Shown here piece after piece: positions 1 through 64,000 of a stretch of DNA of 64,000 nucleotides. The notes beneath the pieces were generated by a model. The model saw only the letters and a list, made by a program, of their open reading frames with translations. It made no database searches and was not told where the DNA came from. The translations under genes were made by a program, and so were the position numbers. Origin of the DNA: an uncultured Granulosicoccaceae bacterium. GTDB lineage: Bacteria > Pseudomonadota > Gammaproteobacteria > CALCKW01. How positions within the stretch are numbered: position 1 is the first letter of the stretch; each line of letters starts with the position of its first letter. The stretch is taken from assembly GCA_937925815.1 (NCBI GenBank), contig CALAMQ010000004.1:7099-71098 (forward strand), written 5' to 3'.

Positions 1-40
1 CAATACAGGCATGTCACACTCTCAGGTCCAGAATCAGGGT

Positions 41-268
41 TTAGCTTCGCTTGAAATAAGGCAGCAAAAAGACAAAGCAGGCCACGAGAAAAAACAGCCC
101 GCCAACCAAACTGGGGGTGTCGCCGCTTCGCCAGCTTGAGGCGATAAAGCCACACGCTGAAATGATAAACAATACCCACCCAGTTATTTCACAGCGGGTT
201 TTAAACCGATCTGATGGTGACGACACGCTCAATCTCCCTCGTCTGAATTTCCGTTGAATGCATAACAA
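41..268 (-). CDS. hypothetical small membrane protein (two predicted TM helices); doubtful
   Basis: 75-aa ORF whose C-terminal 45 aa are hydrophobic (GWVLFIISACGFIASS...LFFLVACFVFLLPYF). It overlaps the 3' end of the TauE gene in another frame. No recognisable family. Confidence 0.2.
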   Translation of the reverse strand: MLCIQRKFRRGRLSVSSPSDRFKTRCEITGWVLFIISACGFIASSWRSGDTPSLVGGLFFLVACFVFLLPYFKRS

Positions 269-1007
269 GCCCAGTCCTTATCACAAGGTAGGCACCGAGC
301 AACAGTAGCGCCACCAATACCACCTGGCGAAATTGCCGCTCTGACAAGCGCTTTCGAAACCGCCCGCCAAGCCAGAGACCGAGCAACGCTGGCACCACGC
401 CAATGGCTGACAAGGTGAGCAGCTGCGGTGTAACGGTGCCACGACTGCCGAGCGCAACCAACAACCCGAGCGTTGTCACCGAGAACAGCACACCCAGTGC
501 TTGAACCTGGCGGTCACGCCCCAGTTGCAGCGCTTGAAGGTACAGCGCACCGGGCAACACTGCCAGCCCGCTGAGTCCGGTCAGTGTGCCGCTTGCGACC
601 CCAAATGCCGGGTGTAGCCAGCGCGTCTGCTGCGCGCTCGGCTTTGGCCAGACCGGCACCGCGAGGCCGACCGCGGCATACGCCATCACCACGGCACCTA
701 CAAGTGACGTCAGGGTGTCCAGATCAAAGGTGCCGCGCCACATCACACCGAGCCAAACGCACAGTGCCGCGCCGATAAAAAATCCGCGCAACTCTCGCAG
801 CAGCCAAAGCAAGTGCCCACCGACAAGCGCTTGGTAGAGGTTGGTCACCAATGCGGGCAGCAGCATCAACACCACCGCGCGGTCCGGGCCAAGTGCAAAG
901 GTCAGAAGCGCAATCGAGACCGCAGGCAGTCCCAACCCCACCACGCCCTTGACCGAGCCCGCGAGCAGGAACACCGCGCACACCAACCATAGACTTGGCT
1001 CAGTCAT
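201..1007 (-). CDS. TauE/SafE (TSUP, DUF81) family sulfite/anion exporter-like membrane protein
   Basis: 268 aa, polytopic, glycine-rich TM helices (GLGLPAVSIALLTFALG..., LGVLFSVTTLGLLVALG) typical of the TSUP/TauE 4+4 TM repeat architecture. Confidence 0.75.
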   Translation of the reverse strand: MTEPSLWLVCAVFLLAGSVKGVVGLGLPAVSIALLTFALGPDRAVVLMLLPALVTNLYQALVGGHLLWLLRELRGFFIGAALCVWLGVMWRGTFDLDTLTSLVGAVVMAYAAVGLAVPVWPKPSAQQTRWLHPAFGVASGTLTGLSGLAVLPGALYLQALQLGRDRQVQALGVLFSVTTLGLLVALGSRGTVTPQLLTLSAIGVVPALLGLWLGGRFRKRLSERQFRQVVLVALLLLGAYLVIRTGLVMHSTEIQTREIERVVTIRSV

Positions 1008-1029
1008 CGCGCATCAACAGCAGCCGTGG

Positions 1030-2184
1030 TCACGCACTGAGTGCTTGTTCAAGGTCCGCAATCAAATCTTCAACCGCTTCAATGCCAACAGAGAGCCGCA
1101 ACAGATCGCCCGGTATCGGGCTGTCCGGCCCTTCTATGGACGCGCGGTGTTCGATCAGGCTCTCTACCCCGCCGAGTGACGTTGCCGGTAAAAAAACGCG
1201 GCATCGCGTCGCCGCGGCGAGCGCCGCCTCGCGTCCGCCGGCGACCCGCAGCGACAACATGCCACCAAAACCGCCGCGCATCTGACGCGCAGCAACCGCG
1301 TGACCTGGGTGACTCGAAAGCCCTGGGTACAACACCGCGCTGATGCGCTCGTGGTGCTCAAAGTGGCGCGCGATAGTCAGCGCGTTGTCGCAGGCTGCGC
1401 GCACCCGCACTGACAAGGTGCGCATGCCACGCTGCAACAGCCACGCCTCGAAACTGCCAAGTACCGCGCCCTGGCTGCCACGAATGGCCACTACCCGCTG
1501 CCAAAAGGCGTCGTTCTCGCGGCAGGCGGCAGCGCCTGCCACCACATCCGAGTGACCGTTGAGGTATTTGGTTGCGGAGTGAAACACGAGGTCAGCACCG
1601 AGTGCGAGCGGCTGAGTCAAAAGTGGCGTGGCCACGGTTGAGTCCACCACCACACGCGCGCCGGCTGCGTGCGCGAGCGCCACCGCCGCCTCAATATCAA
1701 TGACATCCCACGTCGGGTTGTTCGGCGTCTCGATCCACAGCATCGCCATTGGTGCAGCCTTGAGCGTGCGCTCCAAACTACTGGCCTCGGCGGCGTCGAA
1801 GAAATCGAGTTGCAGGCCCCACTGGGCGCAGTATTCGATCATCCACGCGCGCAGCCCGTGGTACATCACGCGCGGCGCGACAATACGGTCGCCGCGCCCG
1901 AGCGCCTGCACGATGGCCGCACCGGCTGCCGTGCCCGAGGCGAAGAGCCGTGCGTCCTGCGCACCTTCGAGTGATGCGAGCATCGATTCCGCTGGGTGCC
2001 AGCTCGGCGTGTCGTAGCGCGCGTAGTTGTAGCGCGCGTCGCGCAGCGCGTAATTGTCGTCACGCGCGAAGGTTGCGCTAGGCTGCCACGCGGGCACCAC
2101 GCTGCCGTCGTTCGCGTCCGGCGAGTGGCCACCGTGCGCGAGCCGGGTGGCGGGCGCGAGTTGGGATTCGTCCAATTGGGACAT
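1030..2184 (-). CDS. Cys/Met-metabolism PLP-dependent enzyme (cystathionine gamma-synthase / beta-lyase / O-succinylhomoserine sulfhydrylase family)
   Basis: Fold-type I PLP enzyme with the diagnostic lysine motif SATKYLNGHSDVVAGA and a TRLAHGG N-terminal motif. The ORF track starts at 2256 (408 aa), but I place the start at the internal ATG at 2182-2184 so the conserved N-terminus sits at the usual distance; the 2256 start would overlap the SDR stop. Confidence 0.8.
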   Translation of the reverse strand: MSQLDESQLAPATRLAHGGHSPDANDGSVVPAWQPSATFARDDNYALRDARYNYARYDTPSWHPAESMLASLEGAQDARLFASGTAAGAAIVQALGRGDRIVAPRVMYHGLRAWMIEYCAQWGLQLDFFDAAEASSLERTLKAAPMAMLWIETPNNPTWDVIDIEAAVALAHAAGARVVVDSTVATPLLTQPLALGADLVFHSATKYLNGHSDVVAGAAACRENDAFWQRVVAIRGSQGAVLGSFEAWLLQRGMRTLSVRVRAACDNALTIARHFEHHERISAVLYPGLSSHPGHAVAARQMRGGFGGMLSLRVAGGREAALAAATRCRVFLPATSLGGVESLIEHRASIEGPDSPIPGDLLRLSVGIEAVEDLIADLEQALSA

Positions 2185-2252
2185 CGTGACATCCACGCAA
2201 CAAAGCCCGCATGGTACACCAGCGCTGCCAACTCGCTGTGCGTGCTGCGTGG

Positions 2253-3080
2253 TCAAATGCCAACCGGCACACCACCTGCCACCGGCAAACTAACGCCGGT
2301 TATGTACTGCCCGCCGGGACCAACCAAAAACGCAACAGCATCAGCGACGTTCTCAGGGTGACCGGCCTCGCGCAACGCGACCTGCGCGTACCGCTGTGCC
2401 CGGATCGCATCGAGTGGCTGGTCTTGCTCACGCGCCAAACGCGCGTTTGCTGCCTCGTGCATATCCGTTGCAATAAACCCCGGACAGACGGTGTTGCACA
2501 GGATGCCGTCTGGTCCAAATTCAGCCGCGAGCGTTTTGCTCAGGCCAACGAGACCGTGCTTCATCGCGGTGTAAGCACCAAAGCCTGGCTCCGCGCCGAG
2601 ACTGCCAGTTGAACCGATATTGACTATGCGGCCCCAGCCTGCGCGCTGCATGTGCGGTATCACCGCGTGTGACAACGCCATGGGGCCTAGCAGGTTAACC
2701 GCGAAGCTCGTCTGCCATTGCGCCGGCGTGGTGGTCAGAAAGTCCGCGGCACCAGCGAGCGAACCTGCGTTGTTGACCAGGATATCGACAGCGTGACCCT
2801 GCGCCGCAAGTGTGTCCACAAACGCGGGGATGGCGTCCACGTCAGTAAGGTCGAGCGTTTGCGCCTGCGCGTCCACGCCGAGCGCATTGAGTTCAGCGAC
2901 GCACTCGGCGAGCAACGTGGAACGCTGTGTCTCTGAGCCATGAACCGTGACAGGACCACCTTGGTCCGTGATCACAACTTTCGCGCCGTCGGCTGCAAGC
3001 CGTCGAGCCACAGCACGCCCAATGCCCGAGGGTGCCGCGGCACCGGTGACCAAGGCCGTTTTACCGTCGAGTGGCAACAC
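2253..3080 (-). CDS. SDR family NAD(P)-dependent oxidoreductase
   Basis: N-terminal TGAAAPSGIGRAV Rossmann motif and catalytic YTAMKHG (YxxxK); 275 aa. Confidence 0.85.
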   Translation of the reverse strand: MLPLDGKTALVTGAAAPSGIGRAVARRLAADGAKVVITDQGGPVTVHGSETQRSTLLAECVAELNALGVDAQAQTLDLTDVDAIPAFVDTLAAQGHAVDILVNNAGSLAGAADFLTTTPAQWQTSFAVNLLGPMALSHAVIPHMQRAGWGRIVNIGSTGSLGAEPGFGAYTAMKHGLVGLSKTLAAEFGPDGILCNTVCPGFIATDMHEAANARLAREQDQPLDAIRAQRYAQVALREAGHPENVADAVAFLVGPGGQYITGVSLPVAGGVPVGI

Positions 3081-3158
3081 GCGACACCTCCTGAAATCAC
3101 TTTGCGAACTTGTCGTTCAAATTAGGGATGGGGTCTTGATGAGCACTTTGCAATGGGC

Positions 3159-3189
3159 AAAAAAAAACCCGATCAGTGTGATCGGGTTT
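3159..3189 (-). terminator. rho-independent terminator downstream of the DUF1127 gene
   Basis: Perfect hairpin cccgatca-gtg-tgatcggg (3168-3186). Read on the minus strand it is followed by a run of 8-9 U (A-run 3159-3167 on the plus strand). Confidence 0.5.
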
Positions 3190-3222
3190 GCTGTAGACGG
3201 GCCGAACGGGGTCGGCTTGTAC

Positions 3223-3435
3223 TCACTCACGCCAGAAGGGTTTGTTGATTTCATTCGACGCTTCTGTTGGCGTCATGCCGATATCACGCCACAAGCGGGC
3301 GTCCATGCGTGCCAAGGTACGGCGAGACTGCGCACGTTCTTGCCAAGTTGCAATGGCGCCCAATGCGCGTTTCTTGGCATCAGCCAACGCACTGTTAGTG
3401 CCGCTGAGTTTCGCGGCTTCGGTAATTGCACTCAT
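3223..3435 (-). CDS. DUF1127 domain-containing small protein
   Basis: 70 aa; C-terminal motif RTLARMDARLWRDIGMTPTEA matches the DUF1127 signature (RxLxxLxDxxLxDIGLSR-like). It has its own terminator. Confidence 0.6.
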   Translation of the reverse strand: MSAITEAAKLSGTNSALADAKKRALGAIATWQERAQSRRTLARMDARLWRDIGMTPTEASNEINKPFWRE

Positions 3436-3521
3436 AGAGTTCTCTCCAATTCAGTTGTTTAATACGCTCCCGGTTATTCGGCAGCGCGGGTCTTTTCGAG
3501 AGTCAAATCTAGTGCCTAATC

Positions 3522-3565
3522 AAAACCAAAACAGATACAGTTTTGGCGATTGAAAACCATAACAG
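3522..3565. promoter_or_regulatory. direct repeats AAAACCAWAACAG x2 (3522-3534, 3553-3565) in the AT-rich divergent region between the DUF1127 gene and the MocR regulator gene; candidate MocR operator
   Basis: Two 13-nt repeats 31 bp apart centre to centre, in the only AT-rich stretch upstream of the MocR gene. A TAGAAT -10-like hexamer follows at about 3577-3582. Confidence 0.3.
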
Positions 3566-3627
3566 TTTAGATGCTGTAGAATAGATCCACTATCAACGTA
3601 AACAGCATTATTTATGCTGAATATCGC

Positions 3628-5058
3628 ATGCATCAAAGCGGAAAACACTTGTACGAACAAGTGGCAGAAGTAGTGGGAAATATGGTGCAACAAGGCACCC
3701 TGAGACCCGGCGAAAAAGTGCCGTCACTGCGCGCCCTGAGCCGCAAGATGAAAGTCAGCGTGGCAACCGTCATGCAAGCCTATCTGCTGCTGGAAAACCG
3801 TGGCTTAATTGAATCCCGCCCTCAGTCAGGGTTCTACGTCAAAGTCAGCCGAGAGCGTCTGCCGGCGCCACGACGCAAACGCAACCGCAGTCAGACGCCG
3901 CGCAAGGTGCAGTTCGGCAACACCGTCGAGACCATTTTTGCACTGGCAAACCGGCCAGAAGTGGTACCGCTCGGGGTCGCCAACCCATCGCCTGCCCTAC
4001 TGCCCTTACCCGCACTCAATCGCGCCGTGCGCGATGTCATGTCGCGCGAGAGCGCGCACGCGGTGAGTTATGACTTCCCACCCGGCGTGCCGGAGCTTCG
4101 GCGTCAGATCGCGCTGCGCAGCGCTGATATCGGCGTGGACGTCAACCCAGAAAACGTCTTGATCACCAACGGCGCAACCGAAGGATTGATGATCGCGTTG
4201 CAGAGCGTTGCCAAGGCCGGCGATGTGATCGCGGTTGCGGCGCCTGCGTACTTCACGCTGCTGCAAATGATCGAGCGACTCGGGATGCTGGTGGTGGAGG
4301 TTGAGTCGGATCCGGACACCGGAATTGATCTCGACGCGCTCGCAAGCTGGCTCGGTCGGCAGCCCATCGCAGCGGTGGTGGTGTGGGCCAACTTCGCCAA
4401 CCCCACCGGCGCGCTGATGTCGGACGAGAACAAGTCCGAATTGGTCTCGCTGTGCAACCGCCACCGCATCCCGCTGATAGAAGATGATGTCATGGGCGAT
4501 CTACCGTTCAACGGTGAACGCCCGCGCAATTGCAAAGCCTTTGACACGCGCGACACCGTGATAACAGTGTCGTCATTTTCCAAGACCCTGGCGCCGGGCT
4601 ACCGAGTTGGCTGGACGCTGGGCGGCAGTTACCACGCGCGCATGATGCAGCAGAAACAGCTCAACAGCTCGGCCACCAGCAGTCTGTCGCAGCTCGCCCT
4701 CGCGCGCTTCCTCAAAGACGGTCACTACGACCGGCACTTGGTACGCCTGCGCCGCGCCTATCAACAACAGGTGCAGCAGTTGCGTTTTGGTATCGCCGAA
4801 CACTTCCCGCCTGGCACCCGGGTGTCCGATCCACGCGGCGGCTTTGTGGTCTGGGTTGAGTTGCCCGCACAGATAGATTCACAACAGGTTTACGAGAAAG
4901 CACTCAAGGCCGGTATCAGCGTGACGCCGGGTCTGCTGTTTTCTTCCACTGGCCGCTACAACAACTGTTTGCGGCTGTGTGCAGGCCACCCTTGGAACGA
5001 CACCATGCAACGCGCGACAGCCACACTGGGCCAGATCGTCACACAGCTCGCGCGCTGA
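3628..5058 (+). CDS. MocR/GabR-family transcriptional regulator (GntR-type wHTH fused to a class-I aminotransferase-like domain)
   Basis: N-terminal GntR HTH (PGEKVPSLRALSRKMKVSVATVMQAY) and a C-terminal fold-type I PLP domain (SFSKTLAPGYRVGW); 476 aa. Confidence 0.85.
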   Translation: MHQSGKHLYEQVAEVVGNMVQQGTLRPGEKVPSLRALSRKMKVSVATVMQAYLLLENRGLIESRPQSGFYVKVSRERLPAPRRKRNRSQTPRKVQFGNTVETIFALANRPEVVPLGVANPSPALLPLPALNRAVRDVMSRESAHAVSYDFPPGVPELRRQIALRSADIGVDVNPENVLITNGATEGLMIALQSVAKAGDVIAVAAPAYFTLLQMIERLGMLVVEVESDPDTGIDLDALASWLGRQPIAAVVVWANFANPTGALMSDENKSELVSLCNRHRIPLIEDDVMGDLPFNGERPRNCKAFDTRDTVITVSSFSKTLAPGYRVGWTLGGSYHARMMQQKQLNSSATSSLSQLALARFLKDGHYDRHLVRLRRAYQQQVQQLRFGIAEHFPPGTRVSDPRGGFVVWVELPAQIDSQQVYEKALKAGISVTPGLLFSSTGRYNNCLRLCAGHPWNDTMQRATATLGQIVTQLAR

Positions 5059-5269
5059 GCACCGCACCACAGAATTCCAGCCACGCAAGAGACCACACCA
5101 ACCGCCTAACGCCAGAAAAAATGGGTTAGTCGTGGCGCACACAGACCTCAATCAGCCGCAGCGGAGATCACGCCAACCCGATCATCAAACAGGGGCGCTC
5201 TCCGCTGGTGCTCGGCGGTCAGTGAACTGATAGCATCGCCGCATTGAAATCACACCGGACTGCCTGACA

Positions 5270-6430
5270 GTGGACTTCACCTCCGAGATCGATCGCCAAC
5301 GCACTGATAGCGTGAAGTGGCGGCTGTACAAAGACCGCGACATCATCCCTCTGTGGGTGGCTGATATGGACTTCAAGACAGCGCCCGAGGTTATCGCCGC
5401 GGTTCAGGCGCGCGTGGAGCACGGCATCTACGGCTACGCCGATGCAACCGAATCCGTGGTTGAGGCAACGCTGTCCCATTTACGCGAGAGCTACCAGTGG
5501 GAAGTCGATCCTGACTGGCTGGTGTGGCTGCCCGGCGTGGTGCCGGGCTTGGCGATGGCCTGCCGAAGTTGCGCCAACCCCGGTGAGAAAGTGATCGTGT
5601 CGTCGCCGGTTTACTACCCCTTTCTGATAGTGCCCGACGTGGCGGACCGCCAAGTGTTCGATGTGCCGCTGCAACGCGTTGACGGGCGCTGGCAATACGA
5701 CCTTGATGCGTTAGAACTTGCCGCCCAAGACCCAGCTGCAACCATGATCATCCTGTGCTCACCGCACAACCCAGTCGGGCGGCTGTTTACACCACAAGAG
5801 CTCCAAGCAGTGGTTGAGATCGCAGTGCGCAATGGTTTGACTGTTGTCTCCGATGAGATCCACGACGGCATTGTGTTGGAGCCGGGCTTGCGTTTCACGC
5901 CGACAGCCTGCGCCGCGCCCGAGCACGCCGCCGGCATGATCACGTTGATGAGTCCGAGCAAGGCCTTCAATCTCGCGGGCCTGAACGCAACCTACGCCAT
6001 CATCCCGAACGCCGATACCCGCGCCACCTTCAAGCACCACATGATGGGCCCGGTCACGCGGCCAAGCCCATTTGCGCTCGCAGCCACCGAAGCCGCCTAC
6101 GCCCACGGCGGCCCGTGGCTTGCCGGCCTGAACGACACCCTACGCGCCAACCGCGACCGCTTGATCTCAGCGGTCAACGCCCTGCCCGGCGTTCACATGG
6201 ATCCAATTGAAGCCACTTACCTCGGCTGGATTGATGTGAGTGCGCTGCGCTTGAACGACGCGCCGGGTTGGTTTGAAGACCGGGGCCTTGGCTTTTCCCC
6301 TGGCGCACCGTTTGGCGACGACCGCTTTGTGCGCTGGAATTTCGGTTGCCCGCCGGCCACCTTGGAGCGCGCCATTGCGCGTTTCGAGACGGCCGTCAGT
6401 GAGCGCGCACACGAACTGGGTATCAGCTAA
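5270..6430 (+). CDS. PatB/MalY-type PLP-dependent C-S lyase (cystathionine beta-lyase-like aminotransferase class I/II)
   Basis: N-terminal IDRQRTDSVKWR...LWVADMDFKTAPEV motif typical of MalY/PatB; PLP lysine in MSPSKAFNLAG; 386 aa; GTG start. Confidence 0.8.
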   Translation: MDFTSEIDRQRTDSVKWRLYKDRDIIPLWVADMDFKTAPEVIAAVQARVEHGIYGYADATESVVEATLSHLRESYQWEVDPDWLVWLPGVVPGLAMACRSCANPGEKVIVSSPVYYPFLIVPDVADRQVFDVPLQRVDGRWQYDLDALELAAQDPAATMIILCSPHNPVGRLFTPQELQAVVEIAVRNGLTVVSDEIHDGIVLEPGLRFTPTACAAPEHAAGMITLMSPSKAFNLAGLNATYAIIPNADTRATFKHHMMGPVTRPSPFALAATEAAYAHGGPWLAGLNDTLRANRDRLISAVNALPGVHMDPIEATYLGWIDVSALRLNDAPGWFEDRGLGFSPGAPFGDDRFVRWNFGCPPATLERAIARFETAVSERAHELGIS

Positions 6431-6452
6431 GCCGCCCAGAACACCCCGCCCG

Positions 6453-7016
6453 TCACTCACTTAAAGGCAACGCTTCCACACCCTTGAGCGCGGCCTGACC
6501 GGACGCACTGACATTGATGACCGCAACCCCGCCCAAGCGAAGCCTGCGCTCGAGTCGCAGTGCCTCGGCCTTGGGCGCAAAGTAGGCCTCAATGTGCGGG
6601 ATCGACACCACTGCGCCGCTTCGCCTTGCACGACCAAAGCGCACAACGCGCGCTCGCACGTACAACCCGTCTGCCGGCGGGATCAAGGACGCGGCGGACC
6701 AGTGATGCAAACCCTGCTCAGTCGGCGTGAGGTGCAAATAGACGCGCTCACCGTGGCGCAATGCCGAGCGATCACCTGCAAAGTTCTCAAAGGCGTCGTC
6801 AGTGTCATACCGCAAGATCGCGTAATTGCCGCGAAAGAGTGAACGCGGGTCAACCGGCACTGTCGCGACCCTCACGGTGGTGCCATGAAACAGCGGCCAA
6901 GCGGCACGCACTTGCATTGCAACCAACACCGAGACCTGAAAGACAAGCGCTGCCAGCAATCCTGTCTGCACTGCTCGTCGGGACAGCGGCAACCGCAACC
7001 GCTCAAGCGCGCTCAC
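6453..7016 (-). CDS. GDYXXLXY domain-containing protein (N-terminal TM anchor)
   Basis: One N-terminal TM helix followed by FRGNYAILRYD (GDYxxLxY-like motif); 187 aa. Its start overlaps the stop of the upstream membrane protein gene. Confidence 0.6.
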   Translation of the reverse strand: MSALERLRLPLSRRAVQTGLLAALVFQVSVLVAMQVRAAWPLFHGTTVRVATVPVDPRSLFRGNYAILRYDTDDAFENFAGDRSALRHGERVYLHLTPTEQGLHHWSAASLIPPADGLYVRARVVRFGRARRSGAVVSIPHIEAYFAPKAEALRLERRLRLGGVAVINVSASGQAALKGVEALPLSE

Positions 7017-8398
7017 GCCTGACTCCCCGCCGCGTGCCGACGCTGCCAGTACCGCGCGGCCCCGAGCAGCACCACAGCGATCACCACAAAGAGCACAGCG
7101 GTGCCAACGTAGTCACCGATCAAGTCGATATAGCGCAACAACGCAAGCAACAGTACCGTCGCGACGCCGAGAAAATAGGACTGCGACTCGCCGTGCTGCA
7201 CACCGCGCACAATCAGCCCCAGACCAAAACAGGCCACCGTGAGGTTGGCGAGCACTTGCCAGTAAATGGCGTGCTCGATGTTGTCACCGTTGGCAACTGC
7301 CGCAGTCACTACAAAGAGCGCAATGCAAAGCGCAAGAACTGGCAACAGCTTGCGCGCTCGCCAGGCGCACACGAGCGCGCCGCCACACACCACACAGAGT
7401 ACGGCCCACATATCCTGTTGCTCGGTCCAATGAGCCTTCAGAGCCGCCACCCAGACGTCGTTGTAGCTCAGGATAAAAGCACACACCAGCGCAAATCGCA
7501 GTGTCCACAACGAGAGCACCGTGCCGTAGTCACGCGCCTTGGTCGATGGCTGCGCGTACAACAGATGGCTGAGCGCGTAAGCGAGGATGAAATAGCCCAC
7601 GCCGACGGGAAATTGCTCGGCGCGAAATCGCATGACGAGAGCCTGATTCGACCACCAGACGCCAAGCGCGACCTCCAGCAACAACCCCGTTCCCGCCACC
7701 ACCAACAGAAACAGCAGAACGCTACGCCGCCCGGCGTATAGGACGTAGCCACCGAGCGCGAGAAAAAACGCCAAACCTGGCGCAAAGAACCCGAGCTGCA
7801 ATTCGATCAGAAACCACACTAGCGCCAGCAGCACGCTCAGCAACGCCAGCACTGGGCTCTGTAACAGCAGCGCCGCCGGCGCGGTGCCAAGCGCCCACCA
7901 GAGAACGCCGTCAGGCATGTGTTCACCGAGGTGGTAAATTTGCGCAATCAGGATGATTGACGCGCCGTATGCCAAGCCGCCAAGAAAAAACACACCCTCA
8001 GCCGCACGGTCGCGTTCACCGCGGTAGAGCCACAATGCGTAGCCGTTGAGCACGGCAGTCAAGCCAACGAGCGACCCCATGCGCAGCGCGCGCGGCAGGT
8101 TGTCCCAATTGGCGCTGAGCAATGTGATTAATGCCAGGCCCAAAAAGGCGTAACCGAGCACCACCAACACACGCTGCCCCCGAGCACCGCGCGCGGCGGC
8201 GTCGTAGTCAGCGCCGTAGAGCGCGCAAATCGACTCGGCCTGCGAACGGGAGATCAGCCCCTGCTCAACCCACGTTGCGCTCTCTTGGGCGAGGTCGTTC
8301 TTAAGAAGTCGTATCAAACGCATGGTGCCGTGTCCCGCGAATAATCCAGTGCGGCTTGCCTCCATTCCCAGGACTGAGCACCCTGTGACAAGGTGCAC
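7013..8398 (-). CDS. polytopic inner-membrane protein, DUF2157/DUF4401-like (partner of the GDYXXLXY protein)
   Basis: 461-aa ORF with a soluble N-terminal region of about 70 aa and then at least 10 hydrophobic helices. The start is uncertain: GTG at 8398, or an ATG about 75 nt downstream near 8321-8323 (MRLIRLLKNDL). Confidence 0.55.
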   Translation of the reverse strand: MHLVTGCSVLGMEASRTGLFAGHGTMRLIRLLKNDLAQESATWVEQGLISRSQAESICALYGADYDAAARGARGQRVLVVLGYAFLGLALITLLSANWDNLPRALRMGSLVGLTAVLNGYALWLYRGERDRAAEGVFFLGGLAYGASIILIAQIYHLGEHMPDGVLWWALGTAPAALLLQSPVLALLSVLLALVWFLIELQLGFFAPGLAFFLALGGYVLYAGRRSVLLFLLVVAGTGLLLEVALGVWWSNQALVMRFRAEQFPVGVGYFILAYALSHLLYAQPSTKARDYGTVLSLWTLRFALVCAFILSYNDVWVAALKAHWTEQQDMWAVLCVVCGGALVCAWRARKLLPVLALCIALFVVTAAVANGDNIEHAIYWQVLANLTVACFGLGLIVRGVQHGESQSYFLGVATVLLLALLRYIDLIGDYVGTAVLFVVIAVVLLGAARYWQRRHAAGSQA

Positions 8399-8443
8399 GC
8401 CTGACAGTCTTGCGCAATCTGCGCAGACAATGATTCAAATAGG

Positions 8444-9016
8444 TCACTCAGACATCCGGTTGCTATCGGGCAACTCCAGTTGTCCGCTTGAAATGGCTGC
8501 AACCAGAGACACTGTCATGCGGGCCGACGCGCCCCAGAGGCTTTCACCATCGTAGTTTTCGAAAAACACCACCTGGTGATCGCGCCAGAGACGGCTGGCG
8601 TGGTTGTCAGCGTTTTGCAGCCAACGTAGCGGGATGCTGAAGAGCCGCGCGACTTCGGCTGCCTGCAGTTGCGGATCAAATGGGCGTTCGAGCACGGCCA
8701 CCACCGGCGTCACCACAAAGCCGGTGCTGGTGTCACTGTCTGGCAGTACGCCAAGCACACGCACGTGCTGGCGCGGCAGGCCAATTTCTTCTTCGGCTTC
8801 GCGCAGCGCGGTATCGACGAGGTCAGTGTCAGCGTCCTCGACACGCCCGCCGGGAAAGGCAACCTGGCCGCTGTGACGGTCCTGAGCGCGCTGACTGCGC
8901 CGGATATAGAGCACATGCCATTCGCCCTCGACCTGCGAGAGCACTATCAACACTGCCGCGCGCGCCGCCGGCGCACGCGGATTCGGGCTTGTATTATTGG
9001 CAGACGGCTGGGCCAT
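8444..9016 (-). CDS. nudL: NUDIX hydrolase, CoA pyrophosphatase (NudL-like)
   Basis: NUDIX box GGRVEDADTDLVDTALREAEEEIGL, preceded by the CoA-pyrophosphatase-type upstream motif (LIVLSQ...RRSQRAQDRHSGQVAFPGG). Confidence 0.7.
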   Translation of the reverse strand: MAQPSANNTSPNPRAPAARAAVLIVLSQVEGEWHVLYIRRSQRAQDRHSGQVAFPGGRVEDADTDLVDTALREAEEEIGLPRQHVRVLGVLPDSDTSTGFVVTPVVAVLERPFDPQLQAAEVARLFSIPLRWLQNADNHASRLWRDHQVVFFENYDGESLWGASARMTVSLVAAISSGQLELPDSNRMSE

Positions 9017-9065
9017 TGATTGACTATAGCGTGTCGTGAGCGCATCCGCCCACTGACGCCCAGGC

Positions 9066-10430
9066 TTACCGCATCGTCACCAGTTCCTCAGAGCTGGTTG
9101 GGTGGATCGCAACGGTGTCGTCAAAGTCAGACTTAGTCGCGCCCATGCGCACGGCTACGGCAAAGCCCTGGATCATCTCGTCGACACCGTGACCGATGGC
9201 GTGCACGCCGACCACGCGCTCGTCGTCGCCAACGGTCACAAGCTTCATCGCCGTCGGTGGCGCCGATTCTTCGAAGGTGTCGACCATGGGCGTAAAACGG
9301 GTCTGGTAGACGGTAACCGCGTCCTCGCCATACTCGGCCTTGGCCTCGGGCTCAGTCAGGCCCACGGTGCCAATCGGCGGGTGCGAGAACACCACCGTGG
9401 CGATGTTGTCGTAATTGAGCTTGCGCTCGGGTTTACCGCCGTAGAGTCGGTCGGCGAGACGGCGCCCGGCGGCAATCGCAACCGGCGTCAGTTGTGCGCG
9501 GCCGGTCACATCACCAATCGCAAACACCCCTTTGACGTTGGTCTCTTGCCATTCGTCGGTTGGGATGTAGCCCGCAGCGTCAGTGACCACACCCACGGTG
9601 TCGAGGTTCAGCGACCCGGACAAAGGCTTGCGGCCAACCGCCCAGATCACCGCGTCAAAGGGCGCGAGTTCGCGCGCGGTGTTGTCGATCACAATCCCGT
9701 CCGCTGTGCGTGCGAGCGCGGTTGGGGTGCAATCGGTGACAAGCTCAATGCCCTGATGCGAGATGGATTCAACCAGCGCGTCGGTCATCAGCGGATCAAA
9801 ATTGCGAAGCGGCGCGTGCTTGCGAACGAGCAAGCTGACATCACTGCCAAACGCCTGCAACACACCTGCAAGCTCCACGGCGATGTAACCCGCGCCTACA
9901 ACCGCCACGCGCTGCGGCCGGTTGACCAGCTCAAAAAAGCCGTCCGAGGTCAGGCCGAGGTCCGCACCGGGGATGTCCGGCACAGTCGGTGTGCCACCGA
10001 CCGCAATCACGATGTTGTCGGCGGTGTAGAGCGCGTCGCCAACGCGGATCGTGCCGCCGCCCTCTGGGTTCACGCTCTCGATCACCGCGTCACCGCGGAT
10101 CGCAGTGACCTTGTTATCCGAGAGGTAACCGTCGTACCAATTCTCGATGCCGCGGATATTGGCCTCGCGCTTGGCCACCAGCTCGCTCCAGTTGACGCCG
10201 TTTAGGGTAACGTCAATGGCGTAGCCTTCGGCGCGCTTGATCGCGGCGAGCTGCTCGGCCCCGAACCACATCATTTTCTTCGGCACACAGCCGCGAATGA
10301 CGCAGGTGCCGCCCATGCGGTCACGCTCGATCAGCGCAGCTTTGGCGCCATAGCTCGCCGCGCGCTGCGCGACCGACAGTCCACCGCTGCCTCCACCGAT
10401 GGCGATCAAATCAAAATGGGTGTCTGTCAT
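9066..10430 (-). CDS. gor: glutathione-disulfide reductase
   Basis: FAD motif [11 protein letters not shown], redox-active [14 protein letters not shown]-terminal HPTSSEE dimerisation/active-site His motif; 454 aa. Confidence 0.9.
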
Positions 10431-10517
10431 GTCTAGGTTGCTCTCATGGTTGAGTGTTCGGCCAAGGCGGGAGTTCTGGCATTATGACGGTGCGTCCCTC
10501 GCCCGCAAGCACCGTCG

Positions 10518-11429
10518 ATGTCTGACCATCCCCTGACCCCAGAAATTCCGCAAGCGCTGTTTGCCAATTGGCGCGAACGCCTGCCTGACTTCATTCGGCT
10601 GACCCGTTTGAACCGGCCAATCGGGGTATTACTGCTTGCGTGGTCAATGTACTGGGGCTTGTGGCTAGGTGCGGGCGGCTGGCCCGGAATCAAGCTTGTA
10701 GTGGTTTTCACGGTGGGTTGCATCCTCACGCGCTCGGCCGGCTGTTGCATCAATGACTACGCCGACCGCCACTTCGACGGCTTCGTGGCGCGCACCACAG
10801 ACCGCCCGATCGCTTCCGGGCGGGTATTGCCAGCAGAAGCGTTGTGGCTCGCCGGCGGGCTGACCGCGCTCGCAGCGGTTTTGCTGCTGTTCACCAACGC
10901 GCTGACGCTCTGGCTCGCGGTGCTCGCGGCCGTCCTCGCTGCCGCCTACCCCTTCTGCAAACGGGTGACGCACTTGCCGCAGATCGTGCTCGGCGCGGCC
11001 TTCGGCATGAGCATCCCGATGGCCTTTGCCGCCACCAGCGGCAGCGTGCCACCGCTTGGCTGGGCGGTGTTTCTGATTTCCTTGATCTGGTCGACGGCCT
11101 ACGACACCGAGTACGCCATGACCGACCGCGATGACGACCTCAAGATCGGCGTCAAGTCCACTGCCATCTTGCTTGGCCGCTTTGATGTCGCGGCGGTCGC
11201 GATCATGCTGCTCGCGGTGTTGCTCGGCCTCGCTGCAGTCGGTGCGCAGTTGCAATTTGGGTTTGCGTGGTGGCTCGGCCTCACAGGCGCCGCCGCCTCG
11301 GCGGGCTACCAAATCTGGCTGATCCGGGCGCGCGATCCCGCCAATTGCTTCCGCGCCTTTTTACACAACCACTATTTCGGCATGTCGGTGTTTGCCGGCC
11401 TGTTCGCCGAATACGCGCTGGCGAGCTGA
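10518..11429 (+). CDS. ubiA: 4-hydroxybenzoate octaprenyltransferase
   Basis: UbiA prenyltransferase motifs (NDYADRHFDG, second Asp-rich YDTEYAMTDRDDD); 303 aa; polytopic. Confidence 0.9.
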   Translation: MSDHPLTPEIPQALFANWRERLPDFIRLTRLNRPIGVLLLAWSMYWGLWLGAGGWPGIKLVVVFTVGCILTRSAGCCINDYADRHFDGFVARTTDRPIASGRVLPAEALWLAGGLTALAAVLLLFTNALTLWLAVLAAVLAAAYPFCKRVTHLPQIVLGAAFGMSIPMAFAATSGSVPPLGWAVFLISLIWSTAYDTEYAMTDRDDDLKIGVKSTAILLGRFDVAAVAIMLLAVLLGLAAVGAQLQFGFAWWLGLTGAAASAGYQIWLIRARDPANCFRAFLHNHYFGMSVFAGLFAEYALAS

Positions 11430-11433
11430 TCAC

Positions 11434-13128
11434 GTGACACCGTTCGATGCACTCGAGAGCTTGATCCGCGCACACGCGCAGGCCCACGAAGACGATGCCC
11501 CGCCTTCACTGCAACTCGCGTTGAGCGCCCTGCACAAAGCGCAGTGGTCTGAGCAAGAACCTGAACACGCGCGCCAAGTGGTGGTGTTTGGGCCGACGCA
11601 GTCGGGCAAGAGCACCGCAGTCAATCTGTTGCTCGGCACCGAGGCGGCTGGGGTCTCGGCGCTCGCGGGACACACGGTGCACGCCCAAGCCTTTCTGCAA
11701 GGCCACGACAACACCGCGCCACTAGAACCTTTTTTCAATGGTTACCGCGCAAGTTCCCTCGACGCCTTGTCCGACTCGACACTCAAACAGTGGTCCGCAG
11801 CGACAGTCACCGCCAGCGACACCGTGCAAACGGTGTGGGACACACCCGACTTCGACTCCCTGCGCGCGGCGGAGTACCTCGACGCCGTGGCCCGAAGCCT
11901 CGGGCTCGCCGACGTGCTGGTGCTCATGGTCAGCAAAGACAAGTACGCCGACCACAGTGTCTGGCAGTGGCTTGACCTGATCGCACCCTTGGGCAAACCC
12001 ACCGTCTTGTGCGTGAACAAAGTTGACGAGGCCAGTCGCGAGGTGGTCATCGCGGCGCTGCTCGAGCGCCTTGCCAACCACCCCATCTCAGCGGAGCAAC
12101 CCGCAGTCTGCGTGATGCCTTGGTTCGATGCCGCAGACGGACCGCCAGATCTCGAAGTGACCGCACTCCGCCACGCCGTGGACGACGCGACCGCGAGGCT
12201 TGAACGCCGTGATCAAGGCGCCCAAGCAAGCGCGCTCATCGCAGCACACTGGCCGAGCTGGACCGCGCCACTGCGCGCTGAAATTGACGCGCACAATCAA
12301 TTTGAACAGGGTCTGCAATCCGCCAGCGAGGCGATGCTGCAAAGCTACCGCGCCGAGTTCCTCGACCACCCAGAGCACTATGAGACTTTCCAGCACAGCC
12401 TCGCCGAAATGCTGCAACTGCTCGAACTGCCCGGCCTCGCGGGCGCGCTGGGGTACACGCGGCGCATCGTGACCTGGCCCGTGCGCACGGTCTTCGGTCT
12501 CGGCGCACGCGCCGCCGGTGCCAAAAAGCCTGAGAGCTTTGAAGCCGAACTATTACAAGACCGGCACAGCGAAGCGCTGTCTGGATTGATCGAGCAAGCG
12601 CTGACTGAGGCGAGCGCCAACGGACCGAGCGCTGCGTGGTGGCGCGCCGCGGCAACCGCCATGCGCGCCAACCGCACCGCGTGGGAGAGCGCATTCGAAA
12701 ACGATGTCACCGACTACAGACGCGACTTTGAGCCCGAGATTCGACACGCCGCAGAGCAACTCTACGCGGGCTTGCAAGAACAGCCCGCCATCCTCAACAG
12801 CCTGCGCGCGGCCCGTTTCACAGCTGACGCGGCCGGGGTTGCGTTTGCGGTCAAAACAGGCGGCGTTGGCATCGCCGATCTCGCGATTGCGCCGGCCATG
12901 CTCTCGGTCACGACACTTCTGACCGAGAGCGCACTTGGCAAATACATTGATACGGTGATGGCGGACTTGCGCAAGAAACAGTACGAGACTGTACAGGGGC
13001 GTTTGGTTAACGGCGGCTTTCGCGGTCAGCTTACCGCCACACTTGGCGAGCTCAACGCACCCGGCCTCTACCGCATCAGCCAACACGAACTCGGCGACAT
13101 TGGCGACGCACTCGGACAGCCTCAATGA
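11434..13128 (+). CDS. large P-loop GTPase of unknown function (paralog A of a tandem pair)
   Basis: G1 GPTQSGKST, atypical G3 WDTPDFD, G4 NKVD. The C-terminal 350 aa or so are helical with no recognisable domain. The start is uncertain: GTG at 11434, 4 nt after the ubiA stop, or the ATG at 11392 inside ubiA as given by the ORF track. Its stop overlaps the start of the next GTPase. Confidence 0.6.
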   Translation: MTPFDALESLIRAHAQAHEDDAPPSLQLALSALHKAQWSEQEPEHARQVVVFGPTQSGKSTAVNLLLGTEAAGVSALAGHTVHAQAFLQGHDNTAPLEPFFNGYRASSLDALSDSTLKQWSAATVTASDTVQTVWDTPDFDSLRAAEYLDAVARSLGLADVLVLMVSKDKYADHSVWQWLDLIAPLGKPTVLCVNKVDEASREVVIAALLERLANHPISAEQPAVCVMPWFDAADGPPDLEVTALRHAVDDATARLERRDQGAQASALIAAHWPSWTAPLRAEIDAHNQFEQGLQSASEAMLQSYRAEFLDHPEHYETFQHSLAEMLQLLELPGLAGALGYTRRIVTWPVRTVFGLGARAAGAKKPESFEAELLQDRHSEALSGLIEQALTEASANGPSAAWWRAAATAMRANRTAWESAFENDVTDYRRDFEPEIRHAAEQLYAGLQEQPAILNSLRAARFTADAAGVAFAVKTGGVGIADLAIAPAMLSVTTLLTESALGKYIDTVMADLRKKQYETVQGRLVNGGFRGQLTATLGELNAPGLYRISQHELGDIGDALGQPQ

Positions 13129-14690
13129 GCAATCACCTCGACACACTTGATGCGTTGAATGCCTGGGCCACTGGCGCACAGCAAGCCGGCTGGCTGGACA
13201 ACCAGCGACGCGAAGCCATCGCCGCACACCGCCCGCACGATCCAACCCAACTCTTCGCAAGCGGTGAGACAGCCCCGCTGGTGTTGGCGTTTTTTGGCGG
13301 TACCGGGGTTGGCAAAAGCAGCTTGCTCAACCGCCTCGCGGGCAGCGACGTTGCAAAAAGCGGCGTGGTGCGCCCGACCTCGCGGGAAGTGACCTTGTAT
13401 CTGCACGAGGACGTCGAACTTGCTTCACTGCCAGCAGAGTTGCCAGTTGAGCACACGCGCATCCAACGCCACGCCGTGGACGCGCACCGAGACGCTCTGT
13501 GGATCGACACACCAGACATTGATTCGGTGGTCACAACCCACCGCGACCAAGTCATGGCCTGGATGCCGTACATCGACTTACTGGTGTATGTGGTCTCACC
13601 TGAGCGCTACCGCGATGACGCCGGCTGGGACTTACTGCAACAACACCGCAAGCGCCACGACTGGGCTTTTGTGATCAATCACTGGGACCGCGGCGACCCA
13701 GCGCAGCGCGAGGACTTCATCGCGTTGTTGCGCGCCGGCGGCATCGACGACCCCGCCGTGTTTTGCACCGATTGCCGTGACGGCGGGTCACCGACAGACG
13801 ACTTCGAGCGCCTGCAAGCGCACGTCGCCGCCAGCAGTGAAGCGCTCGCCATTGCCGAGGCCCGCCAGCGCGGCGCTGCGACCGAACGCGCCGCACTTAC
13901 CGCACTGATTGAAAGCGCAACCGATGCACTCGGACACGACACGGCCTGGTCTGAGATTGACGCCACAATCGAATCTCAATTGACCGGTCTCGCGCAGCAC
14001 CTTGAATCCGACACGCACAGCAGCCGCGCAGCTGTGCACAGCCGGCTTTTCCCAGCGCCAGAGCCACCGTTTTGGCGTCGCGTGCTCGGCGCGCGCGAAC
14101 ACCCCAAGGCACCACCGGTCGACATCGAGGTCTGGACCGCACGCGGCGATGACCGCTTGATTGGCGCACTCGATAACCTGCTGATCGCAGCCGACGACGC
14201 GGCACTGCCGACCACACCGCTCCGGCAAGTCTTGACCCTCAAATCGTTGCACCCGGACGCCACAGTCAACGGCGCCTGCTCCGACGCACTGCACGCGGCG
14301 CTCGAAACCCCCGGCACCGCACTGCAACGCGGCGTACACCGGATGGCTCGGCTGCTCGCTATCGCACTGCCACTGATGGTGCTGCTGTGGGTCGGCCAGC
14401 GGGTGTTGCAGGGATTCCTCGCTGGCGCGAGCGACCCCACGCAATACATTGGCCTCAATTTCCTGACCAACAGCCTGATGTTGCTGGTCTTGAGCGCACT
14501 GCTGCCGGCTGCACTCGCCGAGTGGCTCAGGCCCTCGCAACGCGCGGCCTGCGCCACGGCGCTGCGAGAAGGGCTCAGGCAGGGTTGCATAACGCTCACT
14601 GCCACCGCACGGCATGAGCTCAGTGTTCTCAAAGGTTCGCGCGACAAATTATTGTCGTCGCTTAGAGCGATTGCCACCCGCCTCGACTGA
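13125..14690 (+). CDS. large P-loop GTPase with C-terminal membrane hairpin (paralog B of the tandem pair)
   Basis: G1 GGTGVGKSS, atypical G3 WIDTPDID, G4-like NHWD. Two predicted C-terminal TM helices (LLAIALPLMVLLWVGQRVL, LNFLTNSLMLLVLSALLPAALA); 521 aa; ATGA overlap with gene A. Confidence 0.6.
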   Translation: MSNHLDTLDALNAWATGAQQAGWLDNQRREAIAAHRPHDPTQLFASGETAPLVLAFFGGTGVGKSSLLNRLAGSDVAKSGVVRPTSREVTLYLHEDVELASLPAELPVEHTRIQRHAVDAHRDALWIDTPDIDSVVTTHRDQVMAWMPYIDLLVYVVSPERYRDDAGWDLLQQHRKRHDWAFVINHWDRGDPAQREDFIALLRAGGIDDPAVFCTDCRDGGSPTDDFERLQAHVAASSEALAIAEARQRGAATERAALTALIESATDALGHDTAWSEIDATIESQLTGLAQHLESDTHSSRAAVHSRLFPAPEPPFWRRVLGAREHPKAPPVDIEVWTARGDDRLIGALDNLLIAADDAALPTTPLRQVLTLKSLHPDATVNGACSDALHAALETPGTALQRGVHRMARLLAIALPLMVLLWVGQRVLQGFLAGASDPTQYIGLNFLTNSLMLLVLSALLPAALAEWLRPSQRAACATALREGLRQGCITLTATARHELSVLKGSRDKLLSSLRAIATRLD

Positions 14691-14708
14691 ATACAGCCGG
14701 ACTCAGGC

Positions 14709-15437
14709 CTATCGACCGCCGCCGCGCGCCACACAAACAATTGTAATGTTCTGGTATCCAGCGCGATGACAAGCGCTCGCGAGGGCCCTCAAGGTCTCGC
14801 CAGTGGTGACAATATCGTCCACCAAAATCACTGAGTCAGCCCCGTCCGGTGGTGGCTCGACCGCAAATGCGCCGCGCAAGTTGCGGCGACGCTCGCGCGC
14901 GTCGAGCGCGTGCTGAGGCGCCGTCTCTCGCACGCGGCGGGCGATCACCAAACCGGGCAGGCGGCGCGCCCTGACAAGATCGCTGGCAAGGCGCCTCGCG
15001 TGATTAGAACCCCGCTGTAACAAGCGACTGCGGTGCATCGGCACCGGCATGACCCACCCCCGCTCTCCCTGTGGCAGCGACGCGCTGAGCAACGCGCCAC
15101 ATAGCCGTCCAGCCGCGGCGTCTTGGTGATACTTGAAGCGCTGAATCAGGTGATCCACTGGCAGCTCGTACCGCAACGCCACCGATGCCCGTGACCACGG
15201 CGGTGGCCGCTTTGTGCAAGCCCCACACACACGGCCCGATGCCATCGGCTCACCGCAAGTGACACAGCCAGTGCGAATCCAAGGCAAGTCCCTCTCGCAA
15301 CCTTGGCACAAATTCTGAAACCCACTCGCCCGAGCGTCGCAAAACCAACAGCGGTCGAGCGCCAGCTCACACAGCAGTCGCCGGTATGCAGTCCGCGCAC
15401 GCACCGAAAGGGCGTCGCAGTTGATACCGGACATCAC
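14709..15437 (-). CDS. comF: ComF/GntX family protein (phosphoribosyltransferase-like)
   Basis: N-terminal 4-Cys zinc-finger-like region (CxxC...CxxC) and a C-terminal PRTase motif VILVDDIVTTGETL; 242 aa. Confidence 0.8.
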   Translation of the reverse strand: MMSGINCDALSVRARTAYRRLLCELALDRCWFCDARASGFQNLCQGCERDLPWIRTGCVTCGEPMASGRVCGACTKRPPPWSRASVALRYELPVDHLIQRFKYHQDAAAGRLCGALLSASLPQGERGWVMPVPMHRSRLLQRGSNHARRLASDLVRARRLPGLVIARRVRETAPQHALDARERRRNLRGAFAVEPPPDGADSVILVDDIVTTGETLRALASACHRAGYQNITIVCVARGGGR

Positions 15438-15570
15438 TGGAACGGGTTCCGGTGTGATCCGACTGCGGCAACATTTTTTTTAATTAGTGGAGTCGATCCA
15501 CATCGATAGCCGACCGGTCCGAGATTGGGACCAGACGCAGTTTCCAGGCTATCCCCGGAGTTTTTAGACG

Positions 15571-16284
15571 ATGCAAAAAGTATTTTTGGTTTCAGCGCTG
15601 GCTGCCACTCTCTACGGCTGTGGTATTGCCCCAAAGAATATGGACAACGAGTGCGACCACAGCGCGTCGGACACTGCGGGTTACTGGGTCGACCAGACCG
15701 GCACCAATGTCTTAATGTCCGGTACCGGCGAGAAAGTGCGCACGGGCTATTGGACCGCAGACGCAGCAGCCCACGCGGATTGCAACGACGGCACCATGGT
15801 GTCATCGACCACCAGCAACGGTGAGAGCGACGCCAGCACAGACTCCGACGGCGAGATGACCGTTGAGCGCGTGCGCATCGACGCCCGTGTGTTGTTCGGC
15901 TTTGACAGCGCCGTGTTGTCCGATGCGGGCAAAGTCGAACTCGACTTGCTGATCTCTGACATGCAGGCACTGAGCGAAATTCAGAGCATTTTGGTCGTTG
16001 GCCACACCGACAGCGTCGGCTCGATGTCCTACAACCAGATGCTCTCTGAGCGACGAGCTGCCAGCGTGCGCGACTACCTCGCTGCAGGTCTCGCAGAACT
16101 CGCCATCTCCTCTGAGGGACGCGGTGAGAGCGAGCCAGTGGCTGACAACGACACCGAGGCCGGCCGCGAACGCAACCGCCGAGTCGAAGTGTTTGTCGAT
16201 GGCACGGCCGAAAGCGTTGAGCAAATGGCCAAAGAGCCTGTCGCCGACAAAATCTCGGAGCTGATCAGCAACCTCACGAGCTGA
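15571..16284 (+). CDS. OmpA-family peptidoglycan-binding protein, probable lipoprotein
   Basis: Signal peptide ending LYGC; acidic Ser/Asp-rich linker; C-terminal OmpA-like domain (FGFDSAVL...VVGHTDSVGS..YNQMLSERRAASV..NRRVEV). Confidence 0.8.
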   Translation: MQKVFLVSALAATLYGCGIAPKNMDNECDHSASDTAGYWVDQTGTNVLMSGTGEKVRTGYWTADAAAHADCNDGTMVSSTTSNGESDASTDSDGEMTVERVRIDARVLFGFDSAVLSDAGKVELDLLISDMQALSEIQSILVVGHTDSVGSMSYNQMLSERRAASVRDYLAAGLAELAISSEGRGESEPVADNDTEAGRERNRRVEVFVDGTAESVEQMAKEPVADKISELISNLTS

Positions 16285-16332
16285 CAGCACACGACAAGCT
16301 GGCTGTGCCACGCGCGCGCAGCCTGCCTGCAG

Positions 16333-16357
16333 AGGCGGCCATTGGCCGCCTTTTTTT
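16333..16357 (+). terminator. rho-independent terminator after the OmpA-like gene
   Basis: Hairpin ggcggcc-att-ggccgcc followed by TTTTTTT. Confidence 0.6.
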
Positions 16358-16364
16358 GTGCCGC

Positions 16365-17042
16365 TCACAACCACCCCCGCTCGGCCAGTGACGCCGTCTC
16401 GCCGCGCCCGACCACCATGTGATCGAGCACGCGCACACCCACCAACGCGAGCGCCTGTGTCAGGGTGCCGGTGATATCGCGGTCGGCCTGACTTGGCTCA
16501 GCGCAGCCAGACGGGTGATTGTGCGCGAGGATCACCGCCGCCGCGTTGACCGCGAGCGCGTGTTTGACCACCTCGCGCGGGTAGACGCTGGCGCAGTCGA
16601 GCGTGCCGCGGAACAGCGGCTCATAGGCGATCACACGGTGCCGGTTATCAAGCCACAGACAGCCGAAGGATTCGTGCGGCAAGTGCGCAAGTTGGGCGTG
16701 CAGAAATTCTTGCGCCGAGCGCGGGCTGTCGAGCGCGCGGCCATCGGTGAGTCGCTGCGCCAAACTGCGGCGGCTGATCTCGGCACAGGCTTGCAACAAC
16801 ACCCAAGTGGCTGGTCCAACGCCGTGCTGCTCGCACACCGTCCCCACATCAGCGCTGAGCAGCCGGCGTAAATCCCCGTGCGCCGAGAGCAGCGAGCGCG
16901 CCAGCGACAGCGCGCTGTGCCCACTGACACCGGTGCGCAGCACAATCGCCAATAACTCGCCGTCGCTCAGTGACGCCGCGCCGCGCTCCAGCAGCTTCTC
17001 TCGCGGCCGTTCAGCCGCCGGCCAGTCTCGTATCGTCATCGG
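16365..17042 (-). CDS. radC: RadC-family JAB/MPN domain protein (UPF0758)
   Basis: N-terminal HhH motif ([14 protein letters not shown]), JAMM motif HNHPSG...D. I place the start at the ATG for MTIRDW at 17040-17042; the ORF track's 17111 looks like an upstream extension. Confidence 0.85.
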
Positions 17043-17199
17043 GTGCCTCCGTGGCGAATACGCTAGCAAGCGCGCTCGCAGCACGCCTTCACAGCACCCT
17101 CCCCGATTCACCGCAACGTGTCTGCCGTAACGCGCACTGCTTCAAGAAGCTTACACCCCGGTATCAGTCTTACTCGGTCACGGTGGTAACATCTGCTCT

Positions 17200-18399
17200 A
17201 TGACTCAGACAGCCAAAACCCGTGTGCTCTTAGGCGTCTCAGGTGGCATTGCCGCTTATAAATCCGCCGAGCTGGTGCGCCGGTTAAGTGACGCGCAGTG
17301 CGAGGTGCAAGTGGTGATGACCGCGGGCGCCGAGGCCTTTGTGACGCCTCTGACCTTCCAGGCGCTCTCCGGTCGCCCGGTTAGAAGCGCGCTGTTCGAC
17401 CGCGACGCAGAAGCCGCCATGGGCCACATTGAGCTCGCACGCTGGGCGGACCAGATCCTGATTGCGCCGGCAAGCGCGGACCTGATCGCTCGATTGGCCG
17501 CTGGCATGGCGGATGACCTTTTGAGCACCGTGGTGCTCGCGAGCGCAGCCCCGCTCAGTGTGGCGCCGGCGATGAACCAACAGATGTACGCCAACGCCGC
17601 CACCCAAGCCAACCTCGATACCCTGCGTGCGCGCGGCGTGCGCGTGCTCGGCCCAGCGAGCGGTGAACAAGCCTGCGGGGATGTGGGCGCCGGGCGGATG
17701 CTTGAGCCCGCGGAACTGGTTGCGGCGGTCACCGGCAACACCAGTGGGCCACTCAAGGGCGTGCGCGCCGTGATCACAGCGGGCCCAACCGTTGAAGACA
17801 TCGATCCCGTTCGGTATCTGAGCAACCACAGTAGCGGCAAGATGGGATACGCCATCGCCGCCGCGCTCGTTGCCGCCGGCAGCGAGGTCACGTTGATCAG
17901 TGGCCCAACCACCCTGCCAACGCCGGCTGGCGCGACCCGCGTGGACGTGCGTTCAGCCGCTGACATGCTCCGCGCAGTTGAAGACACCGCTGGGCGCTGC
18001 GATCTTTTTATCGGGTGCGCGGCTGTCGCCGATTACCGCGTGGTCAATCCCGCGACACAAAAAATCAAAAAACAATCAGACACCATGACGCTCAGCCTGG
18101 AGCGCAACCCTGACATCCTGCAGCAAGTGGCCGCGCGTGCTGAGCCCCCTGTCTGCGTCGGCTTTGCCGCCGAGACCAACGATATGGCCGCGCACGCGCG
18201 CGGCAAACTCGAGCGCAAAGGGCTGCACCTGATATGCGCTAACCGTGTCGGCGGTGAGCACAGTGCCTTTGGCGCCGATGACAACGCACTCGACCTCTGG
18301 TGGCCAAACGACGGTCACCGCCAGCTGGCGCGCGCTCCCAAGACGGTGATCGCAAGCCAACTCGTAGACCACATTGCAGACCTCTATTTCAGTCACTGA
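17200..18399 (+). CDS. coaBC: bifunctional phosphopantothenoylcysteine decarboxylase / phosphopantothenate-cysteine ligase
   Basis: N-terminal flavoprotein domain (VLLGVSGGIAAYKSAELVRRL) and C-terminal CoaB domain (GKMGYAIA); 399 aa. Confidence 0.95.
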   Translation: MTQTAKTRVLLGVSGGIAAYKSAELVRRLSDAQCEVQVVMTAGAEAFVTPLTFQALSGRPVRSALFDRDAEAAMGHIELARWADQILIAPASADLIARLAAGMADDLLSTVVLASAAPLSVAPAMNQQMYANAATQANLDTLRARGVRVLGPASGEQACGDVGAGRMLEPAELVAAVTGNTSGPLKGVRAVITAGPTVEDIDPVRYLSNHSSGKMGYAIAAALVAAGSEVTLISGPTTLPTPAGATRVDVRSAADMLRAVEDTAGRCDLFIGCAAVADYRVVNPATQKIKKQSDTMTLSLERNPDILQQVAARAEPPVCVGFAAETNDMAAHARGKLERKGLHLICANRVGGEHSAFGADDNALDLWWPNDGHRQLARAPKTVIASQLVDHIADLYFSH

Positions 18400-18402
18400 A
18401 CC

Positions 18403-18858
18403 ATGCATCAACTGAACGTCAAGATTCTCGATCCGCGCATCGGCGACACCATCGCCATGCCCACCTACGCCACACCCGGCTCGGCCGGGCTCGACCTGCG
18501 CGCCTGCCTCGACGAAGACACCCCACTTGCACCAGGGGATACGCTACTGGTGCCAACTGGGCTCGCGGTGCACATTGCAGACCCGTCACTGGCTGGCATC
18601 GTGCTGCCGCGTTCGGGCCTTGGCCACAAACACGGCATCGTGCTCGGCAACCTCGTTGGTCTCATTGATTCGGATTACCAGGGACAGCTCTACGTGTCCG
18701 CGTGGAACCGCGGCGACACCCCGTACACCATCGAAGTCGGTGAACGGCTCGCGCAATTTGTGCTGATGCCTGTGGTGCAAGCGAGCTTTCAAGTCGTCGA
18801 CAGTTTTCCTCACAGCGAGCGCGGTGACGGCGGCTATGGCTCGACCGGAAGCCGCTGA
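18403..18858 (+). CDS. dut: dUTP diphosphatase
   Basis: 151 aa; dUTPase motifs [26 protein letters not shown]. Confidence 0.95.
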
Positions 18859-18861
18859 GCG

Positions 18862-21155
<2,294 letters not shown>

Positions 21156-21160
21156 CGATG

Positions 21161-21823
21161 TCAGCTGCCTGAGGCCACGCGCTTGCGGCTGGCAGACAAT
21201 TCAATGTACCGCTCGCGGTCGGCCGCGTACGAGGCTGAAACGCCGTCGCGCTCGGCTTGCGCACTGTCTACTCGCGACATGAGGTCGGCAAGTTCCAGAT
21301 CCAATGCGGCTTTTTCGACAACCAGCTGCTGCGGCACTGCGAGATTCTTGCGCCGAAAATTGGCCACGCGATCGCCGTTGAGCTCGAGCTTGTCAGTGCA
21401 GTCATTCACGCGGGATTCAAGGTAACGGAGCTTTTGATCCAGCGTCTCAAGCCGATAGTCCCGCGCCTGGTCCAAGGCATTGAGTGACGGAAACGTCTTG
21501 AGCAGTCTGTCATCCCGCTGCGCTTTAAGTTCGAGCAAAGCAGCGGTCTTGGCGCGCTCGCGGTCTTGCTCTTCGCGCTCTTCGCGCTCGGCGTCGGTCA
21601 GAGGGGCATCGACTTCACGCAGTTTCAAACCGCGCCGGTTGAGCTCGACGTGCCCTGATTGCGCCTCTTTGGGTGGCGGGGTCTGCGAATAGATGATGTT
21701 GCCTTCGGAATCGACCCATTTGTACAGGCGTGCGTCGGCCGACGGGCTGGTGAATAACACCATACCCGTTATAAGAGCCATGACGCAGGCTCGGCTAACT
21801 GGACGACGAACAACAACAAACAT
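21161..21823 (-). CDS. DUF4124 domain-containing secreted protein with coiled-coil C-terminal half
   Basis: Signal peptide (MFVVVRRPVSRACVMALITGMVLFTSPSADA) and a DUF4124-like motif LYKWVDSEGNIIYSQTPPP, followed by a charged heptad-rich region (EREEREEQDRERAKTAALLELKAQ...). The ORF track extends to 22078, but the upstream part is unlikely to be coding. Confidence 0.55.
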   Translation of the reverse strand: MFVVVRRPVSRACVMALITGMVLFTSPSADARLYKWVDSEGNIIYSQTPPPKEAQSGHVELNRRGLKLREVDAPLTDAEREEREEQDRERAKTAALLELKAQRDDRLLKTFPSLNALDQARDYRLETLDQKLRYLESRVNDCTDKLELNGDRVANFRRKNLAVPQQLVVEKAALDLELADLMSRVDSAQAERDGVSASYAADRERYIELSASRKRVASGS

Positions 21824-21947
21824 CACGCTTGAGAATTCCACAGCATCTCGCAAGTCCTCCTCGTATCGGCACCGAGAGCAAGACTCTTGAACAGTTGTGA
21901 CACAATCTGACCTCCCGCAAGCCCAAGCCCCGCCGAGAGCAAACGCC

Positions 21948-22727
21948 ATGAGAATCGTGACTTTGAACCTAAACGGCGTGCGGTCAGCAGGCCGAAAAGG
22001 CGTATTTGACTGGTTACTGTCCTGCAATGCCGACTTTGTGTGCCTGCAAGAGGTGCGCGCGCAAGCGGACCAAATCACCGACCCGCTGTACTGGCCAGCT
22101 GGGTACCACTGCGTCTACCACAACCCCGAGCGCAAGGGTTACAGCGGGGTTGCGATCTTTGCCCGTGCCGAACCCACCAAAATAATACGAAACGTCGGCC
22201 ACGACACTTTGGACAACGAAGCCCGCTGGATCGAGTTTCGCTACCCCACGCTATCGGTTGTGTCGCTGTATCTGCCAAGCGGCAGCTCAGGTGATCCAAG
22301 GCAAGCGGTCAAGATGGATTGCCTGGCACACCTAGACGGCCACCTCGCAGCCCTGTCGCGGCGCCGCACCCCGACGGTGATCTGCGGCGACTTCAACATC
22401 GCCCACACCGAGCAAGACATCCGCAACTGGCGTGGCAACCGCAAGAACTCAGGCTTCCTGCCCGAGGAGCGGGCCTGGCTCGACAGCTTGTTTGCGCGCC
22501 GCCGGTGGGTTGACAGCTTCCGCGAACTCGACCAACCCGAGCACAGCTACACCTGGTGGTCGAACCGGGGCCAGGCCTACGCCAACAATGTTGGATGGCG
22601 GCTCGATTACCAAATTGTGACAAAATCGTTGCGTGATGCTGTGCGTACAACCCACATTCACACCGAACCGCGTTTCTCCGACCATGCACCCTACATTGTC
22701 GATTACGACTTCGAGGCCCCGCGATGA
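21948..22727 (+). CDS. xthA: exodeoxyribonuclease III
   Basis: EEP nuclease motifs (MRIVTLNLNG, DFVCLQEV, CGDFNIAH, SDHAP). I place the start at MRIVTL; the ORF track adds 17 aa upstream. Confidence 0.85.
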   Translation: MRIVTLNLNGVRSAGRKGVFDWLLSCNADFVCLQEVRAQADQITDPLYWPAGYHCVYHNPERKGYSGVAIFARAEPTKIIRNVGHDTLDNEARWIEFRYPTLSVVSLYLPSGSSGDPRQAVKMDCLAHLDGHLAALSRRRTPTVICGDFNIAHTEQDIRNWRGNRKNSGFLPEERAWLDSLFARRRWVDSFRELDQPEHSYTWWSNRGQAYANNVGWRLDYQIVTKSLRDAVRTTHIHTEPRFSDHAPYIVDYDFEAPR

Positions 22728-24253
22728 CAACTGACACCCGACTGATGCCCTTGCTTGCACAACACTGGCAGCGCGTACTTGCGCTGTTATTCCTCGGGTT
22801 TTCAGCCGGCCTGCCCATTTTGCTTATCTTCAGCACACTGTCGCTGTGGCTGCGCGAAGCGGGCGTCTCGCGCAGCGCGGTGACCTTTTTCAGTTGGGCG
22901 GCGCTGGGTTACTCGTTTAAGTTTGTCTGGGCACCGCTGGTCGACAAACTGCCTCTGCCGATTCTCAGTCGCTGGCTCGGACGGCGCCGTGCCTGGCTTT
23001 TGCTCTCGCAGGGCGCAATCATTCTCGCCATTCTCGGTATGGCGGCACAAGACCCGGCCTCAGGCGGTCTCGCCGCGCTCGCAGTCGCCGCCGTCGCGCT
23101 TGGCTTTTCCTCGGCCACCCAAGACATTGTGATCGACGCCTACCGCATTGAAATTGGAGACAGCGACGTGCAGGCGCTGCTCTCAGCCACCTACATCGCG
23201 GGCTACCGCATCGGCATGTTGGTCGCAGGCGCGGGCGCGCTCTACCTTGCAGCCGCGCTCGGCACGACTTCGGATGTCTACGTTCACAGCGCTTGGGTGA
23301 CAACCTATCAAGCCATGGCGCTGTGCATGCTGATTGGCGTTGCCACCACGTTCTTTATCACCGAGCCGTCGCGCCCTGGGCTCAACGATGACGGCTATGC
23401 CGCCACCGACTACGCCCGATTTGTTCTGCTATTTGTCTGCATAGTTGCGGCATTTATCGCCTGCTTTTGGGTGCTCAGCACACCACTCGACTCGCTCAAG
23501 TCTGCCTGGCACACCGGCGACAAAGCGAGCGATGGCATCAAGAGTTTCTTGCTTGGCACTGGGCGCATGCTGCTCTCACTGGCCGTGGCACTGAGCGCCG
23601 GGCGGTTGCTTGTGAGATTTGGTGCAGTGCCCAACGAGATGTTGCACACCACCTACATTGCACCCACCACAGACTTCTTCGCACGCTACGGCAAACTTGC
23701 ACTGTGGATTGTGTTGTTGATTGGCACCTACCGCATCGCCGACATTGTCATGGGTGTGATCGCCAACGTCTTCTACCTCGATATGGGCTACACCAAAGAA
23801 AACATTGCGTCTGTCTCCAAGGTTTTCGGCTTGCTCATGACCATTCTCGGCGGATTCCTCGGCGGGATCGCGAGCCTTCGATTTGGCGTCATGCGCATGC
23901 TGTTTGTTGGCGCACTGCTCAGCGCAGTGACCAACCTTGCGTTCATGTGGCTCGCAAACGGCGAACCCAACATCACCAAACTCGCAATCGTGATCGGTTT
24001 TGACAACCTCAGCGCCGGCCTCGCCAGCGCCGCTTTTATTGCCTGGCTCTCAGCATTAACCAACGTGCGTTTCACCGCCACGCAGTACGCGGTGTTCAGC
24101 TCGGTCATGACGCTGTTTCCCAAACTGCTCGGCGGTTACTCGGGCAGCGCAGTTGACGCCTTTGGATACAGCCACTTTTTCCTTGGTTCAGCGCTGCTCG
24201 GCATGCCGGTCCTGGTGCTGATTTACTGGCTCGCAAAACGCCACAGCGTCTGA
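22724..24253 (+). CDS. ampG: AmpG-family muropeptide/MFS permease
   Basis: 509 aa MFS with AmpG-like N-terminus (LLFLGFSAGLPILLIFSTLSLWLREAGVS); ATGA overlap with xthA. Confidence 0.75.
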   Translation: MTTDTRLMPLLAQHWQRVLALLFLGFSAGLPILLIFSTLSLWLREAGVSRSAVTFFSWAALGYSFKFVWAPLVDKLPLPILSRWLGRRRAWLLLSQGAIILAILGMAAQDPASGGLAALAVAAVALGFSSATQDIVIDAYRIEIGDSDVQALLSATYIAGYRIGMLVAGAGALYLAAALGTTSDVYVHSAWVTTYQAMALCMLIGVATTFFITEPSRPGLNDDGYAATDYARFVLLFVCIVAAFIACFWVLSTPLDSLKSAWHTGDKASDGIKSFLLGTGRMLLSLAVALSAGRLLVRFGAVPNEMLHTTYIAPTTDFFARYGKLALWIVLLIGTYRIADIVMGVIANVFYLDMGYTKENIASVSKVFGLLMTILGGFLGGIASLRFGVMRMLFVGALLSAVTNLAFMWLANGEPNITKLAIVIGFDNLSAGLASAAFIAWLSALTNVRFTATQYAVFSSVMTLFPKLLGGYSGSAVDAFGYSHFFLGSALLGMPVLVLIYWLAKRHSV

Positions 24254-24256
24254 GCC

Positions 24257-25132
24257 GTGCGCAGACAAATTGGCCTGTTGTGTGGCGTGTTCGCGAGCGC
24301 GAGTTCGGTGGTGTTTATTCGCGAGAGCGAGGCGCCGCCGATCATGCTCGCAGCCTACCGCTGCCTGATTGCCGCGTTGATTTTGTCACCGCTCGCCTAC
24401 CGGGCGTGGCGCCAGACACAGCCGCGCCTGCGCGACACAATCCTGGCAACAGGCTGGCCCGCGCTGGTGCTCGCGCTGCACTTCATCAGTTGGAATATCG
24501 GCGCGCGCCTGACCCCGGCCGCTAACGCCACGCTGATCGTCTCGCTGGTGCCACTGGCGATGCCGATCGTTTTGTGGGTGATGCTGCGCGAGCGAATTTC
24601 GCACCGCGAGCGCATCGCAACAGCTGTTGCGAGTGCAGGCTTGGTGATTCTCGCCATCACAGACTTTGACGCAAGCCCAGCCTGGCTGCTCGGCGACATG
24701 GTGTGTTTTGGGTCGATGGCGTTGATGGCGGTCTACCTCGTCTACAGCCGCAAGAACGCGGACGGGACGTCACTGTGGCTCTACCTCGTGCCACTCTACG
24801 CCGTGTCAGGCTTGCTCTGTCTCGCCGCCGGCGCCCTGCTCGAGGGCGGCTATTGGCCCAGCTCTGGCTACCAGGGCACACAGTTGCTCGCGATCGCAGT
24901 GGTGCCCATGGTGATTGGGCACTCGATTCTCAACTGGGGCATGCGGGTGTTCAGCGGCCAGCACGTGGCGCTGGTAAACCTGTTGCAGTTTGTGTTTGCA
25001 GGACTGCTCGCATACTGGCTCTACGCCGAGACACCACACTTGTCATTTGTGTTGACTGCAACCACCATCACACTGGCCGCAGCCTGGGTCATCAGCGCGC
25101 GGCAGAGCGAGTCGGCAGCCGCTCAGCGCTGA
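24257..25132 (+). CDS. DMT superfamily (EamA-like) transporter
   Basis: 291 aa with 10 predicted TM helices in two EamA repeats; GTG start. Confidence 0.7.
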   Translation: MRRQIGLLCGVFASASSVVFIRESEAPPIMLAAYRCLIAALILSPLAYRAWRQTQPRLRDTILATGWPALVLALHFISWNIGARLTPAANATLIVSLVPLAMPIVLWVMLRERISHRERIATAVASAGLVILAITDFDASPAWLLGDMVCFGSMALMAVYLVYSRKNADGTSLWLYLVPLYAVSGLLCLAAGALLEGGYWPSSGYQGTQLLAIAVVPMVIGHSILNWGMRVFSGQHVALVNLLQFVFAGLLAYWLYAETPHLSFVLTATTITLAAAWVISARQSESAAAQR

Positions 25133-26064
25133 GCGAGTAACTCCGCGGCAATGGCGACACTCGCGTGTTCGAGGTTGTCGTGGTTGCCACCGCCGATTGG
25201 GCATCTGACGCTCTCAATCCGCGCCTGATCTACGCCACGTTCGCGCAGCGCCGCCTGTAACAGGCTGCGCTTGCGCGCGCTGCCAACCATCCCAAGCGTC
25301 TGTACTTCACCCTGCTGCAACACGCGGTGACACAGATCAATGTCCAGGTTGTGGTCATGCGTCATCACCAACACGTGGCAACACGCCGGCATGCACGACT
25401 CACCGAGCACAAACGCACCGTCGAGTGGCACGGCGTTGGCAGGCCACGCCGCGAGCGACGCCGGCGCTGCGAGCGCCAACCACGCAACACGCAGGGGCGT
25501 GTCCGCCAGACACTCGACCACGCGGTGGGCAAGCACCCCTGCGCCAACAATCAACGCCGTGCGCGCAGGGGCCTCAAAGCGCGCCATATGCGCTTGCATG
25601 CCGCTGGCCTGCACCGAGAGCGGCAAGCTGTCACGGTTGTCATCACGCTGAACCGCCAGAGCCTGTCCTTCAAGATCGAGCGTCGCACCGTGACCGCCGA
25701 GCAGTGCGTGATGCAAGCCGTCGAGCGCAGCCGCGTCGTCAGGTGACAAGCACCGCAATTGCAGGGTAACGGTGTGGTCCGCAGCGGATCCGGCCCAGGG
25801 ATTGAGGGTCACGCCGAGCGTCTGTGGCACGCCACCCGGCGCGCCGTCGAACTGCGCGCGGCAGGCCTCGAGCACGGCCTCTCTCGCAGACCCCAGGTGC
25901 AGCGAGCCATGAACGCCGGATGCGGACACGACTGCCACCGGGCCCACTGGCACTGGCAACAATGGCGGGTGGCGCAAAATGCTGACGAGGACCGCCGTGT
26001 CGCGCGCGGCGATGGCGTGGCGAGCGGCGTCGAGCCAGTGATATGACGGCATTGGCGCGCTCAC
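25123..26064 (-). CDS. XdhC/CoxI-family protein (Rossmann-like accessory/maturation factor)
   Basis: C-terminal XdhC Rossmann domain (ALIVGAGVLA...TLGMVGSARKRSLLQAALRERGV...CPIGGG); 313 aa. Confidence 0.55.
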   Translation of the reverse strand: MSAPMPSYHWLDAARHAIAARDTAVLVSILRHPPLLPVPVGPVAVVSASGVHGSLHLGSAREAVLEACRAQFDGAPGGVPQTLGVTLNPWAGSAADHTVTLQLRCLSPDDAAALDGLHHALLGGHGATLDLEGQALAVQRDDNRDSLPLSVQASGMQAHMARFEAPARTALIVGAGVLAHRVVECLADTPLRVAWLALAAPASLAAWPANAVPLDGAFVLGESCMPACCHVLVMTHDHNLDIDLCHRVLQQGEVQTLGMVGSARKRSLLQAALRERGVDQARIESVRCPIGGGNHDNLEHASVAIAAELLAQR

Positions 26065-26073
26065 CGCTTGGTT

Positions 26074-26490
26074 TCAGTGCAGCGTAATTGGCCCATCGGG
26101 CTGACTGTCATCGAGGGAGTCAAAGGTGTCGCCTTCGCCGTCTTCAAAATCGGGTTCGGCAGAGGCGTGGTGCAGAATCAGGTGCCAGCCCTCATCCGTG
26201 TAGGCGTAGATGTTGGTGGTCAGCATGATGTCCACCAACTCGCCGTCCACTTCAATCTCCTCGCGCACGGTGTGCACCGAGAGGCGATCCTCGCGCAGGC
26301 AGCGCAAGTCCGTGAGCCGAAAACGCAAAGATTCTCCAGACTCGAATATCTGCTGCCAACTGTCGTGGATAATCTCTCGGCCCTCGAGCCGAGGTGCACC
26401 AGGGTGGATGCAGACCACATCATCGCTGCCGGACCACACGTCCATCATCGCGTCGACGTCACGGTTTTCGATGGCAACGTAAAACGCCAT
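26074..26490 (-). CDS. NTF2-like / SnoaL-like (DUF4440-type) small protein
   Basis: 138 aa from the ATG at 26488-26490, which has an AGAGGA RBS 8 nt upstream. Conserved AIENRDVDAMMDVWS...WHLILHH pattern of the NTF2-like fold. The ORF track's start at 26577 is probably an extension. Confidence 0.5.
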   Translation of the reverse strand: MAFYVAIENRDVDAMMDVWSGSDDVVCIHPGAPRLEGREIIHDSWQQIFESGESLRFRLTDLRCLREDRLSVHTVREEIEVDGELVDIMLTTNIYAYTDEGWHLILHHASAEPDFEDGEGDTFDSLDDSQPDGPITLH

Positions 26491-26626
26491 TTCGGCGTCC
26501 TCTGGGGACTTATATTCGGGCAAGACAGGGCTCCTAACGTGAGCGGCAACTATAGCGGAGTTGGTCGTTAAGCGCACTGGACACGCTCGCTCTAAGCGGC
26601 GCGAGCGCAGCCTTCAGACCTTCGGA

Positions 26627-27520
26627 TCAGCCCTGTTTTCGCAAGGTCTCTGGCAGATACGCACTCCAGTCAACCGCGCTCTCGCCGGTGACAAAGAAGT
26701 GCGGGTTGAGCAGGGATTCTTTGGTGTTGTAGCGCAACTCATGCATGGCGGTGTCGGTGATATGCCCCCCCGCCTCTTCAACAATGCACTGCGCCGCCGC
26801 GGTGTCCCACTCAGAGGTGGGTCCGAGCCGGGCGTAGACGTCAGCGCGCCCCTCGGCCACCAGACAGGATTTGAGCGCACTGCCCATTGCCACTTCGTCG
26901 TGCGCGCCGAGTTGATCGAGAAAATATTGCAAATTCGGCCCCGCAACTGGCGCACGGCTGCGCGCAACCGTGACTCGGTCATCGGGCGTCTTGCGGCAGT
27001 GAATTTGCTCGGGCTCAGCGTTGAGCGCCGGCACTTTCCAAGCACCGTTGCCCCGCGTGCCGTAATAGAGCCAGTCCATCACCGGTGCGTAGATCACACC
27101 GAGGCAGGGTTCACCAAAATGCACCAGCGCGATGTTGACGCTGAATTCACCCGAGCCTTTGATAAATTCACGCGTGCCATCGAGCGGGTCGACCAGCCAA
27201 TAGGTGTCCCAGCCGTTGCGCTCGGCAAACGGCACGGCCGCGGCCGACTCTTCTGAGAGCACGGGAATGTTCGGCGTGAGTTGCTCGAGTGCGCAGGAGA
27301 TGTCGCGGTGCGCTTCGAGATCGGCCGTGGTCAACGGCGTCTCATCAGACTTTTCGGTGATTTCGTAATCGCCACGGTAAATCGTGGTGATCACATCACC
27401 GGCATGACGCGCAATCGCGATCACACGCGGCACCAAGCGGTTCAGCTCGTCGGGATCAAAACTGTTTAGCGTCTGACTTGGCGACTCAGCCACGGGAGTT
27501 GGCCCACACTCGACAATCAC
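26627..27520 (-). CDS. cysQ: 3'(2'),5'-bisphosphate nucleotidase
   Basis: Inositol-monophosphatase fold with CysQ-type motifs (WLVDPLDGTREF, DPLDGT). The start codon is uncertain (GTG at 27520 or an internal GTG). Confidence 0.8.
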   Translation of the reverse strand: MIVECGPTPVAESPSQTLNSFDPDELNRLVPRVIAIARHAGDVITTIYRGDYEITEKSDETPLTTADLEAHRDISCALEQLTPNIPVLSEESAAAVPFAERNGWDTYWLVDPLDGTREFIKGSGEFSVNIALVHFGEPCLGVIYAPVMDWLYYGTRGNGAWKVPALNAEPEQIHCRKTPDDRVTVARSRAPVAGPNLQYFLDQLGAHDEVAMGSALKSCLVAEGRADVYARLGPTSEWDTAAAQCIVEEAGGHITDTAMHELRYNTKESLLNPHFFVTGESAVDWSAYLPETLRKQG

Positions 27521-27679
27521 GGTTTGCTACAGCTTGGCACATGGATTCAAAAACAGGGTGGAAATTCACAGCAGTTTTCAACTGTCACCCAATGTATCGG
27601 TCAATCCCAGCATTTTTTGCAGTTTTTTCGAGACCGCAATGTCACGCAAGCCCGCGCGCGTCCCGCTAACGACGGCGAA

Positions 27680-28432
27680 TCAGTTCAACTGTGTGAGGTT
27701 TCCGCTCTCGCGTATGCGGTAGCGGTTGCCCGATTCAGGCGTCGCAATTGAATCAAGTGTGAATTGCACGCCGCGGTCGGCGTCTGGTGATGGCACCGCG
27801 ACAATATCAGTCTGGTAGTCGCCGTTTGGGGCGAGCACCACGGTCCCACTCAAGGCGACGTCACCACCTTGATTTTGCAACACGCCGTGTGTGTCTCCGT
27901 CGCGCTCTTCGAGGGTCAGCGAGATGTCGCCAAGTGACACAGAGATCTGACCGATAACCTGCGACTGAGACCACTGCACGACGCCCGTCACCGGTCCAAA
28001 CTGTTGCTCACCGAGCGTAGCGTCGCTGAGTTCAACGCGCATGTCACCTATGAATTGCAGCACGCCAGGCAACACCAGTTTGTCCAACTGCTGCGCGCGA
28101 CCAGTCACCAGCACCTCACGCAGTGTCAGCACACGGCCTAGCCCAACTGAGGCCCAGCCCGCCCCGTCTACTTCTCCGTCCCAGTCAAAGGTGACGTCGG
28201 CGCCCAGTGCACCGCGCAACAAACTCGTAGGGGTCAGATCCCAGTCGAGATCGAGCATGCCGTTGACGGTGTGCAATCCGAACACCGATCCGCGCGCAAG
28301 CGTGCCGTTAAAACGCTCGCCGTCGCGCAGCATCTCTGGCATCCACGGTTGCACCCGACTCAGCGGCGTTTGCAACAGCAGGGTTGCCAGAAGGGCCAGG
28401 ACAAACAGCACCGCCAATCCAATCAATCGCAC
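27680..28432 (-). CDS. gspN: type II secretion system protein N
   Basis: Last gene of the gspG-N operon; 250 aa with an N-terminal TM anchor; position and size match GspN. Confidence 0.6.
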   Translation of the reverse strand: MRLIGLAVLFVLALLATLLLQTPLSRVQPWMPEMLRDGERFNGTLARGSVFGLHTVNGMLDLDWDLTPTSLLRGALGADVTFDWDGEVDGAGWASVGLGRVLTLREVLVTGRAQQLDKLVLPGVLQFIGDMRVELSDATLGEQQFGPVTGVVQWSQSQVIGQISVSLGDISLTLEERDGDTHGVLQNQGGDVALSGTVVLAPNGDYQTDIVAVPSPDADRGVQFTLDSIATPESGNRYRIRESGNLTQLN

Positions 28433-28433
28433 C

Positions 28434-28928
28434 TCAACGCTCCAGTGATATGCGCGCGCTCACCAATCCCGGCTGCCGGCGGCTGAGGTTGAGTTGGGTC
28501 ACGCGCAGGCCATAGCGCTGCTCGGCCACACCGAGCGCCCGCATCAGATCGTCCATGACAATGTCCGAGAACTGCACGCGGGCGCCGTCTTGGCCAAGCG
28601 GTTCAATGCGGCTCGGCTGACCGAGGCCCGCCTCGCGAAATGTCTGATCAAGTGCGGCAAGCGGGCTTGTATTGCGATCGGCGGCCGACGCCGCGCTGCC
28701 GCCAGATGATTGCAAACTGATGGCCTCACCGGCGGCAACCTGCATGTAACTGATTGACCTCACGTTGCCGTCAACGCGCGCCCGCGTGAGGGTCAAAGTG
28801 TCGACAAACGGGCGGATCGCGAGCAGGTAGAGCGCCAACAACAACAAGGTCACAGCGCAGAGCACGATCAGGATCTGTTCGCGCGGTGCGCGGGCTTGAA
28901 ACATCGCTAAGACATCGCGCGCGGTCAT
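28434..28928 (-). CDS. gspM: type II secretion system protein M
   Basis: 164 aa bitopic protein directly after gspL. Confidence 0.7.
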   Translation of the reverse strand: MTARDVLAMFQARAPREQILIVLCAVTLLLLALYLLAIRPFVDTLTLTRARVDGNVRSISYMQVAAGEAISLQSSGGSAASAADRNTSPLAALDQTFREAGLGQPSRIEPLGQDGARVQFSDIVMDDLMRALGVAEQRYGLRVTQLNLSRRQPGLVSARISLER

Positions 28929-30139
28929 ACCCGAGACTCCAAACGCAAACGTCCACGCACACCGCCCTGCTGCTGGTTGGCCGACTGCACCGTCGCCTGC
29001 ACTGCACCGCTTTGCTCTATCAACGATTTCAGGCGATCGAGCTCTTGCAAACTGGTGACTATCAATTCGACATCGGCGCGGCCCTGGCGGTAGTTGACGC
29101 TGTTGAGCGCCGCTCCAGGCGCGGCGTTGAGCGCCTCACCCAGCACCGCGAGTAAATCAAATACGCCGACCTCACTGCCGGCTTTGAGCGCGCTGAGACG
29201 GCTGCGCATCTGACCGACCGGTTCCTGGACCGTTCGCGCGCTGGGAAAAGCGCGCTGATACAGCGCCACCATCTGCGCGCGCTGGGCAGAATCGGTGGCT
29301 TTGAGTTGATTCAATTCGAACACGCTCGCAACCGCGAGGCACACAACCAAAACCGCCGCCAAAATGGCCGGTACCCGCCAGGGTGTGAGCGCCTTGCCCA
29401 GTTGCTGCTGCGGCCCAAATTCCCCTTGTAGGAGGTTGATACGCGGTGACGCGAGCCCGCGTGCAAAGGCGGCAACAGCCGCCTCAGTTGCGACCCGGTC
29501 AGACAGCAATTTGATTTCGGGTACGTGCAACGAACTGTCGCTGTACCACGTGATCTGCATTGGCGCACTTTCACCAGCCTCCGCCATCATCTTTGGCAGC
29601 AGGGTGTCGAGCAATCCGCGTTGACACCACAGTCCGCGGTGCCGACTCTGGCGGATCAGTGCCGCGTGCTGGTCGAACCAGACTTCCCACTCGTCACTCT
29701 CGCCCAGCGGCAACAGCTGCACGTCCGGCACCACTTCGCGCAACACCATGCCGTGCGCCTGCACGGCGTCAATCACGCGCCGCAGTACCGCTTTGGCGAC
29801 GACGGCCACGGGCACGCCGTCGTCGTTCTCCGCCGGGGCCAAGGCAAAATGCAAGTCCTCGACGTCGTCGGCGAGTTCTTCCTCAAGTGCCCAGGGCAGC
29901 GCGGCGAGTCCGCGGCGCCCACCCGGCACCGTGGCGCGTGTCAGCGTGACAACCGACGCACCGAGCGCGAGGATCACGCGGTAGCCCGACGCGGCTTTCG
30001 CGGCATCGGCGAGCGTACCCATCTCGACAAAGGGCGTATCCCCAAGCGACGGACGCTCTGGGGTGACGCACCAGCTCACAACGACCTCGTCGAGGTCAGC
30101 GACCGGGTCTGCGATGTGTAGGATCAGGATGTCGGGCAC
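28925..30139 (-). CDS. gspL: type II secretion system protein L
   Basis: 404 aa with a cytoplasmic actin-like N-domain, one TM helix (VPAILAAVLVVCLAVASVF) and a periplasmic C-domain. Confidence 0.75.
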   Translation of the reverse strand: MPDILILHIADPVADLDEVVVSWCVTPERPSLGDTPFVEMGTLADAAKAASGYRVILALGASVVTLTRATVPGGRRGLAALPWALEEELADDVEDLHFALAPAENDDGVPVAVVAKAVLRRVIDAVQAHGMVLREVVPDVQLLPLGESDEWEVWFDQHAALIRQSRHRGLWCQRGLLDTLLPKMMAEAGESAPMQITWYSDSSLHVPEIKLLSDRVATEAAVAAFARGLASPRINLLQGEFGPQQQLGKALTPWRVPAILAAVLVVCLAVASVFELNQLKATDSAQRAQMVALYQRAFPSARTVQEPVGQMRSRLSALKAGSEVGVFDLLAVLGEALNAAPGAALNSVNYRQGRADVELIVTSLQELDRLKSLIEQSGAVQATVQSANQQQGGVRGRLRLESRV

Positions 30140-30160
30140 AGGCTCATATCACGGTTAATT

Positions 30161-31225
30161 TCAATTCAGCGCTTGCCAGCGGCGCAATACCGCACTGCGG
30201 CCGTCGTCCGCCCGCTGCAACACACTGTACTGTGTCATAAATGATCCACCGAATTCTATGTCAGCGCGGACCAAGAAGTGTGAGCTTCCGACTGACAACA
30301 AATTTTTGACGGCATCGGGCAGCGCTTGATTCTCACCGTCCACTTCCACGGTGCTCGCCGCCACAAAGTCTTCAACACTCTCGTAGGGGCTGCGGTCTTC
30401 AACGTCCTCGTCGACCGAACCACTCAACGCATCGGCGACATCCACCCCCTCACCGCACTGCGGGTAACGCGTCCAGCCGTCATCTGGCCAACGGTGCAAG
30501 GTGTCGCCGTGCGAGCTGAGGTTGTCACTCAATGCACTGAGCAATTCCGGAGACGCGGTGTTGACGTTGATGAGCGTGCCGCGCGGCAAGGCCACAACAT
30601 AGGGCAGCAAGGTCTCGTAGGCCTCGATGGCGTCCTTGTCACGCCCGTTGAGTCCGTGCACTTGGCGAAGTTCCGTGGTTGAGACCAACGGTCCGTTGGC
30701 CGGCCGGTAGGGCGGATCTTGGGCAACGTAGGTCTCGAGCTCAGCGCCACCGCCCTCAAGCTGGGGTTCGCTATCACTGTCGATCCAATCAACGAGTGCG
30801 CGGGCTATATCGCGGTCGAGCGTGAGCGCGTCGAGCAGGCGCATAAAAACCGCGAGCTGCTCGGTGTCCACAACGCCGTTGGCGTCGACCAAATTGTTGA
30901 CGTTGAAGTGGCCATCGAGGTCGTACACGCAGCCGCTGATAGTGCCACCGGCAACCGGCAGCGGCGGGATACTGATCGCCCAACTGTCTTCGCGCGAGTC
31001 AATTGCATCGTCCTCTGGCGCATCACGTGAGAGCGTGGCGGCGGCAAAGCGTTCAGCGGCAGAAGCAATCGCCGCGGCTTGATCGATGTTTTGATACCCC
31101 TGGAACCGCCGCACCGTCAGGCTCTGGGTGCTCTGCATGTTCACAGCTGAAATGGTGGTGACAGCGACGATACCGAGCACCACCAACATGACCACCCCTG
31201 TTTGCTTTCCAGGACGCTGCATCAT
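30161..31225 (-). CDS. gspK: type II secretion system minor pseudopilin K
   Basis: 354 aa; N-terminal hydrophobic segment (VVMLVVLGIVAVTTISA) lacking the conserved Glu5, as expected for GspK. Confidence 0.75.
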   Translation of the reverse strand: MMQRPGKQTGVVMLVVLGIVAVTTISAVNMQSTQSLTVRRFQGYQNIDQAAAIASAAERFAAATLSRDAPEDDAIDSREDSWAISIPPLPVAGGTISGCVYDLDGHFNVNNLVDANGVVDTEQLAVFMRLLDALTLDRDIARALVDWIDSDSEPQLEGGGAELETYVAQDPPYRPANGPLVSTTELRQVHGLNGRDKDAIEAYETLLPYVVALPRGTLINVNTASPELLSALSDNLSSHGDTLHRWPDDGWTRYPQCGEGVDVADALSGSVDEDVEDRSPYESVEDFVAASTVEVDGENQALPDAVKNLLSVGSSHFLVRADIEFGGSFMTQYSVLQRADDGRSAVLRRWQALN

Positions 31226-31827
31226 GGCACTGCAAACAGTCTGTTGAGCGTGCCCAGCCGCTGGTGCGCCAATTCAACCTCCACCGCCGCAGGCAACAGG
31301 AAAGCCGCTTCTGGGTCAATATCAACTGGCGGCCATGTGCTGTGCCACTCGCCCGAGCGATCGAGGAAGCGCCAGGTGATTTGATCGATCTCAGCCAACA
31401 ACAAACGGTCGACAAAACTGCCCTCGACCATGCGATCGAGGTGAAACCAGCTGCGCCGCAATAAACGGTCGTCCTCAACGCGGTAGGCCACGCGTTGTAA
31501 CTCACTGCGTGGCGGCGTCAGCTCAGGTGCCGGATTGAACCAACCACCGCGCGTGAATTCGAGCACACTGCCATCAAAATCACTGTACTCGACAGCGCGC
31601 CGCTCGCCGCCAAGCTCGTCTGTAACCGGGCGCGCGGTGAGCTGACTCAGGTCGCGAGTCAACGTCAAGAACGTCCTCTCCAGGCTTGCAATTTCTGTCT
31701 GCAAGGCGTCAAGAGAACGCTCAACTCCCGTCACACTGCGCCAGCCTGCTATCGCGGCGGCACTGACAATCACGGTGATCACCATCGCGATCAACAATTC
31801 GATCAAGGTGAAACCCCGGGCTGTCAT
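31222..31827 (-). CDS. gspJ: type II secretion system minor pseudopilin J
   Basis: Prepilin-type N-terminus MTARGFTLIELLIAMVI; 201 aa. Confidence 0.8.
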   Translation of the reverse strand: MTARGFTLIELLIAMVITVIVSAAAIAGWRSVTGVERSLDALQTEIASLERTFLTLTRDLSQLTARPVTDELGGERRAVEYSDFDGSVLEFTRGGWFNPAPELTPPRSELQRVAYRVEDDRLLRRSWFHLDRMVEGSFVDRLLLAEIDQITWRFLDRSGEWHSTWPPVDIDPEAAFLLPAAVEVELAHQRLGTLNRLFAVP

Positions 31828-32219
31828 GGCTGAAGCACCACGCTCGGGTCACCCATAAAGCCCGTCACGGTTGCCAGCGCGCCGCTGGCTGATTCCCGCA
31901 GCCGGACTTGAATCGTGACCTGCCTCAAGAGCGCATCTTCTACGCGCTCAGTTTGCACTCGCCAGAACCAGGTCTGGCCTGCAAGCACCCGTTCACCCTC
32001 CTCCTTGCCGAGGTCCGGCCAGGCATTTTCGATCTGCATTTCAGTCAATTTGTCCGTGGCCACCCAACGCGCGAACGTTTTGTCACGCAGGTAATTGGCG
32101 CTGTTGGCGTAATCGACGCCAGCCTTGGTCAGTGCGGTGATCGCAGTTGCGACAATCGCGAGTGCAAACAGCACTTCGATCAACGTAAAGGCCCGGCTGC
32201 GCGAGATGCGTGTCACCAC
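31824..32219 (-). CDS. gspI: type II secretion system minor pseudopilin I
   Basis: Prepilin-type N-terminus RAFTLIEVLFALAIV; 131 aa. Confidence 0.8.
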   Translation of the reverse strand: MVTRISRSRAFTLIEVLFALAIVATAITALTKAGVDYANSANYLRDKTFARWVATDKLTEMQIENAWPDLGKEEGERVLAGQTWFWRVQTERVEDALLRQVTIQVRLRESASGALATVTGFMGDPSVVLQP

Positions 32220-32224
32220 CGGCT

Positions 32225-32785
32225 TCAGCGCGCCACGGTGCTGAGCGAGACGGGTTCGAGCGGCGTTGGCTCGAGATAGAACAGCCGCTCAGACTCGCGT
32301 GCGTTGACGATCAGGCGATACTGCGGCAAGAGTTCACCATCGGGTAAAAACCAAATATGCGGCACGACAGGCTCATCGTCTGCTTCGAGTTCCGCGAGTG
32401 TATTCAACGCGACCTGTTGTGCTTCGAGCTCGAGGTCGAGGAAGAGTTCGCCGTCGTCTTCAAACCGCGTGCCCTGGAGTTTGCCATCGGCGTCGTAATC
32501 AACCCAACTCCAATCGTCACCGTCAGCTTTCTGGCGCTGGAGAAAACGGTAACTGTCAGTGGTGACGAGCAAACCCAAGGTTGCGTTGTTGAGCAAGGCT
32601 TCATCCACAGCCAGCTGCAACATCACGTGCAGGCGCCGGGCGTGATCACGCTGTTGATCGCGGCCACCGCCAAAATTGACCCGCGTGACCGCAACGCTGC
32701 CAAGCACCCCGATGATCACCATCACCACGAGGATTTCGATCAGGGTAAAACCACGGCCGAGCGCCGGCCGCAGGTAGGCGGGCAT
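32225..32785 (-). CDS. gspH: type II secretion system minor pseudopilin H
   Basis: Prepilin-type N-terminus GRGFTLIEILVVMVIIG. I place the start at the ATG at 32783-32785; the ORF track's 32911 would overlap gspG. Confidence 0.8.
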   Translation of the reverse strand: MPAYLRPALGRGFTLIEILVVMVIIGVLGSVAVTRVNFGGGRDQQRDHARRLHVMLQLAVDEALLNNATLGLLVTTDSYRFLQRQKADGDDWSWVDYDADGKLQGTRFEDDGELFLDLELEAQQVALNTLAELEADDEPVVPHIWFLPDGELLPQYRLIVNARESERLFYLEPTPLEPVSLSTVAR

Positions 32786-32816
32786 CACAGGCGAGGCCAC
32801 GGAGTGTGCGGCGGTT

Positions 32817-33254
32817 TCAGGGGTTCCAGTTGCCGATATCGGCATCGGGGCCCTCGCCACCTGGCGCACCGTCTCGACCGAGGGTGTAGATGTCGATCTC
32901 ACCGTTCTCACCGGGGTTTAGGTAGACGTAATCGCGGTCCCAAGGATCTTTACTCAAGCGTTTGAGGTAACCACCGTCTTTCCAGTTGGGGGCTTCGTCG
33001 CCGGGGTTATCAACCAATGCCTGCAGGCCAACATCGGCACTGGGGTAGTTGAAATTGTCGAGGCGATAAATCTCAAGTGCCGATTCGATAGCGCTGATGT
33101 CCTGCTTTGCCTTGACCACACGCGCCTCGTCGGGGCGACCGAGAATGTTGGGCAAGATAAGCGTGCCGAGCACACCGAGGATCACGACAACAATCATGAT
33201 TTCAAGAAGCGTGAATCCGCGTTGCTTGGCGGCAACGAGGCCAGTGGTCGACAT
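32817..33254 (-). CDS. gspG: type II secretion system major pseudopilin G
   Basis: Classic GspG: KQRGFTLLEIMIVVVILGVL...AKQDISAIESALEIYRLDN...DPWDRDY; 145 aa. Confidence 0.9.
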   Translation of the reverse strand: MSTTGLVAAKQRGFTLLEIMIVVVILGVLGTLILPNILGRPDEARVVKAKQDISAIESALEIYRLDNFNYPSADVGLQALVDNPGDEAPNWKDGGYLKRLSKDPWDRDYVYLNPGENGEIDIYTLGRDGAPGGEGPDADIGNWNP

Positions 33255-33351
33255 GTCATTTCTCCAGCAAGGAACAGCTATGTGGAGCTAAGCTTAGCAG
33301 GGTGATCCAGATGTATTCCCGCTGGGACTTTGCGATGCGGCGCGCGGGGTA

Positions 33352-34071
33352 TTGCGCACCGTTTGTCTCCCAATAAAATGGCCAGTGGGTGTGCCAATTG
33401 CCGGATCACATCACGCCTGCGCCACCGTGACGCGGGCACTACCGCACCGGGCCTCGATAATTACTGTGTCGCCATACCACTTACTCTCCCCTTTTCGCCG
33501 TTGGTGGCTGCCTCTGTGCTTGTGCGCGCTGTGCGCTGCGCTCCAGTTCACGGGCCTGCGCGACACCTGGCGATTTGACCGCGATCTGATCGACACCGGC
33601 CACTGGTGGCTGTTGCTCTCGGGCAACTTCGTGCACCTCAATACCAACCACCTGCTGATGAACCTGCTCGGTGTCGGTGTGATCGCGATGCTCGTCTGGC
33701 ACTACCTGAACGCTGTGCAGTGGATGCTGTGCCTGGTCGTGAGTGCGCTGGCTGTCGGTGCCGGACTCTATTTTCGAGACCCCGACCTCAACTACTACGT
33801 CGGTCTGAGCGGCGCTCTGCACGGCTTGCTGCTCGCGGGACTTGTCATGGAAGTTGTGCGCTACCCCAAGAGCGGTTGGATACTGATGATCGCGGTGATC
33901 GGCAAACTCGGTTTTGAGCAGTGGCAAGGCGCAGTGCCCGGTTCTGAGTGGGCAGTGGGCGGCAAGGTCGTGGTCAACTCCCACCTCTACGGCGCAATCG
34001 CGGGACTCGCTGTCGGTGCTGTGTTCGCGACCACTCGAAAACGCACGCCCGACCCGTCCAGCGAAACATGA
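33352..34071 (+). CDS. rhombosortase (rhomboid-family intramembrane serine protease)
   Basis: Rhomboid motifs HLLMNLL, catalytic GLSGALHG (GxSG) and a downstream His in a TM helix. About 6 TM helices. The N-terminal start is uncertain. Confidence 0.6.
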   Translation: MRTVCLPIKWPVGVPIAGSHHACATVTRALPHRASIITVSPYHLLSPFRRWWLPLCLCALCAALQFTGLRDTWRFDRDLIDTGHWWLLLSGNFVHLNTNHLLMNLLGVGVIAMLVWHYLNAVQWMLCLVVSALAVGAGLYFRDPDLNYYVGLSGALHGLLLAGLVMEVVRYPKSGWILMIAVIGKLGFEQWQGAVPGSEWAVGGKVVVNSHLYGAIAGLAVGAVFATTRKRTPDPSSET

Positions 34072-34472
34072 GCGTGCACGACAACCATTTGAAATGGCCA
34101 GTGCTCTGGCATGCTGTGGGCGCCGCCATGCTGCTCGCGATCACGGTGTTATCACTCAGCCCTTCTGACGCGCCCTACCTCGTGTTTTTGTGGTGGGACA
34201 AGCTCATGCACTTTGTTGGCTACGCAATCATCGCGGCGTGGTACGCCGCGCTCGTGCCACGCGCCCACTTGCTGTGGGTACTGATCGGGTTGATTGCGTT
34301 GGGGGTCGGCATTGAGTTTGGGCAGGGTTTTGTCGCAGGCCGCAGCCGCGAAGCGCTCGACGCTCTGGCAAACACCTTGGGCGCAATCTCAGGGGTGGCA
34401 CTCGGTCTGACACCGTGGCGTCACCTTTTGCGGCTTGTCGAATCTATCCTCACCACGCGAGGCCGGGTCTAG
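34068..34472 (+). CDS. VanZ-family membrane protein
   Basis: 135 aa with 4 TM helices and a VanZ-like core (KLMHFVGYAII...GIEFGQGFVAGRSREALDALANTLGAISG). ATGA overlap with the rhombosortase stop. Confidence 0.55.
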   Translation: MSVHDNHLKWPVLWHAVGAAMLLAITVLSLSPSDAPYLVFLWWDKLMHFVGYAIIAAWYAALVPRAHLLWVLIGLIALGVGIEFGQGFVAGRSREALDALANTLGAISGVALGLTPWRHLLRLVESILTTRGRV

Positions 34473-34967
34473 ATGAGCACCAAGCAAATTGAACAGCGTG
34501 CCTTGCAATGCGCGCTTGTGCTCACCACGGCGTTGCTCGCAGCCGGCCTGTTTTTGCCCTTGCTCACCGTGCAAAAAATGGTGCTTTGGAAGAACACTTT
34601 GTCAGTTGTCAGCACGCTGAACGGGTTATGGCAAGGCGGGCACTATCTCTTGTTGCTGTTGATGGCAGTGTTCAGTGTGGTGTTGCCCGGACTCAAACTT
34701 GCGGTGTTATACCGCGTGGTTTTTAAGCCACCGCGCGGCAAAGCGCGAATGCAGCGCGCGCTGCGGCTCATGCACGACTACGGCCGCTGGGCAATGCTCG
34801 ATGTAATGGTCGTGGCAGTGTTGCTTGTCACGCTAAAACTCGGCGCACTAGCACAAGTTCAAATTCACGCAGGCTTGTACATTTTTGCAGCGGCGGTGCT
34901 GTTGATTGCGCTGATCACGCACCGCGTCTCAGCTCAACACCAGGGCAGGCGTCGCGCTCGCACCTGA
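34473..34967 (+). CDS. PqiA-domain (paraquat-inducible protein A-like) single-module membrane protein
   Basis: 164 aa; PqiA signature YGRWAMLDVMVVAVLLV; only one PqiA repeat; starts 1 nt after the VanZ gene stop. Confidence 0.55.
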   Translation: MSTKQIEQRALQCALVLTTALLAAGLFLPLLTVQKMVLWKNTLSVVSTLNGLWQGGHYLLLLLMAVFSVVLPGLKLAVLYRVVFKPPRGKARMQRALRLMHDYGRWAMLDVMVVAVLLVTLKLGALAQVQIHAGLYIFAAAVLLIALITHRVSAQHQGRRRART

Positions 34968-34974
34968 CGCGCGA

Positions 34975-35529
34975 TCAGCACTGGCCGCCGAGCCAATCGA
35001 TCACAGCCGATGCATTTTGATCTGGTGGGAACACTGGGTAGAACACCTTCACCACACGATCCGCGTTCAGCACCATTGTCAGGCGCTTGTACAACGGCTC
35101 TCCCGCGTCTTCAAATGTCGGCAGAGACATAATCTCAGCGAGCTGGCGGTCGGGGTCGCTCAGCAATTGAAACGGCAAATGCAGGCGGTCCCGAGCCTCG
35201 CGTTGATAGGCCGAGGACTGCGTGCTCACACCGAATACCCGCGCACCGAGCCTTGCGATTTCAGCGTGGTGATCGCGGAATGAACACGACTGCGGCGTGC
35301 ACCCACGGGCGCCGGGAATGGCGTCCCAGCCCTCGGGCAATGCGCGGTCTGGGCGACCGGTCATGGGGTAGACATAGAGCACTGTGAACCCACTGAAAGC
35401 ACTGAGGTCGTGGCGTTGACCGTCTGTGGCCGCAAGCACAAGCGACGGAACGGTTGCACGCTCTAAGTGATCAGCACCGCCGTCGTCTTGCGGCACCGGT
35501 AAACCACCGGGAAGATCGAGCGACTGCAT
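34975..35529 (-). CDS. peroxiredoxin/redoxin-family thioredoxin-fold protein
   Basis: 184 aa, thioredoxin fold with GCTPQSCSF (TxxC-type peroxidatic Cys context), AhpC/TSA-like. Confidence 0.6.
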   Translation of the reverse strand: MQSLDLPGGLPVPQDDGGADHLERATVPSLVLAATDGQRHDLSAFSGFTVLYVYPMTGRPDRALPEGWDAIPGARGCTPQSCSFRDHHAEIARLGARVFGVSTQSSAYQREARDRLHLPFQLLSDPDRQLAEIMSLPTFEDAGEPLYKRLTMVLNADRVVKVFYPVFPPDQNASAVIDWLGGQC

Positions 35530-35538
35530 GGTCTATGC

Positions 35539-35922
35539 TCACACTGTGACAGGCTTGCCAATTGGCACGGCCATTTCCACTCGAGGATGCAATGGCCTGA
35601 GAACCTGGTGCCGGCGCACGCGATACAACTGCAGCTCAATGGACTTGTCCGCAACAGCGCGCGCGCTCACACGCCACAAGAATGACTGCGTGGGTTTTAT
35701 CGCCTCAGCCGGTACCCGCCAGGCTCGAGTTGACTGCCCGGCATTTTGGCGCAGTGGGCCAAGCGGCGCCGCAGCCACGCGCAACAATGGCGACGCTGCG
35801 CCCGCTGCCTCCTGTGATGACAGCGCCGAGCCAGCTGCCTGCCACAGCCCCGCAGAAGCCAGCGAGAAGACGCCTACCAGCCCCAAGAGTCCAATCAACC
35901 CAACGTGCCTGAGCCAGCGCAT
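35539..35922 (-). CDS. hypothetical secreted protein
   Basis: 127-aa ORF exactly filling the ilvA-peroxiredoxin gap, with a signal-peptide-like N-terminus (LIGLLGLVGVFSLASA). No recognisable family. An opposite-strand ORF covers the same span. Confidence 0.3.
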   Translation of the reverse strand: MRWLRHVGLIGLLGLVGVFSLASAGLWQAAGSALSSQEAAGAASPLLRVAAAPLGPLRQNAGQSTRAWRVPAEAIKPTQSFLWRVSARAVADKSIELQLYRVRRHQVLRPLHPRVEMAVPIGKPVTV

Positions 35923-37436
35923 CAGCGCAAAAAGGCCCGGTAAGCCGGGTTGTCGGATTCGAGAAAATAGTCATAGCCGAGCGATTTCAGAAAGGCGTAG
36001 AAACGCTTTTCATCGGCTTCTGGCAACTGCACCCCACAGAGCACACGGCCATAAGCTGCGCCGTGGTTGCGGTAGTGAAAGAGACTGATGTTCCATCCAC
36101 GCTGCAATCGGGCCAGGAAGTCGAGCAAGGCGCCTGGCCGCTCTGGGAAACGAAAACGCACCAGGTGTTCGTTATCAGCGCCCTCACCGCTTCCACCAAT
36201 CATGTAACGCACATGGTTCTTGGCCACGTCGTCATCGGTCAAATCCTGCACTGTGTACCCTCCCGCGACAAGCTTCTCCAACACCTCAACACGTTCGCTG
36301 TCACCGTTGGCGAGCTGAATGCCCGCAAACACCACGGCTCGGTCGTTGTGCGCGTAGCGGTAGTTGAACTCGGTGACACCGCGCCGTCCGATGGTTTGAC
36401 AAAACTTCCGAAACGCACCGGGCTTTTCTTGCAGCTCCACTGCAAACAGCGCCTCGCGGCGTTCACCGATCTCTGCGCGCTCAGCCACGTGCCGCAAGCG
36501 GTCGAAATTGACGTTTGCGCCACTGACCACTGCGATCAGGTTGGACGAGCTGATGCCGTGCTGCGCGACATACTTTTTCAGCCCCGCAACAGCCAGCGCA
36601 CCCGAGGGTTCGGCGAGCGTGCGGGTGTCGTCAAACACGTCTTTCACTGCCGCGCAAATCTCATCAACGGTGCAAGTGATCACATCATCGAGAGACCGCC
36701 TGCAGAGTCGAAAGTTCTCTTTTCCGGGCACTTTCACGGCAACGCCGTCGGCGAATAACCCGACCTCACCAATGTCTGTGCGACGGCCGCGTTTGATCGA
36801 CGCTTGCATCGACGCCGCGTCCACGGGCTCTACTCCAATCACACGCACATCGGGCCGCAAGTACTTCATAAACACCGCGACCCCCGCCGCGAGTCCACCC
36901 CCACCAACAGGCACAAACACCGCGTGGATCGGGTCCGGGTGCTGTCGGCACAGTTCGAGCCCAACGGTGCCCTGGCCCGCGATCACGTCCGGGTTATCAA
37001 ACGGCGGTACAAAGGTGTATCCCTTCTCCTCAGCGAGCACGAGCGCGTGACTGAGCGCGTCATCGAAGGCATCGCCGTGAAGCACCGTCTTGCCACCGTA
37101 GTCGCGCACCGCCTGCACCTTGATAGAGGGCGTGGTGCGCGGCATCACAATGATCGATTTCAGTCCGAGCTTGGTCGAGGCATAGGCCACACCTTGTGCG
37201 TGGTTCCCAGCCGACGCCGTGATCACACCGGGCAGATCGGGGTTTTCGCTCTTTAGGCGGTGGATACAGTTGTACGCGCCGCGAATCTTGAACGAGTGGA
37301 CTGGTTGTTGGTCCTCGCGCTTGAGTAAAACCGTGTTGTCGAGCCGCCGACTGAGATTGCGCGCGGTATCGAGCGCGGTCTCTTTGGCGACGTCGTACAC
37401 ACGCGCACTGAGGATTTTCTCGATGTAGTGATCCAT
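35922..37436 (-). CDS. ilvA: threonine ammonia-lyase, biosynthetic
   Basis: 504 aa; PLP site HSFKIRGA; two C-terminal ACT-like regulatory domains. Confidence 0.95.
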   Translation of the reverse strand: MDHYIEKILSARVYDVAKETALDTARNLSRRLDNTVLLKREDQQPVHSFKIRGAYNCIHRLKSENPDLPGVITASAGNHAQGVAYASTKLGLKSIIVMPRTTPSIKVQAVRDYGGKTVLHGDAFDDALSHALVLAEEKGYTFVPPFDNPDVIAGQGTVGLELCRQHPDPIHAVFVPVGGGGLAAGVAVFMKYLRPDVRVIGVEPVDAASMQASIKRGRRTDIGEVGLFADGVAVKVPGKENFRLCRRSLDDVITCTVDEICAAVKDVFDDTRTLAEPSGALAVAGLKKYVAQHGISSSNLIAVVSGANVNFDRLRHVAERAEIGERREALFAVELQEKPGAFRKFCQTIGRRGVTEFNYRYAHNDRAVVFAGIQLANGDSERVEVLEKLVAGGYTVQDLTDDDVAKNHVRYMIGGSGEGADNEHLVRFRFPERPGALLDFLARLQRGWNISLFHYRNHGAAYGRVLCGVQLPEADEKRFYAFLKSLGYDYFLESDNPAYRAFLR

Positions 37437-37534
37437 GGAACTCAGGCCATCTGTTCGCAGCGGTTAGATCCATATGATAGAGCGTCTGCCAAGCCCGCTT
37501 GGTATGATTGTGTTTTCGCCAGCAGCGTGCCGAC

Positions 37535-38194
37535 ATGACCCCCGACGAGAAGAAAATTGCTGCGGCCCAAGCCGCGCTCAAAGAAGTCCCAGAAGACAGC
37601 TTGGTTGGCATCGGCACAGGCTCGACCGCAAACCACTTCATCGACTTGCTGGCAACTCAAAGACCGGACATCCGCCAAACTGTCGCGAGCTCTGACGCCA
37701 GCGCCGCACGACTGCGCGGCCACGGTATCGAGGTGCTCGACCTCAACGCCGCAGGCACGCTCGCGGTCTACGTCGACGGCGCTGACGAATCCGATAAGCA
37801 CCTGCGGCTGATCAAAGGCGGCGGCGCGGCGCTGACGCGTGAGAAAATCGTCGCGGCGGCGAGCACGCGCTTTGTGTGCATCGCCGACAACAGCAAGCTC
37901 GTCGACACGCTCGGTGCCTTCCCGCTGCCAGTCGAAGTCATCCCAATGGCGCGCAGTCTGGTCGGGCGTGCCATGGTCAAGCTCGGCGGCGACCCAGCGC
38001 TCAGAGAAGATGTCATCACTGACAACGGCAACCTGATCATCGACGTGCACAACTTGACGATCACAGACCCGGTCGCGATGGAAACAGAGATCAATCAGAT
38101 ACCGGGCGTGGTAACCGTCGGGTTGTTCGCCAGCCGGCCCGCTGACTTGTTGTTGCTCGCGGGTGACGACGGCGTCACCCAACTGAGCCGCTGA
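37535..38194 (+). CDS. rpiA: ribose-5-phosphate isomerase A
   Basis: Collinear with E. coli RpiA ([30 protein letters not shown]). I place the start at MTPDEKK; the ORF track adds 9 aa upstream. Confidence 0.9.
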
Positions 38195-38257
38195 ACCCAG
38201 ACCACGCATCCCGTTCTGCGCGCAGGCGCGCCTGATGCCAACCACCCAGGACGCTGT

Positions 38258-40405
38258 GTGACTGACAACCCTGACACCTGGCCACTGTTCCTCTCCGCCG
38301 CCAGAAGCCTCGAACCGCAACTCGCCGACGAAGCCACGGCGTTGGGCGCCAACGACGCCCGCGTCATGCGTGGCGGCGTGCGTTGCTCGGCCGATCTCGC
38401 CACACTCTACCGCCTCTGCCACCGCGCTCGGCTCGTGAGCCGCGTGTTGTTGCCGCTGGCAGAGTTTGCCGCGGGCGACGAGGCAGCGCTCTACGCTGGC
38501 ACCGTCGACGTTGACTGGTCAAACCACTTGTCAGCCGGTGCCACCATTGCAGTGGATTTCACAAGCTCGCGCTCCAAGCTCACCCACAGCCGTTTTGGCG
38601 CACAACGCGTGAAAGACGGCATCGTCGACAACTTGCGCGCGGCGCGCGGCGAACGCCCCGATGTGGACCGCGCACAACCCGACTGCCGCATCAACGCCTA
38701 CCTCTTCGACAACCGATTGAGCCTTTCTCTAGACCTCGGCGGCGGCGCGCTGCACCGCAGGCCCTGGCTCGCCGAGGGCGGACGCCCGGCACTTCCCGCC
38801 AATGTGGCCGCAGCTTTACTGCAGAAATTGGGCTGGCCAGATACGAATGCGGCCTCACCGAGCCTAATCAGTCTCTGGGGTCAGGACGCGACTCTTGCCA
38901 TTGAAGCTGCTGAAATTGCAGGTGGCTTGGCCGCCAACCGCGACCGCACCCACTGGGGGTTTTTCGGCTGGCAACACCATGACGACAGCGTCTGGGCGGC
39001 TGAGCAACAATCAACCCTTGGACCAGCGCCCCACTTCGACCCAGATATTGTTGTGATCGAGCCTGATCGCCGTCGCGCTGCCGTGGCTCGCGCCGCGGTC
39101 AGCGCGAGCGGTCTAGATATCGCGGTCGAGAACGCCAACCCAATCGACTGGCTTAACACAACAAGCTTGGCACCACAGAGCACCGTTTTAGCCACGCCAC
39201 TTGACGCCGCAGCCGAGGACCCAAGCTTGCTGTCGGCCCTTGGGCAATGTTTCAAGCAGCGCGCACTGGGCTGCTCAGCGGGCGTCCTGGTATCGACTCC
39301 AGAACACGGCAAACAACTTGGGTTCCGCGCACACAAGCGCAACCAGTATCAGGTTGCAGACGACACCCACAGCTGGTTTCAGTTCTCGCTCAGTGAAGAG
39401 AATGTCGTCGACCGCGAGGCTGCCGCAGAGCGCCAGCGCGCGCGTGAGCACAGCGATGCGCTAGCGCGCGGCGCTGACGCCCTGATGAATCGCATTGCCA
39501 AGAACCAGCGCACGCTCGGTAAGTGGGCGCAGCGCAGCGGCATCAGTTGTTACCGGCTCTACGACGCCGACTTGCCCGAATACGCGCTCGCAATCGACAT
39601 CTACGAAGATCACGCCCATATTCAGGAATACGCTGCGCCGTCGAGTATCGACCCCGAACGCGCAGCGCAGCGGCTGATCGACGCCAAAGCCGTGTTGCCG
39701 GGCGCACTTGGCATTGCGCCCGACCACTGCGTTTTCAAAGAACGCAGGCGACAGCGCGGCGACGCCCAATACCGCAAGCACGCAAACTCGGGGGAGTTCA
39801 TGCGCGTCACCGAGGCCGGTGCAACTTTCGCGGTCAATCTGCACGACTACCTCGACACCGGCCTCTTCCTCGACCACCGCGACACCCGCGCACTTGTCGC
39901 GTCCATGGCGCACGGCAAGAGCCTGCTCAACCTCTTTGGTTACACCGGTTCTGTCACGGTGCAAGCGGCGCTCGCAGGCGCCACCAGCAGCCTGACGGTT
40001 GATTTGTCGCAAACCTACCTCGACTGGGCGGGTCGAAATTTCTCGCTCAACAAGCTCGGCCCTGAGCATCGCCTGGAACGCGCAGACGTGCTGACGTGGC
40101 TCAACACCCACCGCGAACACTACGACCTGATCTTCCTCGACCCACCCACTTTTTCAAACTCCAAGAGCATGGCCGACACCTTCGACGTGCAGCGAGATCA
40201 TGTCGCGGTAATCCGCGACGCCCTGTCTTGCCTCGCACCGGGCGGGACCTTGGTTTTCTCCAACAACAACCGCCGGTTCAAACTCGACACCGACGCGCTT
40301 GCTGACTGCCAGATCGAGAACATCAGCCGCAAAACCTTGCCACGCGATTTTCAACGCAACCCGAAAATCCACAACGTCTGGCTGATCCAAGCCGCGGCCC
40401 TATGA
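38258..40405 (+). CDS. rlmL: bifunctional 23S rRNA m2G2445 / m7G2069 methyltransferase RlmKL
   Basis: 715 aa with N-terminal THUMP plus an RlmL-like MTase domain and a C-terminal RlmK-like MTase domain (LFGYTGSVTV, DPPTFSNSK); GTG start. Confidence 0.85.
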   Translation: MTDNPDTWPLFLSAARSLEPQLADEATALGANDARVMRGGVRCSADLATLYRLCHRARLVSRVLLPLAEFAAGDEAALYAGTVDVDWSNHLSAGATIAVDFTSSRSKLTHSRFGAQRVKDGIVDNLRAARGERPDVDRAQPDCRINAYLFDNRLSLSLDLGGGALHRRPWLAEGGRPALPANVAAALLQKLGWPDTNAASPSLISLWGQDATLAIEAAEIAGGLAANRDRTHWGFFGWQHHDDSVWAAEQQSTLGPAPHFDPDIVVIEPDRRRAAVARAAVSASGLDIAVENANPIDWLNTTSLAPQSTVLATPLDAAAEDPSLLSALGQCFKQRALGCSAGVLVSTPEHGKQLGFRAHKRNQYQVADDTHSWFQFSLSEENVVDREAAAERQRAREHSDALARGADALMNRIAKNQRTLGKWAQRSGISCYRLYDADLPEYALAIDIYEDHAHIQEYAAPSSIDPERAAQRLIDAKAVLPGALGIAPDHCVFKERRRQRGDAQYRKHANSGEFMRVTEAGATFAVNLHDYLDTGLFLDHRDTRALVASMAHGKSLLNLFGYTGSVTVQAALAGATSSLTVDLSQTYLDWAGRNFSLNKLGPEHRLERADVLTWLNTHREHYDLIFLDPPTFSNSKSMADTFDVQRDHVAVIRDALSCLAPGGTLVFSNNNRRFKLDTDALADCQIENISRKTLPRDFQRNPKIHNVWLIQAAAL

Positions 40406-41439
40406 GCCGTCGGCGGCCATCATTGACGGCTGTTGTGTTCGCAGCGCTGTGCGCGCTTGCAATGTGGGCCGCACCTTTACCCCCCGCGATCGCCGCCGAC
40501 ATCATCGAACGCCGCACCACCGAGGTGCCGTTTGTGACCTTGCGAAATCTCCGTCCGGATCGAGACCCGCCGGACCGCTTTGGCGGGCAGCGTAGCGACA
40601 GGCGGTTCGGTGTGTGCGTGACCGAGGACACCAACCTGTTCTGGCTACGCGAAGCCAACAGTGCGCTGCCTGTGTCCATCCCCGAGGGTTACACCCAAGT
40701 CACTGGTGTCCAAGCGCTCGAACCCGACCCCTTTTGGCAGCGGGTTGCCAAGCGTGCAAACGGCGAGCGGCCGGTTCTCTACATCCACGGCTACAACGAG
40801 AGCTTTGCCCGCAGTTGCCGGCGGCTCTCGCAGTTGCAATACGCGATCAACTGCCACGAGCGCATGATCCTCTTTAGCTGGCCGTCCGATGGCAACCCCA
40901 CGCGCTACACCCGCGATGAAGCGGACATCGGCTGGAGTGAAGACGGGCTCGCCAAGACGCTGCTCGACATGCAACACCGCTTTGGTGAAGGCGGTTTTGA
41001 TGTGATCGCCCACAGCCTCGGCAGCCGCGCCGTGATGCGCGTCAGTGCCGAGCTCGGCGCCGACGACACGCGCAACAAGCCCGCGATTGGCCAGTTATTG
41101 TTTATCGCAAGCGACGTCGACACGGACGTCTTTCGTCGCGCTCTGCCTGCCATGACGCGCGCGGCCGAGCGCGTGAGTGTGATTGTCAACGACCAAGACT
41201 TGCCGCTCAAGTTGTCACAAGAGCTGCACGGCGCAGCGCGGCTTGGCCAAGCCGGAGACGCGCTGCTGCCCATGCCAGGCGCCAACGTCTTCGACCTCAG
41301 TGCGCTGCCGATGCGAGGTGCATCCGGCCACCTCTACCACCTCAATCACCCAGCCGTGCACCGCTTGATCAAAGCGCTGCTCACAGGCACGCGGGCATCA
41401 CGCGCCGCCGAAGCGCCGATCACATTGCTCGCGCAGTAG
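40402..41439 (+). CDS. secreted alpha/beta-hydrolase (DUF900-like esterase/lipase family)
   Basis: Signal peptide; HGYNESF...SWPSDG...nucleophile elbow AHSLGS; 345 aa; ATGA overlap with the rlmKL stop. Confidence 0.6.
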   Translation: MSRRRPSLTAVVFAALCALAMWAAPLPPAIAADIIERRTTEVPFVTLRNLRPDRDPPDRFGGQRSDRRFGVCVTEDTNLFWLREANSALPVSIPEGYTQVTGVQALEPDPFWQRVAKRANGERPVLYIHGYNESFARSCRRLSQLQYAINCHERMILFSWPSDGNPTRYTRDEADIGWSEDGLAKTLLDMQHRFGEGGFDVIAHSLGSRAVMRVSAELGADDTRNKPAIGQLLFIASDVDTDVFRRALPAMTRAAERVSVIVNDQDLPLKLSQELHGAARLGQAGDALLPMPGANVFDLSALPMRGASGHLYHLNHPAVHRLIKALLTGTRASRAAEAPITLLAQ

Positions 41440-41458
41440 TGCGCACAAAAGCCACCGG

Positions 41459-42652
41459 CTAAGGCGTTGCAACCGGCGCCTGGTAGTCAAAGCGCACGCG
41501 CCAGACAAGAGCGCAGGACGCGGCACAAAACACCACACTGCCCAGCAACAAGGTGTCCCAACTCATCCCAATGTCGAGCAGTCCACCAAACACCACCGGG
41601 CCGACCGCTGAGCTGAACACCATGAACGCGTGATTAAACGCGCGCACCGCGCCGAGGTGCGCTGTGCCATAGAGCTCCACCCAGAGCGCGCTGAGGCTTG
41701 GGCTCATGAAACCCACACAGCTGCCCATCAGCAAGAAGTAGCCGTAGTGGCTACCAGGCAGGTCGAACGCGAGCAGAATCAGTGGGCTCACAACAAGCGG
41801 CAACAGCCCGTAGCGCACAATTTGCCCACCACTGTATCTGTCCACCAATGCACCCGCCCCGAGCGAGACCACAACCACGGCGAGCGAATAAAGTGCGATG
41901 CCCGACGCCCAAAACAAAAAAGGTACGCCCTCGTGGGTGGCGAGACTCTGCTGGTGAAAAAAGAGCGCGGTCACAATACAAGGCTGAGCCAACATCATGG
42001 GCAACAGGCAGTGGTAGCGCCGGTCACGCAGCACTTGCTTGAGTTGCCAACTTGAACCACTGCGCTCACTGGCCGGACAATCGGCCTTTGACCTCTGCGC
42101 GCGGTGCGGCCAGATCAACGCCAAAGCCACCACCAGTAAGGCACACTGTAAACCCGCTGCGAGCGTCCAAGTTGCGCGCCAGCCAACGGCGGCAATCGCG
42201 GCCACCACCAGCGCTGGAAACACCACCTCGCCAAGCGAGTGCCCCATGCCAGTGACACTGAGTGCTCGCCCGCGCACCGCATCGGTATAGCGGCTGACCG
42301 TCGTGACAGCGACGTGACTGGACAAGCCCTGGCCAAACAACCGCAACAGAAAGAAAACCGCGGCGAGTGCCAGCGCGCCGGGCACGGCCGCCGCCGTGAG
42401 GCAGGCCACCACCAGCCCAGCCATCACCAACGCTGTGAAGTGGCGAAGATCCATCGAATCAATCAGCCGCCCAAGCCACACCAGCGTTGCCGCACTTGCG
42501 AGCGTGCCAATGGCGTACAGCAAACCGATGTCGCCGTGACTGAGCGAAAAGGCGTCGCGAAAGTGCTCGTTGAACAGGGAGATGAAATGGGTTTGACCAA
42601 AGCTGCTGGTGAAGCTGAGCAAAAAACCAAAGAACACAATGCGCCAGGGCAC
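41459..42652 (-). CDS. MFS transporter
   Basis: 397 aa with 12 predicted TM helices and MFS motif-A-like GRLIDSMDLRH. Confidence 0.75.
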   Translation of the reverse strand: MPWRIVFFGFLLSFTSSFGQTHFISLFNEHFRDAFSLSHGDIGLLYAIGTLASAATLVWLGRLIDSMDLRHFTALVMAGLVVACLTAAAVPGALALAAVFFLLRLFGQGLSSHVAVTTVSRYTDAVRGRALSVTGMGHSLGEVVFPALVVAAIAAVGWRATWTLAAGLQCALLVVALALIWPHRAQRSKADCPASERSGSSWQLKQVLRDRRYHCLLPMMLAQPCIVTALFFHQQSLATHEGVPFLFWASGIALYSLAVVVVSLGAGALVDRYSGGQIVRYGLLPLVVSPLILLAFDLPGSHYGYFLLMGSCVGFMSPSLSALWVELYGTAHLGAVRAFNHAFMVFSSAVGPVVFGGLLDIGMSWDTLLLGSVVFCAASCALVWRVRFDYQAPVATP

Positions 42653-42827
42653 GGCGGGGTCTCACACGCGGGATGCCTACCATCATAGCGGTCGAATGTC
42701 CCCAGCGTGGAAGCGACGTACACTAGGGCTTGAACTTTCCACGGCTGCGATGGGGCTGCGAAGGCGCACGCGGGTTTCGACCTGATTGACGGCGACCTGC
42801 TCGCACCCACCTGGCTTCACCCGAACC

Positions 42828-43907
42828 ATGACACGCAAGATCATCCACATCGATATGGACGCGTTTTACGCGTCAGTCGAGCAACGCGATAACCCCGCAC
42901 TGCGTGGCAAGCCGGTTGTGGTCGGTGGCCAGCCAGGCAAGCGCGGCGTGGTCGCAGCGGCAAGTTACGAGGCGCGCACCTTCGGGCTGCGCTCGGCAAT
43001 GCCCACTGCCACCGCGGTTCGCCTGTGCCCGGATGCGGTTTTCGTGCGTCCCCGCTTTGACCACTACCGCGCAGTCTCCTCGCAAATTCGTGCAGTCTTT
43101 CAGCACTACACAGACCTGATCGAGCCGCTCTCGCTCGACGAGGCCTACCTTGATGTCACTGAGACCGTGGGCCAAGGCACAGCGAGCGAACTCGCCAAAC
43201 GCATCCGCGAACACATCTTTGAAGACACCTCTCTGACCGCGTCGGCGGGCGTCTCGTACAACAAGTTTCTCGCCAAAGTCGCCTCCGACATCAACAAGCC
43301 CAACGGACAGTGTGTGATCCCACCGGAGCGAGCTGAACGGTTTATCGCGCAACTGCCGGTCGGTAAATTCCACGGTGTTGGCCGCGCAACTGAAGCGAGA
43401 TTGCACGCGCTCGGAATCGAGACTGGTGCCGATCTCGCGCGCTGGGGGGAAGCCGCTCTCGAACGGCAGCTGGGCAAACACGGGCGGTGGTTGCACCGGA
43501 TTGCGCGTGGCGTTGATGAACGACCGGTCGAACCGCACCATGAACGGCGTTCTATCGGCAGCGAAACCACTTTTTTGTCAGACGAGCACAACCGCGAAGC
43601 GATGATCACGAGCCTGCAAGATCAGGCTGAAGAAGTCGCGTCGAGCTTGCAAAAACACAATCTACTCGCCGGCACCCTCGCCATTAAAGTGCGTTACCCG
43701 GACTTCAGCTCAGTGACGCGACAATGCCCTCTCTCACCGCCCACCGACCAACACAAAGCCGTGCTGCCGTTGTTGCCTTTACTGCTTGAACGCACCGAGG
43801 CCATGCAGCTGGGTGTGCGCCTGCTTGGGGTGTCAGTGTCGGCATTGATCGACGCCGACACCGCCCTTCCCGCGCAGCTGCCGCTGCCTTTGAACAACAC
43901 CGCGTAG
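42828..43907 (+). CDS. dinB: DNA polymerase IV
   Basis: Y-family polymerase N-terminus MTRKIIHIDMDAFYASVEQRDNPALRGKPVVVGG and SLDEAYLD catalytic motif. I place the start at MTRKII; the ORF track adds 14 aa. Confidence 0.9.
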   Translation: MTRKIIHIDMDAFYASVEQRDNPALRGKPVVVGGQPGKRGVVAAASYEARTFGLRSAMPTATAVRLCPDAVFVRPRFDHYRAVSSQIRAVFQHYTDLIEPLSLDEAYLDVTETVGQGTASELAKRIREHIFEDTSLTASAGVSYNKFLAKVASDINKPNGQCVIPPERAERFIAQLPVGKFHGVGRATEARLHALGIETGADLARWGEAALERQLGKHGRWLHRIARGVDERPVEPHHERRSIGSETTFLSDEHNREAMITSLQDQAEEVASSLQKHNLLAGTLAIKVRYPDFSSVTRQCPLSPPTDQHKAVLPLLPLLLERTEAMQLGVRLLGVSVSALIDADTALPAQLPLPLNNTA

Positions 43908-43932
43908 CGGGAGTGCGATCAGCTAGCCGCCG

Positions 43933-44631
43933 CTAACGCTCAGACTTGCGGTGCACCGAAAGTGTCTCGCGCATGCTGGTGACAGCATGCTCGGTTTCAA
44001 TGCTGAGGTTGCGCACCGCTGTGGCAATCACTGCGAAGGCCGCACCGTTCTGGCCCAATCTCGCCGCCTCGACGGCAGCGTTGAGCGAGATCATTTTGAT
44101 GCGAGATGAAATGGATTCAACGTTGCTCAGCGTGCGGTTGAGAAACTCCATTGATTCGTTCATCTCTTGCGCCTGCTGGTCGCGGTCATGGCGATAACGC
44201 GCGTAGAATTCTCTCTTAATGCCGTTGAAGCTCTTGGCCAAGGGGCCAGCCACAAGATCCGCCAAACTGCCGAGTTCCACGTGAGAAAGCGTGGACCCTT
44301 CAACCAATCGGTCAATCAACTTGGCGCCGCGCCGTTCGAACTCAATGATCGTCGGGTGCGCCAGTTCGAGATTGTATTCACCGCTAACAGGTGATTCACT
44401 GCCGTCACTAGCGGACATTGCCGCAAGACCGACAGCGATGTCTTGGGTGTTCTTATTGAGTGTTGAGTACGCTTTTTGAATCTTCTCAATCAGAGATTGC
44501 AACTCCGATTCATTCTCACTCCGCGCAGCAACAGCCAGATACATCACCACTTTGTGCGAGAGCATTCGCTGGCTCCCACTGGTGTTCACCAATTCGCCGA
44601 AGTCAACGGCTTTCTCAAGTGCCTTGCCCAT
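43933..44631 (-). CDS. soluble MCP-like mini-protein (PilJ/NarX-type N-terminal sensor helices plus a fragment of an MCP signalling hairpin)
   Basis: 232 aa with no TM segments. The N-terminus (VDFGELVNTSGSQRMLSHKVVMYLAVAA...LQSLIEKIQKAYSTLN) resembles the PilJ/NarX-NIT-type four-helix sensor. The C-terminus (SRIKMISLNAAVEAARLGQNGAAFAVIATAVRNLSIETE) matches the conserved MCP signalling tip. The locus is lower in GC than its flanks. Confidence 0.5.
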   Translation of the reverse strand: MGKALEKAVDFGELVNTSGSQRMLSHKVVMYLAVAARSENESELQSLIEKIQKAYSTLNKNTQDIAVGLAAMSASDGSESPVSGEYNLELAHPTIIEFERRGAKLIDRLVEGSTLSHVELGSLADLVAGPLAKSFNGIKREFYARYRHDRDQQAQEMNESMEFLNRTLSNVESISSRIKMISLNAAVEAARLGQNGAAFAVIATAVRNLSIETEHAVTSMRETLSVHRKSER

Positions 44632-44917
44632 GTGCCTTCCATGTCACATTGCCGCAGCGATGTGCTGCAGCCTGATTTCGGTCAAAGCAGGAACAATTCC
44701 ACTTGTGCACACCCTGTCAAACAGTTCACAGGCACTGTGCAAAACACCCGGGACAAATTGGCATACACCCGTCATTCAATACTACAGCGCACACAAATCA
44801 CACACTGCGACAGAGATCGGCTTGAGCTAGTCAGTTGGGTTCACGCAAAAACAGACTGACATGCGGCAATGCCCTGGCGACGGCATTAACACCTAACAAC
44901 CGCGTGAAATTCGAACC

Positions 44918-46966
44918 TTACTCTGCGCCATCCAGTCGGTACGCGTTGAGCGTGAGCAGCTCGTACGCTGCGGCAATCTCACCTGATTCACCAACCCGTA
45001 TCTCAACATCCCAGCGCACTTCACCGTATTCCGGGTTGCGCGGCTTTTTGGACTTGACGGTCAACCGAACAGAAATGGTGTCACCAAACACCACCGGCTT
45101 CATGAAACGTAAGTTGTCCAATCCAAAGTTTGCAAGGGTTGGCCCCTTCTCAGGTGACACAAACAGGCCTGCGGCAAAAGACAGCAGCAAATAGCCGTGT
45201 GCGACCCGACCTGGAAAAAAGGGATGGTCGGCGACGGCCGCCTCGTCCATGTGCGCGTAGAAGGTGTCGCCTGTGAAACGCGCGAAATGCTCAACGTCCT
45301 CTTTGCTGACTGTGCGCGTGGGCGTGTTGAAGGTGTCGCCAAGCTGCAACTCACCAAACGGTGCTTGAAACGGGTGACGACTCGGTGTGCGCTCGGGTGC
45401 GCCCGGCAACCAACGCCTGCCCACCGCGGCTAGCATGCGCGGACTGCCTTGCAGCGCGCTGCGTTGCATCAAGTGCTTGATCGCGCGCACACCGCCGAGC
45501 TCCTCTCCACCTCCAGCGCGCCCGGGCCCGCCGTGTGTCAAATGCGCGAGCGGCGAACCGTGACCAGTCGATTCGCCAGCGGCGTCCCGGTCCATGACCA
45601 TGAACCTGCCGTGCCACGGCGCCGCACCCAGCGCCACTTCCACTGCCACATCTGGGTCGTGTGTAAACAGTGACCCAACCAAGCTACCGCCGCCGCGGTT
45701 AGCCAGCGACACTGCGTGACCCACATCGCGATAGCCAACAACCGTTGAAACTGGACCAAAGGCCTCGGTGTCGTGAACGCGCTGCGCTGAGTCTGCATCG
45801 CGTGCGACCAACAGCAGCGGCGCGAGATAGGCACCGTTCACGGCGTCAACGCTCGCGTCAAGGCGCTCTGGGTCACCGCACACAAGATCCGCTTCCCCAA
45901 GCAAGGCACCGACGCGCTCGCGCACGTCTTCGCGTTGCGCTTGCCCAGCCAGCGCACCCATGCGCGTTGACTCTTCGCGCGGGTCGCCGATGCGCACTTT
46001 CCCAAGACGCACCGACACCGCTTCGACCACCGCATCAAGGTGCCTGTCTGGCACCAACACGCGACGGATCGCCGTGCATTTTTGTCCGGCTTTGGTGGTC
46101 ATCTCTCGTTGTACTTCACGCACAAAGAGATCAAACTCGGGCGTACCAGGCTTGGCGTCCGGACCGAGTATTGAACAGTTGAGTGAATCTTGTTCAGCAT
46201 TGAGTGCAGCCCCACGCTCAAGCACGGCGGCGTGGTGCCGAAGCCGCCCAGCCGTCGAGGCGGAGCCGGTAAAAGCGATCGTGTCGTGCACACCCAATGG
46301 ATCGAACAAATCACCCACTGGACCTGCAACAAACTGAAACGCGCCCTCGGGCAACAATCCGCTCGACACAATAATGCGTGCGCACGCTTCGGCGAGGTAG
46401 CTGCCAACCGTGGCGGTCTTGGCAATCACGGGCAAGCCCGCCAGCAAGGCTGGCGCGAGTTTTTCAAGCATGCCCCAGATCGGGAAATTGTAGGCGTTGA
46501 CCTGCACCACAACACCGGGTGGCGTGGTGTAGAGGTGCTGACCTAAGAAGCTGCCGTTGCGCGAGAGCTGTTCGACGTCGCCGTCGAGAATATGGTGCTC
46601 ATCGGGAAGCTCGCGCTTGGTCTTTGAGGCCAACACCAACATGGTGCCGGTTCCGCCTTCAATATCGATCCAACTATCAGCGCGGGTGGCGCCGGTGTGG
46701 CAACTGAGCGAGTAAAGTGTTTCTTTTTGCTCGGCAATTGCCAGAGCGAGCTTTTTCACAAGCGTGGCGCGCTGATGAAAGGTCATCGACGCAAGCGCCG
46801 GACCACCACGTGTGCGTGCGAAGTCCGCCGCGTCTGCCAGATTAGGTGCTGGCCCCCGCAATTGCGCCACCACTGAACCATCAATGGCACTTTGCAGAGG
46901 CTGCGCGTCGCCAACACCCTCAACCCACTGGCCGGCTAAATAACTCTGAAGAGTGGATACAGGCAT
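44918..46966 (-). CDS. paaZ: bifunctional oxepin-CoA hydrolase / 3-oxo-5,6-dehydrosuberyl-CoA semialdehyde dehydrogenase
   Basis: N-terminal aldehyde dehydrogenase domain and C-terminal MaoC-like hot-dog domain (FARFTGDTFYAHMDE). I place the start at the ATG at 46964-46966, which has an AAGGGG RBS; the ORF track begins 10 codons upstream at a TTG. Confidence 0.85.
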   Translation of the reverse strand: MPVSTLQSYLAGQWVEGVGDAQPLQSAIDGSVVAQLRGPAPNLADAADFARTRGGPALASMTFHQRATLVKKLALAIAEQKETLYSLSCHTGATRADSWIDIEGGTGTMLVLASKTKRELPDEHHILDGDVEQLSRNGSFLGQHLYTTPPGVVVQVNAYNFPIWGMLEKLAPALLAGLPVIAKTATVGSYLAEACARIIVSSGLLPEGAFQFVAGPVGDLFDPLGVHDTIAFTGSASTAGRLRHHAAVLERGAALNAEQDSLNCSILGPDAKPGTPEFDLFVREVQREMTTKAGQKCTAIRRVLVPDRHLDAVVEAVSVRLGKVRIGDPREESTRMGALAGQAQREDVRERVGALLGEADLVCGDPERLDASVDAVNGAYLAPLLLVARDADSAQRVHDTEAFGPVSTVVGYRDVGHAVSLANRGGGSLVGSLFTHDPDVAVEVALGAAPWHGRFMVMDRDAAGESTGHGSPLAHLTHGGPGRAGGGEELGGVRAIKHLMQRSALQGSPRMLAAVGRRWLPGAPERTPSRHPFQAPFGELQLGDTFNTPTRTVSKEDVEHFARFTGDTFYAHMDEAAVADHPFFPGRVAHGYLLLSFAAGLFVSPEKGPTLANFGLDNLRFMKPVVFGDTISVRLTVKSKKPRNPEYGEVRWDVEIRVGESGEIAAAYELLTLNAYRLDGAE

Positions 46967-46989
46967 CGAAACCCCTTGGCACTGACAGG

Positions 46990-47017
46990 TTGACAATCAC
47001 ACCACGGTGATTATAGT
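46990..47017 (+). promoter_or_regulatory. sigma70-type promoter (TTGACA-16-TATAGT) for paaG-I-J-K, with an inverted-repeat operator AATCAC-N6-GTGATT in the spacer
   Basis: -35 TTGACA at 46990-46995, -10 TATAGT at 47012-47017, perfect inverted repeat at 46995-47012, located in the paaZ/paaG divergent region. Confidence 0.45.
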
Positions 47018-47057
47018 AAGTCAACCGGTCGGTCGGTTAATTAAAGGAGCGCGCTCT

Positions 47058-47843
47058 GTGTCAGCCCCACTCTTGCAACAACGTATCGAGAACGCCGTGT
47101 TGCACGTCGTACTCAACCGACCAGACAAGCTCAACGCCTTCACACCGGAGCTCCACCTCGCGCTGCGAGATGCACTCAATGGCGCAAGCCTGGAACGCGG
47201 CGTGCGCGCGGTACTCTTGACAGGCGCTGGGAGAGGTTTTTGTGCAGGCCAAGATCTGGGCATGCGCGACACCGCTGCTGGTCCACCGGATCTCGGCGAA
47301 TCGCTAGAAGACTATTACAACCCGTTGATTCGCCAATTGCGCGCACTGCCTATGCCAGTGCTGTGTGCGGTCAACGGCGTCGCGGCCGGTGCCGGCGCCA
47401 ACATCGCATTTGCCTGTGACATCGTGCTCGCCGCACGCTCTGCACGCTTCATTCAATCCTTTGCCAAGCTTGGCCTAGTGCCCGACGCCGGTGGCAGCTG
47501 GTCGCTGCCAGCCTTGATCGGTGAATCGCGCGCCAAAGCGCTCTGCTTGACGGGCGACCCACTGTCAGCTGAAGACGCAGAGCGCTGGGGCCTGGTGTAC
47601 CAAGTCAGCGACGACGCCACGCTCATCGCCGACGCAACCGCCCTCGCCGAGCGCCTGGCCGCTGGGCCGACCCGCGGATTGGGGCTGACCAAGTCATTGT
47701 TGCAACAAGCCAGCGATAACACCCTCGATGCGCAGCTCGATGTCGAGCGCGACACCCAGCGCGTGGCGGGCGCAGGTGCGGAGTACGCCGAGGGCGTGGC
47801 CGCGTTCAAGGCGAAACGCACACCGCAATTTAACGGAATCTGA
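47058..47843 (+). CDS. paaG: enoyl-CoA hydratase/isomerase, PaaG-like (1,2-epoxyphenylacetyl-CoA isomerase) or PaaF
   Basis: Crotonase fold (VLLTGAGRGFCAGQDL); 262 aa from the GTG at 47058; first gene of the paa operon. Confidence 0.65.
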   Translation: MSAPLLQQRIENAVLHVVLNRPDKLNAFTPELHLALRDALNGASLERGVRAVLLTGAGRGFCAGQDLGMRDTAAGPPDLGESLEDYYNPLIRQLRALPMPVLCAVNGVAAGAGANIAFACDIVLAARSARFIQSFAKLGLVPDAGGSWSLPALIGESRAKALCLTGDPLSAEDAERWGLVYQVSDDATLIADATALAERLAAGPTRGLGLTKSLLQQASDNTLDAQLDVERDTQRVAGAGAEYAEGVAAFKAKRTPQFNGI

Positions 47844-47848
47844 TCACC

Positions 47849-48280
47849 ATGGACGCGCAACAACTCGCCGAAGCCGCACGAGACGCCATGTGGGCAAATG
47901 ACCACGCCTCGCAGGGCACAGACCAAGAGGTCATCAGCGTTGCACCCGGCACAGCCACGCTGGCCATGACAGTGCGCCAAGACATGCTAAACGGCCACGG
48001 CACCTGCCACGGTGGCTTCGTCTTCACCCTCGCCGACAGCGCGTTCGCTTTTGCCTGCAACGCACGCAATCAAAAGGCTGTTGCGCAACACTGCTCCATC
48101 ACCTACCTCAAGCCCGCCCACAAGGGTGAGCGTCTGACAGCCACTGCCACTGAATGTGCGTTGACGGGTCGCTCGGGACTCTATGATGTCGCCGTGCACA
48201 ACCCCGCCGGCGACCTCATCGCGCAGTTCCGAGGCCACTCTCGCACCGTGCCGGGTCAACACGTGGAGACACCAGAATGA
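47849..48280 (+). CDS. paaI: hydroxyphenylacetyl-CoA thioesterase
   Basis: Hot-dog thioesterase, 143 aa, with the PaaI motif NGHGTCHGGFVFTLADSAFAFACN. Confidence 0.8.
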   Translation: MDAQQLAEAARDAMWANDHASQGTDQEVISVAPGTATLAMTVRQDMLNGHGTCHGGFVFTLADSAFAFACNARNQKAVAQHCSITYLKPAHKGERLTATATECALTGRSGLYDVAVHNPAGDLIAQFRGHSRTVPGQHVETPE

Positions 48281-49482
48281 GTCACCGCGCGTGGATTTGC
48301 GGCTACACCCGCACCCCCATTGGACGCTACGGCGGTGCACTCGCCAGTGTGCGCCCGGATGATCTCGCGGCTCACGCGGTGCGCGCGCTGATGGCACAAA
48401 GTGGAGCGCCCACGGATGCAGTTGACGAGCTGCTGCTCGGTTGCGCCAATCAAGCAGGTGAAGATAACCGCAATGTCGCGCGCATGGCGGCGCTGCTCGC
48501 GGGACTCCCCGTCTCGGTGCCCGGCGCGACAATCAACCGACTGTGCGGTTCGGGCATGGATGCTGTTGGCACCGCTGCGCGCGCAATAAAATGCGGCGAG
48601 GCCAATCTCGTGATCGCAGGCGGCGTGGAGTCGATGAGCCGGGCGCCCTTTGTGATGCCCAAGGCGACAAGCGCTTTCAGCCGCGACAACACCGTATTTG
48701 ATACCACCATTGGCTGGCGCTTTGTGAACCCCCAACTCAAAGCGCAGTTCGGCATTGATTCAATGCCCGAGACCGCCGAGAACGTGGCTGCGCAATTTAA
48801 TATCGGGCGTGCTGACCAAGACGCCTTCGCACTGCGCTCACAAGACAAGGCTGCCACCGCGCAAGTAAATGGCAGGCTCGCGCGCGAGATCACACCGATC
48901 ACCCTTCCTCAGCGGCGCGGCGATGACCTTGTGGTCAACCAAGATGAACACCCGCGCCAAACCACGTTGGAAGTGCTCGCAAAGCTCAAGACGCCATTTA
49001 AGGAAAACGGTTCTGTTACAGCTGGCAACGCGTCAGGGGTAAACGACGGCGCCGCAGCGCTGTTGATCGCGTCGGACGAGGCGGTCCGGCAACACCATCT
49101 CACGCCGATCGCCCGCATTGATGCTATGGCGACTGCCGGCAACGAACCGCGCATTATGGGCGTCGGTCCACTGCCGGCGACGCGCAAGTTGCTCGCACTG
49201 ATGAATTGCAGCGTTGGTGACTTTGACGTGATTGAGTTGAACGAAGCGTTCGCAGCACAGGGACTGGCGGTACTGCGAGAACTCGGCATCGACGACGACG
49301 CAGACCACGTCAACCCCAACGGCGGGGCAATCGCATTGGGTCACCCACTTGGCATGTCCGGCGCGAGATTGGTTGGCACCGCCGCACTGGAGTTGCAAGC
49401 CCGCGGCGCCGAGCGCGCCCTGTGTACCATGTGTATCGGCGTCGGCCAGGGCATTGCCCTCGCGCTCTCGGCCGCTGATTGA
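48277..49482 (+). CDS. paaJ: 3-oxoadipyl-CoA / 3-oxo-5,6-dehydrosuberyl-CoA thiolase
   Basis: Thiolase motifs (NRLCGSGMDAV, NPNGGAIALGHPLGMSGARL, CIGVGQG); 401 aa; ATGA overlap with paaI. Confidence 0.85.
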   Translation: MSHRAWICGYTRTPIGRYGGALASVRPDDLAAHAVRALMAQSGAPTDAVDELLLGCANQAGEDNRNVARMAALLAGLPVSVPGATINRLCGSGMDAVGTAARAIKCGEANLVIAGGVESMSRAPFVMPKATSAFSRDNTVFDTTIGWRFVNPQLKAQFGIDSMPETAENVAAQFNIGRADQDAFALRSQDKAATAQVNGRLAREITPITLPQRRGDDLVVNQDEHPRQTTLEVLAKLKTPFKENGSVTAGNASGVNDGAAALLIASDEAVRQHHLTPIARIDAMATAGNEPRIMGVGPLPATRKLLALMNCSVGDFDVIELNEAFAAQGLAVLRELGIDDDADHVNPNGGAIALGHPLGMSGARLVGTAALELQARGAERALCTMCIGVGQGIALALSAAD

Positions 49483-49495
49483 CGGAGCCCCAGAC

Positions 49496-50800
49496 ATGAA
49501 AGATTTGACCCCGGACCGCAGCACACTCGAGCCAATCGAAGTCGCTTCACGAGATGAAATCGAGGCGCTGCAACTGACACGCATGCGCTGGTCGCTGCAA
49601 CACGCCTACGATAACGTCCCCCACTACACCAAGAGCTTTGACGACGCAGGCGTACACCCAAGCGACCTCACACACCTTTCAGATCTCGCGAAATTTCCGT
49701 TCACAGCCAAGCAAGACCTGCGCGACAACTACCCCTTTGGCATGTTCGCCGTGCCCGAATCAGACGTCGCACGCGTACACGCGTCGAGCGGCACCACCGG
49801 CAAGCCAACAGTCGTTGGCTACACCCAAGCAGACATCGACCTCTGGGCGCAGGTGGTGGCGCGCTCAATACGCGCCTCGGGCGGCAAGCCCGGCGACAAA
49901 GTGCACGTCGCCTACGGCTACGGTCTTTTTACCGGCGGCCTCGGTGCACACTATGGCGCCGAGAAGCTCGGCTGCACTGTGATCCCCGTCTCTGGCGGCA
50001 TGACAGAGCGCCAAGTGACGCTGATTCAAGATTTCCGCCCCGAAGTGATCATGGTCACGCCGTCCTACGCACTGAATTTACTCGACGCCTTCCAAGCTCA
50101 GGGCATCGACCCACGAGACACCAATTTACAAGTCGGGATATTCGGCGCTGAACCCTGGACACCCGCGATGCGCCGGGAAATTGAAGACGCTTTCGATATG
50201 CACGCAGTTGATATCTACGGCCTGTCAGAGATCATCGGTCCCGGGGTTGCAAACGAATGCGTTGAGACCAAAGACGGCCTGCACATCTGGGAAGACTTTT
50301 TCTACCCAGAAGTCATCAACCCAGAGACCGGCGAGGTGCTACCGGACGGTGAACAAGGTGAGCTGGTTTTCACGTCGCTAACCAAGCAAGCCTGCCCGAT
50401 CATACGCTACCGCACGCGTGACCTGACACGGTTGCTGCCCGGCACAGCACGCAGCATGCGCCGCATGGAGAAAGTCACAGGCCGGTCTGACGACATGTTG
50501 ATTTTGCGCGGCGTGAATGTGTTCCCAACTCAAATCGAAGAGCAAGTGCTTAAAGTCCAAGCGCTCTCACCCCACTACCAATTGCAACTTGACCGCGTAG
50601 ACCGACTCGACACCTTGACCGTGCGCGTTGAGAGCGAGCCTGGAACCGAGCACGAAGGTCGCGCGGCCGGGCAGCAATTGCAAGACCACATCAAATCGGT
50701 TGTCGGGGTCAGTTGCACGGTGGACGTCGGCGCGCCCGGCAGCGTTGCACGCAGCCAGGGCAAAGCCGTGCGTGTTGTCGACAACCGCTCCAAGGACTGA
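49496..50800 (+). CDS. paaK: phenylacetate-CoA ligase
   Basis: PaaK N-terminus (IEALQLTRMRWSLQHAYDNVPHYTKSFD, SSGTTGKPTVVGYT). I place the start at the ATG at 49496, which has a GGAG RBS; the ORF track's start lies inside paaJ. Confidence 0.9.
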   Translation: MKDLTPDRSTLEPIEVASRDEIEALQLTRMRWSLQHAYDNVPHYTKSFDDAGVHPSDLTHLSDLAKFPFTAKQDLRDNYPFGMFAVPESDVARVHASSGTTGKPTVVGYTQADIDLWAQVVARSIRASGGKPGDKVHVAYGYGLFTGGLGAHYGAEKLGCTVIPVSGGMTERQVTLIQDFRPEVIMVTPSYALNLLDAFQAQGIDPRDTNLQVGIFGAEPWTPAMRREIEDAFDMHAVDIYGLSEIIGPGVANECVETKDGLHIWEDFFYPEVINPETGEVLPDGEQGELVFTSLTKQACPIIRYRTRDLTRLLPGTARSMRRMEKVTGRSDDMLILRGVNVFPTQIEEQVLKVQALSPHYQLQLDRVDRLDTLTVRVESEPGTEHEGRAAGQQLQDHIKSVVGVSCTVDVGAPGSVARSQGKAVRVVDNRSKD

Positions 50801-50803
50801 CCG

Positions 50804-51414
50804 TGGCCAGACCCCGCGCACAAGACTGGCAGGATAAACGCGACGCCATTTTGCAGGCCGCAACTGTCGTATTCGCTCGCGACGGCTACCACGGTTCGAG
50901 CATCAGCGACGTCGCAGTTGAAGCGGCAACGTCAAAAGCCACCCTCTACCACTACTACACCAACAAGGATCAATTGCTGCACGCGGTGATTCACCGCCAC
51001 CTGAGTGACATCATCAACGCGCTTGATGCAGCACAAGATCCGAAACACAGCGGCGATGATCAACTCGCCGCCAACATCACAGCTTTGCTCGACACCTACC
51101 GCAACGCTGACGCACAACACCGAATCCAAGTGCACGACATGGGCTGCCTGCCAGACGATTTGTTGCGAGACTTGAAAAGACTTGAACGGCAAATCGTGGA
51201 CAGTTTTTCACACGCGCTGACGGTGGCACTGCCGGAATTCAGGCAGCAAATGCATTTGCTAAAACCTGTGACCATGTCACTGTTTGGCATGCTCAACTGG
51301 CATTACATGTGGTTTCGCCCCGGTGGCAAAATGAACCGCTCTCAATACAGCCAACTCGCGTGCACGTTGATTCTCGGCGGCGCACGCGATGCTCTGGCAA
51401 ACAAACAATTGTGA
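50804..51414 (+). CDS. TetR-family transcriptional regulator (candidate PaaR-type repressor of the paa operon)
   Basis: TetR HTH (DGYHGSSISDVAVEAATSKATLYHYYTNKDQL); 203 aa from the GTG at 50804, 3 nt after the paaK stop. Confidence 0.7.
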
Positions 51415-51522
51415 AAGACTTTCGCCACAACGTCATAAGAGACTGGCGGCCTGAGCAAGACAACGCACAGATTGTGCGGCATCATCAACGGGTAGAACCC
51501 AGCTTTTTCCGAGGAGAACACC

Positions 51523-52524
51523 ATGAAACGCAATCTCAGTCTTATCGCGGGCCTGTTACTCAGCACACAGGCGCACGCTCAAACCACCATCAACATCGGC
51601 ACATGGTTGTCTCCGGCGCACCCGCAAAACGCTATCGTGCTCGAGACTTGGAAGACGCAGCTCGAAGAGGCCAGTGACGGCCGCCTGACTGCCACGCTTG
51701 AGTACCACAACGGCCACCCAAAAGCCGTGTTTGACCAAGTCGAAGACGGCACCTACGACGTCGGCTGGAGCTTCCACGGCTATGTGCCGGGCCGTTTTCG
51801 TTTAACTGAGCTCGCGGAGCTGCCAGGCGCTAACGCAGGTGCGGGTGCAGCCTCGGTCGCCTACTGGCGCACCCACGAGCAATTTCTCGCCGGTGCCGGT
51901 GAGCACGACGGCCTCAAACTGATCGGCCTGTTCACTCACGGACCGGGTCAAATACACATGACGCAGCCAATCGAGTCACTCGCCGACATGCAGGGCAAGA
52001 AAATTCGGGTCGGCGGCGGCATTCAGTCTGTGCTCGCCGAGCGCATGGGGATCACCGCGGTGCCAGCACCGGGCTCGAAGGTTTATGAAATTCTGCAACA
52101 GGGCGTGGCCGACGGCGTGTTCATGCCTGCCGGTGAGCAAGCGACCTTGCGGTTGTCTGAAGTGGCACCGAACCTCTACCTTTTTCCAGGTGGCATGTAC
52201 CTTGGCAGCTTCGGCATTTTCATGAACGAAGACTTCTTCGCCGATCTCTCGCCGGAAGACCAAGAGGCGCTGATGAGCGTGTCTGGTGAATCCCTGTCAA
52301 AGCTCGCAGGCACTGTGTGGGAGGCCAACGACAAAGCTGGGCTCGAGCAAGCCAAAAACTCTGGCAACAACGTTGTTGAGATGGGTCAAGCTGACATCGA
52401 CGCGCTTGCAGAACTCACCGCTGACCTCGACGACAGCTTCAAGGCCAAAGTCGAAGACACCGGCGTAGACGTCGAGGCGGCCATGGCGTTTTTCCGCGAA
52501 ACTGCACAGTCACTTGAAAACTGA
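51523..52524 (+). CDS. TRAP transporter substrate-binding protein (DctP family)
   Basis: Signal peptide, 333 aa; followed by small and large TRAP permease genes. Confidence 0.75.
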   Translation: MKRNLSLIAGLLLSTQAHAQTTINIGTWLSPAHPQNAIVLETWKTQLEEASDGRLTATLEYHNGHPKAVFDQVEDGTYDVGWSFHGYVPGRFRLTELAELPGANAGAGAASVAYWRTHEQFLAGAGEHDGLKLIGLFTHGPGQIHMTQPIESLADMQGKKIRVGGGIQSVLAERMGITAVPAPGSKVYEILQQGVADGVFMPAGEQATLRLSEVAPNLYLFPGGMYLGSFGIFMNEDFFADLSPEDQEALMSVSGESLSKLAGTVWEANDKAGLEQAKNSGNNVVEMGQADIDALAELTADLDDSFKAKVEDTGVDVEAAMAFFRETAQSLEN

Positions 52525-52549
52525 GTGACACCGACAATCAACAACACGG

Positions 52550-53050
52550 TTGAGGCCAATGCGTCAGATAGTTAACGGACTCTCCGCGTTGTTGCAAAAT
52601 ATCAGCGCCATCATTTTGATGGCGCTGATGATCATGACTAGCGTGGACGTGGTCGGTCGCTACGGTTTTAACAGCCCACTCAAAGGCGGCACCGAGCTGA
52701 CCGAATTTGCGCTCTCCGCGTTGATTTTCTGCGCGCTGCCCATCGTTACGCTGACCGGCGGTCACGTGGTTGTTGAGCTGCTCAATTGGCGCGTGTCCAA
52801 AGTGTGGGCCGCGCGCGCCAATCGGCTGCTGTTCGCCATGATCGCCACCGTCTCAGGCGCGCTCGCATGGGGCGTGTACAAACTCGCTGCGCGTTCGGTC
52901 AAGCGCAACGAACTCTCCGAGTACCTGCAAATTCCAGTGGGCTACGTGCAATACATCGCTGTTGGCTGCCTCGCAATAACAGCGCTGCTGTGCGCGTGGA
53001 AATGCCTGGCCCCTGACAACTCAACTGACGTCACACCTCCCCTCTCTTGA
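52550..53050 (+). CDS. TRAP transporter small permease (DctQ-like)
   Basis: 166 aa, 4 TM helices, located between the SBP and the DctM gene. Confidence 0.75.
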   Translation: MRPMRQIVNGLSALLQNISAIILMALMIMTSVDVVGRYGFNSPLKGGTELTEFALSALIFCALPIVTLTGGHVVVELLNWRVSKVWAARANRLLFAMIATVSGALAWGVYKLAARSVKRNELSEYLQIPVGYVQYIAVGCLAITALLCAWKCLAPDNSTDVTPPLS

Positions 53051-53072
53051 TGAACTGTCCAGTGATACGCCC

Positions 53073-54398
53073 ATGATTACCGCTCTCATCGGATTCGCCA
53101 TTCTGGGTGTCCTGATACTTGCGCGGGTGCCAATTGCCTTCGCCATGGGGTTGGTGGGGTTTTTTGGCTTCGCCATCGAGCGCGGCCTGACCTTCGAGAC
53201 GTTTTTTGATTTCCGCTGGAAAGTCCCGTTGTCGATGGTCTCAAGCCACGTGGTCTACACCACGCAGGAATACGGCCTGTCCGTCATCCCACTCTTCGTG
53301 CTCATGGGCAATTTTGTGGGTCGCTCTGGATTGGCCGCTGAACTCTACGGCGCAGCCTATGCATGGCTCGGCCACCGCAGAGGCGGGCTTGCCATGTCTA
53401 CCGTGCTGGCCTGTGGTGGCTTTTCCGCCATTTGCGGCTCCTCGCTTGCAACCGCCGCCACCATGTCACGCGTCGCCATTCCACCGATGCGAAAATTTCA
53501 GTACCACGATTCACTTGCCACAGCGTCCATCGCAGCGGGCGGCACCCTTGGCATTTTGATTCCACCAAGCGTGATTTTGATCATCTACGGTGTCTTCACC
53601 GAAACCAGTATCCGAGAGCTTTTCGCAGCCGGCGTAGTGCCGGGCCTGCTCGGGATTTTGCTATACGTCTTGGCGGTGCGCTACGTCGTCTGGCGCAACC
53701 CTGAAGCTGGTCCACCTGGGGACGCCACGCCGCGCGCCGAGCGCTGGCGGGCACTGGCGCGCGTCTACGGTGTGCTCGCGCTGTTTATCCTCGTCATTGG
53801 CGGCATCTACGCCGGGATATTCACACCCACCGAAGCTGCAGGCATTGGCGCGAGCGGCGCGTTTTTGATTGCGCTCGCCAAACGCAGTTTAACTATCCCC
53901 GTTCTGATGGAGATTTTGCGCGATTCGGTCAAGACATCCACCATGCTGTTTGCGATCTTGATTGGCGCCCTGACGCTCTCAAGCTTTGTCACGCGTACCG
54001 GTTTTCCAAACCTACTCGGTGAATGGCTCGCATCCCTTGGCGTACCCGCCATGGTGACGCTGCTCGCTATGCTCGCGATTTACATCCTGCTCGGCATGAT
54101 CCTCGAGAGCTTGTCGATGCTGTTGCTCACCCTGCCAGTGTTCTTCCCAATCGTGCAACAGCTCGGATTCGATCCAGTGTGGTTTGGTATCGTTGTCGTA
54201 GTGGTCACTGAGATCAGCTTGATCACGCCACCTGTTGGGTTAAATGTGTTTGTGCTGTCGGCGATGGTGCCTGACATCAAGACGCGCACCATTTTCCGGG
54301 GAGTGGTGCCGTTCTGGATTGTAGACATCGTGCGCCTCGCGCTGCTTGTCGCCATTCCCGCGCTGTCCCTGTGGTTGCCAGGCCTACTCTACCCCTAA
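53073..54398 (+). CDS. TRAP transporter large permease (DctM-like)
   Basis: 441 aa, about 12 TM helices, DctM-type N-terminus MITALIGFAILGVLILARVPIAFAMG. Confidence 0.9.
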   Translation: MITALIGFAILGVLILARVPIAFAMGLVGFFGFAIERGLTFETFFDFRWKVPLSMVSSHVVYTTQEYGLSVIPLFVLMGNFVGRSGLAAELYGAAYAWLGHRRGGLAMSTVLACGGFSAICGSSLATAATMSRVAIPPMRKFQYHDSLATASIAAGGTLGILIPPSVILIIYGVFTETSIRELFAAGVVPGLLGILLYVLAVRYVVWRNPEAGPPGDATPRAERWRALARVYGVLALFILVIGGIYAGIFTPTEAAGIGASGAFLIALAKRSLTIPVLMEILRDSVKTSTMLFAILIGALTLSSFVTRTGFPNLLGEWLASLGVPAMVTLLAMLAIYILLGMILESLSMLLLTLPVFFPIVQQLGFDPVWFGIVVVVVTEISLITPPVGLNVFVLSAMVPDIKTRTIFRGVVPFWIVDIVRLALLVAIPALSLWLPGLLYP

Positions 54399-54479
54399 CC
54401 CAGCTGAGTGACGGCGACCCACTTGGCTTCACCAGACGCCAAGTTGAACCGCCACGCGCGAGGTTCAAAAGGAGGCACT

Positions 54480-55568
54480 ATGTCATCTGACTGTATCGCC
54501 GAAGTGTTGCTGCCAACGCAAGAGTTGCGCGACGACTTGCCGTTTTTCACCCAAGTACTGGGTATGCGACTTGAGACAATCTTCCCAGCCGACGACCCAT
54601 CTGTTGCGAGCTTCTCAGGTCACGGCCTGCGCGTGCGAATAGAAAAAGGCGCTGACGTGCCGCCCGGTCGCATTCGTATTATGACCGACCACCCCGAGCA
54701 ATTCGCCGGCGGCACGTTAAAGCTGACCGCACCCAACGGCACCGAAGTGGTCGTTGTCCCCAAGACGCCCGTGGCGCAGATTCCTGAGATACAACACGAA
54801 TTCACGGTCAGACGGCTCAAAGACAACGCGCCGTGGATTATCGGGCGCGCCGGCATGCACTACCGCGACCTCATCGAATCACGCTTGGGCGGTTCGATCA
54901 TCGCAAGCCACATCCGCATCCCAGATGGCGGCCCGGTGCCAGACTCGGTGCACTACCACACCGTCGGCTTCCAATTGATCTTCTGTTACAAGGGCTGGGT
55001 GGACGTGCTCTACGAAGACCAGGGCGACACCCTCCGCCTGCACGCAGGTGACTGCGTCACCCAGCCCCCTGGCATACGCCACCGTGTGGTCGAAGCGTCG
55101 GCGGAGATCGAGGTCATTGAAATCGGTGTGCCAGCGGAACACATCACCACAATTGACCACGACTTCACGCTGCCAAATGGCAAGGGCGACCCCAGCCGCG
55201 AATGGGAGGGCCAAACCTTCGTGCATCACGTCAAGGCTAACGCGCGCTGGGCACCGTTTCGCCTGCCGGGTTTTGTCGCCCGCGACACCGGTGTGACGCA
55301 TGGCACCAAAGGCGTCGCTGGCATCCACATCGCAACCTTCGACGGCGGTGACACCCGCGCAGCTGTGCACGACGCCGACATTCATTTCACCTTCGTGATG
55401 ACTGGCGGGCTGACGTTGATCGCAGCAGGCCAGCCGTCAGTGCAACTCGAGGCCGGCGATGCGTTTGTGATCCCGCCTGGCCTCGCAGCGCAATACACCG
55501 ATTGCAGCGACGACCTCGAGTTGTTGGAAGTGGCCCTGCGAGGTGACTTTGTCACCACCCTGTGTTGA
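54480..55568 (+). CDS. bicupin-domain protein of unknown specificity
   Basis: Two cupin-like barrels, each with conserved His (HYHTVGFQLIFCYKG and HDADIHFTFVMTGG), preceded by a VOC/glyoxalase-like N-terminal segment. I place the start at the ATG at 54480, which has an AAAGGAGG RBS. Confidence 0.55.
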   Translation: MSSDCIAEVLLPTQELRDDLPFFTQVLGMRLETIFPADDPSVASFSGHGLRVRIEKGADVPPGRIRIMTDHPEQFAGGTLKLTAPNGTEVVVVPKTPVAQIPEIQHEFTVRRLKDNAPWIIGRAGMHYRDLIESRLGGSIIASHIRIPDGGPVPDSVHYHTVGFQLIFCYKGWVDVLYEDQGDTLRLHAGDCVTQPPGIRHRVVEASAEIEVIEIGVPAEHITTIDHDFTLPNGKGDPSREWEGQTFVHHVKANARWAPFRLPGFVARDTGVTHGTKGVAGIHIATFDGGDTRAAVHDADIHFTFVMTGGLTLIAAGQPSVQLEAGDAFVIPPGLAAQYTDCSDDLELLEVALRGDFVTTLC

Positions 55569-55685
55569 TCGTGCATCATCATCAAACCGCCTGACCAACT
55601 TTGATCAGCAACAGACGTTTGCTGTCGAATTCGGGCGCGTAACACCCTAAAGTTTTCATACCTGCCACCGCGAGGAACCGATGTA

Positions 55686-57662
55686 ATGCCTCCCGCCCCC
55701 AGTTCAAACCTGAACACGTTTCGTCACCTGTGTTGCGGCCTGTTGGCGGTATTCGCGCTCGGTGCATGCAGCGTCGCACCCACGCGCCCCACGCTCAACG
55801 ACGCCGCCCTTCCAGAACTCGTGCCCATTCGCGCATTCACCGCCAATGTCGACCACATCGACGGCTTCGAAGTGTCACCTGACGGCCGCAAGCTGCTCTG
55901 GAACGGCGTCAGTCGCTTGCGGCCAGCGCTCAAGTGGCGCGATCTCGAAACCGGCGAGACCGGCGTAAAACGTTTCAAATCGCGCTCGCCCAACGCGTTT
56001 TGGGCGGCTGACAGTCAACACATTCTCTACAGCTCAGACAACGGAGGCCGCGAGAACTACCGGGTTGTGGCCTGGGACACCGCCAGCAACACGCAGGCGG
56101 CGATCACGCCACCCGGTGACGTTGTCGCCTACGTCGTGCACGTGCCCCACGCGGCATCTGAAGACATTTATATCGCGCACAACGGCCGCGACCGGCAGTG
56201 GTTTGACCTCTACCGCTACAACCTCGCGACTCAAAAAGTCGTACTGCAAAGTGAGAACCTAGACGCCGTCGTCACACGCATGGTCGATGACAGTGGTCGT
56301 GAACGCTTGCGCGTGCGACTAGACGGTGACGACTTCATTGCCGAAATCAATGAACACGGCACATTCCGCGAACTGCTGCGTCATGATCACTTTAGCAATT
56401 GGTACCCCATCGATTTAAGCCAAGATGAAAGCAGTGTGTTGGCGCTGAGCAACCGTAACCGCGACAAGCTCGCTTTGGTGTCAACGCGACTCTCGGACGG
56501 ACGCGAGTCTGTGCTGCTAGAACACCCGCGTGTGGACATTGGCAATGTCTCAATAAACTATGACACTAAGGAGCTCGTCTACTATCAAAACTACGACGGC
56601 TACCCACAAGACGTCGCGGTTGACCCTGCTATCAAGCAATTGCTCGCACCATTGCGAAGCGACTCGCCACACAGCATCAACATCACGAGCATCAGCCGTG
56701 ACCGCAAGACTGGCACCGTCCAGCACTACGACCACACGGGTTCAACTCACTATTTGATCGAAGGCGGCGGCACATCACTCACTGAACTCGGGCAGTCACC
56801 GAGTCGCAAGCGCGCGGATGTCTGGACCAACACCGAACCCTTCAGCATTCCGGCGCGAGACGGACTGATGCTGCACGGTTACCTCACGCGCCCCAAGCTT
56901 TCGCCAGTTGCCGGCCCGGTACCCACCGTGGTGCACGTTCACGGCGGCCCGTGGGCGCGCGACTACTGGGGTTACGGCGACATGCGCCAGATGCTCGCAA
57001 ACCGCGGCTACGCGGTTTTGCAGGTGAACTTCCGTGGGTCCACAGGCTACGGCCGTGCGCACCGCGACGCTGCCAAGGGTGAGTTTGCCGGCAAGATGCA
57101 CACAGACTTAACTGATGCGTTGGATTGGGCGGTGGCCTCTGGTGTTGCGGACCCCGACAAAGTGGCCATCATGGGCGGCAGTTACGGCGGCTACGCCACG
57201 CTCGTTGGCTTGGCTTTCACACCGGAGCGCTTTGCGTGTGGCATCGACGTGGTTGGACCATCGGATCTCGCCTCACTGCTCGAGGACGCGCCCGCACACT
57301 GGCAACCGCACATGCCATTTTGGCACGCCTTTGTCGGTGACCCCGCCGTCCCAGCAGAGCGCACGGCGCTCGACAGCCGCTCACCACTGTACCGCGCAAG
57401 CCACGTGCAAAGCCCCGTTATGATCGTGCACGGCCGCAATGACCCACGGGTCAAAATCGATCAATCAGACCGCATGGTCAAGGCGCTGCGAGAGGCTGGA
57501 AAAGATGTGATTTACAAAACCGTGGAAGACGAGGGGCACGGCTTTTCACATTGGAAAAACCAGCTTGCCTACTTCCGAGACGTGGAAGACTTTCTCGCCG
57601 ATTGCCTCGGTGGGCGAAGCAGTGGATTCGACTTCTTTGAGCTTGGGTCCTGGGCGTTTTAG
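55686..57662 (+). CDS. S9-family serine peptidase (prolyl oligopeptidase / acylaminoacyl-peptidase-like), probable lipoprotein
   Basis: N-terminal beta-propeller region and C-terminal alpha/beta-hydrolase domain with GGSYGGY nucleophile elbow, HGRNDPRV Asp and a C-terminal GHGF His. Signal peptide ending LGAC. Lower GC than the flanks. Confidence 0.85.
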   Translation: MPPAPSSNLNTFRHLCCGLLAVFALGACSVAPTRPTLNDAALPELVPIRAFTANVDHIDGFEVSPDGRKLLWNGVSRLRPALKWRDLETGETGVKRFKSRSPNAFWAADSQHILYSSDNGGRENYRVVAWDTASNTQAAITPPGDVVAYVVHVPHAASEDIYIAHNGRDRQWFDLYRYNLATQKVVLQSENLDAVVTRMVDDSGRERLRVRLDGDDFIAEINEHGTFRELLRHDHFSNWYPIDLSQDESSVLALSNRNRDKLALVSTRLSDGRESVLLEHPRVDIGNVSINYDTKELVYYQNYDGYPQDVAVDPAIKQLLAPLRSDSPHSINITSISRDRKTGTVQHYDHTGSTHYLIEGGGTSLTELGQSPSRKRADVWTNTEPFSIPARDGLMLHGYLTRPKLSPVAGPVPTVVHVHGGPWARDYWGYGDMRQMLANRGYAVLQVNFRGSTGYGRAHRDAAKGEFAGKMHTDLTDALDWAVASGVADPDKVAIMGGSYGGYATLVGLAFTPERFACGIDVVGPSDLASLLEDAPAHWQPHMPFWHAFVGDPAVPAERTALDSRSPLYRASHVQSPVMIVHGRNDPRVKIDQSDRMVKALREAGKDVIYKTVEDEGHGFSHWKNQLAYFRDVEDFLADCLGGRSSGFDFFELGSWAF

Positions 57663-57667
57663 AACCC

Positions 57668-58108
57668 TTAACTGCACTCGCTAGGCAGTGCGTCTTCTGG
57701 CACTGCCGAAGAAGCGAGACTGTGATTCTGGCAGCTCCAGGTCACCGCATAATCTGACGAGGTGTCGGGCGTCAGGAAAATGATTTTGTTTTCCAAACTG
57801 GCCCCGGCGCCTGGGCCAAACCACGCTTCAAGTGAACCGTTATTCGGTGCCCACTTGATGCGAATGATGTCTGCATCCGAGGACAAATCCTCGAAATAGA
57901 CCTCATCTGCGGCTGGAAAAGATCCCTCGAGATCGAACTCGTTCATCAGGGCGTTTTTTTGCGATGTCAACATGGTCAAGCCATTTGTCACCACGCCCTT
58001 CTGGACGTAACCACGGTAACTGGGCACCGCAATCGATGCGAGCAACGCCGCCACCGCAAGCGTGATCATGAGTTCGATCAATGAAAAACCGCGACCTGAG
58101 CTGTGCAT
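57668..58108 (-). CDS. type IVa pilin (prepilin with N-terminal methylation domain and C-terminal disulfide loop)
   Basis: Leader MHSSGRG then FSLIELMITLAVAALLASIAVPSYRGY; C-terminal Cys pair (TWSCQNHS...PSEC); about 50% GC. I place the start at the ATG at 58106-58108. Confidence 0.75.
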   Translation of the reverse strand: MHSSGRGFSLIELMITLAVAALLASIAVPSYRGYVQKGVVTNGLTMLTSQKNALMNEFDLEGSFPAADEVYFEDLSSDADIIRIKWAPNNGSLEAWFGPGAGASLENKIIFLTPDTSSDYAVTWSCQNHSLASSAVPEDALPSECS

Positions 58109-58203
58109 TCTGGAAGTTCTCCCGAGTCCATATCGGGTGACGGCACGCAGCGGCGAGACTTGAGCACCGAGCCCGCGCCGCACTGGCTCTGAACTGCCGA
58201 GGA

Positions 58204-61200
58204 TTAACCCTCGGCAGTTGCCGCCAGCAGACTCGCGTTGCCACCTGCCGCTGTCGTGTCGATGCACACATGGCGCTCCACCAGCAATCGCGGGGTATCG
58301 TCTTGTGCTTGCAGCAACGGCACCAGTGCGCCATCACGCGCCGCCAATGCCGCGCGCAGTGCCCGCCGCGTGTCGCTGTCCGCGTGCGACATCACCGCGT
58401 CGAGCGGCGAGGCGGCTGTCAGTTGTTTAGGCGTCAACTCACCGTCCAAGCCATATTCTTGGTCCAGCCCCGGTGCCACACCAATTGCCGCGTTGCCCAA
58501 TGCGCGTGCGGCAGTCACTTGCTCGCGCGTTGCTTGGGCACTTGGTCCCAGACAGAGCACCACACCGCGCGGATACGCCCGCAAACAATTGGATTCTCCG
58601 GTTGGACCTGGCAGATTCAGCGATGGCATCTGCTCTGCGTGCCGCCAGTTCTCGTCAGATACCGCTGCGTTGGCTTGCGCTGAGGCCAGTGCGCAAGCGA
58701 GTGCCTGATCATCTATCGCCGCACCACTCGAGTCGCTGGACGCACTCGCCAGCGGCTCGGCGTAAAAACGCGGCAGGTAGTTCGGACCACCCGCCTTGGG
58801 GCCAGTGCCAGATAACCCTTCACCACCGAAAGGCTGACTGCCGACGATGGCGCCAATCTGGTTACGGTTAATGTACACATTGCCCGCTCGAATACGCCCA
58901 ACGACTTGCTGCACCCGATCATCTATACGCGTGTGCAGGCCAAAAGTCAGGCCGTAGCCAGAGGCGTTGACCGCGTCCACAACATCATCAATCTCATCGG
59001 AGGTGAAACGCGCAACATGCAACACTGGCCCGAAGATCTCTTCTTGCAAGTCCGCAATGCCACCGACCCCGATCACAGCAGGCCCAACAAAGTGACCCTC
59101 CGCCGGCACATCGAGCTGCTTGAGCAGTCGCCCAGTCTTGCGCGCGTTCTCAATGTGTTGGTTGATGCGATCACGCGACGCCGCATCGATCACCGGGCCG
59201 ACATCAGTCGAGAGCGCCCACGGCGCGCCAAGTGCCAGCTCGTCCATCGCGCCGAACAGCATGTCCAACACTTTGTCTGCGATGTCTGCCTGCAGGTACA
59301 ACACGCGAAGCGCAGAGCAGCGCTGCCCCGCCGATTGAAAGCTCGAGGCAATAATATCGCGCACCGCTTGCTCCGGCAGCGCGGTGCTGTCAACAATCAT
59401 CGCGTTCAGTCCACCGGTCTCAGCAATCAACGGGGCCTCTGGTGCCAGGGTTTCGGCCATGCCGCGGTTGATGTGCTGCGCGGTTGCTGTAGACCCGGTA
59501 AAACACACACCCGACACCCGCGGGTCTGAGCACATTGCGGCCCCAACCACGCGGCCGGGGCCCGGCAAAAGCTGGAGCGCATCGACCGGCACACCTGCCT
59601 CGTACAACAAGCTCACGGCTTTGGCGGCGACAAGCGTCGTCGCCTCGGCGGGTTTGGCCAAGACGGCGTTGCCCGCAGCGAGCGCCGCTGACACTTGGCC
59701 CGTGAAGATTGCGAGTGGAAAATTCCACGGTGAGATGCAGCTGATTACGCCACGCGCTCGGCCACGCGCTTGGCTGTCTGTCTCAGTTTGCTCGCACGCA
59801 CTGGCGTAGTAGCGCAGAAAATCCACAGCTTCGCGCAGCTCTCCAACGCAATCGAGCAAGGTTTTCCCAGCTTCACGTGCAAGCAACGCAAAGAGTTCCG
59901 CGTAGTCACGTTCATACAAGTCCGACGCGCGACGCAAGATGCGCGCGCGCTCGGCTGCGGGGCATTCACACCATTGTGCACCGGTTGCCGCCGCAAGCGC
60001 CGACTCCACATCACTGAGATCCGCTTGGGCCACACAGCCGACGACCTCAGTAGATGACGCCGGGTTTGTGATTGTGATGCACTCGCGGTCACGCAGGTCG
60101 CGCGCGGCAAGCATCGGGCCCGCATCCCATTGCTGTTCAATGTATTGGTCACGCCCAGTGTCAATCGACGCGAGGGTTGGCGTATCGGAGAGATCAAAGC
60201 CTTTGGCATTGACGCGTTCATCGCCATAGAGTTCGCGCGGCGCCGCAATGCTTGCATTGGCAACCGCACCGCCGAGCGCCAGAAACGCCGTTACTGGGTC
60301 AGCCGCCACCTCTTCCGGCGGAATATCCGTGTCCACGATTTGATTGACAAAAGAACTGTTGGCGCCGTTCTCGAGCAAGCGACGCACGAGGTAGGCAAGC
60401 AAATCTCGGTGCGCACCCACCGGTGCGTAGATGCGGCACGCAGTACCAGAGTCAGCTAGCACCGCTTGGTGCAGTGACTCACCCATTCCGTGCAGACGCT
60501 GAAATTCAAAGGCCGTTTTGTCTTCAGACATCTCGAGCACCGCGGCAACGGTGTGCGCGTTGTGGGTTGCAAACTGCGGGTAGAGTCTGTCAGTCATGCC
60601 GAGTAATTTGCGCGCACAACACAAGTACGACACATCCGTTGCCGCCTTTCGCGTGTACACCGGAAAGCCGTCCAGGCCCTCAGCTTGAGCCAGTTTGATC
60701 TCACTGTCCCAGTACGCGCCCTTAACCAAGCGCACCATGATCCGGCGGTCGAGCTTCGCAGAAAGCGCGTAGAGCCAATCGATCACATAGGCGGCCCGTT
60801 GCCCATAGGCTTGTACCACCACGCCAAAACCGTCCCACCCGGCGAGCGACGGGTCTGAAACCACCGCTTCAATCACGTCGAGAGAGAGTGACAGCCGGTC
60901 GGCTTCTTCGGCGTCGATATTCAGGCCCATGCCGGCAGATTTGGCGAGCAAGGCGAGCGAACGGGTGCGCGGCACCAGCTCTTCCATAACCCGCTGCCGC
61001 TGCGCGACTTCATATCGCGGGTGCAAGGCCGAGAGCTTGATCGAAATGCCAGGGTTGGCCCGAATGCTGTCAACGCGACACGCCTTGGCGAGTTCGCCGA
61101 TGGCCTCAGAGTACGCGAGGTGGTAGCGGCGCGCGTCGGCCTCGGTGCGCGCCGCTTCGCCGAGCATGTCGTAGGAATAGCTGTACCCCGCCGCCTCCCG

Positions 61201-61764
61201 AGGTGCGGCGCGGGTCATCGCCTCTTCAATGGTCTGGCCGAGCACAAACTGCGAGCCGAGTTCGCGCATTGCGCGTCCCACAGCCACGCGTATGACCGGC
61301 TCACCCAATCGTTTGACCACCCCGTGCAGCGCGCCAATGAGTCCGGTCTCCTCTTCTTCACGCAACACTTTGCCGGTGAGTAACAAGCCCCAAGTCGAGG
61401 CATTAACCAACGATGAACTCGATTTGCCAAGGTGCTCGCCCCACGCCGACGGCGCAATTTTGTCCTCGATCAACGCGTCGATGGTCTCGGCGTCCGGCAC
61501 TCGCAAAAGCGCCTCAGCCAAGCACATCAGCGCTACGCCTTCTGTAGTCGACAGGCCGTACTCGGCGAGGAACACCTCCATGAGCCCGGGGTCTTCTGCG
61601 GACCGAATGCGTGTCACCAGCGCCGTTGCACGGTCGCCAATTCGCGCCCGCAGAGCGGCGTCTAGCTCAGCGCTCGCGAGCAGCGCAGCAATCGCATCCG
61701 GCTCGGCGCGCACGTGGACGCTGTCAATGAGGTCGCGCAAGGAAGTCAGCTTGTCAGTGGTCAT
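58204..61764 (-). CDS. putA: bifunctional proline dehydrogenase / L-glutamate gamma-semialdehyde dehydrogenase PutA (no RHH DNA-binding domain)
   Basis: Arm/alpha domain, PRODH barrel and ALDH domain (about 1187 aa) from MTTDKLTSLRD. It lacks the N-terminal ribbon-helix-helix found in trifunctional PutA. The ORF track start is 33 codons upstream. Confidence 0.95.
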   Translation of the reverse strand: MTTDKLTSLRDLIDSVHVRAEPDAIAALLASAELDAALRARIGDRATALVTRIRSAEDPGLMEVFLAEYGLSTTEGVALMCLAEALLRVPDAETIDALIEDKIAPSAWGEHLGKSSSSLVNASTWGLLLTGKVLREEEETGLIGALHGVVKRLGEPVIRVAVGRAMRELGSQFVLGQTIEEAMTRAAPREAAGYSYSYDMLGEAARTEADARRYHLAYSEAIGELAKACRVDSIRANPGISIKLSALHPRYEVAQRQRVMEELVPRTRSLALLAKSAGMGLNIDAEEADRLSLSLDVIEAVVSDPSLAGWDGFGVVVQAYGQRAAYVIDWLYALSAKLDRRIMVRLVKGAYWDSEIKLAQAEGLDGFPVYTRKAATDVSYLCCARKLLGMTDRLYPQFATHNAHTVAAVLEMSEDKTAFEFQRLHGMGESLHQAVLADSGTACRIYAPVGAHRDLLAYLVRRLLENGANSSFVNQIVDTDIPPEEVAADPVTAFLALGGAVANASIAAPRELYGDERVNAKGFDLSDTPTLASIDTGRDQYIEQQWDAGPMLAARDLRDRECITITNPASSTEVVGCVAQADLSDVESALAAATGAQWCECPAAERARILRRASDLYERDYAELFALLAREAGKTLLDCVGELREAVDFLRYYASACEQTETDSQARGRARGVISCISPWNFPLAIFTGQVSAALAAGNAVLAKPAEATTLVAAKAVSLLYEAGVPVDALQLLPGPGRVVGAAMCSDPRVSGVCFTGSTATAQHINRGMAETLAPEAPLIAETGGLNAMIVDSTALPEQAVRDIIASSFQSAGQRCSALRVLYLQADIADKVLDMLFGAMDELALGAPWALSTDVGPVIDAASRDRINQHIENARKTGRLLKQLDVPAEGHFVGPAVIGVGGIADLQEEIFGPVLHVARFTSDEIDDVVDAVNASGYGLTFGLHTRIDDRVQQVVGRIRAGNVYINRNQIGAIVGSQPFGGEGLSGTGPKAGGPNYLPRFYAEPLASASSDSSGAAIDDQALACALASAQANAAVSDENWRHAEQMPSLNLPGPTGESNCLRAYPRGVVLCLGPSAQATREQVTAARALGNAAIGVAPGLDQEYGLDGELTPKQLTAASPLDAVMSHADSDTRRALRAALAARDGALVPLLQAQDDTPRLLVERHVCIDTTAAGGNASLLAATAEG

Positions 61765-62393
61765 TATTTTTTCTCGCCAAAGTGCGTGCTTGCAGGCTTG
61801 CCACCAAACACGTCGAATGTGCCGACCCAGAGCAGGGTTGCCTCGCTGTCGGTGTGGTTCCAACTGCTGTGTACATGGTTAGAGGGGTGATGCACCGAGT
61901 CACCGCGCCGCAAGACGCGCTGATCACCCTCGATCTCAACCGTGATTTCACCGTCGAGCACCAACAGCATTTCTTCGCCCTCATGGCGAATCGGTGCAAT
62001 GCGGTGGCCGGGTGGCTCGTGAATGATCAGGCTGTGCAAGGTGTTGCCAGCGAACTCAGACGAGAGGCGTTCAAATTGGCTCGCCCCTTCGCTGATGCCA
62101 TAAACCGGCCGCTCGCCGGCGACGGTGAAGCGCTGCTCACCGCCGGGTTGCGCCAGCAGGTGTGCCAGCGGCAGCTCGAGCACCTGCGCCACAGACGCGA
62201 GTGACGCGAGCGACGGCTGGGTGATGCCGCGTTCGATCTGGCTGATAAAACCCACAGACAAGCCGGCGCGGTCGGCGACTGTTTGCAGGGTGAGCTTCAG
62301 CGCGCGACGTTGTGCGCGCAGACGCTGCCCCATGTCGGGGGAGGCGCCAGTGAGCGACGGTGGTTCAGCCTGCAAGGTACTTTTTTTAGTCAT
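61764..62393 (-). CDS. XRE-family HTH transcriptional regulator with C-terminal cupin sensor domain
   Basis: HTH_3 (LRAQRRALKLTLQTVADRAGLSVGFISQIERGITQPSLASLASVAQVL) plus a cupin barrel (LLVLDGEITVEIEG...GDSVHHPSNHVH). Its stop overlaps the putA start codon. Confidence 0.75.
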   Translation of the reverse strand: MTKKSTLQAEPPSLTGASPDMGQRLRAQRRALKLTLQTVADRAGLSVGFISQIERGITQPSLASLASVAQVLELPLAHLLAQPGGEQRFTVAGERPVYGISEGASQFERLSSEFAGNTLHSLIIHEPPGHRIAPIRHEGEEMLLVLDGEITVEIEGDQRVLRRGDSVHHPSNHVHSSWNHTDSEATLLWVGTFDVFGGKPASTHFGEKK

Positions 62394-62395
62394 AG

Positions 62396-62418
62396 TGAAA
62401 TTTTCGGCCAATTTCACT
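62396..62418. promoter_or_regulatory. perfect inverted repeat GTGAAATT-N7-AATTTCAC abutting the regulator start codon, with a third GTGAAAT half-site at 62456-62462
   Basis: Seen directly in the AT-rich region upstream of the XRE-cupin-putA operon; candidate autoregulatory operator. Confidence 0.4.
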
Positions 62419-62518
62419 CATTGTTCAAGAAATTTTAGTGCGACTAAAAAATTATTGTGAAATGACAGCTGGATCGCTTGCTGAACAGCAGGCGCACCCG
62501 ATGTCACGCAAGTCGGGA

Positions 62519-63073
62519 CTAAATCTCGGTCTGCGCGCCTTCTAGCTGCAACACCATTGCCTTGATCACGGTCAGGTGCGGATTGAGCGCGAGCGCTCGC
62601 TTAAACCACACCAGCGCCTCGTCGGCACGGCCTTGCTGCATGTGGATGTAGCCTTGGCCCGATACCGCACCAAAATGGCGTGGTTCGCGTTTGAGGGTTT
62701 GGGCAATGTCCTCAGCTGACTCTACATAACGTCCGATCAGGAAGTTCAGCGTCGCGCGCTTGTTCCACCCTTCCGCGATGTCTGGGCGCGCATCGATCAC
62801 CGCATCAAAAGACGCCATGGCCTCTTCATAACGTGCCGAGGCCATCTGGGCGGTGCCCGCGTTGAGCTGATTGGCGACGTCCGTGTCATCCACGTGCAGC
62901 CACGCCGCCCAAATTTGCTGCGTGATGCGTGCGGCGGTGCGGTTGTCTTGCGTGCTGTGCAAGGCCAGAAAGAGATTCGCCAGATCAGGATCGGTTTGAT
63001 CGGCGCGCGATACGGGACTTACGAGAACCACGCAAAGGGCGAAAACAGCAGAGATCACGCGTGTCCAGTCCAT
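62519..63073 (-). CDS. secreted tetratricopeptide-repeat protein
   Basis: Signal peptide (VISAVFALCVVLVSPVSRA) and TPR-like helical repeats (AEGWNKRATLNFLIGRYVESAEDIAQTLK, ADEALVWFKRALALNPH). Confidence 0.6.
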   Translation of the reverse strand: MDWTRVISAVFALCVVLVSPVSRADQTDPDLANLFLALHSTQDNRTAARITQQIWAAWLHVDDTDVANQLNAGTAQMASARYEEAMASFDAVIDARPDIAEGWNKRATLNFLIGRYVESAEDIAQTLKREPRHFGAVSGQGYIHMQQGRADEALVWFKRALALNPHLTVIKAMVLQLEGAQTEI

Positions 63074-63574
63074 CGATCAGCCTCTTTAAGCACTATTTCA
63101 CTACGGCGGAGAGCGCAACTATCACCGCGACACGGAAGAAGTGCCGGGGACAGACGGCACGGGCACATCACACCAACCTATAAGAGCCCGCCAGTCAACC
63201 ATTCGTTCACAAAGCACCACGGACGAGCCGTCTATTCGCGCCCGATTCGCCACATGTCAGCATGGCAACAACCAACCGTCCGCGGCGCTGCTAACCTGCG
63301 CGAGATTTGCAAGACAGCACCTTACACAACTGGGTTGTTGCGACGGATTAGGCAATCAAACGGTCCACAGAGTCGGCCTTGGGCCGCCGTCCCTGAGCGC
63401 GTCCTTAAGCACCCGGAAATGAGGCCGCTGACGGCAAGCACCACAAAATCACCAAATGTGATGGCCAACAGACGCAGTTAGTTGAAAGAGTACAACGCGT
63501 CGTCTCAAGTTGTTGAATTGAGGCCGCTATATTGTCCATCAAACCACGGCTTTTGAACCGGACCCAAGACTGAC

Positions 63575-64000
63575 ATGGAAAATTCCGCTAGGGATATACG
63601 CGTTCAAACGGAAGCCAAAGTCTTGGTTGTTGATCTGGACGGCACACTGATCCGCTCAGACATGTTGTTCGAGACCTTCTGGGACGCAGTGGCCAGAGAC
63701 TGGACACAATCGATCCGCGCCGTCTCGGCCCTTTCAAAGGGCATTCCACAATTAAAACGCGAGCTCTACCGGTGTTCTCAGGTCGACGTCACCACGCTGC
63801 CGTACAACCCAGCAGTGCTCGAATACATCAAAGCGTGGCGTGAAGAAAACCGTGGGCCCACCGCCCTGGTGACCGCCAGCGATACACACCTTGCCACCGC
63901 CATCGCAGACCACCTTGGCCTTTTCGATGAAGCGCACGGCTCAAACGGTGACGTGAATCTGAAAGGCGAAGAAAAGTCCAAGTTCCTAACCGAAAGGTAC
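63575..64000 (+). CDS. HAD-IB family hydrolase domain protein (5' partial, runs off the window)
   Basis: Starts MENSARDIRVQTEAKVLVVDLDGTLIRSD (HAD motif I DxDGT). There is no stop before the window end. This family is often found as a HAD-UbiA prenyltransferase fusion. Confidence 0.5.
   Translation, partial: MENSARDIRVQTEAKVLVVDLDGTLIRSDMLFETFWDAVARDWTQSIRAVSALSKGIPQLKRELYRCSQVDVTTLPYNPAVLEYIKAWREENRGPTALVTASDTHLATAIADHLGLFDEAHGSNGDVNLKGEEKSKFLTERY

Follow-up and report, generated by a model that had tools for sequence, protein, structure and literature searches.

Bacterial dynamin-like proteins (DLPs) are, according to the available text of a published report, mostly encoded by operon-paired genes and act as heterotypic oligomers, as does the Campylobacter DLP pair (PMC6104087). 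Pairing of paralogues in two adjacent genes is found for Campylobacter jejuni DLP1/DLP2, Nostoc BDLP and, as a fused pair, Bacillus DynA. Such operon-paired DLPs combine a helix-flanked G domain with a neck and a trunk whose tip engages the membrane, are about 600-700 aa long or longer, carry the canonical DxxG and reach the membrane via a paddle. Mitofusins and Fzo1 are eukaryotic, measure 740-860 aa and have DSPG as a canonical G3. Together with cyanobacterial/chloroplast Fzl they share one domain order, namely an N-terminal helix, the G domain, a bundle, a two-helix hairpin and a returning C-terminal helix. The MfnL family, comprising Trypanosoma brucei TbMfnL (Q57XN3) and bacterial homologues from the PVC group and the Proteobacteria, is described in the accessible part of a preprint as ~62 kDa proteins in which two consecutive transmembrane (TM) helices near the C-terminus, a predicted loop anchor, come after the G domain (bioRxiv 10.1101/2023.06.28.546890). 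LeoA/LeoB/LeoC of ETEC (PADLOC/DefenseFinder 'Dynamins') form a multi-gene bacterial dynamin-like cluster; the available text on leoABC places these three genes in a pathogenicity island (PMC4159319).

Here we analyse computationally a gene pair, designated A and B, located in a window of 64,000 nucleotides (the whole stretch of DNA that was analysed) from an uncultured Granulosicoccaceae bacterium. Like the operon-paired DLPs, A and B are adjacent paralogues with a helix-flanked G domain, neck and trunk, and a membrane-engaging element at the tip. Compared to those proteins they are shorter and have smaller G domains, the predicted membrane element of B is a full TM hairpin instead of a paddle, and sequence similarity is found at weak-profile level only. 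B has the domain order of mitofusin/Fzo1 at 11-14% sequence identity; unlike these, A and B appear to make up a two-gene heterotypic bacterial module.

Results

A preliminary description, made from the sequence alone, had placed a pair of GTPase-like genes at 11392-14690, and rechecking by translation reproduced its ORFs, junctions and motifs (Table 1). While ORF calling from the first TTG gives A as 11392-13128, the homologue-backed start is a GTG at 11434, yielding a protein of 564 aa to which a database protein of the same length corresponds with 100% identity over 100% of the length. As stated in that description, A starts 4 nt past the ubiA stop (TGA 11427-11429, then TCAC, then the GTG). 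The upstream neighbour is identified as UbiA by Pfam (6e-64), and beyond B lies, convergent on the opposite strand, a gene for a ComF-like double-zinc-ribbon/phosphoribosyltransferase protein. The neighbours in the window are housekeeping genes (gor, NUDIX, ubiA, comF, OmpA-like, radC). Comparison of homologous loci finds the ubiA/comF neighbourhood of the pair in Granulosicoccaceae-like genomes only, across which the gene order round the pair is retained, as vertical inheritance would predict. Co-transcription of ubiA with A and B is probable, but for this lineage alone, and a general link between ubiA and the pair, for which a synteny survey had been proposed, is not supported, the synteny being restricted to these genomes.

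The association of A with B extends further. In ~76 of 82 loci, drawn from Gammaproteobacteria and Planctomycetota, B is immediately preceded by A, regardless of the flanking genes, and the A stop and B start overlap or are at most 3 nt apart in 55 of 58 loci, which substantiates the tight coupling noted before. More than 800 homologues were found for A and more than 1,400 for B. Alignment of the two families by hhalign (98.9%, E 1.7e-17, 252 columns) supports the proposal that both are paralogous GTPase-fold proteins, the shared part being the N-terminal ~250 residues. A and B are, as in paired DLPs, adjacent and co-oriented paralogues conserved as a pair.

Table 1. Positions of genes and protein features within the window (nucleotides counted from its first letter).
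Feature	Position	Strand	Remarks
ubiA	10518..11429	+	4-hydroxybenzoate polyprenyltransferase family; context, outside the conserved module
Gene A	11434..13128	+	564 aa; soluble or peripheral dynamin-like paralogue; N-terminal helices, G domain ~45-230, long helical bundle
A G1/P-loop GPTQSGKST	11590..11616	+	GPTQxGKS invariant in A family
A G3/switch II WDTPDFDS	11836..11859	+	Asp139 in place of DxxG glycine
A G4 NKVD	12016..12027	+	N and K invariant; Asp kept in 50/118 homologues
A residues 335-359	12436..12510	+	Invariant R343/T347/W348/P349 (TRxxxTWPxR)
A residues 451-502	12784..12939	+	Helical hairpin at tip of helical bundle; conserved, weakly hydrophobic, with glycine
ATGA	13125..13128	+	A stop codon overlaps B start codon; translational coupling
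Gene B	13125..14690	+	521 aa; membrane-anchored (predicted) dynamin/mitofusin-like paralogue
B G1/P-loop GGTGVGKS	13296..13319	+	117/120 homologues
B G3/switch II WIDTPDIDS	13500..13526	+	Asp131 in place of DxxG glycine
B G4 NHWD	13677..13688	+	NxWD in 117/117 family members with recognisable motif
B residues 403-470	14331..14534	+	Two hydrophobic helices, short loop; predicted TM hairpin, both ends cytoplasmic
B C-terminal long helix, ~472-520	14538..14687	+	Turns back towards bundle, as mitofusin HR2

To assess the fold of both proteins we used AlphaFold (AF2) models, which are confident for B (pLDDT 87.6) as well as for A (86.3). In structure searches the best PDB matches of the models belong to the dynamin superfamily (Fzo1, MFN1/2, BDLP, IniA, Campylobacter DLP1/DLP2). 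With B as Foldseek query, ranks 1-42 are all dynamin-superfamily chains, including BDLP (2j69; 1.1e-11), IniA (2.4e-10), Cj-DLP1/2, MFN1/2, OPA1 and Drp1, and the first plain GTPase appears at rank 43; the structural alignment of Cj-DLP2 with B spans 402 residues. As is typical of the dynamin class, the G domain is flanked by an N-terminal helix, and the post-G and C-terminal helices make up a neck/HB1 bundle. In line with these structure matches, the earlier reading of the locus as a bacterial dynamin-like pair holds at fold level.

The G domains (~50-225 in B, ~45-230 in A) comprise about 170-180 aa and lack the enlargement of dynamin G domains (250-300 aa, with dynamin-specific insertions). 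With this size, and with MMR_HSR1 as the best Pfam match for A, the earlier remark that they stand closer to Era/EngA than to dynamin proved apt. The Pfam Dynamin_N match of B is borderline (27.8 bits vs a cutoff of 27.0) and covers profile positions 1-45 only, that of A stays below threshold (15.3), and MMR_HSR1 fits the two proteins no worse. Precomputed Dynamin_N (PF00350) hits are present on many A and B homologues, and the NCBIfam DynA model matches residues 114-297 of B (2e-8). Further sequence evidence for a dynamin-like nature comes from PADLOC, whose LeoA model matches both proteins at ~1e-8. Sequence profile searches against the PDB detect P-loop-level similarity only. The Era-sized G domains, the borderline Dynamin_N match and this P-loop-level similarity are points against a dynamin-like assignment.

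B contains two hydrophobic segments (403-433 and 441-470; KD maxima of ~2.0), and exactly two such segments are present in 173 of 200 members of its family. The 15-residue flanks of the hairpin carry 3.3 and 3.6 K+R, vs ~1 in the loop, a positive-inside pattern. Taken together, these features back the predicted membrane anchoring of B. Of the earlier statement that B ends in two TM helices, the hairpin itself stands, but its terminal position does not, as a helix of ~50 residues (472-520) comes after it. We predict from the sequence an inner-membrane topology in which the hairpin is inserted, with G domain, bundle and C-terminal helix on the cytoplasmic side. The membrane element is located at the far end of the trunk, as in the BDLP/mitofusin class. 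The position equivalent to the TM hairpin of B is occupied in A by the hairpin of residues 451-502, a candidate paddle or a candidate partner of the B hairpin. Model confidence is low both for this hairpin and for residues 335-359; the latter segment is highly conserved yet modelled with low confidence and is therefore a candidate interface.

The P-loops of A and B are intact, and family alignments show that G1, the switch I Thr, DxPDxDS and an SKDKYAD/SPERYRDD motif are invariant. DxPDxDS stands in for DxxG in 118 of 120 homologues of A and in 117 of 120 of B, so that the G1 and switch I Thr of a canonical GTPase are present while the complete G1-G4 set including DxxG is not. The degenerate G3 recognised in the preliminary description is genuine, and selection maintains it in both families. 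The G4-like NKVD of A, likewise described there, exists in the window but is only partly a family trait, since the guanine-specifying Asp is missing from 68 of the 118 A homologues. Because A is often devoid of this residue, EHD ATPases, which use a dynamin-like fold on adenine nucleotide, are a relevant comparison; EHDs are eukaryotic, possess EH domains and lack a TM hairpin.

Discussion

Based on these data, we consider A and B to be the partner subunits of a bacterial dynamin-like system, heterotypic and membrane-remodelling, that belongs to the BDLP/mitofusin class and has a non-canonical switch II, a reading to which we assign a probability of roughly 0.65. Translational coupling would set a fixed A:B production ratio, and nucleotide binding may drive dimerisation of the A and B G domains, either in cis or between two membrane surfaces. 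Hinge motions of the helical bundles could then lead to membrane tethering, bending, fusion or resealing, comparable to Campylobacter DLP1/DLP2, DynA and mitofusins, with the A hairpin either entering the bilayer as the BDLP paddle does or packing on the B hairpin. Since an invariant DxPDxDS replaces DxxG in both subunits, we infer that gamma-phosphate sensing and catalysis must differ from those of canonical dynamins.

This substitution also bears on whether the proteins switch at all. A dynamin-like architecture could belong to pseudo-GTPases, binding nucleotide constitutively or not at all and serving as a static scaffold or membrane-domain organiser rather than a mechanochemical remodeller. 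The G3 glycine, normally required for switch II movement, is substituted in both proteins, and a Gly-to-Ala exchange at this position blocks switching in Ras and G-alpha proteins; the frequent absence of the G4 Asp in the A family points in the same direction. However, invariance extends to Lys and Ser of the P-loop, to the Thr of switch I and to the Mg-water-coordinating Asp of G3, and DxPDxDS itself is invariant across two phyla. This pattern is more readily reconciled with an active site that works in an altered way than with one in decay, and we regard a pseudo-GTPase scaffold as unlikely. Loss of the G3 glycine may in itself mean weak or absent hydrolysis, a point against the remodelling reading.

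Protection against phage and pore-forming agents is reported for some bacterial DLPs in the accessible part of the preprint (bioRxiv 10.1101/2023.06.28.546890), and among the PADLOC models LeoA gives the best match to A (7.8e-9, residues 134-227) as well as to B (7.3e-8, residues 47-99), with LeoBC matching B at 0.0015. The pair might accordingly be an anti-phage or membrane-surveillance module of the LeoA/LeoBC ('Dynamins') type, with which it shares the organisation as a multi-gene dynamin-like cluster. These matches are, however, weak and restricted to parts of the G domain, where a true relative of LeoABC should show full-length LeoA and LeoBC matches in a defence or pathogenicity-island context. 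Moreover, the neighbours are housekeeping genes, the gene order is stable in the manner of vertical inheritance, the neighbourhoods of homologous loci contain no recurring defence or mobile-element genes, and a search of 2.9 million viral contigs yielded no relative. The role in phage defence considered earlier is thus not upheld, and we regard it as quite improbable.

That A and B might be conventional ribosome-assembly GTPases, as Era, Der and YihA are, we consider very improbable. Era, Der and EngB (TrmE-Era-EngA-YihA-septin-like) resemble A and B in G-domain size, G-motif spacing and the hydrophobic residue after G3, both proteins exceed the MMR_HSR1 threshold (29 and 23.7 bits vs 21.9), and Der and Era are the best PDB sequence matches of A (E 1e-7 to 1e-6). 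Against this, A scores 36.2 vs the Der cutoff of 306.7 and 27.3 vs the Era cutoff of 237 (NCBIfam equivalogs), B reaches at most 14 bits on these models, neither a KH nor another RNA-binding Pfam domain is detected, 300-350 residues of helical bundle taking that place, B has a conserved TM hairpin, and dynamin-superfamily proteins rank first in the structure searches. Kinship with the proteobacterial DUF2868/GTPase-DUF3482 gene pair, suggested earlier and favoured by a general resemblance only (two adjacent genes, a GTPase, a membrane element), is refuted at sequence level and hardly credible, given that neither A nor B has a matching Pfam hit even at E <= 1 and that both partners here are GTPase-fold paralogues, which DUF2868 proteins are not known to be.

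Returning to the reading as a dynamin-like membrane-remodelling pair, B agrees with MfnL in architecture, size and taxa, the two being compared by description only; the accessible part of the preprint describes the MfnL G1-G4 motifs as conserved and leaves an upstream paralogue unmentioned (bioRxiv 10.1101/2023.06.28.546890). None of the bacterial MfnL accessions listed in that part is among the 20 B-family clusters looked up.

In conclusion, A and B represent a widespread family without prior study, which may correspond to the bacterial branch of MfnL. Since B keeps the guanine-specifying Asp (NxWD) and more than half of the A homologues do not, the pair is probably asymmetric, and would consist of a GTP-specific anchor B and a partner A with relaxed or altered nucleotide specificity.

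Gene organisation

The genes A and B lie between a gene for a UbiA-family prenyltransferase (Pfam 6e-64) upstream of A and a convergent gene for a ComF-like double-zinc-ribbon/phosphoribosyltransferase downstream of B, with glutathione-reductase-like, NUDIX, OmpA-like and RadC genes as further neighbours in the window. Both co-oriented open reading frames of the preliminary description are present, and the motifs quoted there (GPTQSGKST, WDTPDFDS and NKVD in A; GGTGVGKS, WIDTPDIDS and NHWD in B) are all confirmed by translation. A database protein of 564 aa, which is 100% identical over its full length, backs the GTG at 11434 as start of A. This GTG is located 4 nt past the TGA of ubiA (TGATCACGTG), and the A stop codon and the B start codon share an ATGA at 13125-13128, confirming the spacing and the overlap previously read for the two junctions. 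A promoter/terminator scan, in which total site counts did not exceed those of shuffled sequence, found no terminator-like site at either the ubiA-A or the A-B junction. Immediately upstream of the NUDIX and gor genes lies a further coupled pair without assigned function, whose genes overlap by 4 nt; the products are a protein of the GDYXXLXY family (187 aa, Pfam 2e-25) and a membrane protein of the DUF2157 type (461 aa, 7.5e-38).

Positions of the genes, segments and neighbouring features discussed in the text (L-numbers denote loci with B relatives from the genome scan)
Feature	Sequence	Position	Strand	Basis or remark
A	window	11392-13128 (ORF list); GTG start at 11434 backed by homologues (564 aa)	+	ORF list and homologues
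B	window	13125-14690	+	ORF list
A residues 335-359	window	12436-12510		
GDYXXLXY/DUF2157 pair	window	6453-8398	-	
B relative	L020	5965-7629		uncultured Methylococcaceae contig
B relative	L028	4224-5867		uncultured Methylococcaceae contig
Lipoprotein-like ORF	L014	3712-4158	-	Methylococcales; 25 other loci
Exopolysaccharide/exosortase neighbourhood	L012	7823-12402		Planctomycetota; equivalents in L013, L015, L039, L054, L059, L081
cobT	L038	4115-5911		
cobT	L041	3994-5886		
cobT	L044	between A and B		

Paralogy and predicted structures

The proposal that A and B are paralogues is borne out by a profile-profile comparison (98.9% probability, E 1.7e-17), whose 252 columns span the G domain together with the N-terminal helices; in their C-terminal halves the two proteins have diverged. 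Pfam yields weak GTPase-domain matches to MMR_HSR1 (29 bits for A, 23.7 bits for B), Dynamin_N scores of 27.8 (B) and 15.3 (A) at a cutoff of 27, and no match to the remaining 300-350 residues of either protein. In NCBIfam, the best match of B is the Bacillus DynA dynamin model (residues 114-297, 2e-8) and that of A is Der (3.5e-9), with all equivalog matches of both proteins far under the cutoffs. Based on these NCBIfam and Pfam results, an identity as ribosome-assembly GTPases was rejected. The kinship with the DUF2868/DUF3482 pair, which had likewise been considered, is not sustained, as Pfam returns neither family for A or B even at E <= 1. Single-sequence and profile searches of the PDB retrieved P-loop, Era or Der fragments and nothing more.

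The AlphaFold models of both proteins are confident (pLDDT 87.6 and pTM 0.75 for B; pLDDT 86.3 and pTM 0.82 for A). The model of B starts with two helices that precede a G domain of about 170 residues; a bundle of helices (227-394) comes next, then a pair of long hydrophobic helices (399-434 and 444-467), and a helix of 50 residues forms the C-terminal end. In the model of A, helices at the N terminus and a G domain of about 180 residues precede very long helices at 258-310, 400-448 and 500-538, and a conserved helical hairpin (451-498) sits at the turn between the last two of these. When B is searched with Foldseek, ranks 1-42 are all dynamin-superfamily chains, among them BDLP (1.1e-11), IniA, Cj-DLP1/2, MFN1/2, OPA1, Drp1, Fzo1 and EHD, and the first plain GTPase (EngB) appears at rank 43; the low TM-scores (0.27-0.44) are what proteins with several hinges would be expected to give when captured in differing conformations. 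Structure matches of A are Fzo1 (17.3), IniA (16.8), EHD4 (16.3) and MFN2 (15.9). Predicted fold and weak profile matches together support the assignment of the pair to the dynamin superfamily. Since two superfamily features that were looked for, an enlarged G domain and DxxG, are absent from the pair, we file it as a variant and not as an ordinary member.

Two stretches of A, 335-359 and 467-488, show low model confidence, yet are among the most conserved segments, a pattern consistent with folding that depends on a partner or the membrane. The former carries the invariant residues R343, T347, W348 and P349 (TRxxxTWPxR) at a pLDDT below 50 and may represent a partner or membrane contact.

Membrane elements

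Hydropathy of B reaches KD maxima of about 2.0 in two peaks, at 403-433 and 441-470, and exactly two hydrophobic segments, separated by a median loop of 10 residues, are found in 173 of 200 family members. The 15-residue flanks of this hairpin contain on average 3.3 and 3.6 Lys+Arg and the loop about 1, which supports a hairpin with both the N- and the C-terminus in the cytoplasm. The membrane anchoring predicted for B at the outset is upheld by the two segments and their positive flanks. The hairpin of A is borderline hydrophobic (KD 1.45-1.8) and reaches the threshold in 87 of 118 members. One protein from the representative search (P0452, 990 aa) has an entire B-type sequence (residues 6-550) and, after it, a solute-binding-protein domain (SBP_bac_1, 2e-10). 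A periplasmic domain at that place would conflict with the predicted topology of B; as a lone case that may be a gene-call fusion, P0452 was left out of the analysis.

Conservation of the active site

More than 800 database homologues of A and more than 1,400 of B were found, and a profile search with B gave 433 clusters (50% identity) at E <= 1e-30 and 2,594 at E <= 1e-10. Four elements are invariant in both proteins when 48-50 diverse members are aligned: the P-loop, the threonine of switch I (within SxLAGxT in A and RPTS in B), the switch II motif (WDxPDFDS in A, WxDxPDxDS in B) and an acidic motif downstream of switch II (SKDKYAD in A, SPERYRDD in B). In the model of B, strand 124-128 is followed by DxPDxDS and then by helix 137-149. 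As the models place DxPDxDS directly after strand beta-3 and before the switch II helix, this motif occupies the DxxG position. The unusual G3 that had been pointed out in both proteins is upheld across the families, with Asp in place of Gly in 118 of 120 A and 117 of 120 B homologues. To our knowledge, all characterised bacterial dynamin-like proteins possess a canonical DxxG switch II. The G4 motif of B reads NxWD in all 117 members; in A, the Asn and Lys are kept and the guanine-specifying Asp is found in only 50 of 118 members.

DxPDxDS, invariant in both proteins, along with the absence of the G4 Asp from most A homologues, argues for an altered, asymmetric catalytic cycle. In mechanistic terms, the main rival to a nucleotide-driven pair is a scaffold that is inert and constitutively bound.

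Distribution and gene context

In a genome scan covering one genome per species, at least 584 genomes encode a B relative. The best 80 of these fall into two groups, Gammaproteobacteria (Methylococcales, Granulosicoccaceae, Chromatiales, Sedimenticolaceae, Arenicellales and tubeworm endosymbionts) and Planctomycetota (Phycisphaerae and Planctomycetales), and Burkholderiales were added from named database matches. Methanotrophs, sulfur-oxidising symbionts and planctomycetes are among the hosts. One of the records (NZ_CP194902.1, 'Methylocaldum sp. GT1BB plasmid unnamed') is 5.3 Mb in size and probably a mislabelled chromosome.

Of 82 loci examined by tblastn, about 76 have A directly in front of B and co-oriented with it; three of the other six are contig ends. 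The A stop codon and the B start codon overlap or are at most 3 nt apart in 55 of 58 loci. In some Granulosicoccaceae genomes, a cobT gene (CobT and CobT_C VWA domain) in reverse orientation separates A from B or lies shortly before B, so that the pair is not always contiguous; in one such locus (L041), no A was found within the 6-kb flank. The upstream flanks of B in L020 and L028 also contain no A. In L020, ffh, coaX and a 246-aa ORF precede B, the last of which was excluded as an A relative by hhalign; in L028, about 1.3 kb upstream of B contains no ORF of at least 150 aa.

The order ubiA-A-B-comF, surrounded by gor, NUDIX, OmpA-like and radC genes, is restricted to Granulosicoccaceae-like loci (L009, L011, L038, L044, L052, L061), which points to a relative of this family as the probable source of the window. 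Elsewhere the neighbours differ, and a general link to ubiA is rejected. Clustering of all flank ORFs from the 82 loci revealed no universally conserved third gene beside the pair, the neighbours being lineage-specific. In Methylococcales, a lipoprotein-like ORF of about 143 aa without Pfam match stands divergently upstream of A in 26 loci, and pabB-like genes are likewise shared in this order. In Planctomycetota, the genes downstream of the pair encode an acetyltransferase resembling PglD, a Poly_export/SLBB protein and an exosortase (EpsH, 1e-49), and a conserved ORF without Pfam match is located there too.

A role in phage defence, raised in the preliminary description, is not supported, and an identity as a LeoABC-type system was rejected: the PADLOC matches to LeoA are partial (about 1e-8, for A and B alike), the neighbours are of housekeeping type and no relative of the pair was found in viral contigs. 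The last result also led us to reject a mobile or viral origin.

Interpretation

As judged from models and sequences, A and B are built like a heterotypic pair of bacterial dynamin-like proteins (BDLP/mitofusin class), which supports the original interpretation of a coupled paralogous pair with one membrane-anchored member and an unusual G3. In this reading, B would be a 'mini-mitofusin' with a predicted inner-membrane anchor, and A, a paralogue joined to it by translational coupling, would have a hairpin resembling a paddle where B has its anchor. The module is widespread and uncharacterised, while the type of system itself is known. Little is known about what bacterial dynamin-like proteins do in the cell. 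Most of their genes are reported to be paired in operons, and Campylobacter DLP1/DLP2 to form a heterotypic oligomer that tethers membranes (PMC6104087). From this precedent, we infer that nucleotide would drive dimerisation of the A and B G domains; coupled to hinge motions, dimerisation might tether, bend, fuse or reseal the membrane, with a putative role for the A hairpin.

MfnL, a family with TbMfnL of Trypanosoma brucei as type member, offers a further comparison. In the available part of its description, TbMfnL is a protein of about 62 kDa whose G domain precedes two C-proximal TM helices; the G motifs are described there as conserved and a paired paralogue is not mentioned (bioRxiv 10.1101/2023.06.28.546890). 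B resembles MfnL as described there in architecture, size and taxa, and the published family may coincide with B. A and B could represent a separate ancient branch of the dynamin superfamily, made up of obligate 'mini-mitofusin' pairs with DxPDxDS for DxxG, in which one subunit has drifted from guanine specificity. B may in addition correspond, on the bacterial side, to MfnL of the mitochondrial inner membrane of eukaryotes. We regard this joint reading as tentative, with a probability of roughly 0.3.

If it is true, the DxPDxDS switch II would imply a mode of gamma-phosphate sensing or catalysis undescribed for any dynamin-like protein. The module combines a mitofusin-like plan with an Era-sized G domain and keeps the altered catalytic motif in both subunits, and offers a compact system to probe the minimum for heterotypic dynamin-type membrane work and the dispensability of the G3 glycine. 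Should B be the counterpart of MfnL, the bacterial pair would provide a tractable model of a matrix-side membrane-shaping machinery, A would be a partner subunit absent from the MfnL description as far as available, and the link would bear on the origin of a eukaryotic mitochondrial inner-membrane shaper.

What the first reader, a model, noticed from the sequence alone, without database searches (positions are those of the whole stretch)
27680..34967. Partial T2SS operon (gspG-gspN only), divergent from a rhombosortase-VanZ-PqiA-like trio
All five pseudopilin genes plus gspL, gspM and gspN are present and tightly packed, several with overlapping stop and start codons. The secretin, C, ATPase, platform and prepilin peptidase genes (gspC/D/E/F/O) are absent from the window. 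Immediately upstream of gspG lies an opposite-strand promoter region and not gspF. The system is therefore split, or gspG-N is an independently transcribed module. Diverging from it are three genes: a rhombosortase, a VanZ-like protein with an overlapping ATGA, and a single-module PqiA-like protein. Rhombosortases process GlyGly-CTERM sorting signals on proteins that are exported by the T2SS in Vibrio, Shewanella and related genera. Adjacency to the gsp operon therefore suggests a coupled secretion and sorting pathway. No GlyGly-CTERM substrate gene is visible in this window.
Basis: partly seen in the sequence, partly recalled or inferred. Interest (0 to 1): 0.5.

Follow-up and report, generated by a model that had tools for sequence, protein, structure and literature searches.

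The report
Rhombosortase gene wedged against split T2SS
This is the pseudopilin and assembly-platform half of a type II protein secretion system, transcribed back-to-back with a membrane protease (rhombosortase) that prepares cargo for it; the pairing recurs in dozens of gammaproteobacterial species and I found no paper in the searched library describing it.

Summary
Window 27680-33254 (- strand) carries intact gspN-M-L-K-J-I-H-G. Window 33466-34967 (+ strand) carries a true rhombosortase (TIGR03902, 141.9 bits against a cutoff of 84; SGxLH hallmark), a VanZ-like gene and a single-module PqiA-like gene. No gspC/D/E/F/O lies in the 64 kb window or in the 9 kb beyond its right end.

The main new result comes from comparison. 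I examined 77 species-level genomes carrying the closest rhombosortases. In 65 of them, gspG sits divergently about 90-320 bp (distance between tblastn alignments) from rrtA. These genomes include Granulosicoccaceae, Woeseiaceae, Steroidobacteraceae, Nevskiaceae, Ectothiorhodospiraceae and Thiotrichales. The contexts are:
- **Type A:** gspCDEF, then rrtA on the opposite strand, then gspG-N.
- **Type B:** gspN-G diverging from rrtA-metXW-gspCDEF.
- **Type C (window type):** no gspCDEF within the flank.

The rrtA|gspG junction stays constant while everything around it is rearranged. This argues for functional or regulatory coupling, which matches the experimentally shown dependence of GlyGly-CTERM cargo on rhombosortase plus T2SS in Vibrio cholerae. 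VanZ and PqiA-like are operon partners only in the window's own lineage (4 genomes).

Two things were not settled: where gspCDEF lies in this genome, and whether the genome encodes any GlyGly-CTERM substrates. The components are known; the conserved locus architecture is what I did not find described.

The parts
26627..27520 (-). cysQ-like inositol monophosphatase-family gene; the conserved boundary gene downstream of gspN
   Evidence: PF00459, 165.5 bits. A cysQ homologue lies on the gspN side, adjacent or within about 2 kb, in at least 21 related loci of all three context types.
27680..28432 (-). gspN (T2SS protein N, 250 aa)
   Evidence: PF01203, 79.8 bits against a cutoff of 29.6. 61% identical to the L082 orthologue.
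28434..28928 (-). gspM (164 aa)
   Evidence: PF04612, 90.8 bits.
28925..30139 (-). gspL (404 aa); 4-bp overlap with gspM
   Evidence: TIGR01709, 233 bits against a cutoff of 65. PF05134 plus PF12693.
30161..31225 (-). gspK, minor pseudopilin (354 aa)
   Evidence: NF037980, 228 bits against a cutoff of 130.
31222..31827 (-). gspJ, minor pseudopilin (201 aa); 4-bp overlaps with gspK and gspI
   Evidence: TIGR01711, 127 bits against a cutoff of 65.
31824..32219 (-). gspI, minor pseudopilin (131 aa)
   Evidence: TIGR01707, 90.4 bits against a cutoff of 44.
32225..32785 (-). gspH, minor pseudopilin (186 aa from the ATG at 32785; the longest ORF extends to 32911 and would overlap gspG)
   Evidence: TIGR01708, 82.8 bits against a cutoff of 80, with the N-methyl motif at residues 53-75 of the long ORF. 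An independent gene call on an identical Logan contig gives 186 aa.
32817..33254 (-). gspG, major pseudopilin (145 aa)
   Evidence: TIGR01710, 170 bits against a cutoff of 89. 85-87% identical in lineage relatives.
33255..33465 (.). Divergent intergenic region shared by gspG and rrtA; contains the perfect 12-bp palindrome GCTAAGCTTAGC at 33287-33298
   Evidence: Sequence read. The 10-bp core CTAAGCTTAG occurs once in the window. It also lies in the same intergenic region of L082 and L086. No sigma-70 consensus match was found.
33466..34071 (+). rrtA, rhombosortase (201 aa from the GTG at 33466; alternative upstream starts at 33427, 33385 and 33352)
   Evidence: TIGR03902, 141.9 bits against a cutoff of 84. 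Ser115, His119 (SGxLH) and His173 are invariant across 35 homologues. GlpG has Tyr where this clade has His119.
34068..34472 (+). VanZ-like small membrane protein (134 aa); ATGA overlap with the rrtA stop
   Evidence: PF04892, 32.8 bits against a cutoff of 30.1. The same position and overlap are seen in L082, L085 and L086. Absent next to rrtA in 80 other loci.
34473..34967 (+). Single-module PqiA/LetA-like membrane protein (164 aa); starts directly after the vanZ stop
   Evidence: PF04403, 74.7 bits. It matches only the second module of PqiA (42 bits against cutoffs of 260 and 562) and of YebS in PDB 9n8w. The family is widespread elsewhere without rrtA, vanZ or gsp neighbours.

Best explanation
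The region is the pseudopilus and inner-membrane platform half (gspGHIJKLMN) of a type II secretion system. It is physically separated from gspCDEF/O. It is transcribed divergently from an operon that begins with a true rhombosortase (rrtA), followed in this lineage by a VanZ-like gene and a half-size PqiA-like gene.

The rrtA|gspG back-to-back junction is an old, conserved feature of a large gammaproteobacterial clade. The likely ancestral layout is gspC-D-E-F, then rrtA on the opposite strand, then gspG-...-N and cysQ. The window's lineage kept the junction but lost the link to gspCDEF.

Proposed mechanism (inferred from the Vibrio cholerae work, not shown here):
1. Sec-exported proteins carrying a GlyGly-CTERM tail are held in the inner membrane.
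2. RrtA cleaves the tail inside the membrane and leaves a glycerophosphoethanolamine-containing moiety on the new C-terminus.
3. The T2SS pseudopilus then pushes the modified cargo through the secretin to the cell surface.

The shared intergenic region would let the cell produce the sorting protease and the pseudopilus module together.

Shown here: gene identities, the split, and conservation of the junction. Inferred: co-regulation, the substrate class, and completion of the T2SS by genes elsewhere.
For: - **Gene identities.** All are above curated cutoffs.
- **Rhombosortase hallmarks.** The catalytic Ser and His, and the clade-specific His at Ser+4 (SGxLH), are present. Haft & Varghese 2011 (PMC3237569, read) describe this His at Ser+4.
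- **Split confirmed.** No gspC/D/E/F lies in the window or in 9 kb beyond it, and gspN is followed directly by cysQ.
- **Synteny.** In 65 of 77 eligible genome-contig loci, gspG is divergent from rrtA.
- **Three contexts.** Type A has rrtA between gspF and gspG, in 11 loci plus L088 (CP070838.1). Type B is rrtA-metX-metW-gspCDEF, in 6 loci plus L087. Type C has no gspCDEF in the flank, in 48 loci, of which 31 have at least 8 kb downstream.
- **Two loci reached by a different route.** Two loci found from GspE instead of rrtA both carry the rhomboid gene at the F/G junction.
- **Tree.** In a rough neighbour-joining tree, the linked state covers nearly the whole clade and unlinked loci form small nested groups.
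- **Intactness.** All eight gsp genes are intact and conserved in three lineage relatives.
- **Published functional link.** VesB needs GlyGly-CTERM, rhombosortase and the T2SS in V. cholerae (PMC6219818). GspN is needed for surface delivery of lipidated T2SS cargo (PMC12802150).
Against: - No GlyGly-CTERM protein was found in the window. None was found in about 2 Mb of fetched loci either, apart from one locus that is not gsp-linked. Substrate existence in this clade is therefore unproven.
- Haft & Varghese listed two gammaproteobacteria with rhombosortase but no detectable GlyGly-CTERM.
- gspCDEF/O could not be located for this genome.
- No promoter consensus was found in the intergenic region.
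- The 80 loci are the best matches to this rhombosortase out of more than 589, so the 84% linkage describes this clade and not rhombosortases in general. Pseudoalteromonas loci L051 and L071 are unlinked. The same is true of Vibrio by established knowledge.
Confidence: 0.75

Rival explanations
1. The adjacency is inherited gene order with no functional meaning. On this view rrtA happened to insert next to gspG in an ancestor and has simply not been separated since.
For: Many flanking housekeeping genes (cysQ, metXW, yggT-proC, fabDG) are also syntenic in subsets of loci. Well-studied rhombosortase organisms, and the Pseudoalteromonas loci L051 and L071, work without adjacency.
Against: The rrtA|gspG junction survives an inversion of the gspCDEF block (type A versus type B) and complete removal of gspCDEF (type C). 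The genes on rrtA's other side differ between lineages: recG, a GNAT gene, fabD, metX, gspF, vanZ. It persists across RrtA divergence down to about 40% identity. Independent experiments already tie the two functions together (PMC6219818).
Confidence: 0.12
2. The gsp-embedded rhombosortase does not process classical GlyGly-CTERM cargo. Instead it acts on a divergent sorting signal, or on a membrane-anchored T2SS component such as a bitopic platform protein or a pseudopilin. That would make it an accessory subunit of this T2SS subclass.
For: No GlyGly-CTERM tails were found in the window or in the fetched loci of linked genomes. Haft & Varghese reported rhombosortase-positive gammaproteobacteria (HTCC5015, Thioalkalivibrio sulfidophilus) with no recognisable GlyGly-CTERM, and suggested divergent targets as one explanation. 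The gene sits inside the machine's own gene cluster, not near cargo genes.
Against: It passes the equivalog model TIGR03902 well above cutoff and keeps the SGxLH motif that best predicts GlyGly-CTERM co-occurrence. Only about 1.1 Mb from linked genomes was scanned, so finding zero substrates is not informative. In multi-substrate genomes, substrates are never next to rhombosortase (PMC3237569).
Confidence: 0.1
3. gspG-N is a decaying remnant of a T2SS whose secretin, ATPase and platform genes have been lost.
For: gspC/D/E/F/O are absent from 73 kb of contiguous sequence, and none could be located for this lineage.
Against: All eight ORFs are full length, translationally coupled and above family cutoffs. 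They are conserved in three other genomes of the lineage and in about 48 type C genomes. GspG is the most conserved and GspN the least. Scattered T2SS genes are well known in Acinetobacter and Legionella (established knowledge).
Confidence: 0.03

Closest known systems
Vibrio cholerae Eps T2SS with rhombosortase RssP/RrtA and GlyGly-CTERM cargo such as VesB (Gadwal et al. 2018, PMC6219818; Haft & Varghese 2011, PMC3237569)
   Same: The protease family is the same: the TIGR03902 equivalog, the Ser/His dyad, and His at Ser+4. The T2SS component families G-N are the same, including GspN. The presumed pathway is also the same: intramembrane cleavage of a C-terminal anchor followed by T2SS-dependent surface delivery.
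   Different: In Vibrio the eps genes form one contiguous epsC-N operon, and rssP lies elsewhere on the chromosome (established knowledge). Here rrtA is back-to-back with gspG, gspCDEF is detached, and no substrate has been identified.
Split or scattered T2SS loci: Pseudomonas aeruginosa xcpPQ / xcpR-Z, Legionella lsp, Acinetobacter gsp (established knowledge; Acinetobacter in PMC4713064)
   Same: T2SS genes are distributed over more than one transcription unit or locus.
   Different: The break point differs. Here it falls between gspF and gspG and is occupied by a rhombosortase gene. None of those systems is described with a sorting protease at the break.
Dedicated rhombosortase/single-substrate pairs (Haft & Varghese 2011, Table 3)
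   Same: Conserved gene neighbourhood is used as evidence for a functional partner of rhombosortase.
   Different: There the neighbour is the substrate. Here the neighbour is the secretion machine, and no substrate is nearby. L048 in my set looks like a dedicated pair and is not gsp-linked.
PqiA / LetA (YebS) inner-membrane subunits of MCE lipid transporters (PDB 9n8w)
   Same: The 164-aa protein matches one PqiA module (PF04403, 74.7 bits; YebS residues 312-429).
   Different: It has one module rather than two, no adjacent MCE (PqiB/LetB) gene, and scores far below the equivalog cutoffs. Its relatives elsewhere sit in unrelated housekeeping contexts.

Membership tests
Rhombosortase (RrtA/RssP, TIGR03902) | Score above the curated equivalog cutoff of TIGR03902 | tested here: met
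   141.9 bits against a cutoff of 84, covering model positions 3-153 of 154.
Rhombosortase (RrtA/RssP, TIGR03902) | Rhomboid catalytic dyad: Ser in GxSG (TM4) and His (TM6) | tested here: met
   Ser115 (GLSGALHG) and His173 (NSHLYGA) are invariant in a 35-sequence alignment. They align to the GLSG of GlpG.
Rhombosortase (RrtA/RssP, TIGR03902) | His at Ser+4 (SGxLH), replacing the Tyr/Phe of other rhomboids. Haft & Varghese 2011 identified this as the best predictor of GlyGly-CTERM co-occurrence. | tested here: met
   His119 is invariant in A1. H. influenzae GlpG has GLSGVVY at the aligned position. The criterion was read.
Rhombosortase (RrtA/RssP, TIGR03902) | GlyGly-CTERM (TIGR03501) substrate(s) encoded in the same genome | not testable with these tools
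   None in the window or in 9 kb beyond it.
Type II secretion system (Gsp) | Major pseudopilin GspG and minor pseudopilins GspH, I, J, K with a prepilin N-methylation motif | tested here: met
   TIGR01710, TIGR01708, TIGR01707, TIGR01711 and NF037980 are all above cutoff. PF07963 is found in G, H, I and J.
Type II secretion system (Gsp) | Assembly platform GspL and GspM (plus optional GspN) | tested here: met
   TIGR01709 at 233 bits, PF04612 at 90.8 bits, PF01203 at 79.8 bits.
Type II secretion system (Gsp) | Secretin GspD, ATPase GspE, platform GspF and GspC present | tested here: not met
   Not in the window or in 9 kb to the right. This applies to the locus only; presence elsewhere in the genome could not be tested.
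Type II secretion system (Gsp) | Prepilin peptidase (GspO/PilD) | tested here: not met
   No Peptidase_A24 hit among the window ORFs. This enzyme is often shared with type IV pili and encoded elsewhere (established knowledge).
PqiA/YebS (LetA) transporter subunit | Two PqiA modules, equivalog-level score, and an adjacent MCE partner (PqiB/LetB) | tested here: not met
   It has a single module of 164 aa. It scores 42 bits against cutoffs of 562 (NF011683) and 260 (TIGR00155), matching only the second module. There is no MCE gene in the window.
VanZ-like (PF04892) | Score above the Pfam gathering threshold | tested here: met
   32.8 bits against 30.1, which is marginal. Precomputed Pfam hits on the orthologues agree.

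The most novel reading that the evidence does not exclude
Rhombosortase is an integral, co-evolving accessory of a distinct T2SS subclass. That subclass is defined by rrtA wedged between gspF and gspG, and usually carries gspN. On this reading the protease hands lipid-modified cargo directly to the pseudopilus/GspN apparatus, or recognises a sorting signal that TIGR03501 does not capture. In the window's lineage the co-transcribed VanZ-like and half-PqiA-like membrane proteins would be extra parts of this lipid-handling step.
Probability: 0.2. Interest if true: 0.7.

Novelty: new variant of a known kind. Interest (0 to 1): 0.5.

Why it matters
Haft & Varghese (2011) looked for evidence that rhombosortase marks a particular kind of T2SS and reported finding none. 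The functional link was later shown only by experiments in Vibrio, where the genes are far apart.

A conserved rrtA|gspG junction across many families gives independent, genome-level evidence for that coupling. It also defines a recognisable T2SS locus type in which the sorting protease is part of the machine's gene cluster. Finally, it points to abundant marine and sediment lineages (Granulosicoccaceae, Woeseiaceae, Thiotrichales) as places to study surface display by T2SS. It yields a simple testable prediction: rrtA and gspG-N are co-regulated from the shared intergenic region.

For annotation, it also shows that gspG-N can be its own transcription unit even in apparently contiguous gsp clusters.

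Tried and rejected
1. **Locating gspCDEF of the window's genome.**
   - Exact-protein look-ups for left-end genes and for the annotated rhombosortase returned nothing.
   - The look-up of gspG returned only a 5.7 kb Logan contig.
   - A GspE homology search returned only close relatives of the query lineage, at 76-93% identity. None could be tied to the window's lineage.
2. **GlyGly-CTERM scans.** Two regular-expression scans covered the window and then all fetched loci, about 2 Mb in total. They returned only rhombosortase's own last helix, transporters, and one plausible tail in the unlinked locus L048. With so little sequence per genome, this is not evidence of absence.
3. **Promoter and terminator scan of the intergenic region.** No sites were found.
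4. **Search for a clade-wide intergenic motif by k-mer counting.** The enriched 8-mers looked to me like codons of the GFTLIE/pseudopilin N-terminus rather than a regulatory motif; I did not check this further.
5. **Idea that VanZ and PqiA-like are general rhombosortase partners.** Rejected. A profile search found neither gene in 80 rhombosortase loci. In 80 metagenome loci carrying the PqiA-like family, none has vanZ, rrtA or gsp nearby.
6. **Idea that the protease is a generic GlpG-type rhomboid.** Rejected on the TIGR03902 score and the SGxLH motif.
7. **Naming the source organism.** The cluster look-up gave no names or accessions.

Full report
**1. What is in the window**

The - strand carries these genes:

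| Gene | Coordinates |
|---|---|
| gspG | 32817-33254 |
| gspH | 32225-32785 |
| gspI | 31824-32219 |
| gspJ | 31222-31827 |
| gspK | 30161-31225 |
| gspL | 28925-30139 |
| gspM | 28434-28928 |
| gspN | 27680-28432 |

Every gene scores above its curated NCBIfam or Pfam cutoff. Four-base overlaps occur at I/J, J/K and L/M.

Directly downstream of gspN lies a cysQ-like inositol-monophosphatase gene, 26627-27520.

On the + strand there are three genes:
- **A rhomboid-family ORF ending at 34071.** It scores 141.9 bits on the rhombosortase equivalog TIGR03902, against a cutoff of 84.
- **A VanZ-like gene, 34068-34472.** It overlaps the rhombosortase stop codon in an ATGA.
- **A 164-aa protein with one PqiA module, 34473-34967**.

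Homologues of the rhombosortase are 195-205 aa. The GTG at 33466 (201 aa) is therefore the most likely start, which leaves a 211-bp divergent intergenic region.

**2. Is it a real rhombosortase?**

Yes. Three lines of evidence agree:
- The HMM score is well above cutoff.
- The catalytic Ser115 and His173 are invariant in a 35-sequence alignment.
- The residue four positions after the serine is an invariant His (SGALH).

Haft & Varghese 2011 single out this Tyr-to-His change as the feature that best predicts co-occurrence with GlyGly-CTERM proteins (PMC3237569). In the profile alignment to solved GlpG, the aligned GlpG segment reads GLSGVVY. No rhombosortase structure is in the PDB copy; only GlpG is found, at E of about 1e-5 to 1e-2.

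**3. Is the T2SS really split here?**

Yes. All large ORFs of the 64 kb window were scanned against Pfam. None is a secretin, a GspE-type ATPase, GspF, GspC or an A24 prepilin peptidase. GspC/D/E/F taken from related loci were run by tblastn against the window and found nothing. A Logan contig identical to the window's right end extends 9,073 bp further and also holds no gsp gene. I could not obtain sequence beyond the left end.

**4. The comparative result**

The window's rhombosortase is 100% identical to a protein on an 83,415-bp NCBI/ENA contig. Its nearest named relatives are Granulosicoccaceae, at about 52% identity.

I fetched 80 loci, one genome per GTDB species, that carry the closest rhombosortases, each with 10-kb flanks. 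I mapped the window's proteins onto them by tblastn and clustered all their ORFs.

Of 77 loci with at least 1.2 kb upstream of rrtA, 65 have gspG divergent from rrtA. The two tblastn alignments lie 90-320 bp apart. Sixty-two of these carry at least five of the eight gsp genes in the window's order.

The linked genomes are labelled as Granulosicoccaceae/Granulosicoccus, Thiotrichaceae/Thiotrichales, Woeseiaceae, Steroidobacteraceae, Nevskiaceae, Ectothiorhodospiraceae, and many unclassified Gammaproteobacteria.

Three contexts occur:
- **Type A (11 loci, e.g. L019).** The order is gspC-D-E-F, then rrtA on the opposite strand, then gspG...N. The 3' ends of gspF and rrtA overlap convergently. Pfam confirms the identities of C, D, E and F.
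- **Type B (6 loci, e.g. L038).** gspN...G diverges from rrtA-metX-metW-gspC-D-E-F.
- **Type C (48 loci, 31 of them with at least 8 kb downstream).** No gspCDEF lies within the flank. What follows rrtA instead varies by lineage: recG, a GNAT gene or fabD-fabG.

The window is type C.

Two further loci were reached from the other direction, starting from GspE hits. Both have the rhomboid gene at the F/G junction: L087 is type B, and L088 (the complete Thiotrichales MAG CP070838.1) is type A.

A rough neighbour-joining tree of the RrtA sequences places the linked state across nearly the whole clade. The unlinked loci fall into three small nested groups, and unlinked Pseudoalteromonas sits near the root.

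The junction is therefore old. It has survived both an inversion and a removal of the gspCDEF block, and it is the one constant of the neighbourhood.

**5. The VanZ/PqiA-like pair**

Three metagenomic relatives have exactly the window's order, cysQ-gspN...G | rrtA-vanZ-pqiA-like | peroxiredoxin. Their RrtA is 58-70% identical to the window's depending on the alignment. Their gene coordinates show the same 4-bp rrtA/vanZ overlap.

Profiles built from the four VanZ-like and the four PqiA-like sequences find nothing in the other 80 rhombosortase loci. A scan of JGI metagenome contigs returned 80 loci with the PqiA-like family, at 44-55% identity. None has vanZ, rrtA or gsp genes nearby. Many sit beside a DEAD-box helicase, glycogen synthase and zwf; those identities are my reading of the ORF N-termini and were not HMM-tested.

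The pair is thus a lineage-specific addition to the rrtA operon. The 164-aa protein is not a PqiA orthologue. It has one module, scores 42 bits against cutoffs of 260-562, and has no MCE partner.

A role in lipid handling for the rhombosortase reaction is conceivable but is pure speculation.

**6. Substrates**

No GlyGly-CTERM-like tail is encoded in the window. None is encoded in the fetched flanks of linked genomes either. One plausible tail lies convergent to rrtA in L048, which is not gsp-linked; it resembles the 'dedicated pair' class of Haft & Varghese.

Only about 17 kb per genome was available, so this says nothing about genome-wide presence. Haft & Varghese found that substrates are never adjacent to rhombosortase in multi-substrate genomes. 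They also listed two gammaproteobacteria with rhombosortase but no recognisable GlyGly-CTERM. That keeps a divergent-substrate reading alive.

**7. Mechanism**

- **Shown:** the identities of the parts, the split, translational coupling within each operon, and strong conservation of the divergent junction.
- **Taken from the literature:**
  - V. cholerae VesB needs its GlyGly-CTERM, rhombosortase and the T2SS to reach the surface.
  - VesB carries a glycerophosphoethanolamine-containing modification after cleavage (PMC6219818).
  - GspN, an AsmA-like beta-taco protein, is needed for surface delivery of lipidated T2SS cargo in Acinetobacter and Klebsiella (PMC12802150).
- **Inferred:** in this clade rrtA and gspG-N are co-regulated from the shared intergenic region. 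RrtA-processed, lipid-modified cargo is passed to a GspN-containing T2SS whose C/D/E/F/O parts are encoded elsewhere.

A simple sigma-70 scan found no promoter in the intergenic region. A perfect 12-bp palindrome, GCTAAGCTTAGC at 33287-33298, lies 33 bp upstream of the gspG start. Its 10-bp core is also present in the same intergenic region of two lineage relatives and nowhere else in the window. It is a candidate operator for this lineage only.

**8. Comparison with what is known, and novelty**

T2SS, rhombosortase and their functional link are all known, and split gsp loci are common. I could not find any description of rrtA as a fixed neighbour of gspG, or embedded between gspF and gspG.
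- Full-text searches for rhombosortase with type II secretion or with gspG, and for rhomboid with gspF and gspG, returned no paper noting it.
- The two key papers do not mention adjacency.
- Haft & Varghese state that they found no evidence that rhombosortase marks a T2SS subclass.

The library does not cover subscription journals or database annotations, so prior notice elsewhere cannot be excluded.

I rate this a new variant of a known kind, of moderate interest. It is a clean genomic-context confirmation of an experimentally known coupling, it defines a T2SS locus type, and it is not a new mechanism.

**9. Limits**

- The 80 loci are the best of more than 589 matches, so the 84% linkage applies to this clade only.
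- Gene calls in the loci are simple longest-ORF calls.
- The tree is a rough distance tree.
- The whereabouts of gspCDEF/O and of substrates in the window's genome remain open.

Noticed in passing
window 33287-33298: Perfect 12-bp palindrome GCTAAGCTTAGC, 33 bp upstream of the gspG start codon. The 10-bp core occurs once in the window. It also lies in the gspG-rrtA intergenic region of L082 (same position) and L086 (different position), but not of L085. It is a candidate operator site.
   Followed up: partly
window 26627-27520; L001-L064 (many): A cysQ-like inositol monophosphatase gene lies on the gspN side (adjacent or within about 2 kb) in the window and in at least 21 related loci of all three context types. 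The gspN-side boundary of the cluster is therefore conserved as well. In 19 loci a small CxxCxxCC (PF03692) gene sits between gspN and cysQ.
   Followed up: partly
window 57668-58267 (-): A lone type IV pilin gene (PF00114 Pilin plus an N-methyl motif), next to putA (58204-61863) and far from any pilus assembly genes. It implies that a prepilin peptidase exists somewhere in the genome and could also serve the T2SS.
   Followed up: no
L019 10517-10573; L088 12806-12853: In type A loci the 3' ends of gspF and rrtA overlap convergently, by about 50-57 bp with simple ORF calls. This would put the two transcripts in antisense contact.
   Followed up: no
L087 14782-18274; L088 1534-4990: Three tandem T2SSE-family ATPase genes (344-390 aa, looking like pilT/pilU) lie a few kb from the gspCDEF block, next to proC-yggT, in both loci reached through GspE.
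   Followed up: no
L048 around 9276 (- strand), convergent with rrtA at 8665-9264: An ORF ending in ...EWLGGALILAAAWLAARSAR looks like a GlyGly-CTERM tail, directly next to a rhombosortase that is not gsp-linked. This matches the 'dedicated single-substrate' class.
   Followed up: no
window 37442-38422 (-) versus 37508-38194 (+): The 326-aa minus-strand ORF has no family hit and is probably spurious. By synteny with L082 and L085, the real gene here is likely rpiA on the + strand. Compared with those relatives, the window also lacks the M20/M28 peptidase between the peroxiredoxin gene and ilvA, and has an unmatched 127-aa ORF (35539-35922) in its place. It also lacks the gamma-glutamyltranspeptidase gene before rlmL.
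   Followed up: no
window 11392-14690 (+): Two adjacent large GTPase-like genes (578 and 521 aa, with weak MMR_HSR1/dynamin-N hits), resembling a bacterial dynamin-like pair.
   Followed up: no

Follow-up and report, generated by a model that had tools for sequence, protein, structure and literature searches.

The gene between paaZ and dinB

The window is the whole stretch of DNA that was analysed (64,000 nucleotides). Between paaZ and dinB it carries a minus-strand gene, here called gene X, with the following neighbours and upstream features.

42786-43907, plus strand: dinB (IMS domains), one flank of gene X
43933-44631, minus strand: gene X, encoding a 232-aa soluble mini-MCP, from the ORF list (ATG at 44629-44631, TAG stop at 43933-43935)
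44632-44917, no strand assigned: paaZ-X intergenic region, 286 bp, GC 0.514
44635-44640, minus strand: Shine-Dalgarno-like GGAAGG, 3 nt ahead of the ATG
44686-44701, minus strand: putative sigma-54-type -24/-12 element TGGAATTGTTCCTGCT (GG at 44700-44699, GC at 44688-44687)
44703-44744, no strand assigned: TGTGCA/GTGCAC motifs in an imperfect inverted repeat, TTGTGCACA at 44703-44711 and TGTGCAAAA at 44736-44744, abutting the -24 box
44918-46996, minus strand: paaZ (Aldedh and MaoC domains), the other flank of gene X

Gene X encodes a real, conserved cytoplasmic protein. As the first-pass annotation had stated, the product has no transmembrane (TM) segment (top 19-residue Kyte-Doolittle mean of 0.95). 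An in-frame TGA is present five codons 5' of the ATG, at 44644-44646. In the orthologous locus L002 the start is identical in position and the N-terminus is kept, and the exact protein was already present in a public collection (P0001). The paaZ-X-dinB slot is shared by three lineages, including that of the window, with orthologues of the same length at 76% and 41% protein identity. The dN/dS of gene X relative to L002 is ~0.09 (dS saturated) and resembles that of the adjoining genes; the sensor half is under purifying selection overall. The first-pass annotation had named a 3' fragment of a disrupted full-length MCP as one outcome that would overturn it. Given the upstream stop, the equal-length syntenic orthologues and more than 120 representatives of the same design, gene X is not a gene fragment, and the complete sensor and the dN/dS likewise rule out a pseudogene.

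The conserved upstream element is, judged by its letters, of the sigma-54 -24/-12 promoter type. The box reads TGGAAT-N5-CTGCT, with its 5' end 70 nt and its 3' end 54 nt from the gene X ATG, and agrees with TGGCAC-N5-TTGCA at 7 of the 11 specified positions. It is the single match to TGGMAYN5YTGCW in the 64 kb, against a chance expectation of 0.85. In the three-lineage alignment the element is invariant, while the rest of the upstream regions has diverged, and its offset is -70 or -71 in all three. It was found in loci L001-L006 and in none of 95 other loci. Scans of 43800-45000 returned no sigma-70-like promoter and no intrinsic terminator, and there was no Rfam match in 43700-45100. The block GGCAATGTGACATGGAAGGCACATGGG at the Shine-Dalgarno-like site is the same in L002.

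Repeated TGTGCA/GTGCAC motifs in a 290-bp upstream region had been annotated as possibly regulatory. The repeats exist, at slightly different coordinates and in a region that measures 286 bp, but the regulatory role did not hold up: the upstream alignment showed that they are not kept in the orthologous loci L002 and L006, which rules them out as conserved operators, and it is the sigma-54-type element that is conserved instead. By eye, the motifs match the NtrC consensus TGCACC-N5-GGTGCA only weakly. The inverted repeat is a candidate site for, for example, an enhancer-binding protein.

Sensor bundle and signalling hairpin

The 232 residues divide into an N-terminal sensor and a C-terminal hairpin, all encoded on the minus strand.

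44182-44628: N-terminal four-helix-bundle sensor of the PilJ/McpN type, residues ~2-150
44554-44589: N-box-like motif VNTSGSQRMLSH, residues 15-26 (from the translation); R22 corresponds to McpN R61, the nitrate-ligating Arg
43936-44166: minimal MCP signalling hairpin, residues 156-232, 77 residues or 11 heptads (from heptad arithmetic and alignments)
43960-44181: Pfam MCPsignal match, residues 151-224, profile positions 22-95 of 172 only
44041-44058: LGQNGA turn of the hairpin, residues 192-197, with G193 and G196 equivalent to Tsr G390 and G393

The Pfam PilJ profile (PF13675) scores 24.5 bits on the gene X protein, just under its cutoff of 26.6, and matches 115 of 122 family members (E <= 0.01). 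Searched against the PDB, the family profile retrieved the McpN ligand-binding domain (6gcv) with E = 2.2e-10 and PilJ itself at about 1e-8. The sensor half as a single-sequence query of the PDB returned nothing relevant, and the family profile was needed. The PilJ matches and the 6gcv hit make the homology of the family to PilJ/McpN sensors secure, with gene X a diverged member, and the sensor of gene X is predicted by modelling to fold as a four-helix bundle. The PilJ/NarX-type bundle proposed by the first-pass annotation is thus borne out by the family, with gene X itself below the cutoff. That annotation mentioned neither the nitrate N-box nor the large family, nor that a sister subgroup is embedded in nas operons.

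The N-box has the pattern [IVL]-[ND]-x-A-G-x-Q-R-M-L-[ST]-Q, and R61 of McpN hydrogen-bonds nitrate (PMC6381276). The box of gene X, V-N-T-S-G-S-Q-R-M-L-S-H, retains the Q-R-M-L core with its Arg, plus the Gly; the strict pattern fails because of the changes A->S and final Q->H. In the 122-member family alignment N16, G19, R22, L24, S25 and R27 are each at least 90% conserved. Among 253 short members, the strict N-box is present in 38 and a relaxed box with the Arg in 227. This conservation favours a role in ligand binding for the family. The case is weakened in the clade of gene X, since the box is imperfect in gene X and has been lost, Arg included, in the 41%-identical orthologue (P0003).

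The C-terminus scores 48.4 bits against the Pfam MCPsignal profile (PF00015; cutoff 34.6, E = 1.3e-12), which also matches 120 of the 122 family members. The MCP tip of the first-pass annotation, for which a missing MCPsignal hit would have been fatal, is therefore confirmed. In phmmer alignments, residues 153-220 match 4jpb_B and 3ur1_C, receptor tip fragments of 85-90 residues, and Tsr 352-418 pairs with residues 155-221. With Foldseek, the predicted models superpose on 6s1k_E, a receptor tip of E. coli, in alignments of 83 columns (1.8 A) and 87 columns (2.4 A), each with a probability of 1.00. The AF2 model is of a monomer, and DSSP showed no break at the turn.

The tip, NAAVEAARLGQNGAAFAVIA, shares sequence and fold with the canonical signalling domain and keeps the equivalents of Tsr N381, E385, R388, G390, G393 and F396. 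These include F199 (Tsr F396), the pair E188-R191 (E385-R388) and the turn glycines G193 and G196; the roles of the Phe pair, the E385-R388 pair and the turn Gly have been described (PMC6681711). Several canonical residues are replaced (Tsr E391->Q, R394->A, G395->A and E402->A). The three orthologues differ little in the tip. Family-wide, nas-linked members included, the equivalents of N381, R388, G390, G393 and F396 are 97-100% conserved, and both turn glycines are 100% conserved in the short members whose tip motif could be located (211 of 253).

The hairpin corresponds to Tsr 353-429 only. Compared with a canonical MCP, gene X has no methylation helices or sites, no glycine-hinged flexible bundle and no C-terminal CheR-tethering pentapeptide; the partial coverage of the MCPsignal profile and the ~11 heptads agree with the earlier statement that HAMP and methylation helices are missing. 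The recognised MCP heptad classes run from 24H to 64H, with Tsr at 36H (PMC6943060). These classes include the methylation helices, and the 11 heptads of gene X fall outside them, being not even half as long as the shortest, 24H. In the literature, no reference was found to a natural receptor of about 11 heptads, and no description of this family or of its short architecture.

The sensor is closest to that of McpN (PA2788, Pseudomonas aeruginosa; 6gcv), a nitrate chemoreceptor with a PilJ-type ligand-binding domain (PMC6381276). McpN is a transmembrane protein that has its sensor in the periplasm and carries HAMP as well as a full-length, methylatable signalling domain, whereas gene X is cytoplasmic, has neither TM nor HAMP, keeps only 11 heptads of the signalling domain, and departs from the McpN-type N-box at two positions. 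NarX/NarQ and NasR (NIT-ANTAR) are nitrate/nitrite sensors on the same bundle; their outputs are a histidine kinase (NarX/NarQ) or ANTAR (NasR) in place of an MCP tip, and NarX and NarQ sense in the periplasm. The soluble receptors Aer2/McpB, HemAT, TlpT/TlpC and FrzCD resemble gene X: they too have no TM and join a cytoplasmic sensor to an MCP tip. They keep full-length adaptation and signalling domains, often with HAMP or PAS; gene X has neither full-length adaptation domains nor HAMP/PAS. Its best PDB sequence matches, 3ur1 and 4jpb (the T. maritima Tm14 'protein interaction region'; 33.8 and 33.5 bits, and about 73 bits with the family profile), are engineered pieces of a receptor tip, crystallised together with CheA P4-P5 and CheW. 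Those hairpins are laboratory truncations, whereas gene X is a natural product with a sensor attached.

Family and genomic neighbourhoods

The family of gene X is uncharacterised, and its best-sampled branch lies inside nitrate-assimilation operons. By exhaustive profile search the family has more than 120 representatives of the same about-225-aa design, and at least 364 genomes among the GTDB representatives carry a member; a word-index homology search found only four short relatives and, when run with the alignment of the 'RMLSH' subgroup, returned mostly ordinary MCPs matched through the tip.

In the Oxalobacteraceae sister subgroup, the gene is co-directional with and directly 3' of nrtA(BC) inside the nas cluster in 80/80 genomes sampled. 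An ANTAR regulator was present upstream in 69 of these loci, and narK-nirBD-nasA downstream in 50-58. Members of this subgroup were found in Herbaspirillum, Duganella, Massilia and relatives. The sister subgroup (Burkholderiales) is about 20-25% identical to gene X. Its tip, FNAQ(I/V)(V/M)AARAGxxGREFAVVA, has V, I or M at the E385 equivalent, and the 'DEVR' is replaced.

Gene X groups with the 'RMLSH' subgroup and not with the nas-operon subgroup, being outside an nrt/nas cluster, in the paaZ-dinB slot, and having a different tip. A metagenome scan for subgroup loci yielded four that were usable. The members of this subgroup are orphan genes, and the five contexts examined share nothing; no nas genes were found near gene X or the five relatives. 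The subgroup keeps the canonical E385-R388-F396, and its tip is nearer the MCP consensus. One member overlaps a downstream TM_HPP gene, from a family that includes nitrite transporters. In the 64-kb window, no second MCP-tip ORF was found with the family HMM, and no che genes were recognised in a domain scan that covered a minority of the ORFs.

Proposed role and alternatives

We tentatively favour, as possible though short of probable, a reading in which gene X is a non-adapting cytoplasmic oxyanion mini-chemoreceptor that docks onto CheA/CheW; the ligand, the partner, the dimerisation and the physiological signal are what we infer. A dimeric PilJ/McpN-type bundle with its near-complete N-box would sense a small oxyanion inside the cell, with nitrate or nitrite the likeliest. 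From the last sensor helix the chain would continue unbroken into the N-arm of the 11-heptad hairpin, and the hairpin, as the MCP protein-interaction tip, would join trimers of receptor dimers and bind CheW and CheA, so that ligand occupancy would bias kinase output. Since there are no methylation helices, the receptor would not adapt. Transcription would start from its own sigma-54-type promoter; the protein is for this reason probably made only under a specific condition, for which nitrogen status is the obvious candidate. Counting against docking, no che genes were recognised among the minority of ORFs of the 64-kb window that were domain-scanned, and the window showed no other MCP. The nas linkage has been seen only in the Burkholderiales subgroup, in which the E385 equivalent is lost. 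The imperfect N-box, the 7/11 sigma-54 match, the replaced tip residues, the turn that DSSP leaves unbroken in the monomer model and the unshared 'RMLSH' contexts also weigh against this reading, and no binding site for an activator of the sigma-54-type promoter was identified.

A broader claim, that these proteins form an unrecognised class of minimal (about 10-11-heptad), non-methylatable cytoplasmic chemoreceptors in which an N-box nitrate/nitrite reading is fed to CheA/CheW arrays, is doubtful. If true, chemotaxis would be coupled to nitrogen-oxyanion assimilation, by nas-operon-encoded receptors in hundreds of Burkholderiales and by a sigma-54-controlled orphan here, and a sensor plus the protein-interaction tip alone would suffice for a natural receptor. 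A natural receptor of 11 heptads would be a test case for how much of the MCP cytoplasmic portion a protein needs to enter arrays and control the kinase, and for how a sensor bundle can act on the tip with no TM, HAMP or methylation modules in between. The nas-embedded subgroup (Herbaspirillum, Duganella, Massilia) offers a tractable handle for distinguishing intracellular nitrate/nitrite-taxis coupling from a non-chemotactic tip partner.

Such a partner defines the best-surviving alternative, which we regard as somewhat unlikely: the tip has been co-opted for a protein other than CheA/CheW, the family is a cytoplasmic nitrate/nitrite-responsive regulator of assimilation, and gene X is its dispersed paralogue. 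The targets may be, for example, the NasS-NasT antiterminator pair, the NrtABC transporter or siroheme supply. The invariant position 3' of nrtA(BC), the ANTAR and narK-nirBD-nasA neighbours, the diverged sister-subgroup tip and the TM_HPP overlap of one 'RMLSH' member all point in this direction. However, many ordinary MCP genes likewise sit beside the metabolic genes they serve, and gene X and its five subgroup relatives are away from nas genes. The E385-R388-F396 retained in the subgroup of gene X is hard to explain without canonical partners, and the family-wide conservation of the five tip equivalents is as expected if array contacts persist. Should docking fail, the family would clearly exemplify the recruitment of an MCP tip into a different pathway.

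A modulator or decoy of CheA/CheW arrays, as the first-pass annotation had suggested, is plausible in general terms. Its ligand-independent form, in which gene X titrates CheW/CheA or caps trimers and the sensor bundle is only a dimerisation scaffold, is unlikely; when expressed, such a protein may damp or reset chemotaxis. The missing adaptation helices and the imperfect or lost N-box beside a nearly identical tip in the three orthologues are consistent with it, as is conditional expression, if the sigma-54-type element acts as a promoter. Soluble Tsr tip fragments, which jam or activate CheA, provide a precedent. It is opposed by the conservation of the six N-box-region residues across the 122 members, by the Arg-containing box in 227/253 short members and by the purifying selection on the sensor half.

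The annotated link to the type IV pilus Chp/Pil chemosensory system, with gene X as its modulator, is very improbable. The sole pointer to it is the Pfam domain name PilJ, whereas the family profile prefers the McpN ligand-binding domain over PilJ, and the domains of PilJ itself have no N-box (PMC6381276). The PilJ/Chp receptor is transmembrane, with tandem PilJ domains, and occurs with pilGHI-chpA; gene X has a single bundle, no TM and no adjacent pil/chp genes, and none were recognised in the window among the minority of ORFs that were domain-scanned. Pilin-like genes at 27.7-32.9 kb resemble type II secretion pseudopilins.

That gene X is what remains of a decaying full-length MCP, or a newly acquired foreign islet, is refuted as far as sequence analysis reaches: the low local GC (0.54 vs 0.61) and a GC3 somewhat under that of the neighbours in L002 and L006 would fit, but the upstream stop, the complete sensor, the same-slot orthologues, a dN/dS on par with the adjoining genes and an architecture common to hundreds of relatives do not. 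Over 43908-44917 the GC is 0.538, where the window averages 0.609 (sd 0.025); this places the interval among the lowest 1.2% of 1010-bp windows. The annotated drop from 65% to 55% thus stands as a dip, from a flank level of about 0.61 and not 0.65. Recent horizontal acquisition, which had been read from this shift, is not supported by the sequence comparisons; the three-lineage synteny, down to 41% identity, and the dN/dS of ~0.09 contradict it. A recent islet is also ruled out by the GC deficit itself, which falls mainly on codon positions 1 and 2, with a GC3 of 0.644 in gene X and 0.642 in paaZ.

The gene and its signalling hairpin

The 232-aa gene, here termed X, and its flanking features were located as follows.

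42786-43907, forward strand: dinB (IMS domains)
43933-44631, reverse strand: X, ORF of 232 aa with an ATG start, flanked by dinB and paaZ
3 nt 5' of the X ATG, reverse strand: Shine-Dalgarno sequence GGAAGG
44918-46996, reverse strand: paaZ (Aldedh and MaoC domains)

A TGA lies in frame five codons 5' of the ATG. Nothing in the product is hydrophobic enough to form a transmembrane segment (Kyte-Doolittle peak of 0.95, 19-residue mean). Pfam MCPsignal matched with 48.4 bits (cutoff 34.6) over residues 151-224 only, corresponding to profile positions 22-95 of 172, and PilJ scored 24.5 bits over residues 12-60, slightly under its cutoff of 26.6. The first-pass annotation of a soluble protein joining a sensor to an MCP tip was therefore correct. 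The domains are not new, since databases label these proteins MCPs and Pfam detects both halves; X itself has diverged within an uncharacterised subfamily.

The AF2 model of X from a 65-sequence alignment (pLDDT 89.9, pTM 0.70) contained helices at 2-36, 41-75 and 88-110, followed in DSSP by one unbroken helix (117-231). Both models superposed on 6s1k_E, the receptor tip of the E. coli core signalling unit, one over 83 columns (1.8 A) and the other over 87 columns (2.4 A), each with probability 1.00. As a straight helix could not superpose on this tip, the hairpin exists in the models although DSSP reports an unbroken helix. Using phmmer, X residues 155-221 aligned to residues 352-418 of Tsr, the E. 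coli chemoreceptor used here for numbering; the hairpin (156-232; 77 residues, or 11 heptads) thus corresponds to Tsr 353-429, a segment that contains neither the glycine hinge nor the methylation sites of Tsr. Recognised classes of MCP run from 64H down to 24H, Tsr being 36H (PMC6943060). The top PDB sequence matches were the tip fragments 4jpb_B and 3ur1_C (85-90 residues). These are reported to have been crystallised as complexes with CheA and CheW; if so, a hairpin of this size is enough for those contacts.

Family members and their neighbourhoods

The first word-index search returned four short relatives, and X seemed nearly unique. An exhaustive HMMER search, with a profile built from four sequences, identified 405 representatives at E < 1e-10, and nearly all of the top ~130 matches were 200-260 aa and aligned end to end. 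MCPsignal was present in 120/122 aligned members and PilJ in 115/122. When the word-index search was repeated with this 122-member alignment, 559 proteins scored E < 1e-10. Cultured Burkholderiales (Noviherbaspirillum, Duganella, Massilia, Curvibacter, Rhodoferax) contribute many of them, annotated only as 'methyl-accepting chemotaxis protein' or 'hypothetical'. Among species-representative genomes, 364 contained relatives in a scan that used a tighter alignment of Burkholderiales sequences. The short full-length members (n = 253) end a median of 31 residues past the turn (5th-95th percentile 29-37). The proteins P0271-P0284 are also soluble (230-258 aa) and have the same cut-down tip (34-41 residues beyond the turn), with a more diverged N-terminal box (F/Y-R-x-Q-x-G-R-hydrophobic-x-F-F) and no PilJ Pfam match. 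As they share the format with a different box, a sensor bundle plus minimal tip is a recurring design. An example locus of this set is L101:9001-9714; another member, P0281, is an orphan gene adjoining polA.

Family members were found within assimilatory nitrate/nitrite (nas) clusters in Duganella (L009-L011) and in GCA_011388215.1 (L012, L013). Eighty loci were kept from the genome scan (L014-L093), all from Oxalobacteraceae, with neighbours detected by tblastn probes. The family gene lies directly 3' of an nrtA-type gene (detected in 78/80) in the same direction. An ANTAR regulator lies upstream in 69/80; on the downstream side are nirB (58/80), narK (57/80) and nasA (50/80). Two layouts were seen, ANTAR-nrtA-nrtB-nrtC-X and ANTAR-nrtA-X. 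The 80 loci are phylogenetically clustered; a second subgroup (~35% identical) has the same linkage. In each locus the family gene lies at ~10001-10650 and encodes 200-230 aa with PilJ and the MCP tip; it is a fixed cluster member in Duganella, Herbaspirillum, Massilia, Pseudoduganella, Rugamonas and other genera. In the ANTAR-nrtA-X layout the ANTAR-nrtA pair resembles nasT-nasS, and cobA/narK/nirBD/nasA come after either layout. A description of an MCP-tip gene inside nas operons, or of a natural receptor of ~11 heptads, was not found in the literature searched, which excluded most subscription-journal papers.

X's own subgroup differs: the five contexts inspected have nothing in common (POT transporter and PmbA; IF3 and YitT; MarR; TamB; radical SAM and an overlapping TM_HPP). 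The overlap is a single case, in which the gene for P0128 (L100:9001-10295, Geminicoccaceae MAG GCA_041398035.1) runs 13 nt into the downstream TM_HPP (PF04982) membrane-protein gene in an operon-like manner; the HPP family includes nitrite transporters. In Noviherbaspirillum denitrificans (L008:8001-11290), a family member that lies in no nas cluster converges on a MASE1-PAS-GGDEF-EAL gene.

Sensor box, tip residues and proposed function

The nitrate-binding N-box of McpN, a Pseudomonas aeruginosa receptor with a PilJ-type sensor, is [IVL]-[ND]-x-A-G-x-Q-R-M-L-[ST]-Q, and its R61 holds one nitrate on the dimer axis (PMC6381276). The X box, V-N-T-S-G-S-Q-R-M-L-S-H, retains the arginine (R22), the glycine and the QRML core, but carries S in place of A and H in place of the last Q. 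The subgroup to which X belongs is marked by [IV]N-x-[SAC]-G-[KR]-x-R-M-L-S-H, and its tip is near the MCP consensus. Equivalents of Tsr N381, R388, G390, G393 and F396 are 97-100% conserved across the family, and the X tip is non-canonical at those of E391, R394, G395 and E402. The F396 pair is found in all known MCPs, and the E385-R388 pair governs kinase output, not assembly (PMC6681711).

The best-supported reading, held tentatively and at somewhat less than an even chance, is that X is a cytoplasmic, non-adapting mini-chemoreceptor with an oxyanion sensor, a CheW/CheA-docking hairpin and conditional expression. The N-box bundle would detect an oxyanion inside the cell, with nitrate or nitrite the likeliest ligands, and the last helix of the bundle would run on into the minimal hairpin, which would take its place in trimers of dimers and bind CheW/CheA. 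The main rival, which we consider less likely, is that the tip now acts on a partner outside chemotaxis, in the control of nitrate assimilation. In favour of this, the sister subgroup is embedded in nas operons and its tip has diverged, with V, I or M at the E385 equivalent; against it in the case of X, the canonical E385/R388/F396 set is kept and the gene is an orphan. It is less probable again that X is a ligand-independent decoy. Loss of the N-box in P0003, the 41%-identical orthologue, favours a decoy and is the main reason for caution on ligand binding in X's clade; the strong family-wide conservation of the box (a relaxed form including the Arg in 227/253 short full-length members) speaks against one. 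A role in a Chp/pilus system appears very improbable. In the 64-kb window, where a minority of all ORFs were domain-scanned, no che, pil/chp or nas genes were seen among the recognisable ORFs, and a search with the family HMM turned up no further protein with an MCP tip.

Upstream region and age of the locus

The TGTGCA motifs previously put forward as possibly regulatory show no conservation. Alignment of three lineages showed another element, TGGAAT-N5-CTGCTTT, to be invariant while the rest of the spacer had diverged. Its spacing is GG-N10-GC, as in sigma-54 promoters, and it matches TGGCAC-N5-TTGCA at 7/11 specified positions. It is the sole TGGMAYN5YTGCW match in 64 kb; ~0.85 are expected by chance window-wide, and so ~0.002 in the X spacer on X's strand. 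The element is present in L001-L006 and absent from the remaining 95 loci. With the L006 start shifted to Met14, its distance to the ATG is the same in all lineages (-70/-71). Two unrelated members with their own upstream regions have good matches (L008, TGGCAT-N5-ATGCT at -51; L012, TGGCGC-N5-TTGCT). No sigma-70-like promoter, terminator (43800-45000) or Rfam element (43700-45100) was found around X. From its sequence, the element is a probable, not proven, sigma-54 promoter, from which X would be expressed conditionally. The annotated start of P0003 lies just 15 nt past the element (L006:1450-1489); as Met14 (L006:1489) restores the -71 spacing of the window and L002, the database version of P0003 probably starts 13 residues too early. 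A GAAC-N7-CAG block ~15-30 nt 5' of the -24/-12 box is also conserved in the three lineages (window 44702-44744, L002, L006).

Orthologues of X occupy the same paaZ-X-dinB-MFS-DUF900 slot at 76% identity (P0002, L002-L005) and 41% identity (P0003, L006, a Pseudomonadota MAG). The L002 gene is annotated from a later start, and the DNA 5' of it encodes X's ATG and N-terminus VDFGELVNTSGSQRMLSHK. The reported GC drop is real (0.538 over 43908-44917 against a window mean of 0.609, among the lowest 1.2% of 1010-bp windows), although the flanks are at ~0.61, not 0.65. GC3 is equal in X (0.644) and paaZ (0.642); the deficit sits in codon positions 1 (0.57) and 2 (0.41), where it reflects which amino acids are used, with a further contribution from the intergenic region, which is richer in AT. 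The orthologues have the same pattern, with GC3 a little lower than in neighbouring genes. Between X and L002, dN/dS was ~0.09, resembling paaZ, dinB and the MFS gene, with dS saturated. Given the syntenic orthologues, matching GC3 and low dN/dS, X is a long-standing resident under purifying selection, and any horizontal acquisition predates the split of the three lineages. A recent foreign islet, or a fragment of a disrupted MCP, which the upstream in-frame TGA and same-slot orthologues also oppose, is hardly credible.

A second GC dip of comparable depth (~0.535-0.56, 1010-bp windows) at 2600-3350 covers the 5' part of the ORF at 2253-3080 (reverse strand) and the intergenic region 3080-3628. 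At 27680-32911 (reverse strand), six co-directional ORFs form a run. The products of two of them, 31222-31827 and 31824-32219, begin like prepilins (GFTLIELLIA... and AFTLIEVLFALAI...), so that the run, judged by N-terminal sequence alone, may be a pseudopilin / gspG-M block for type II secretion.
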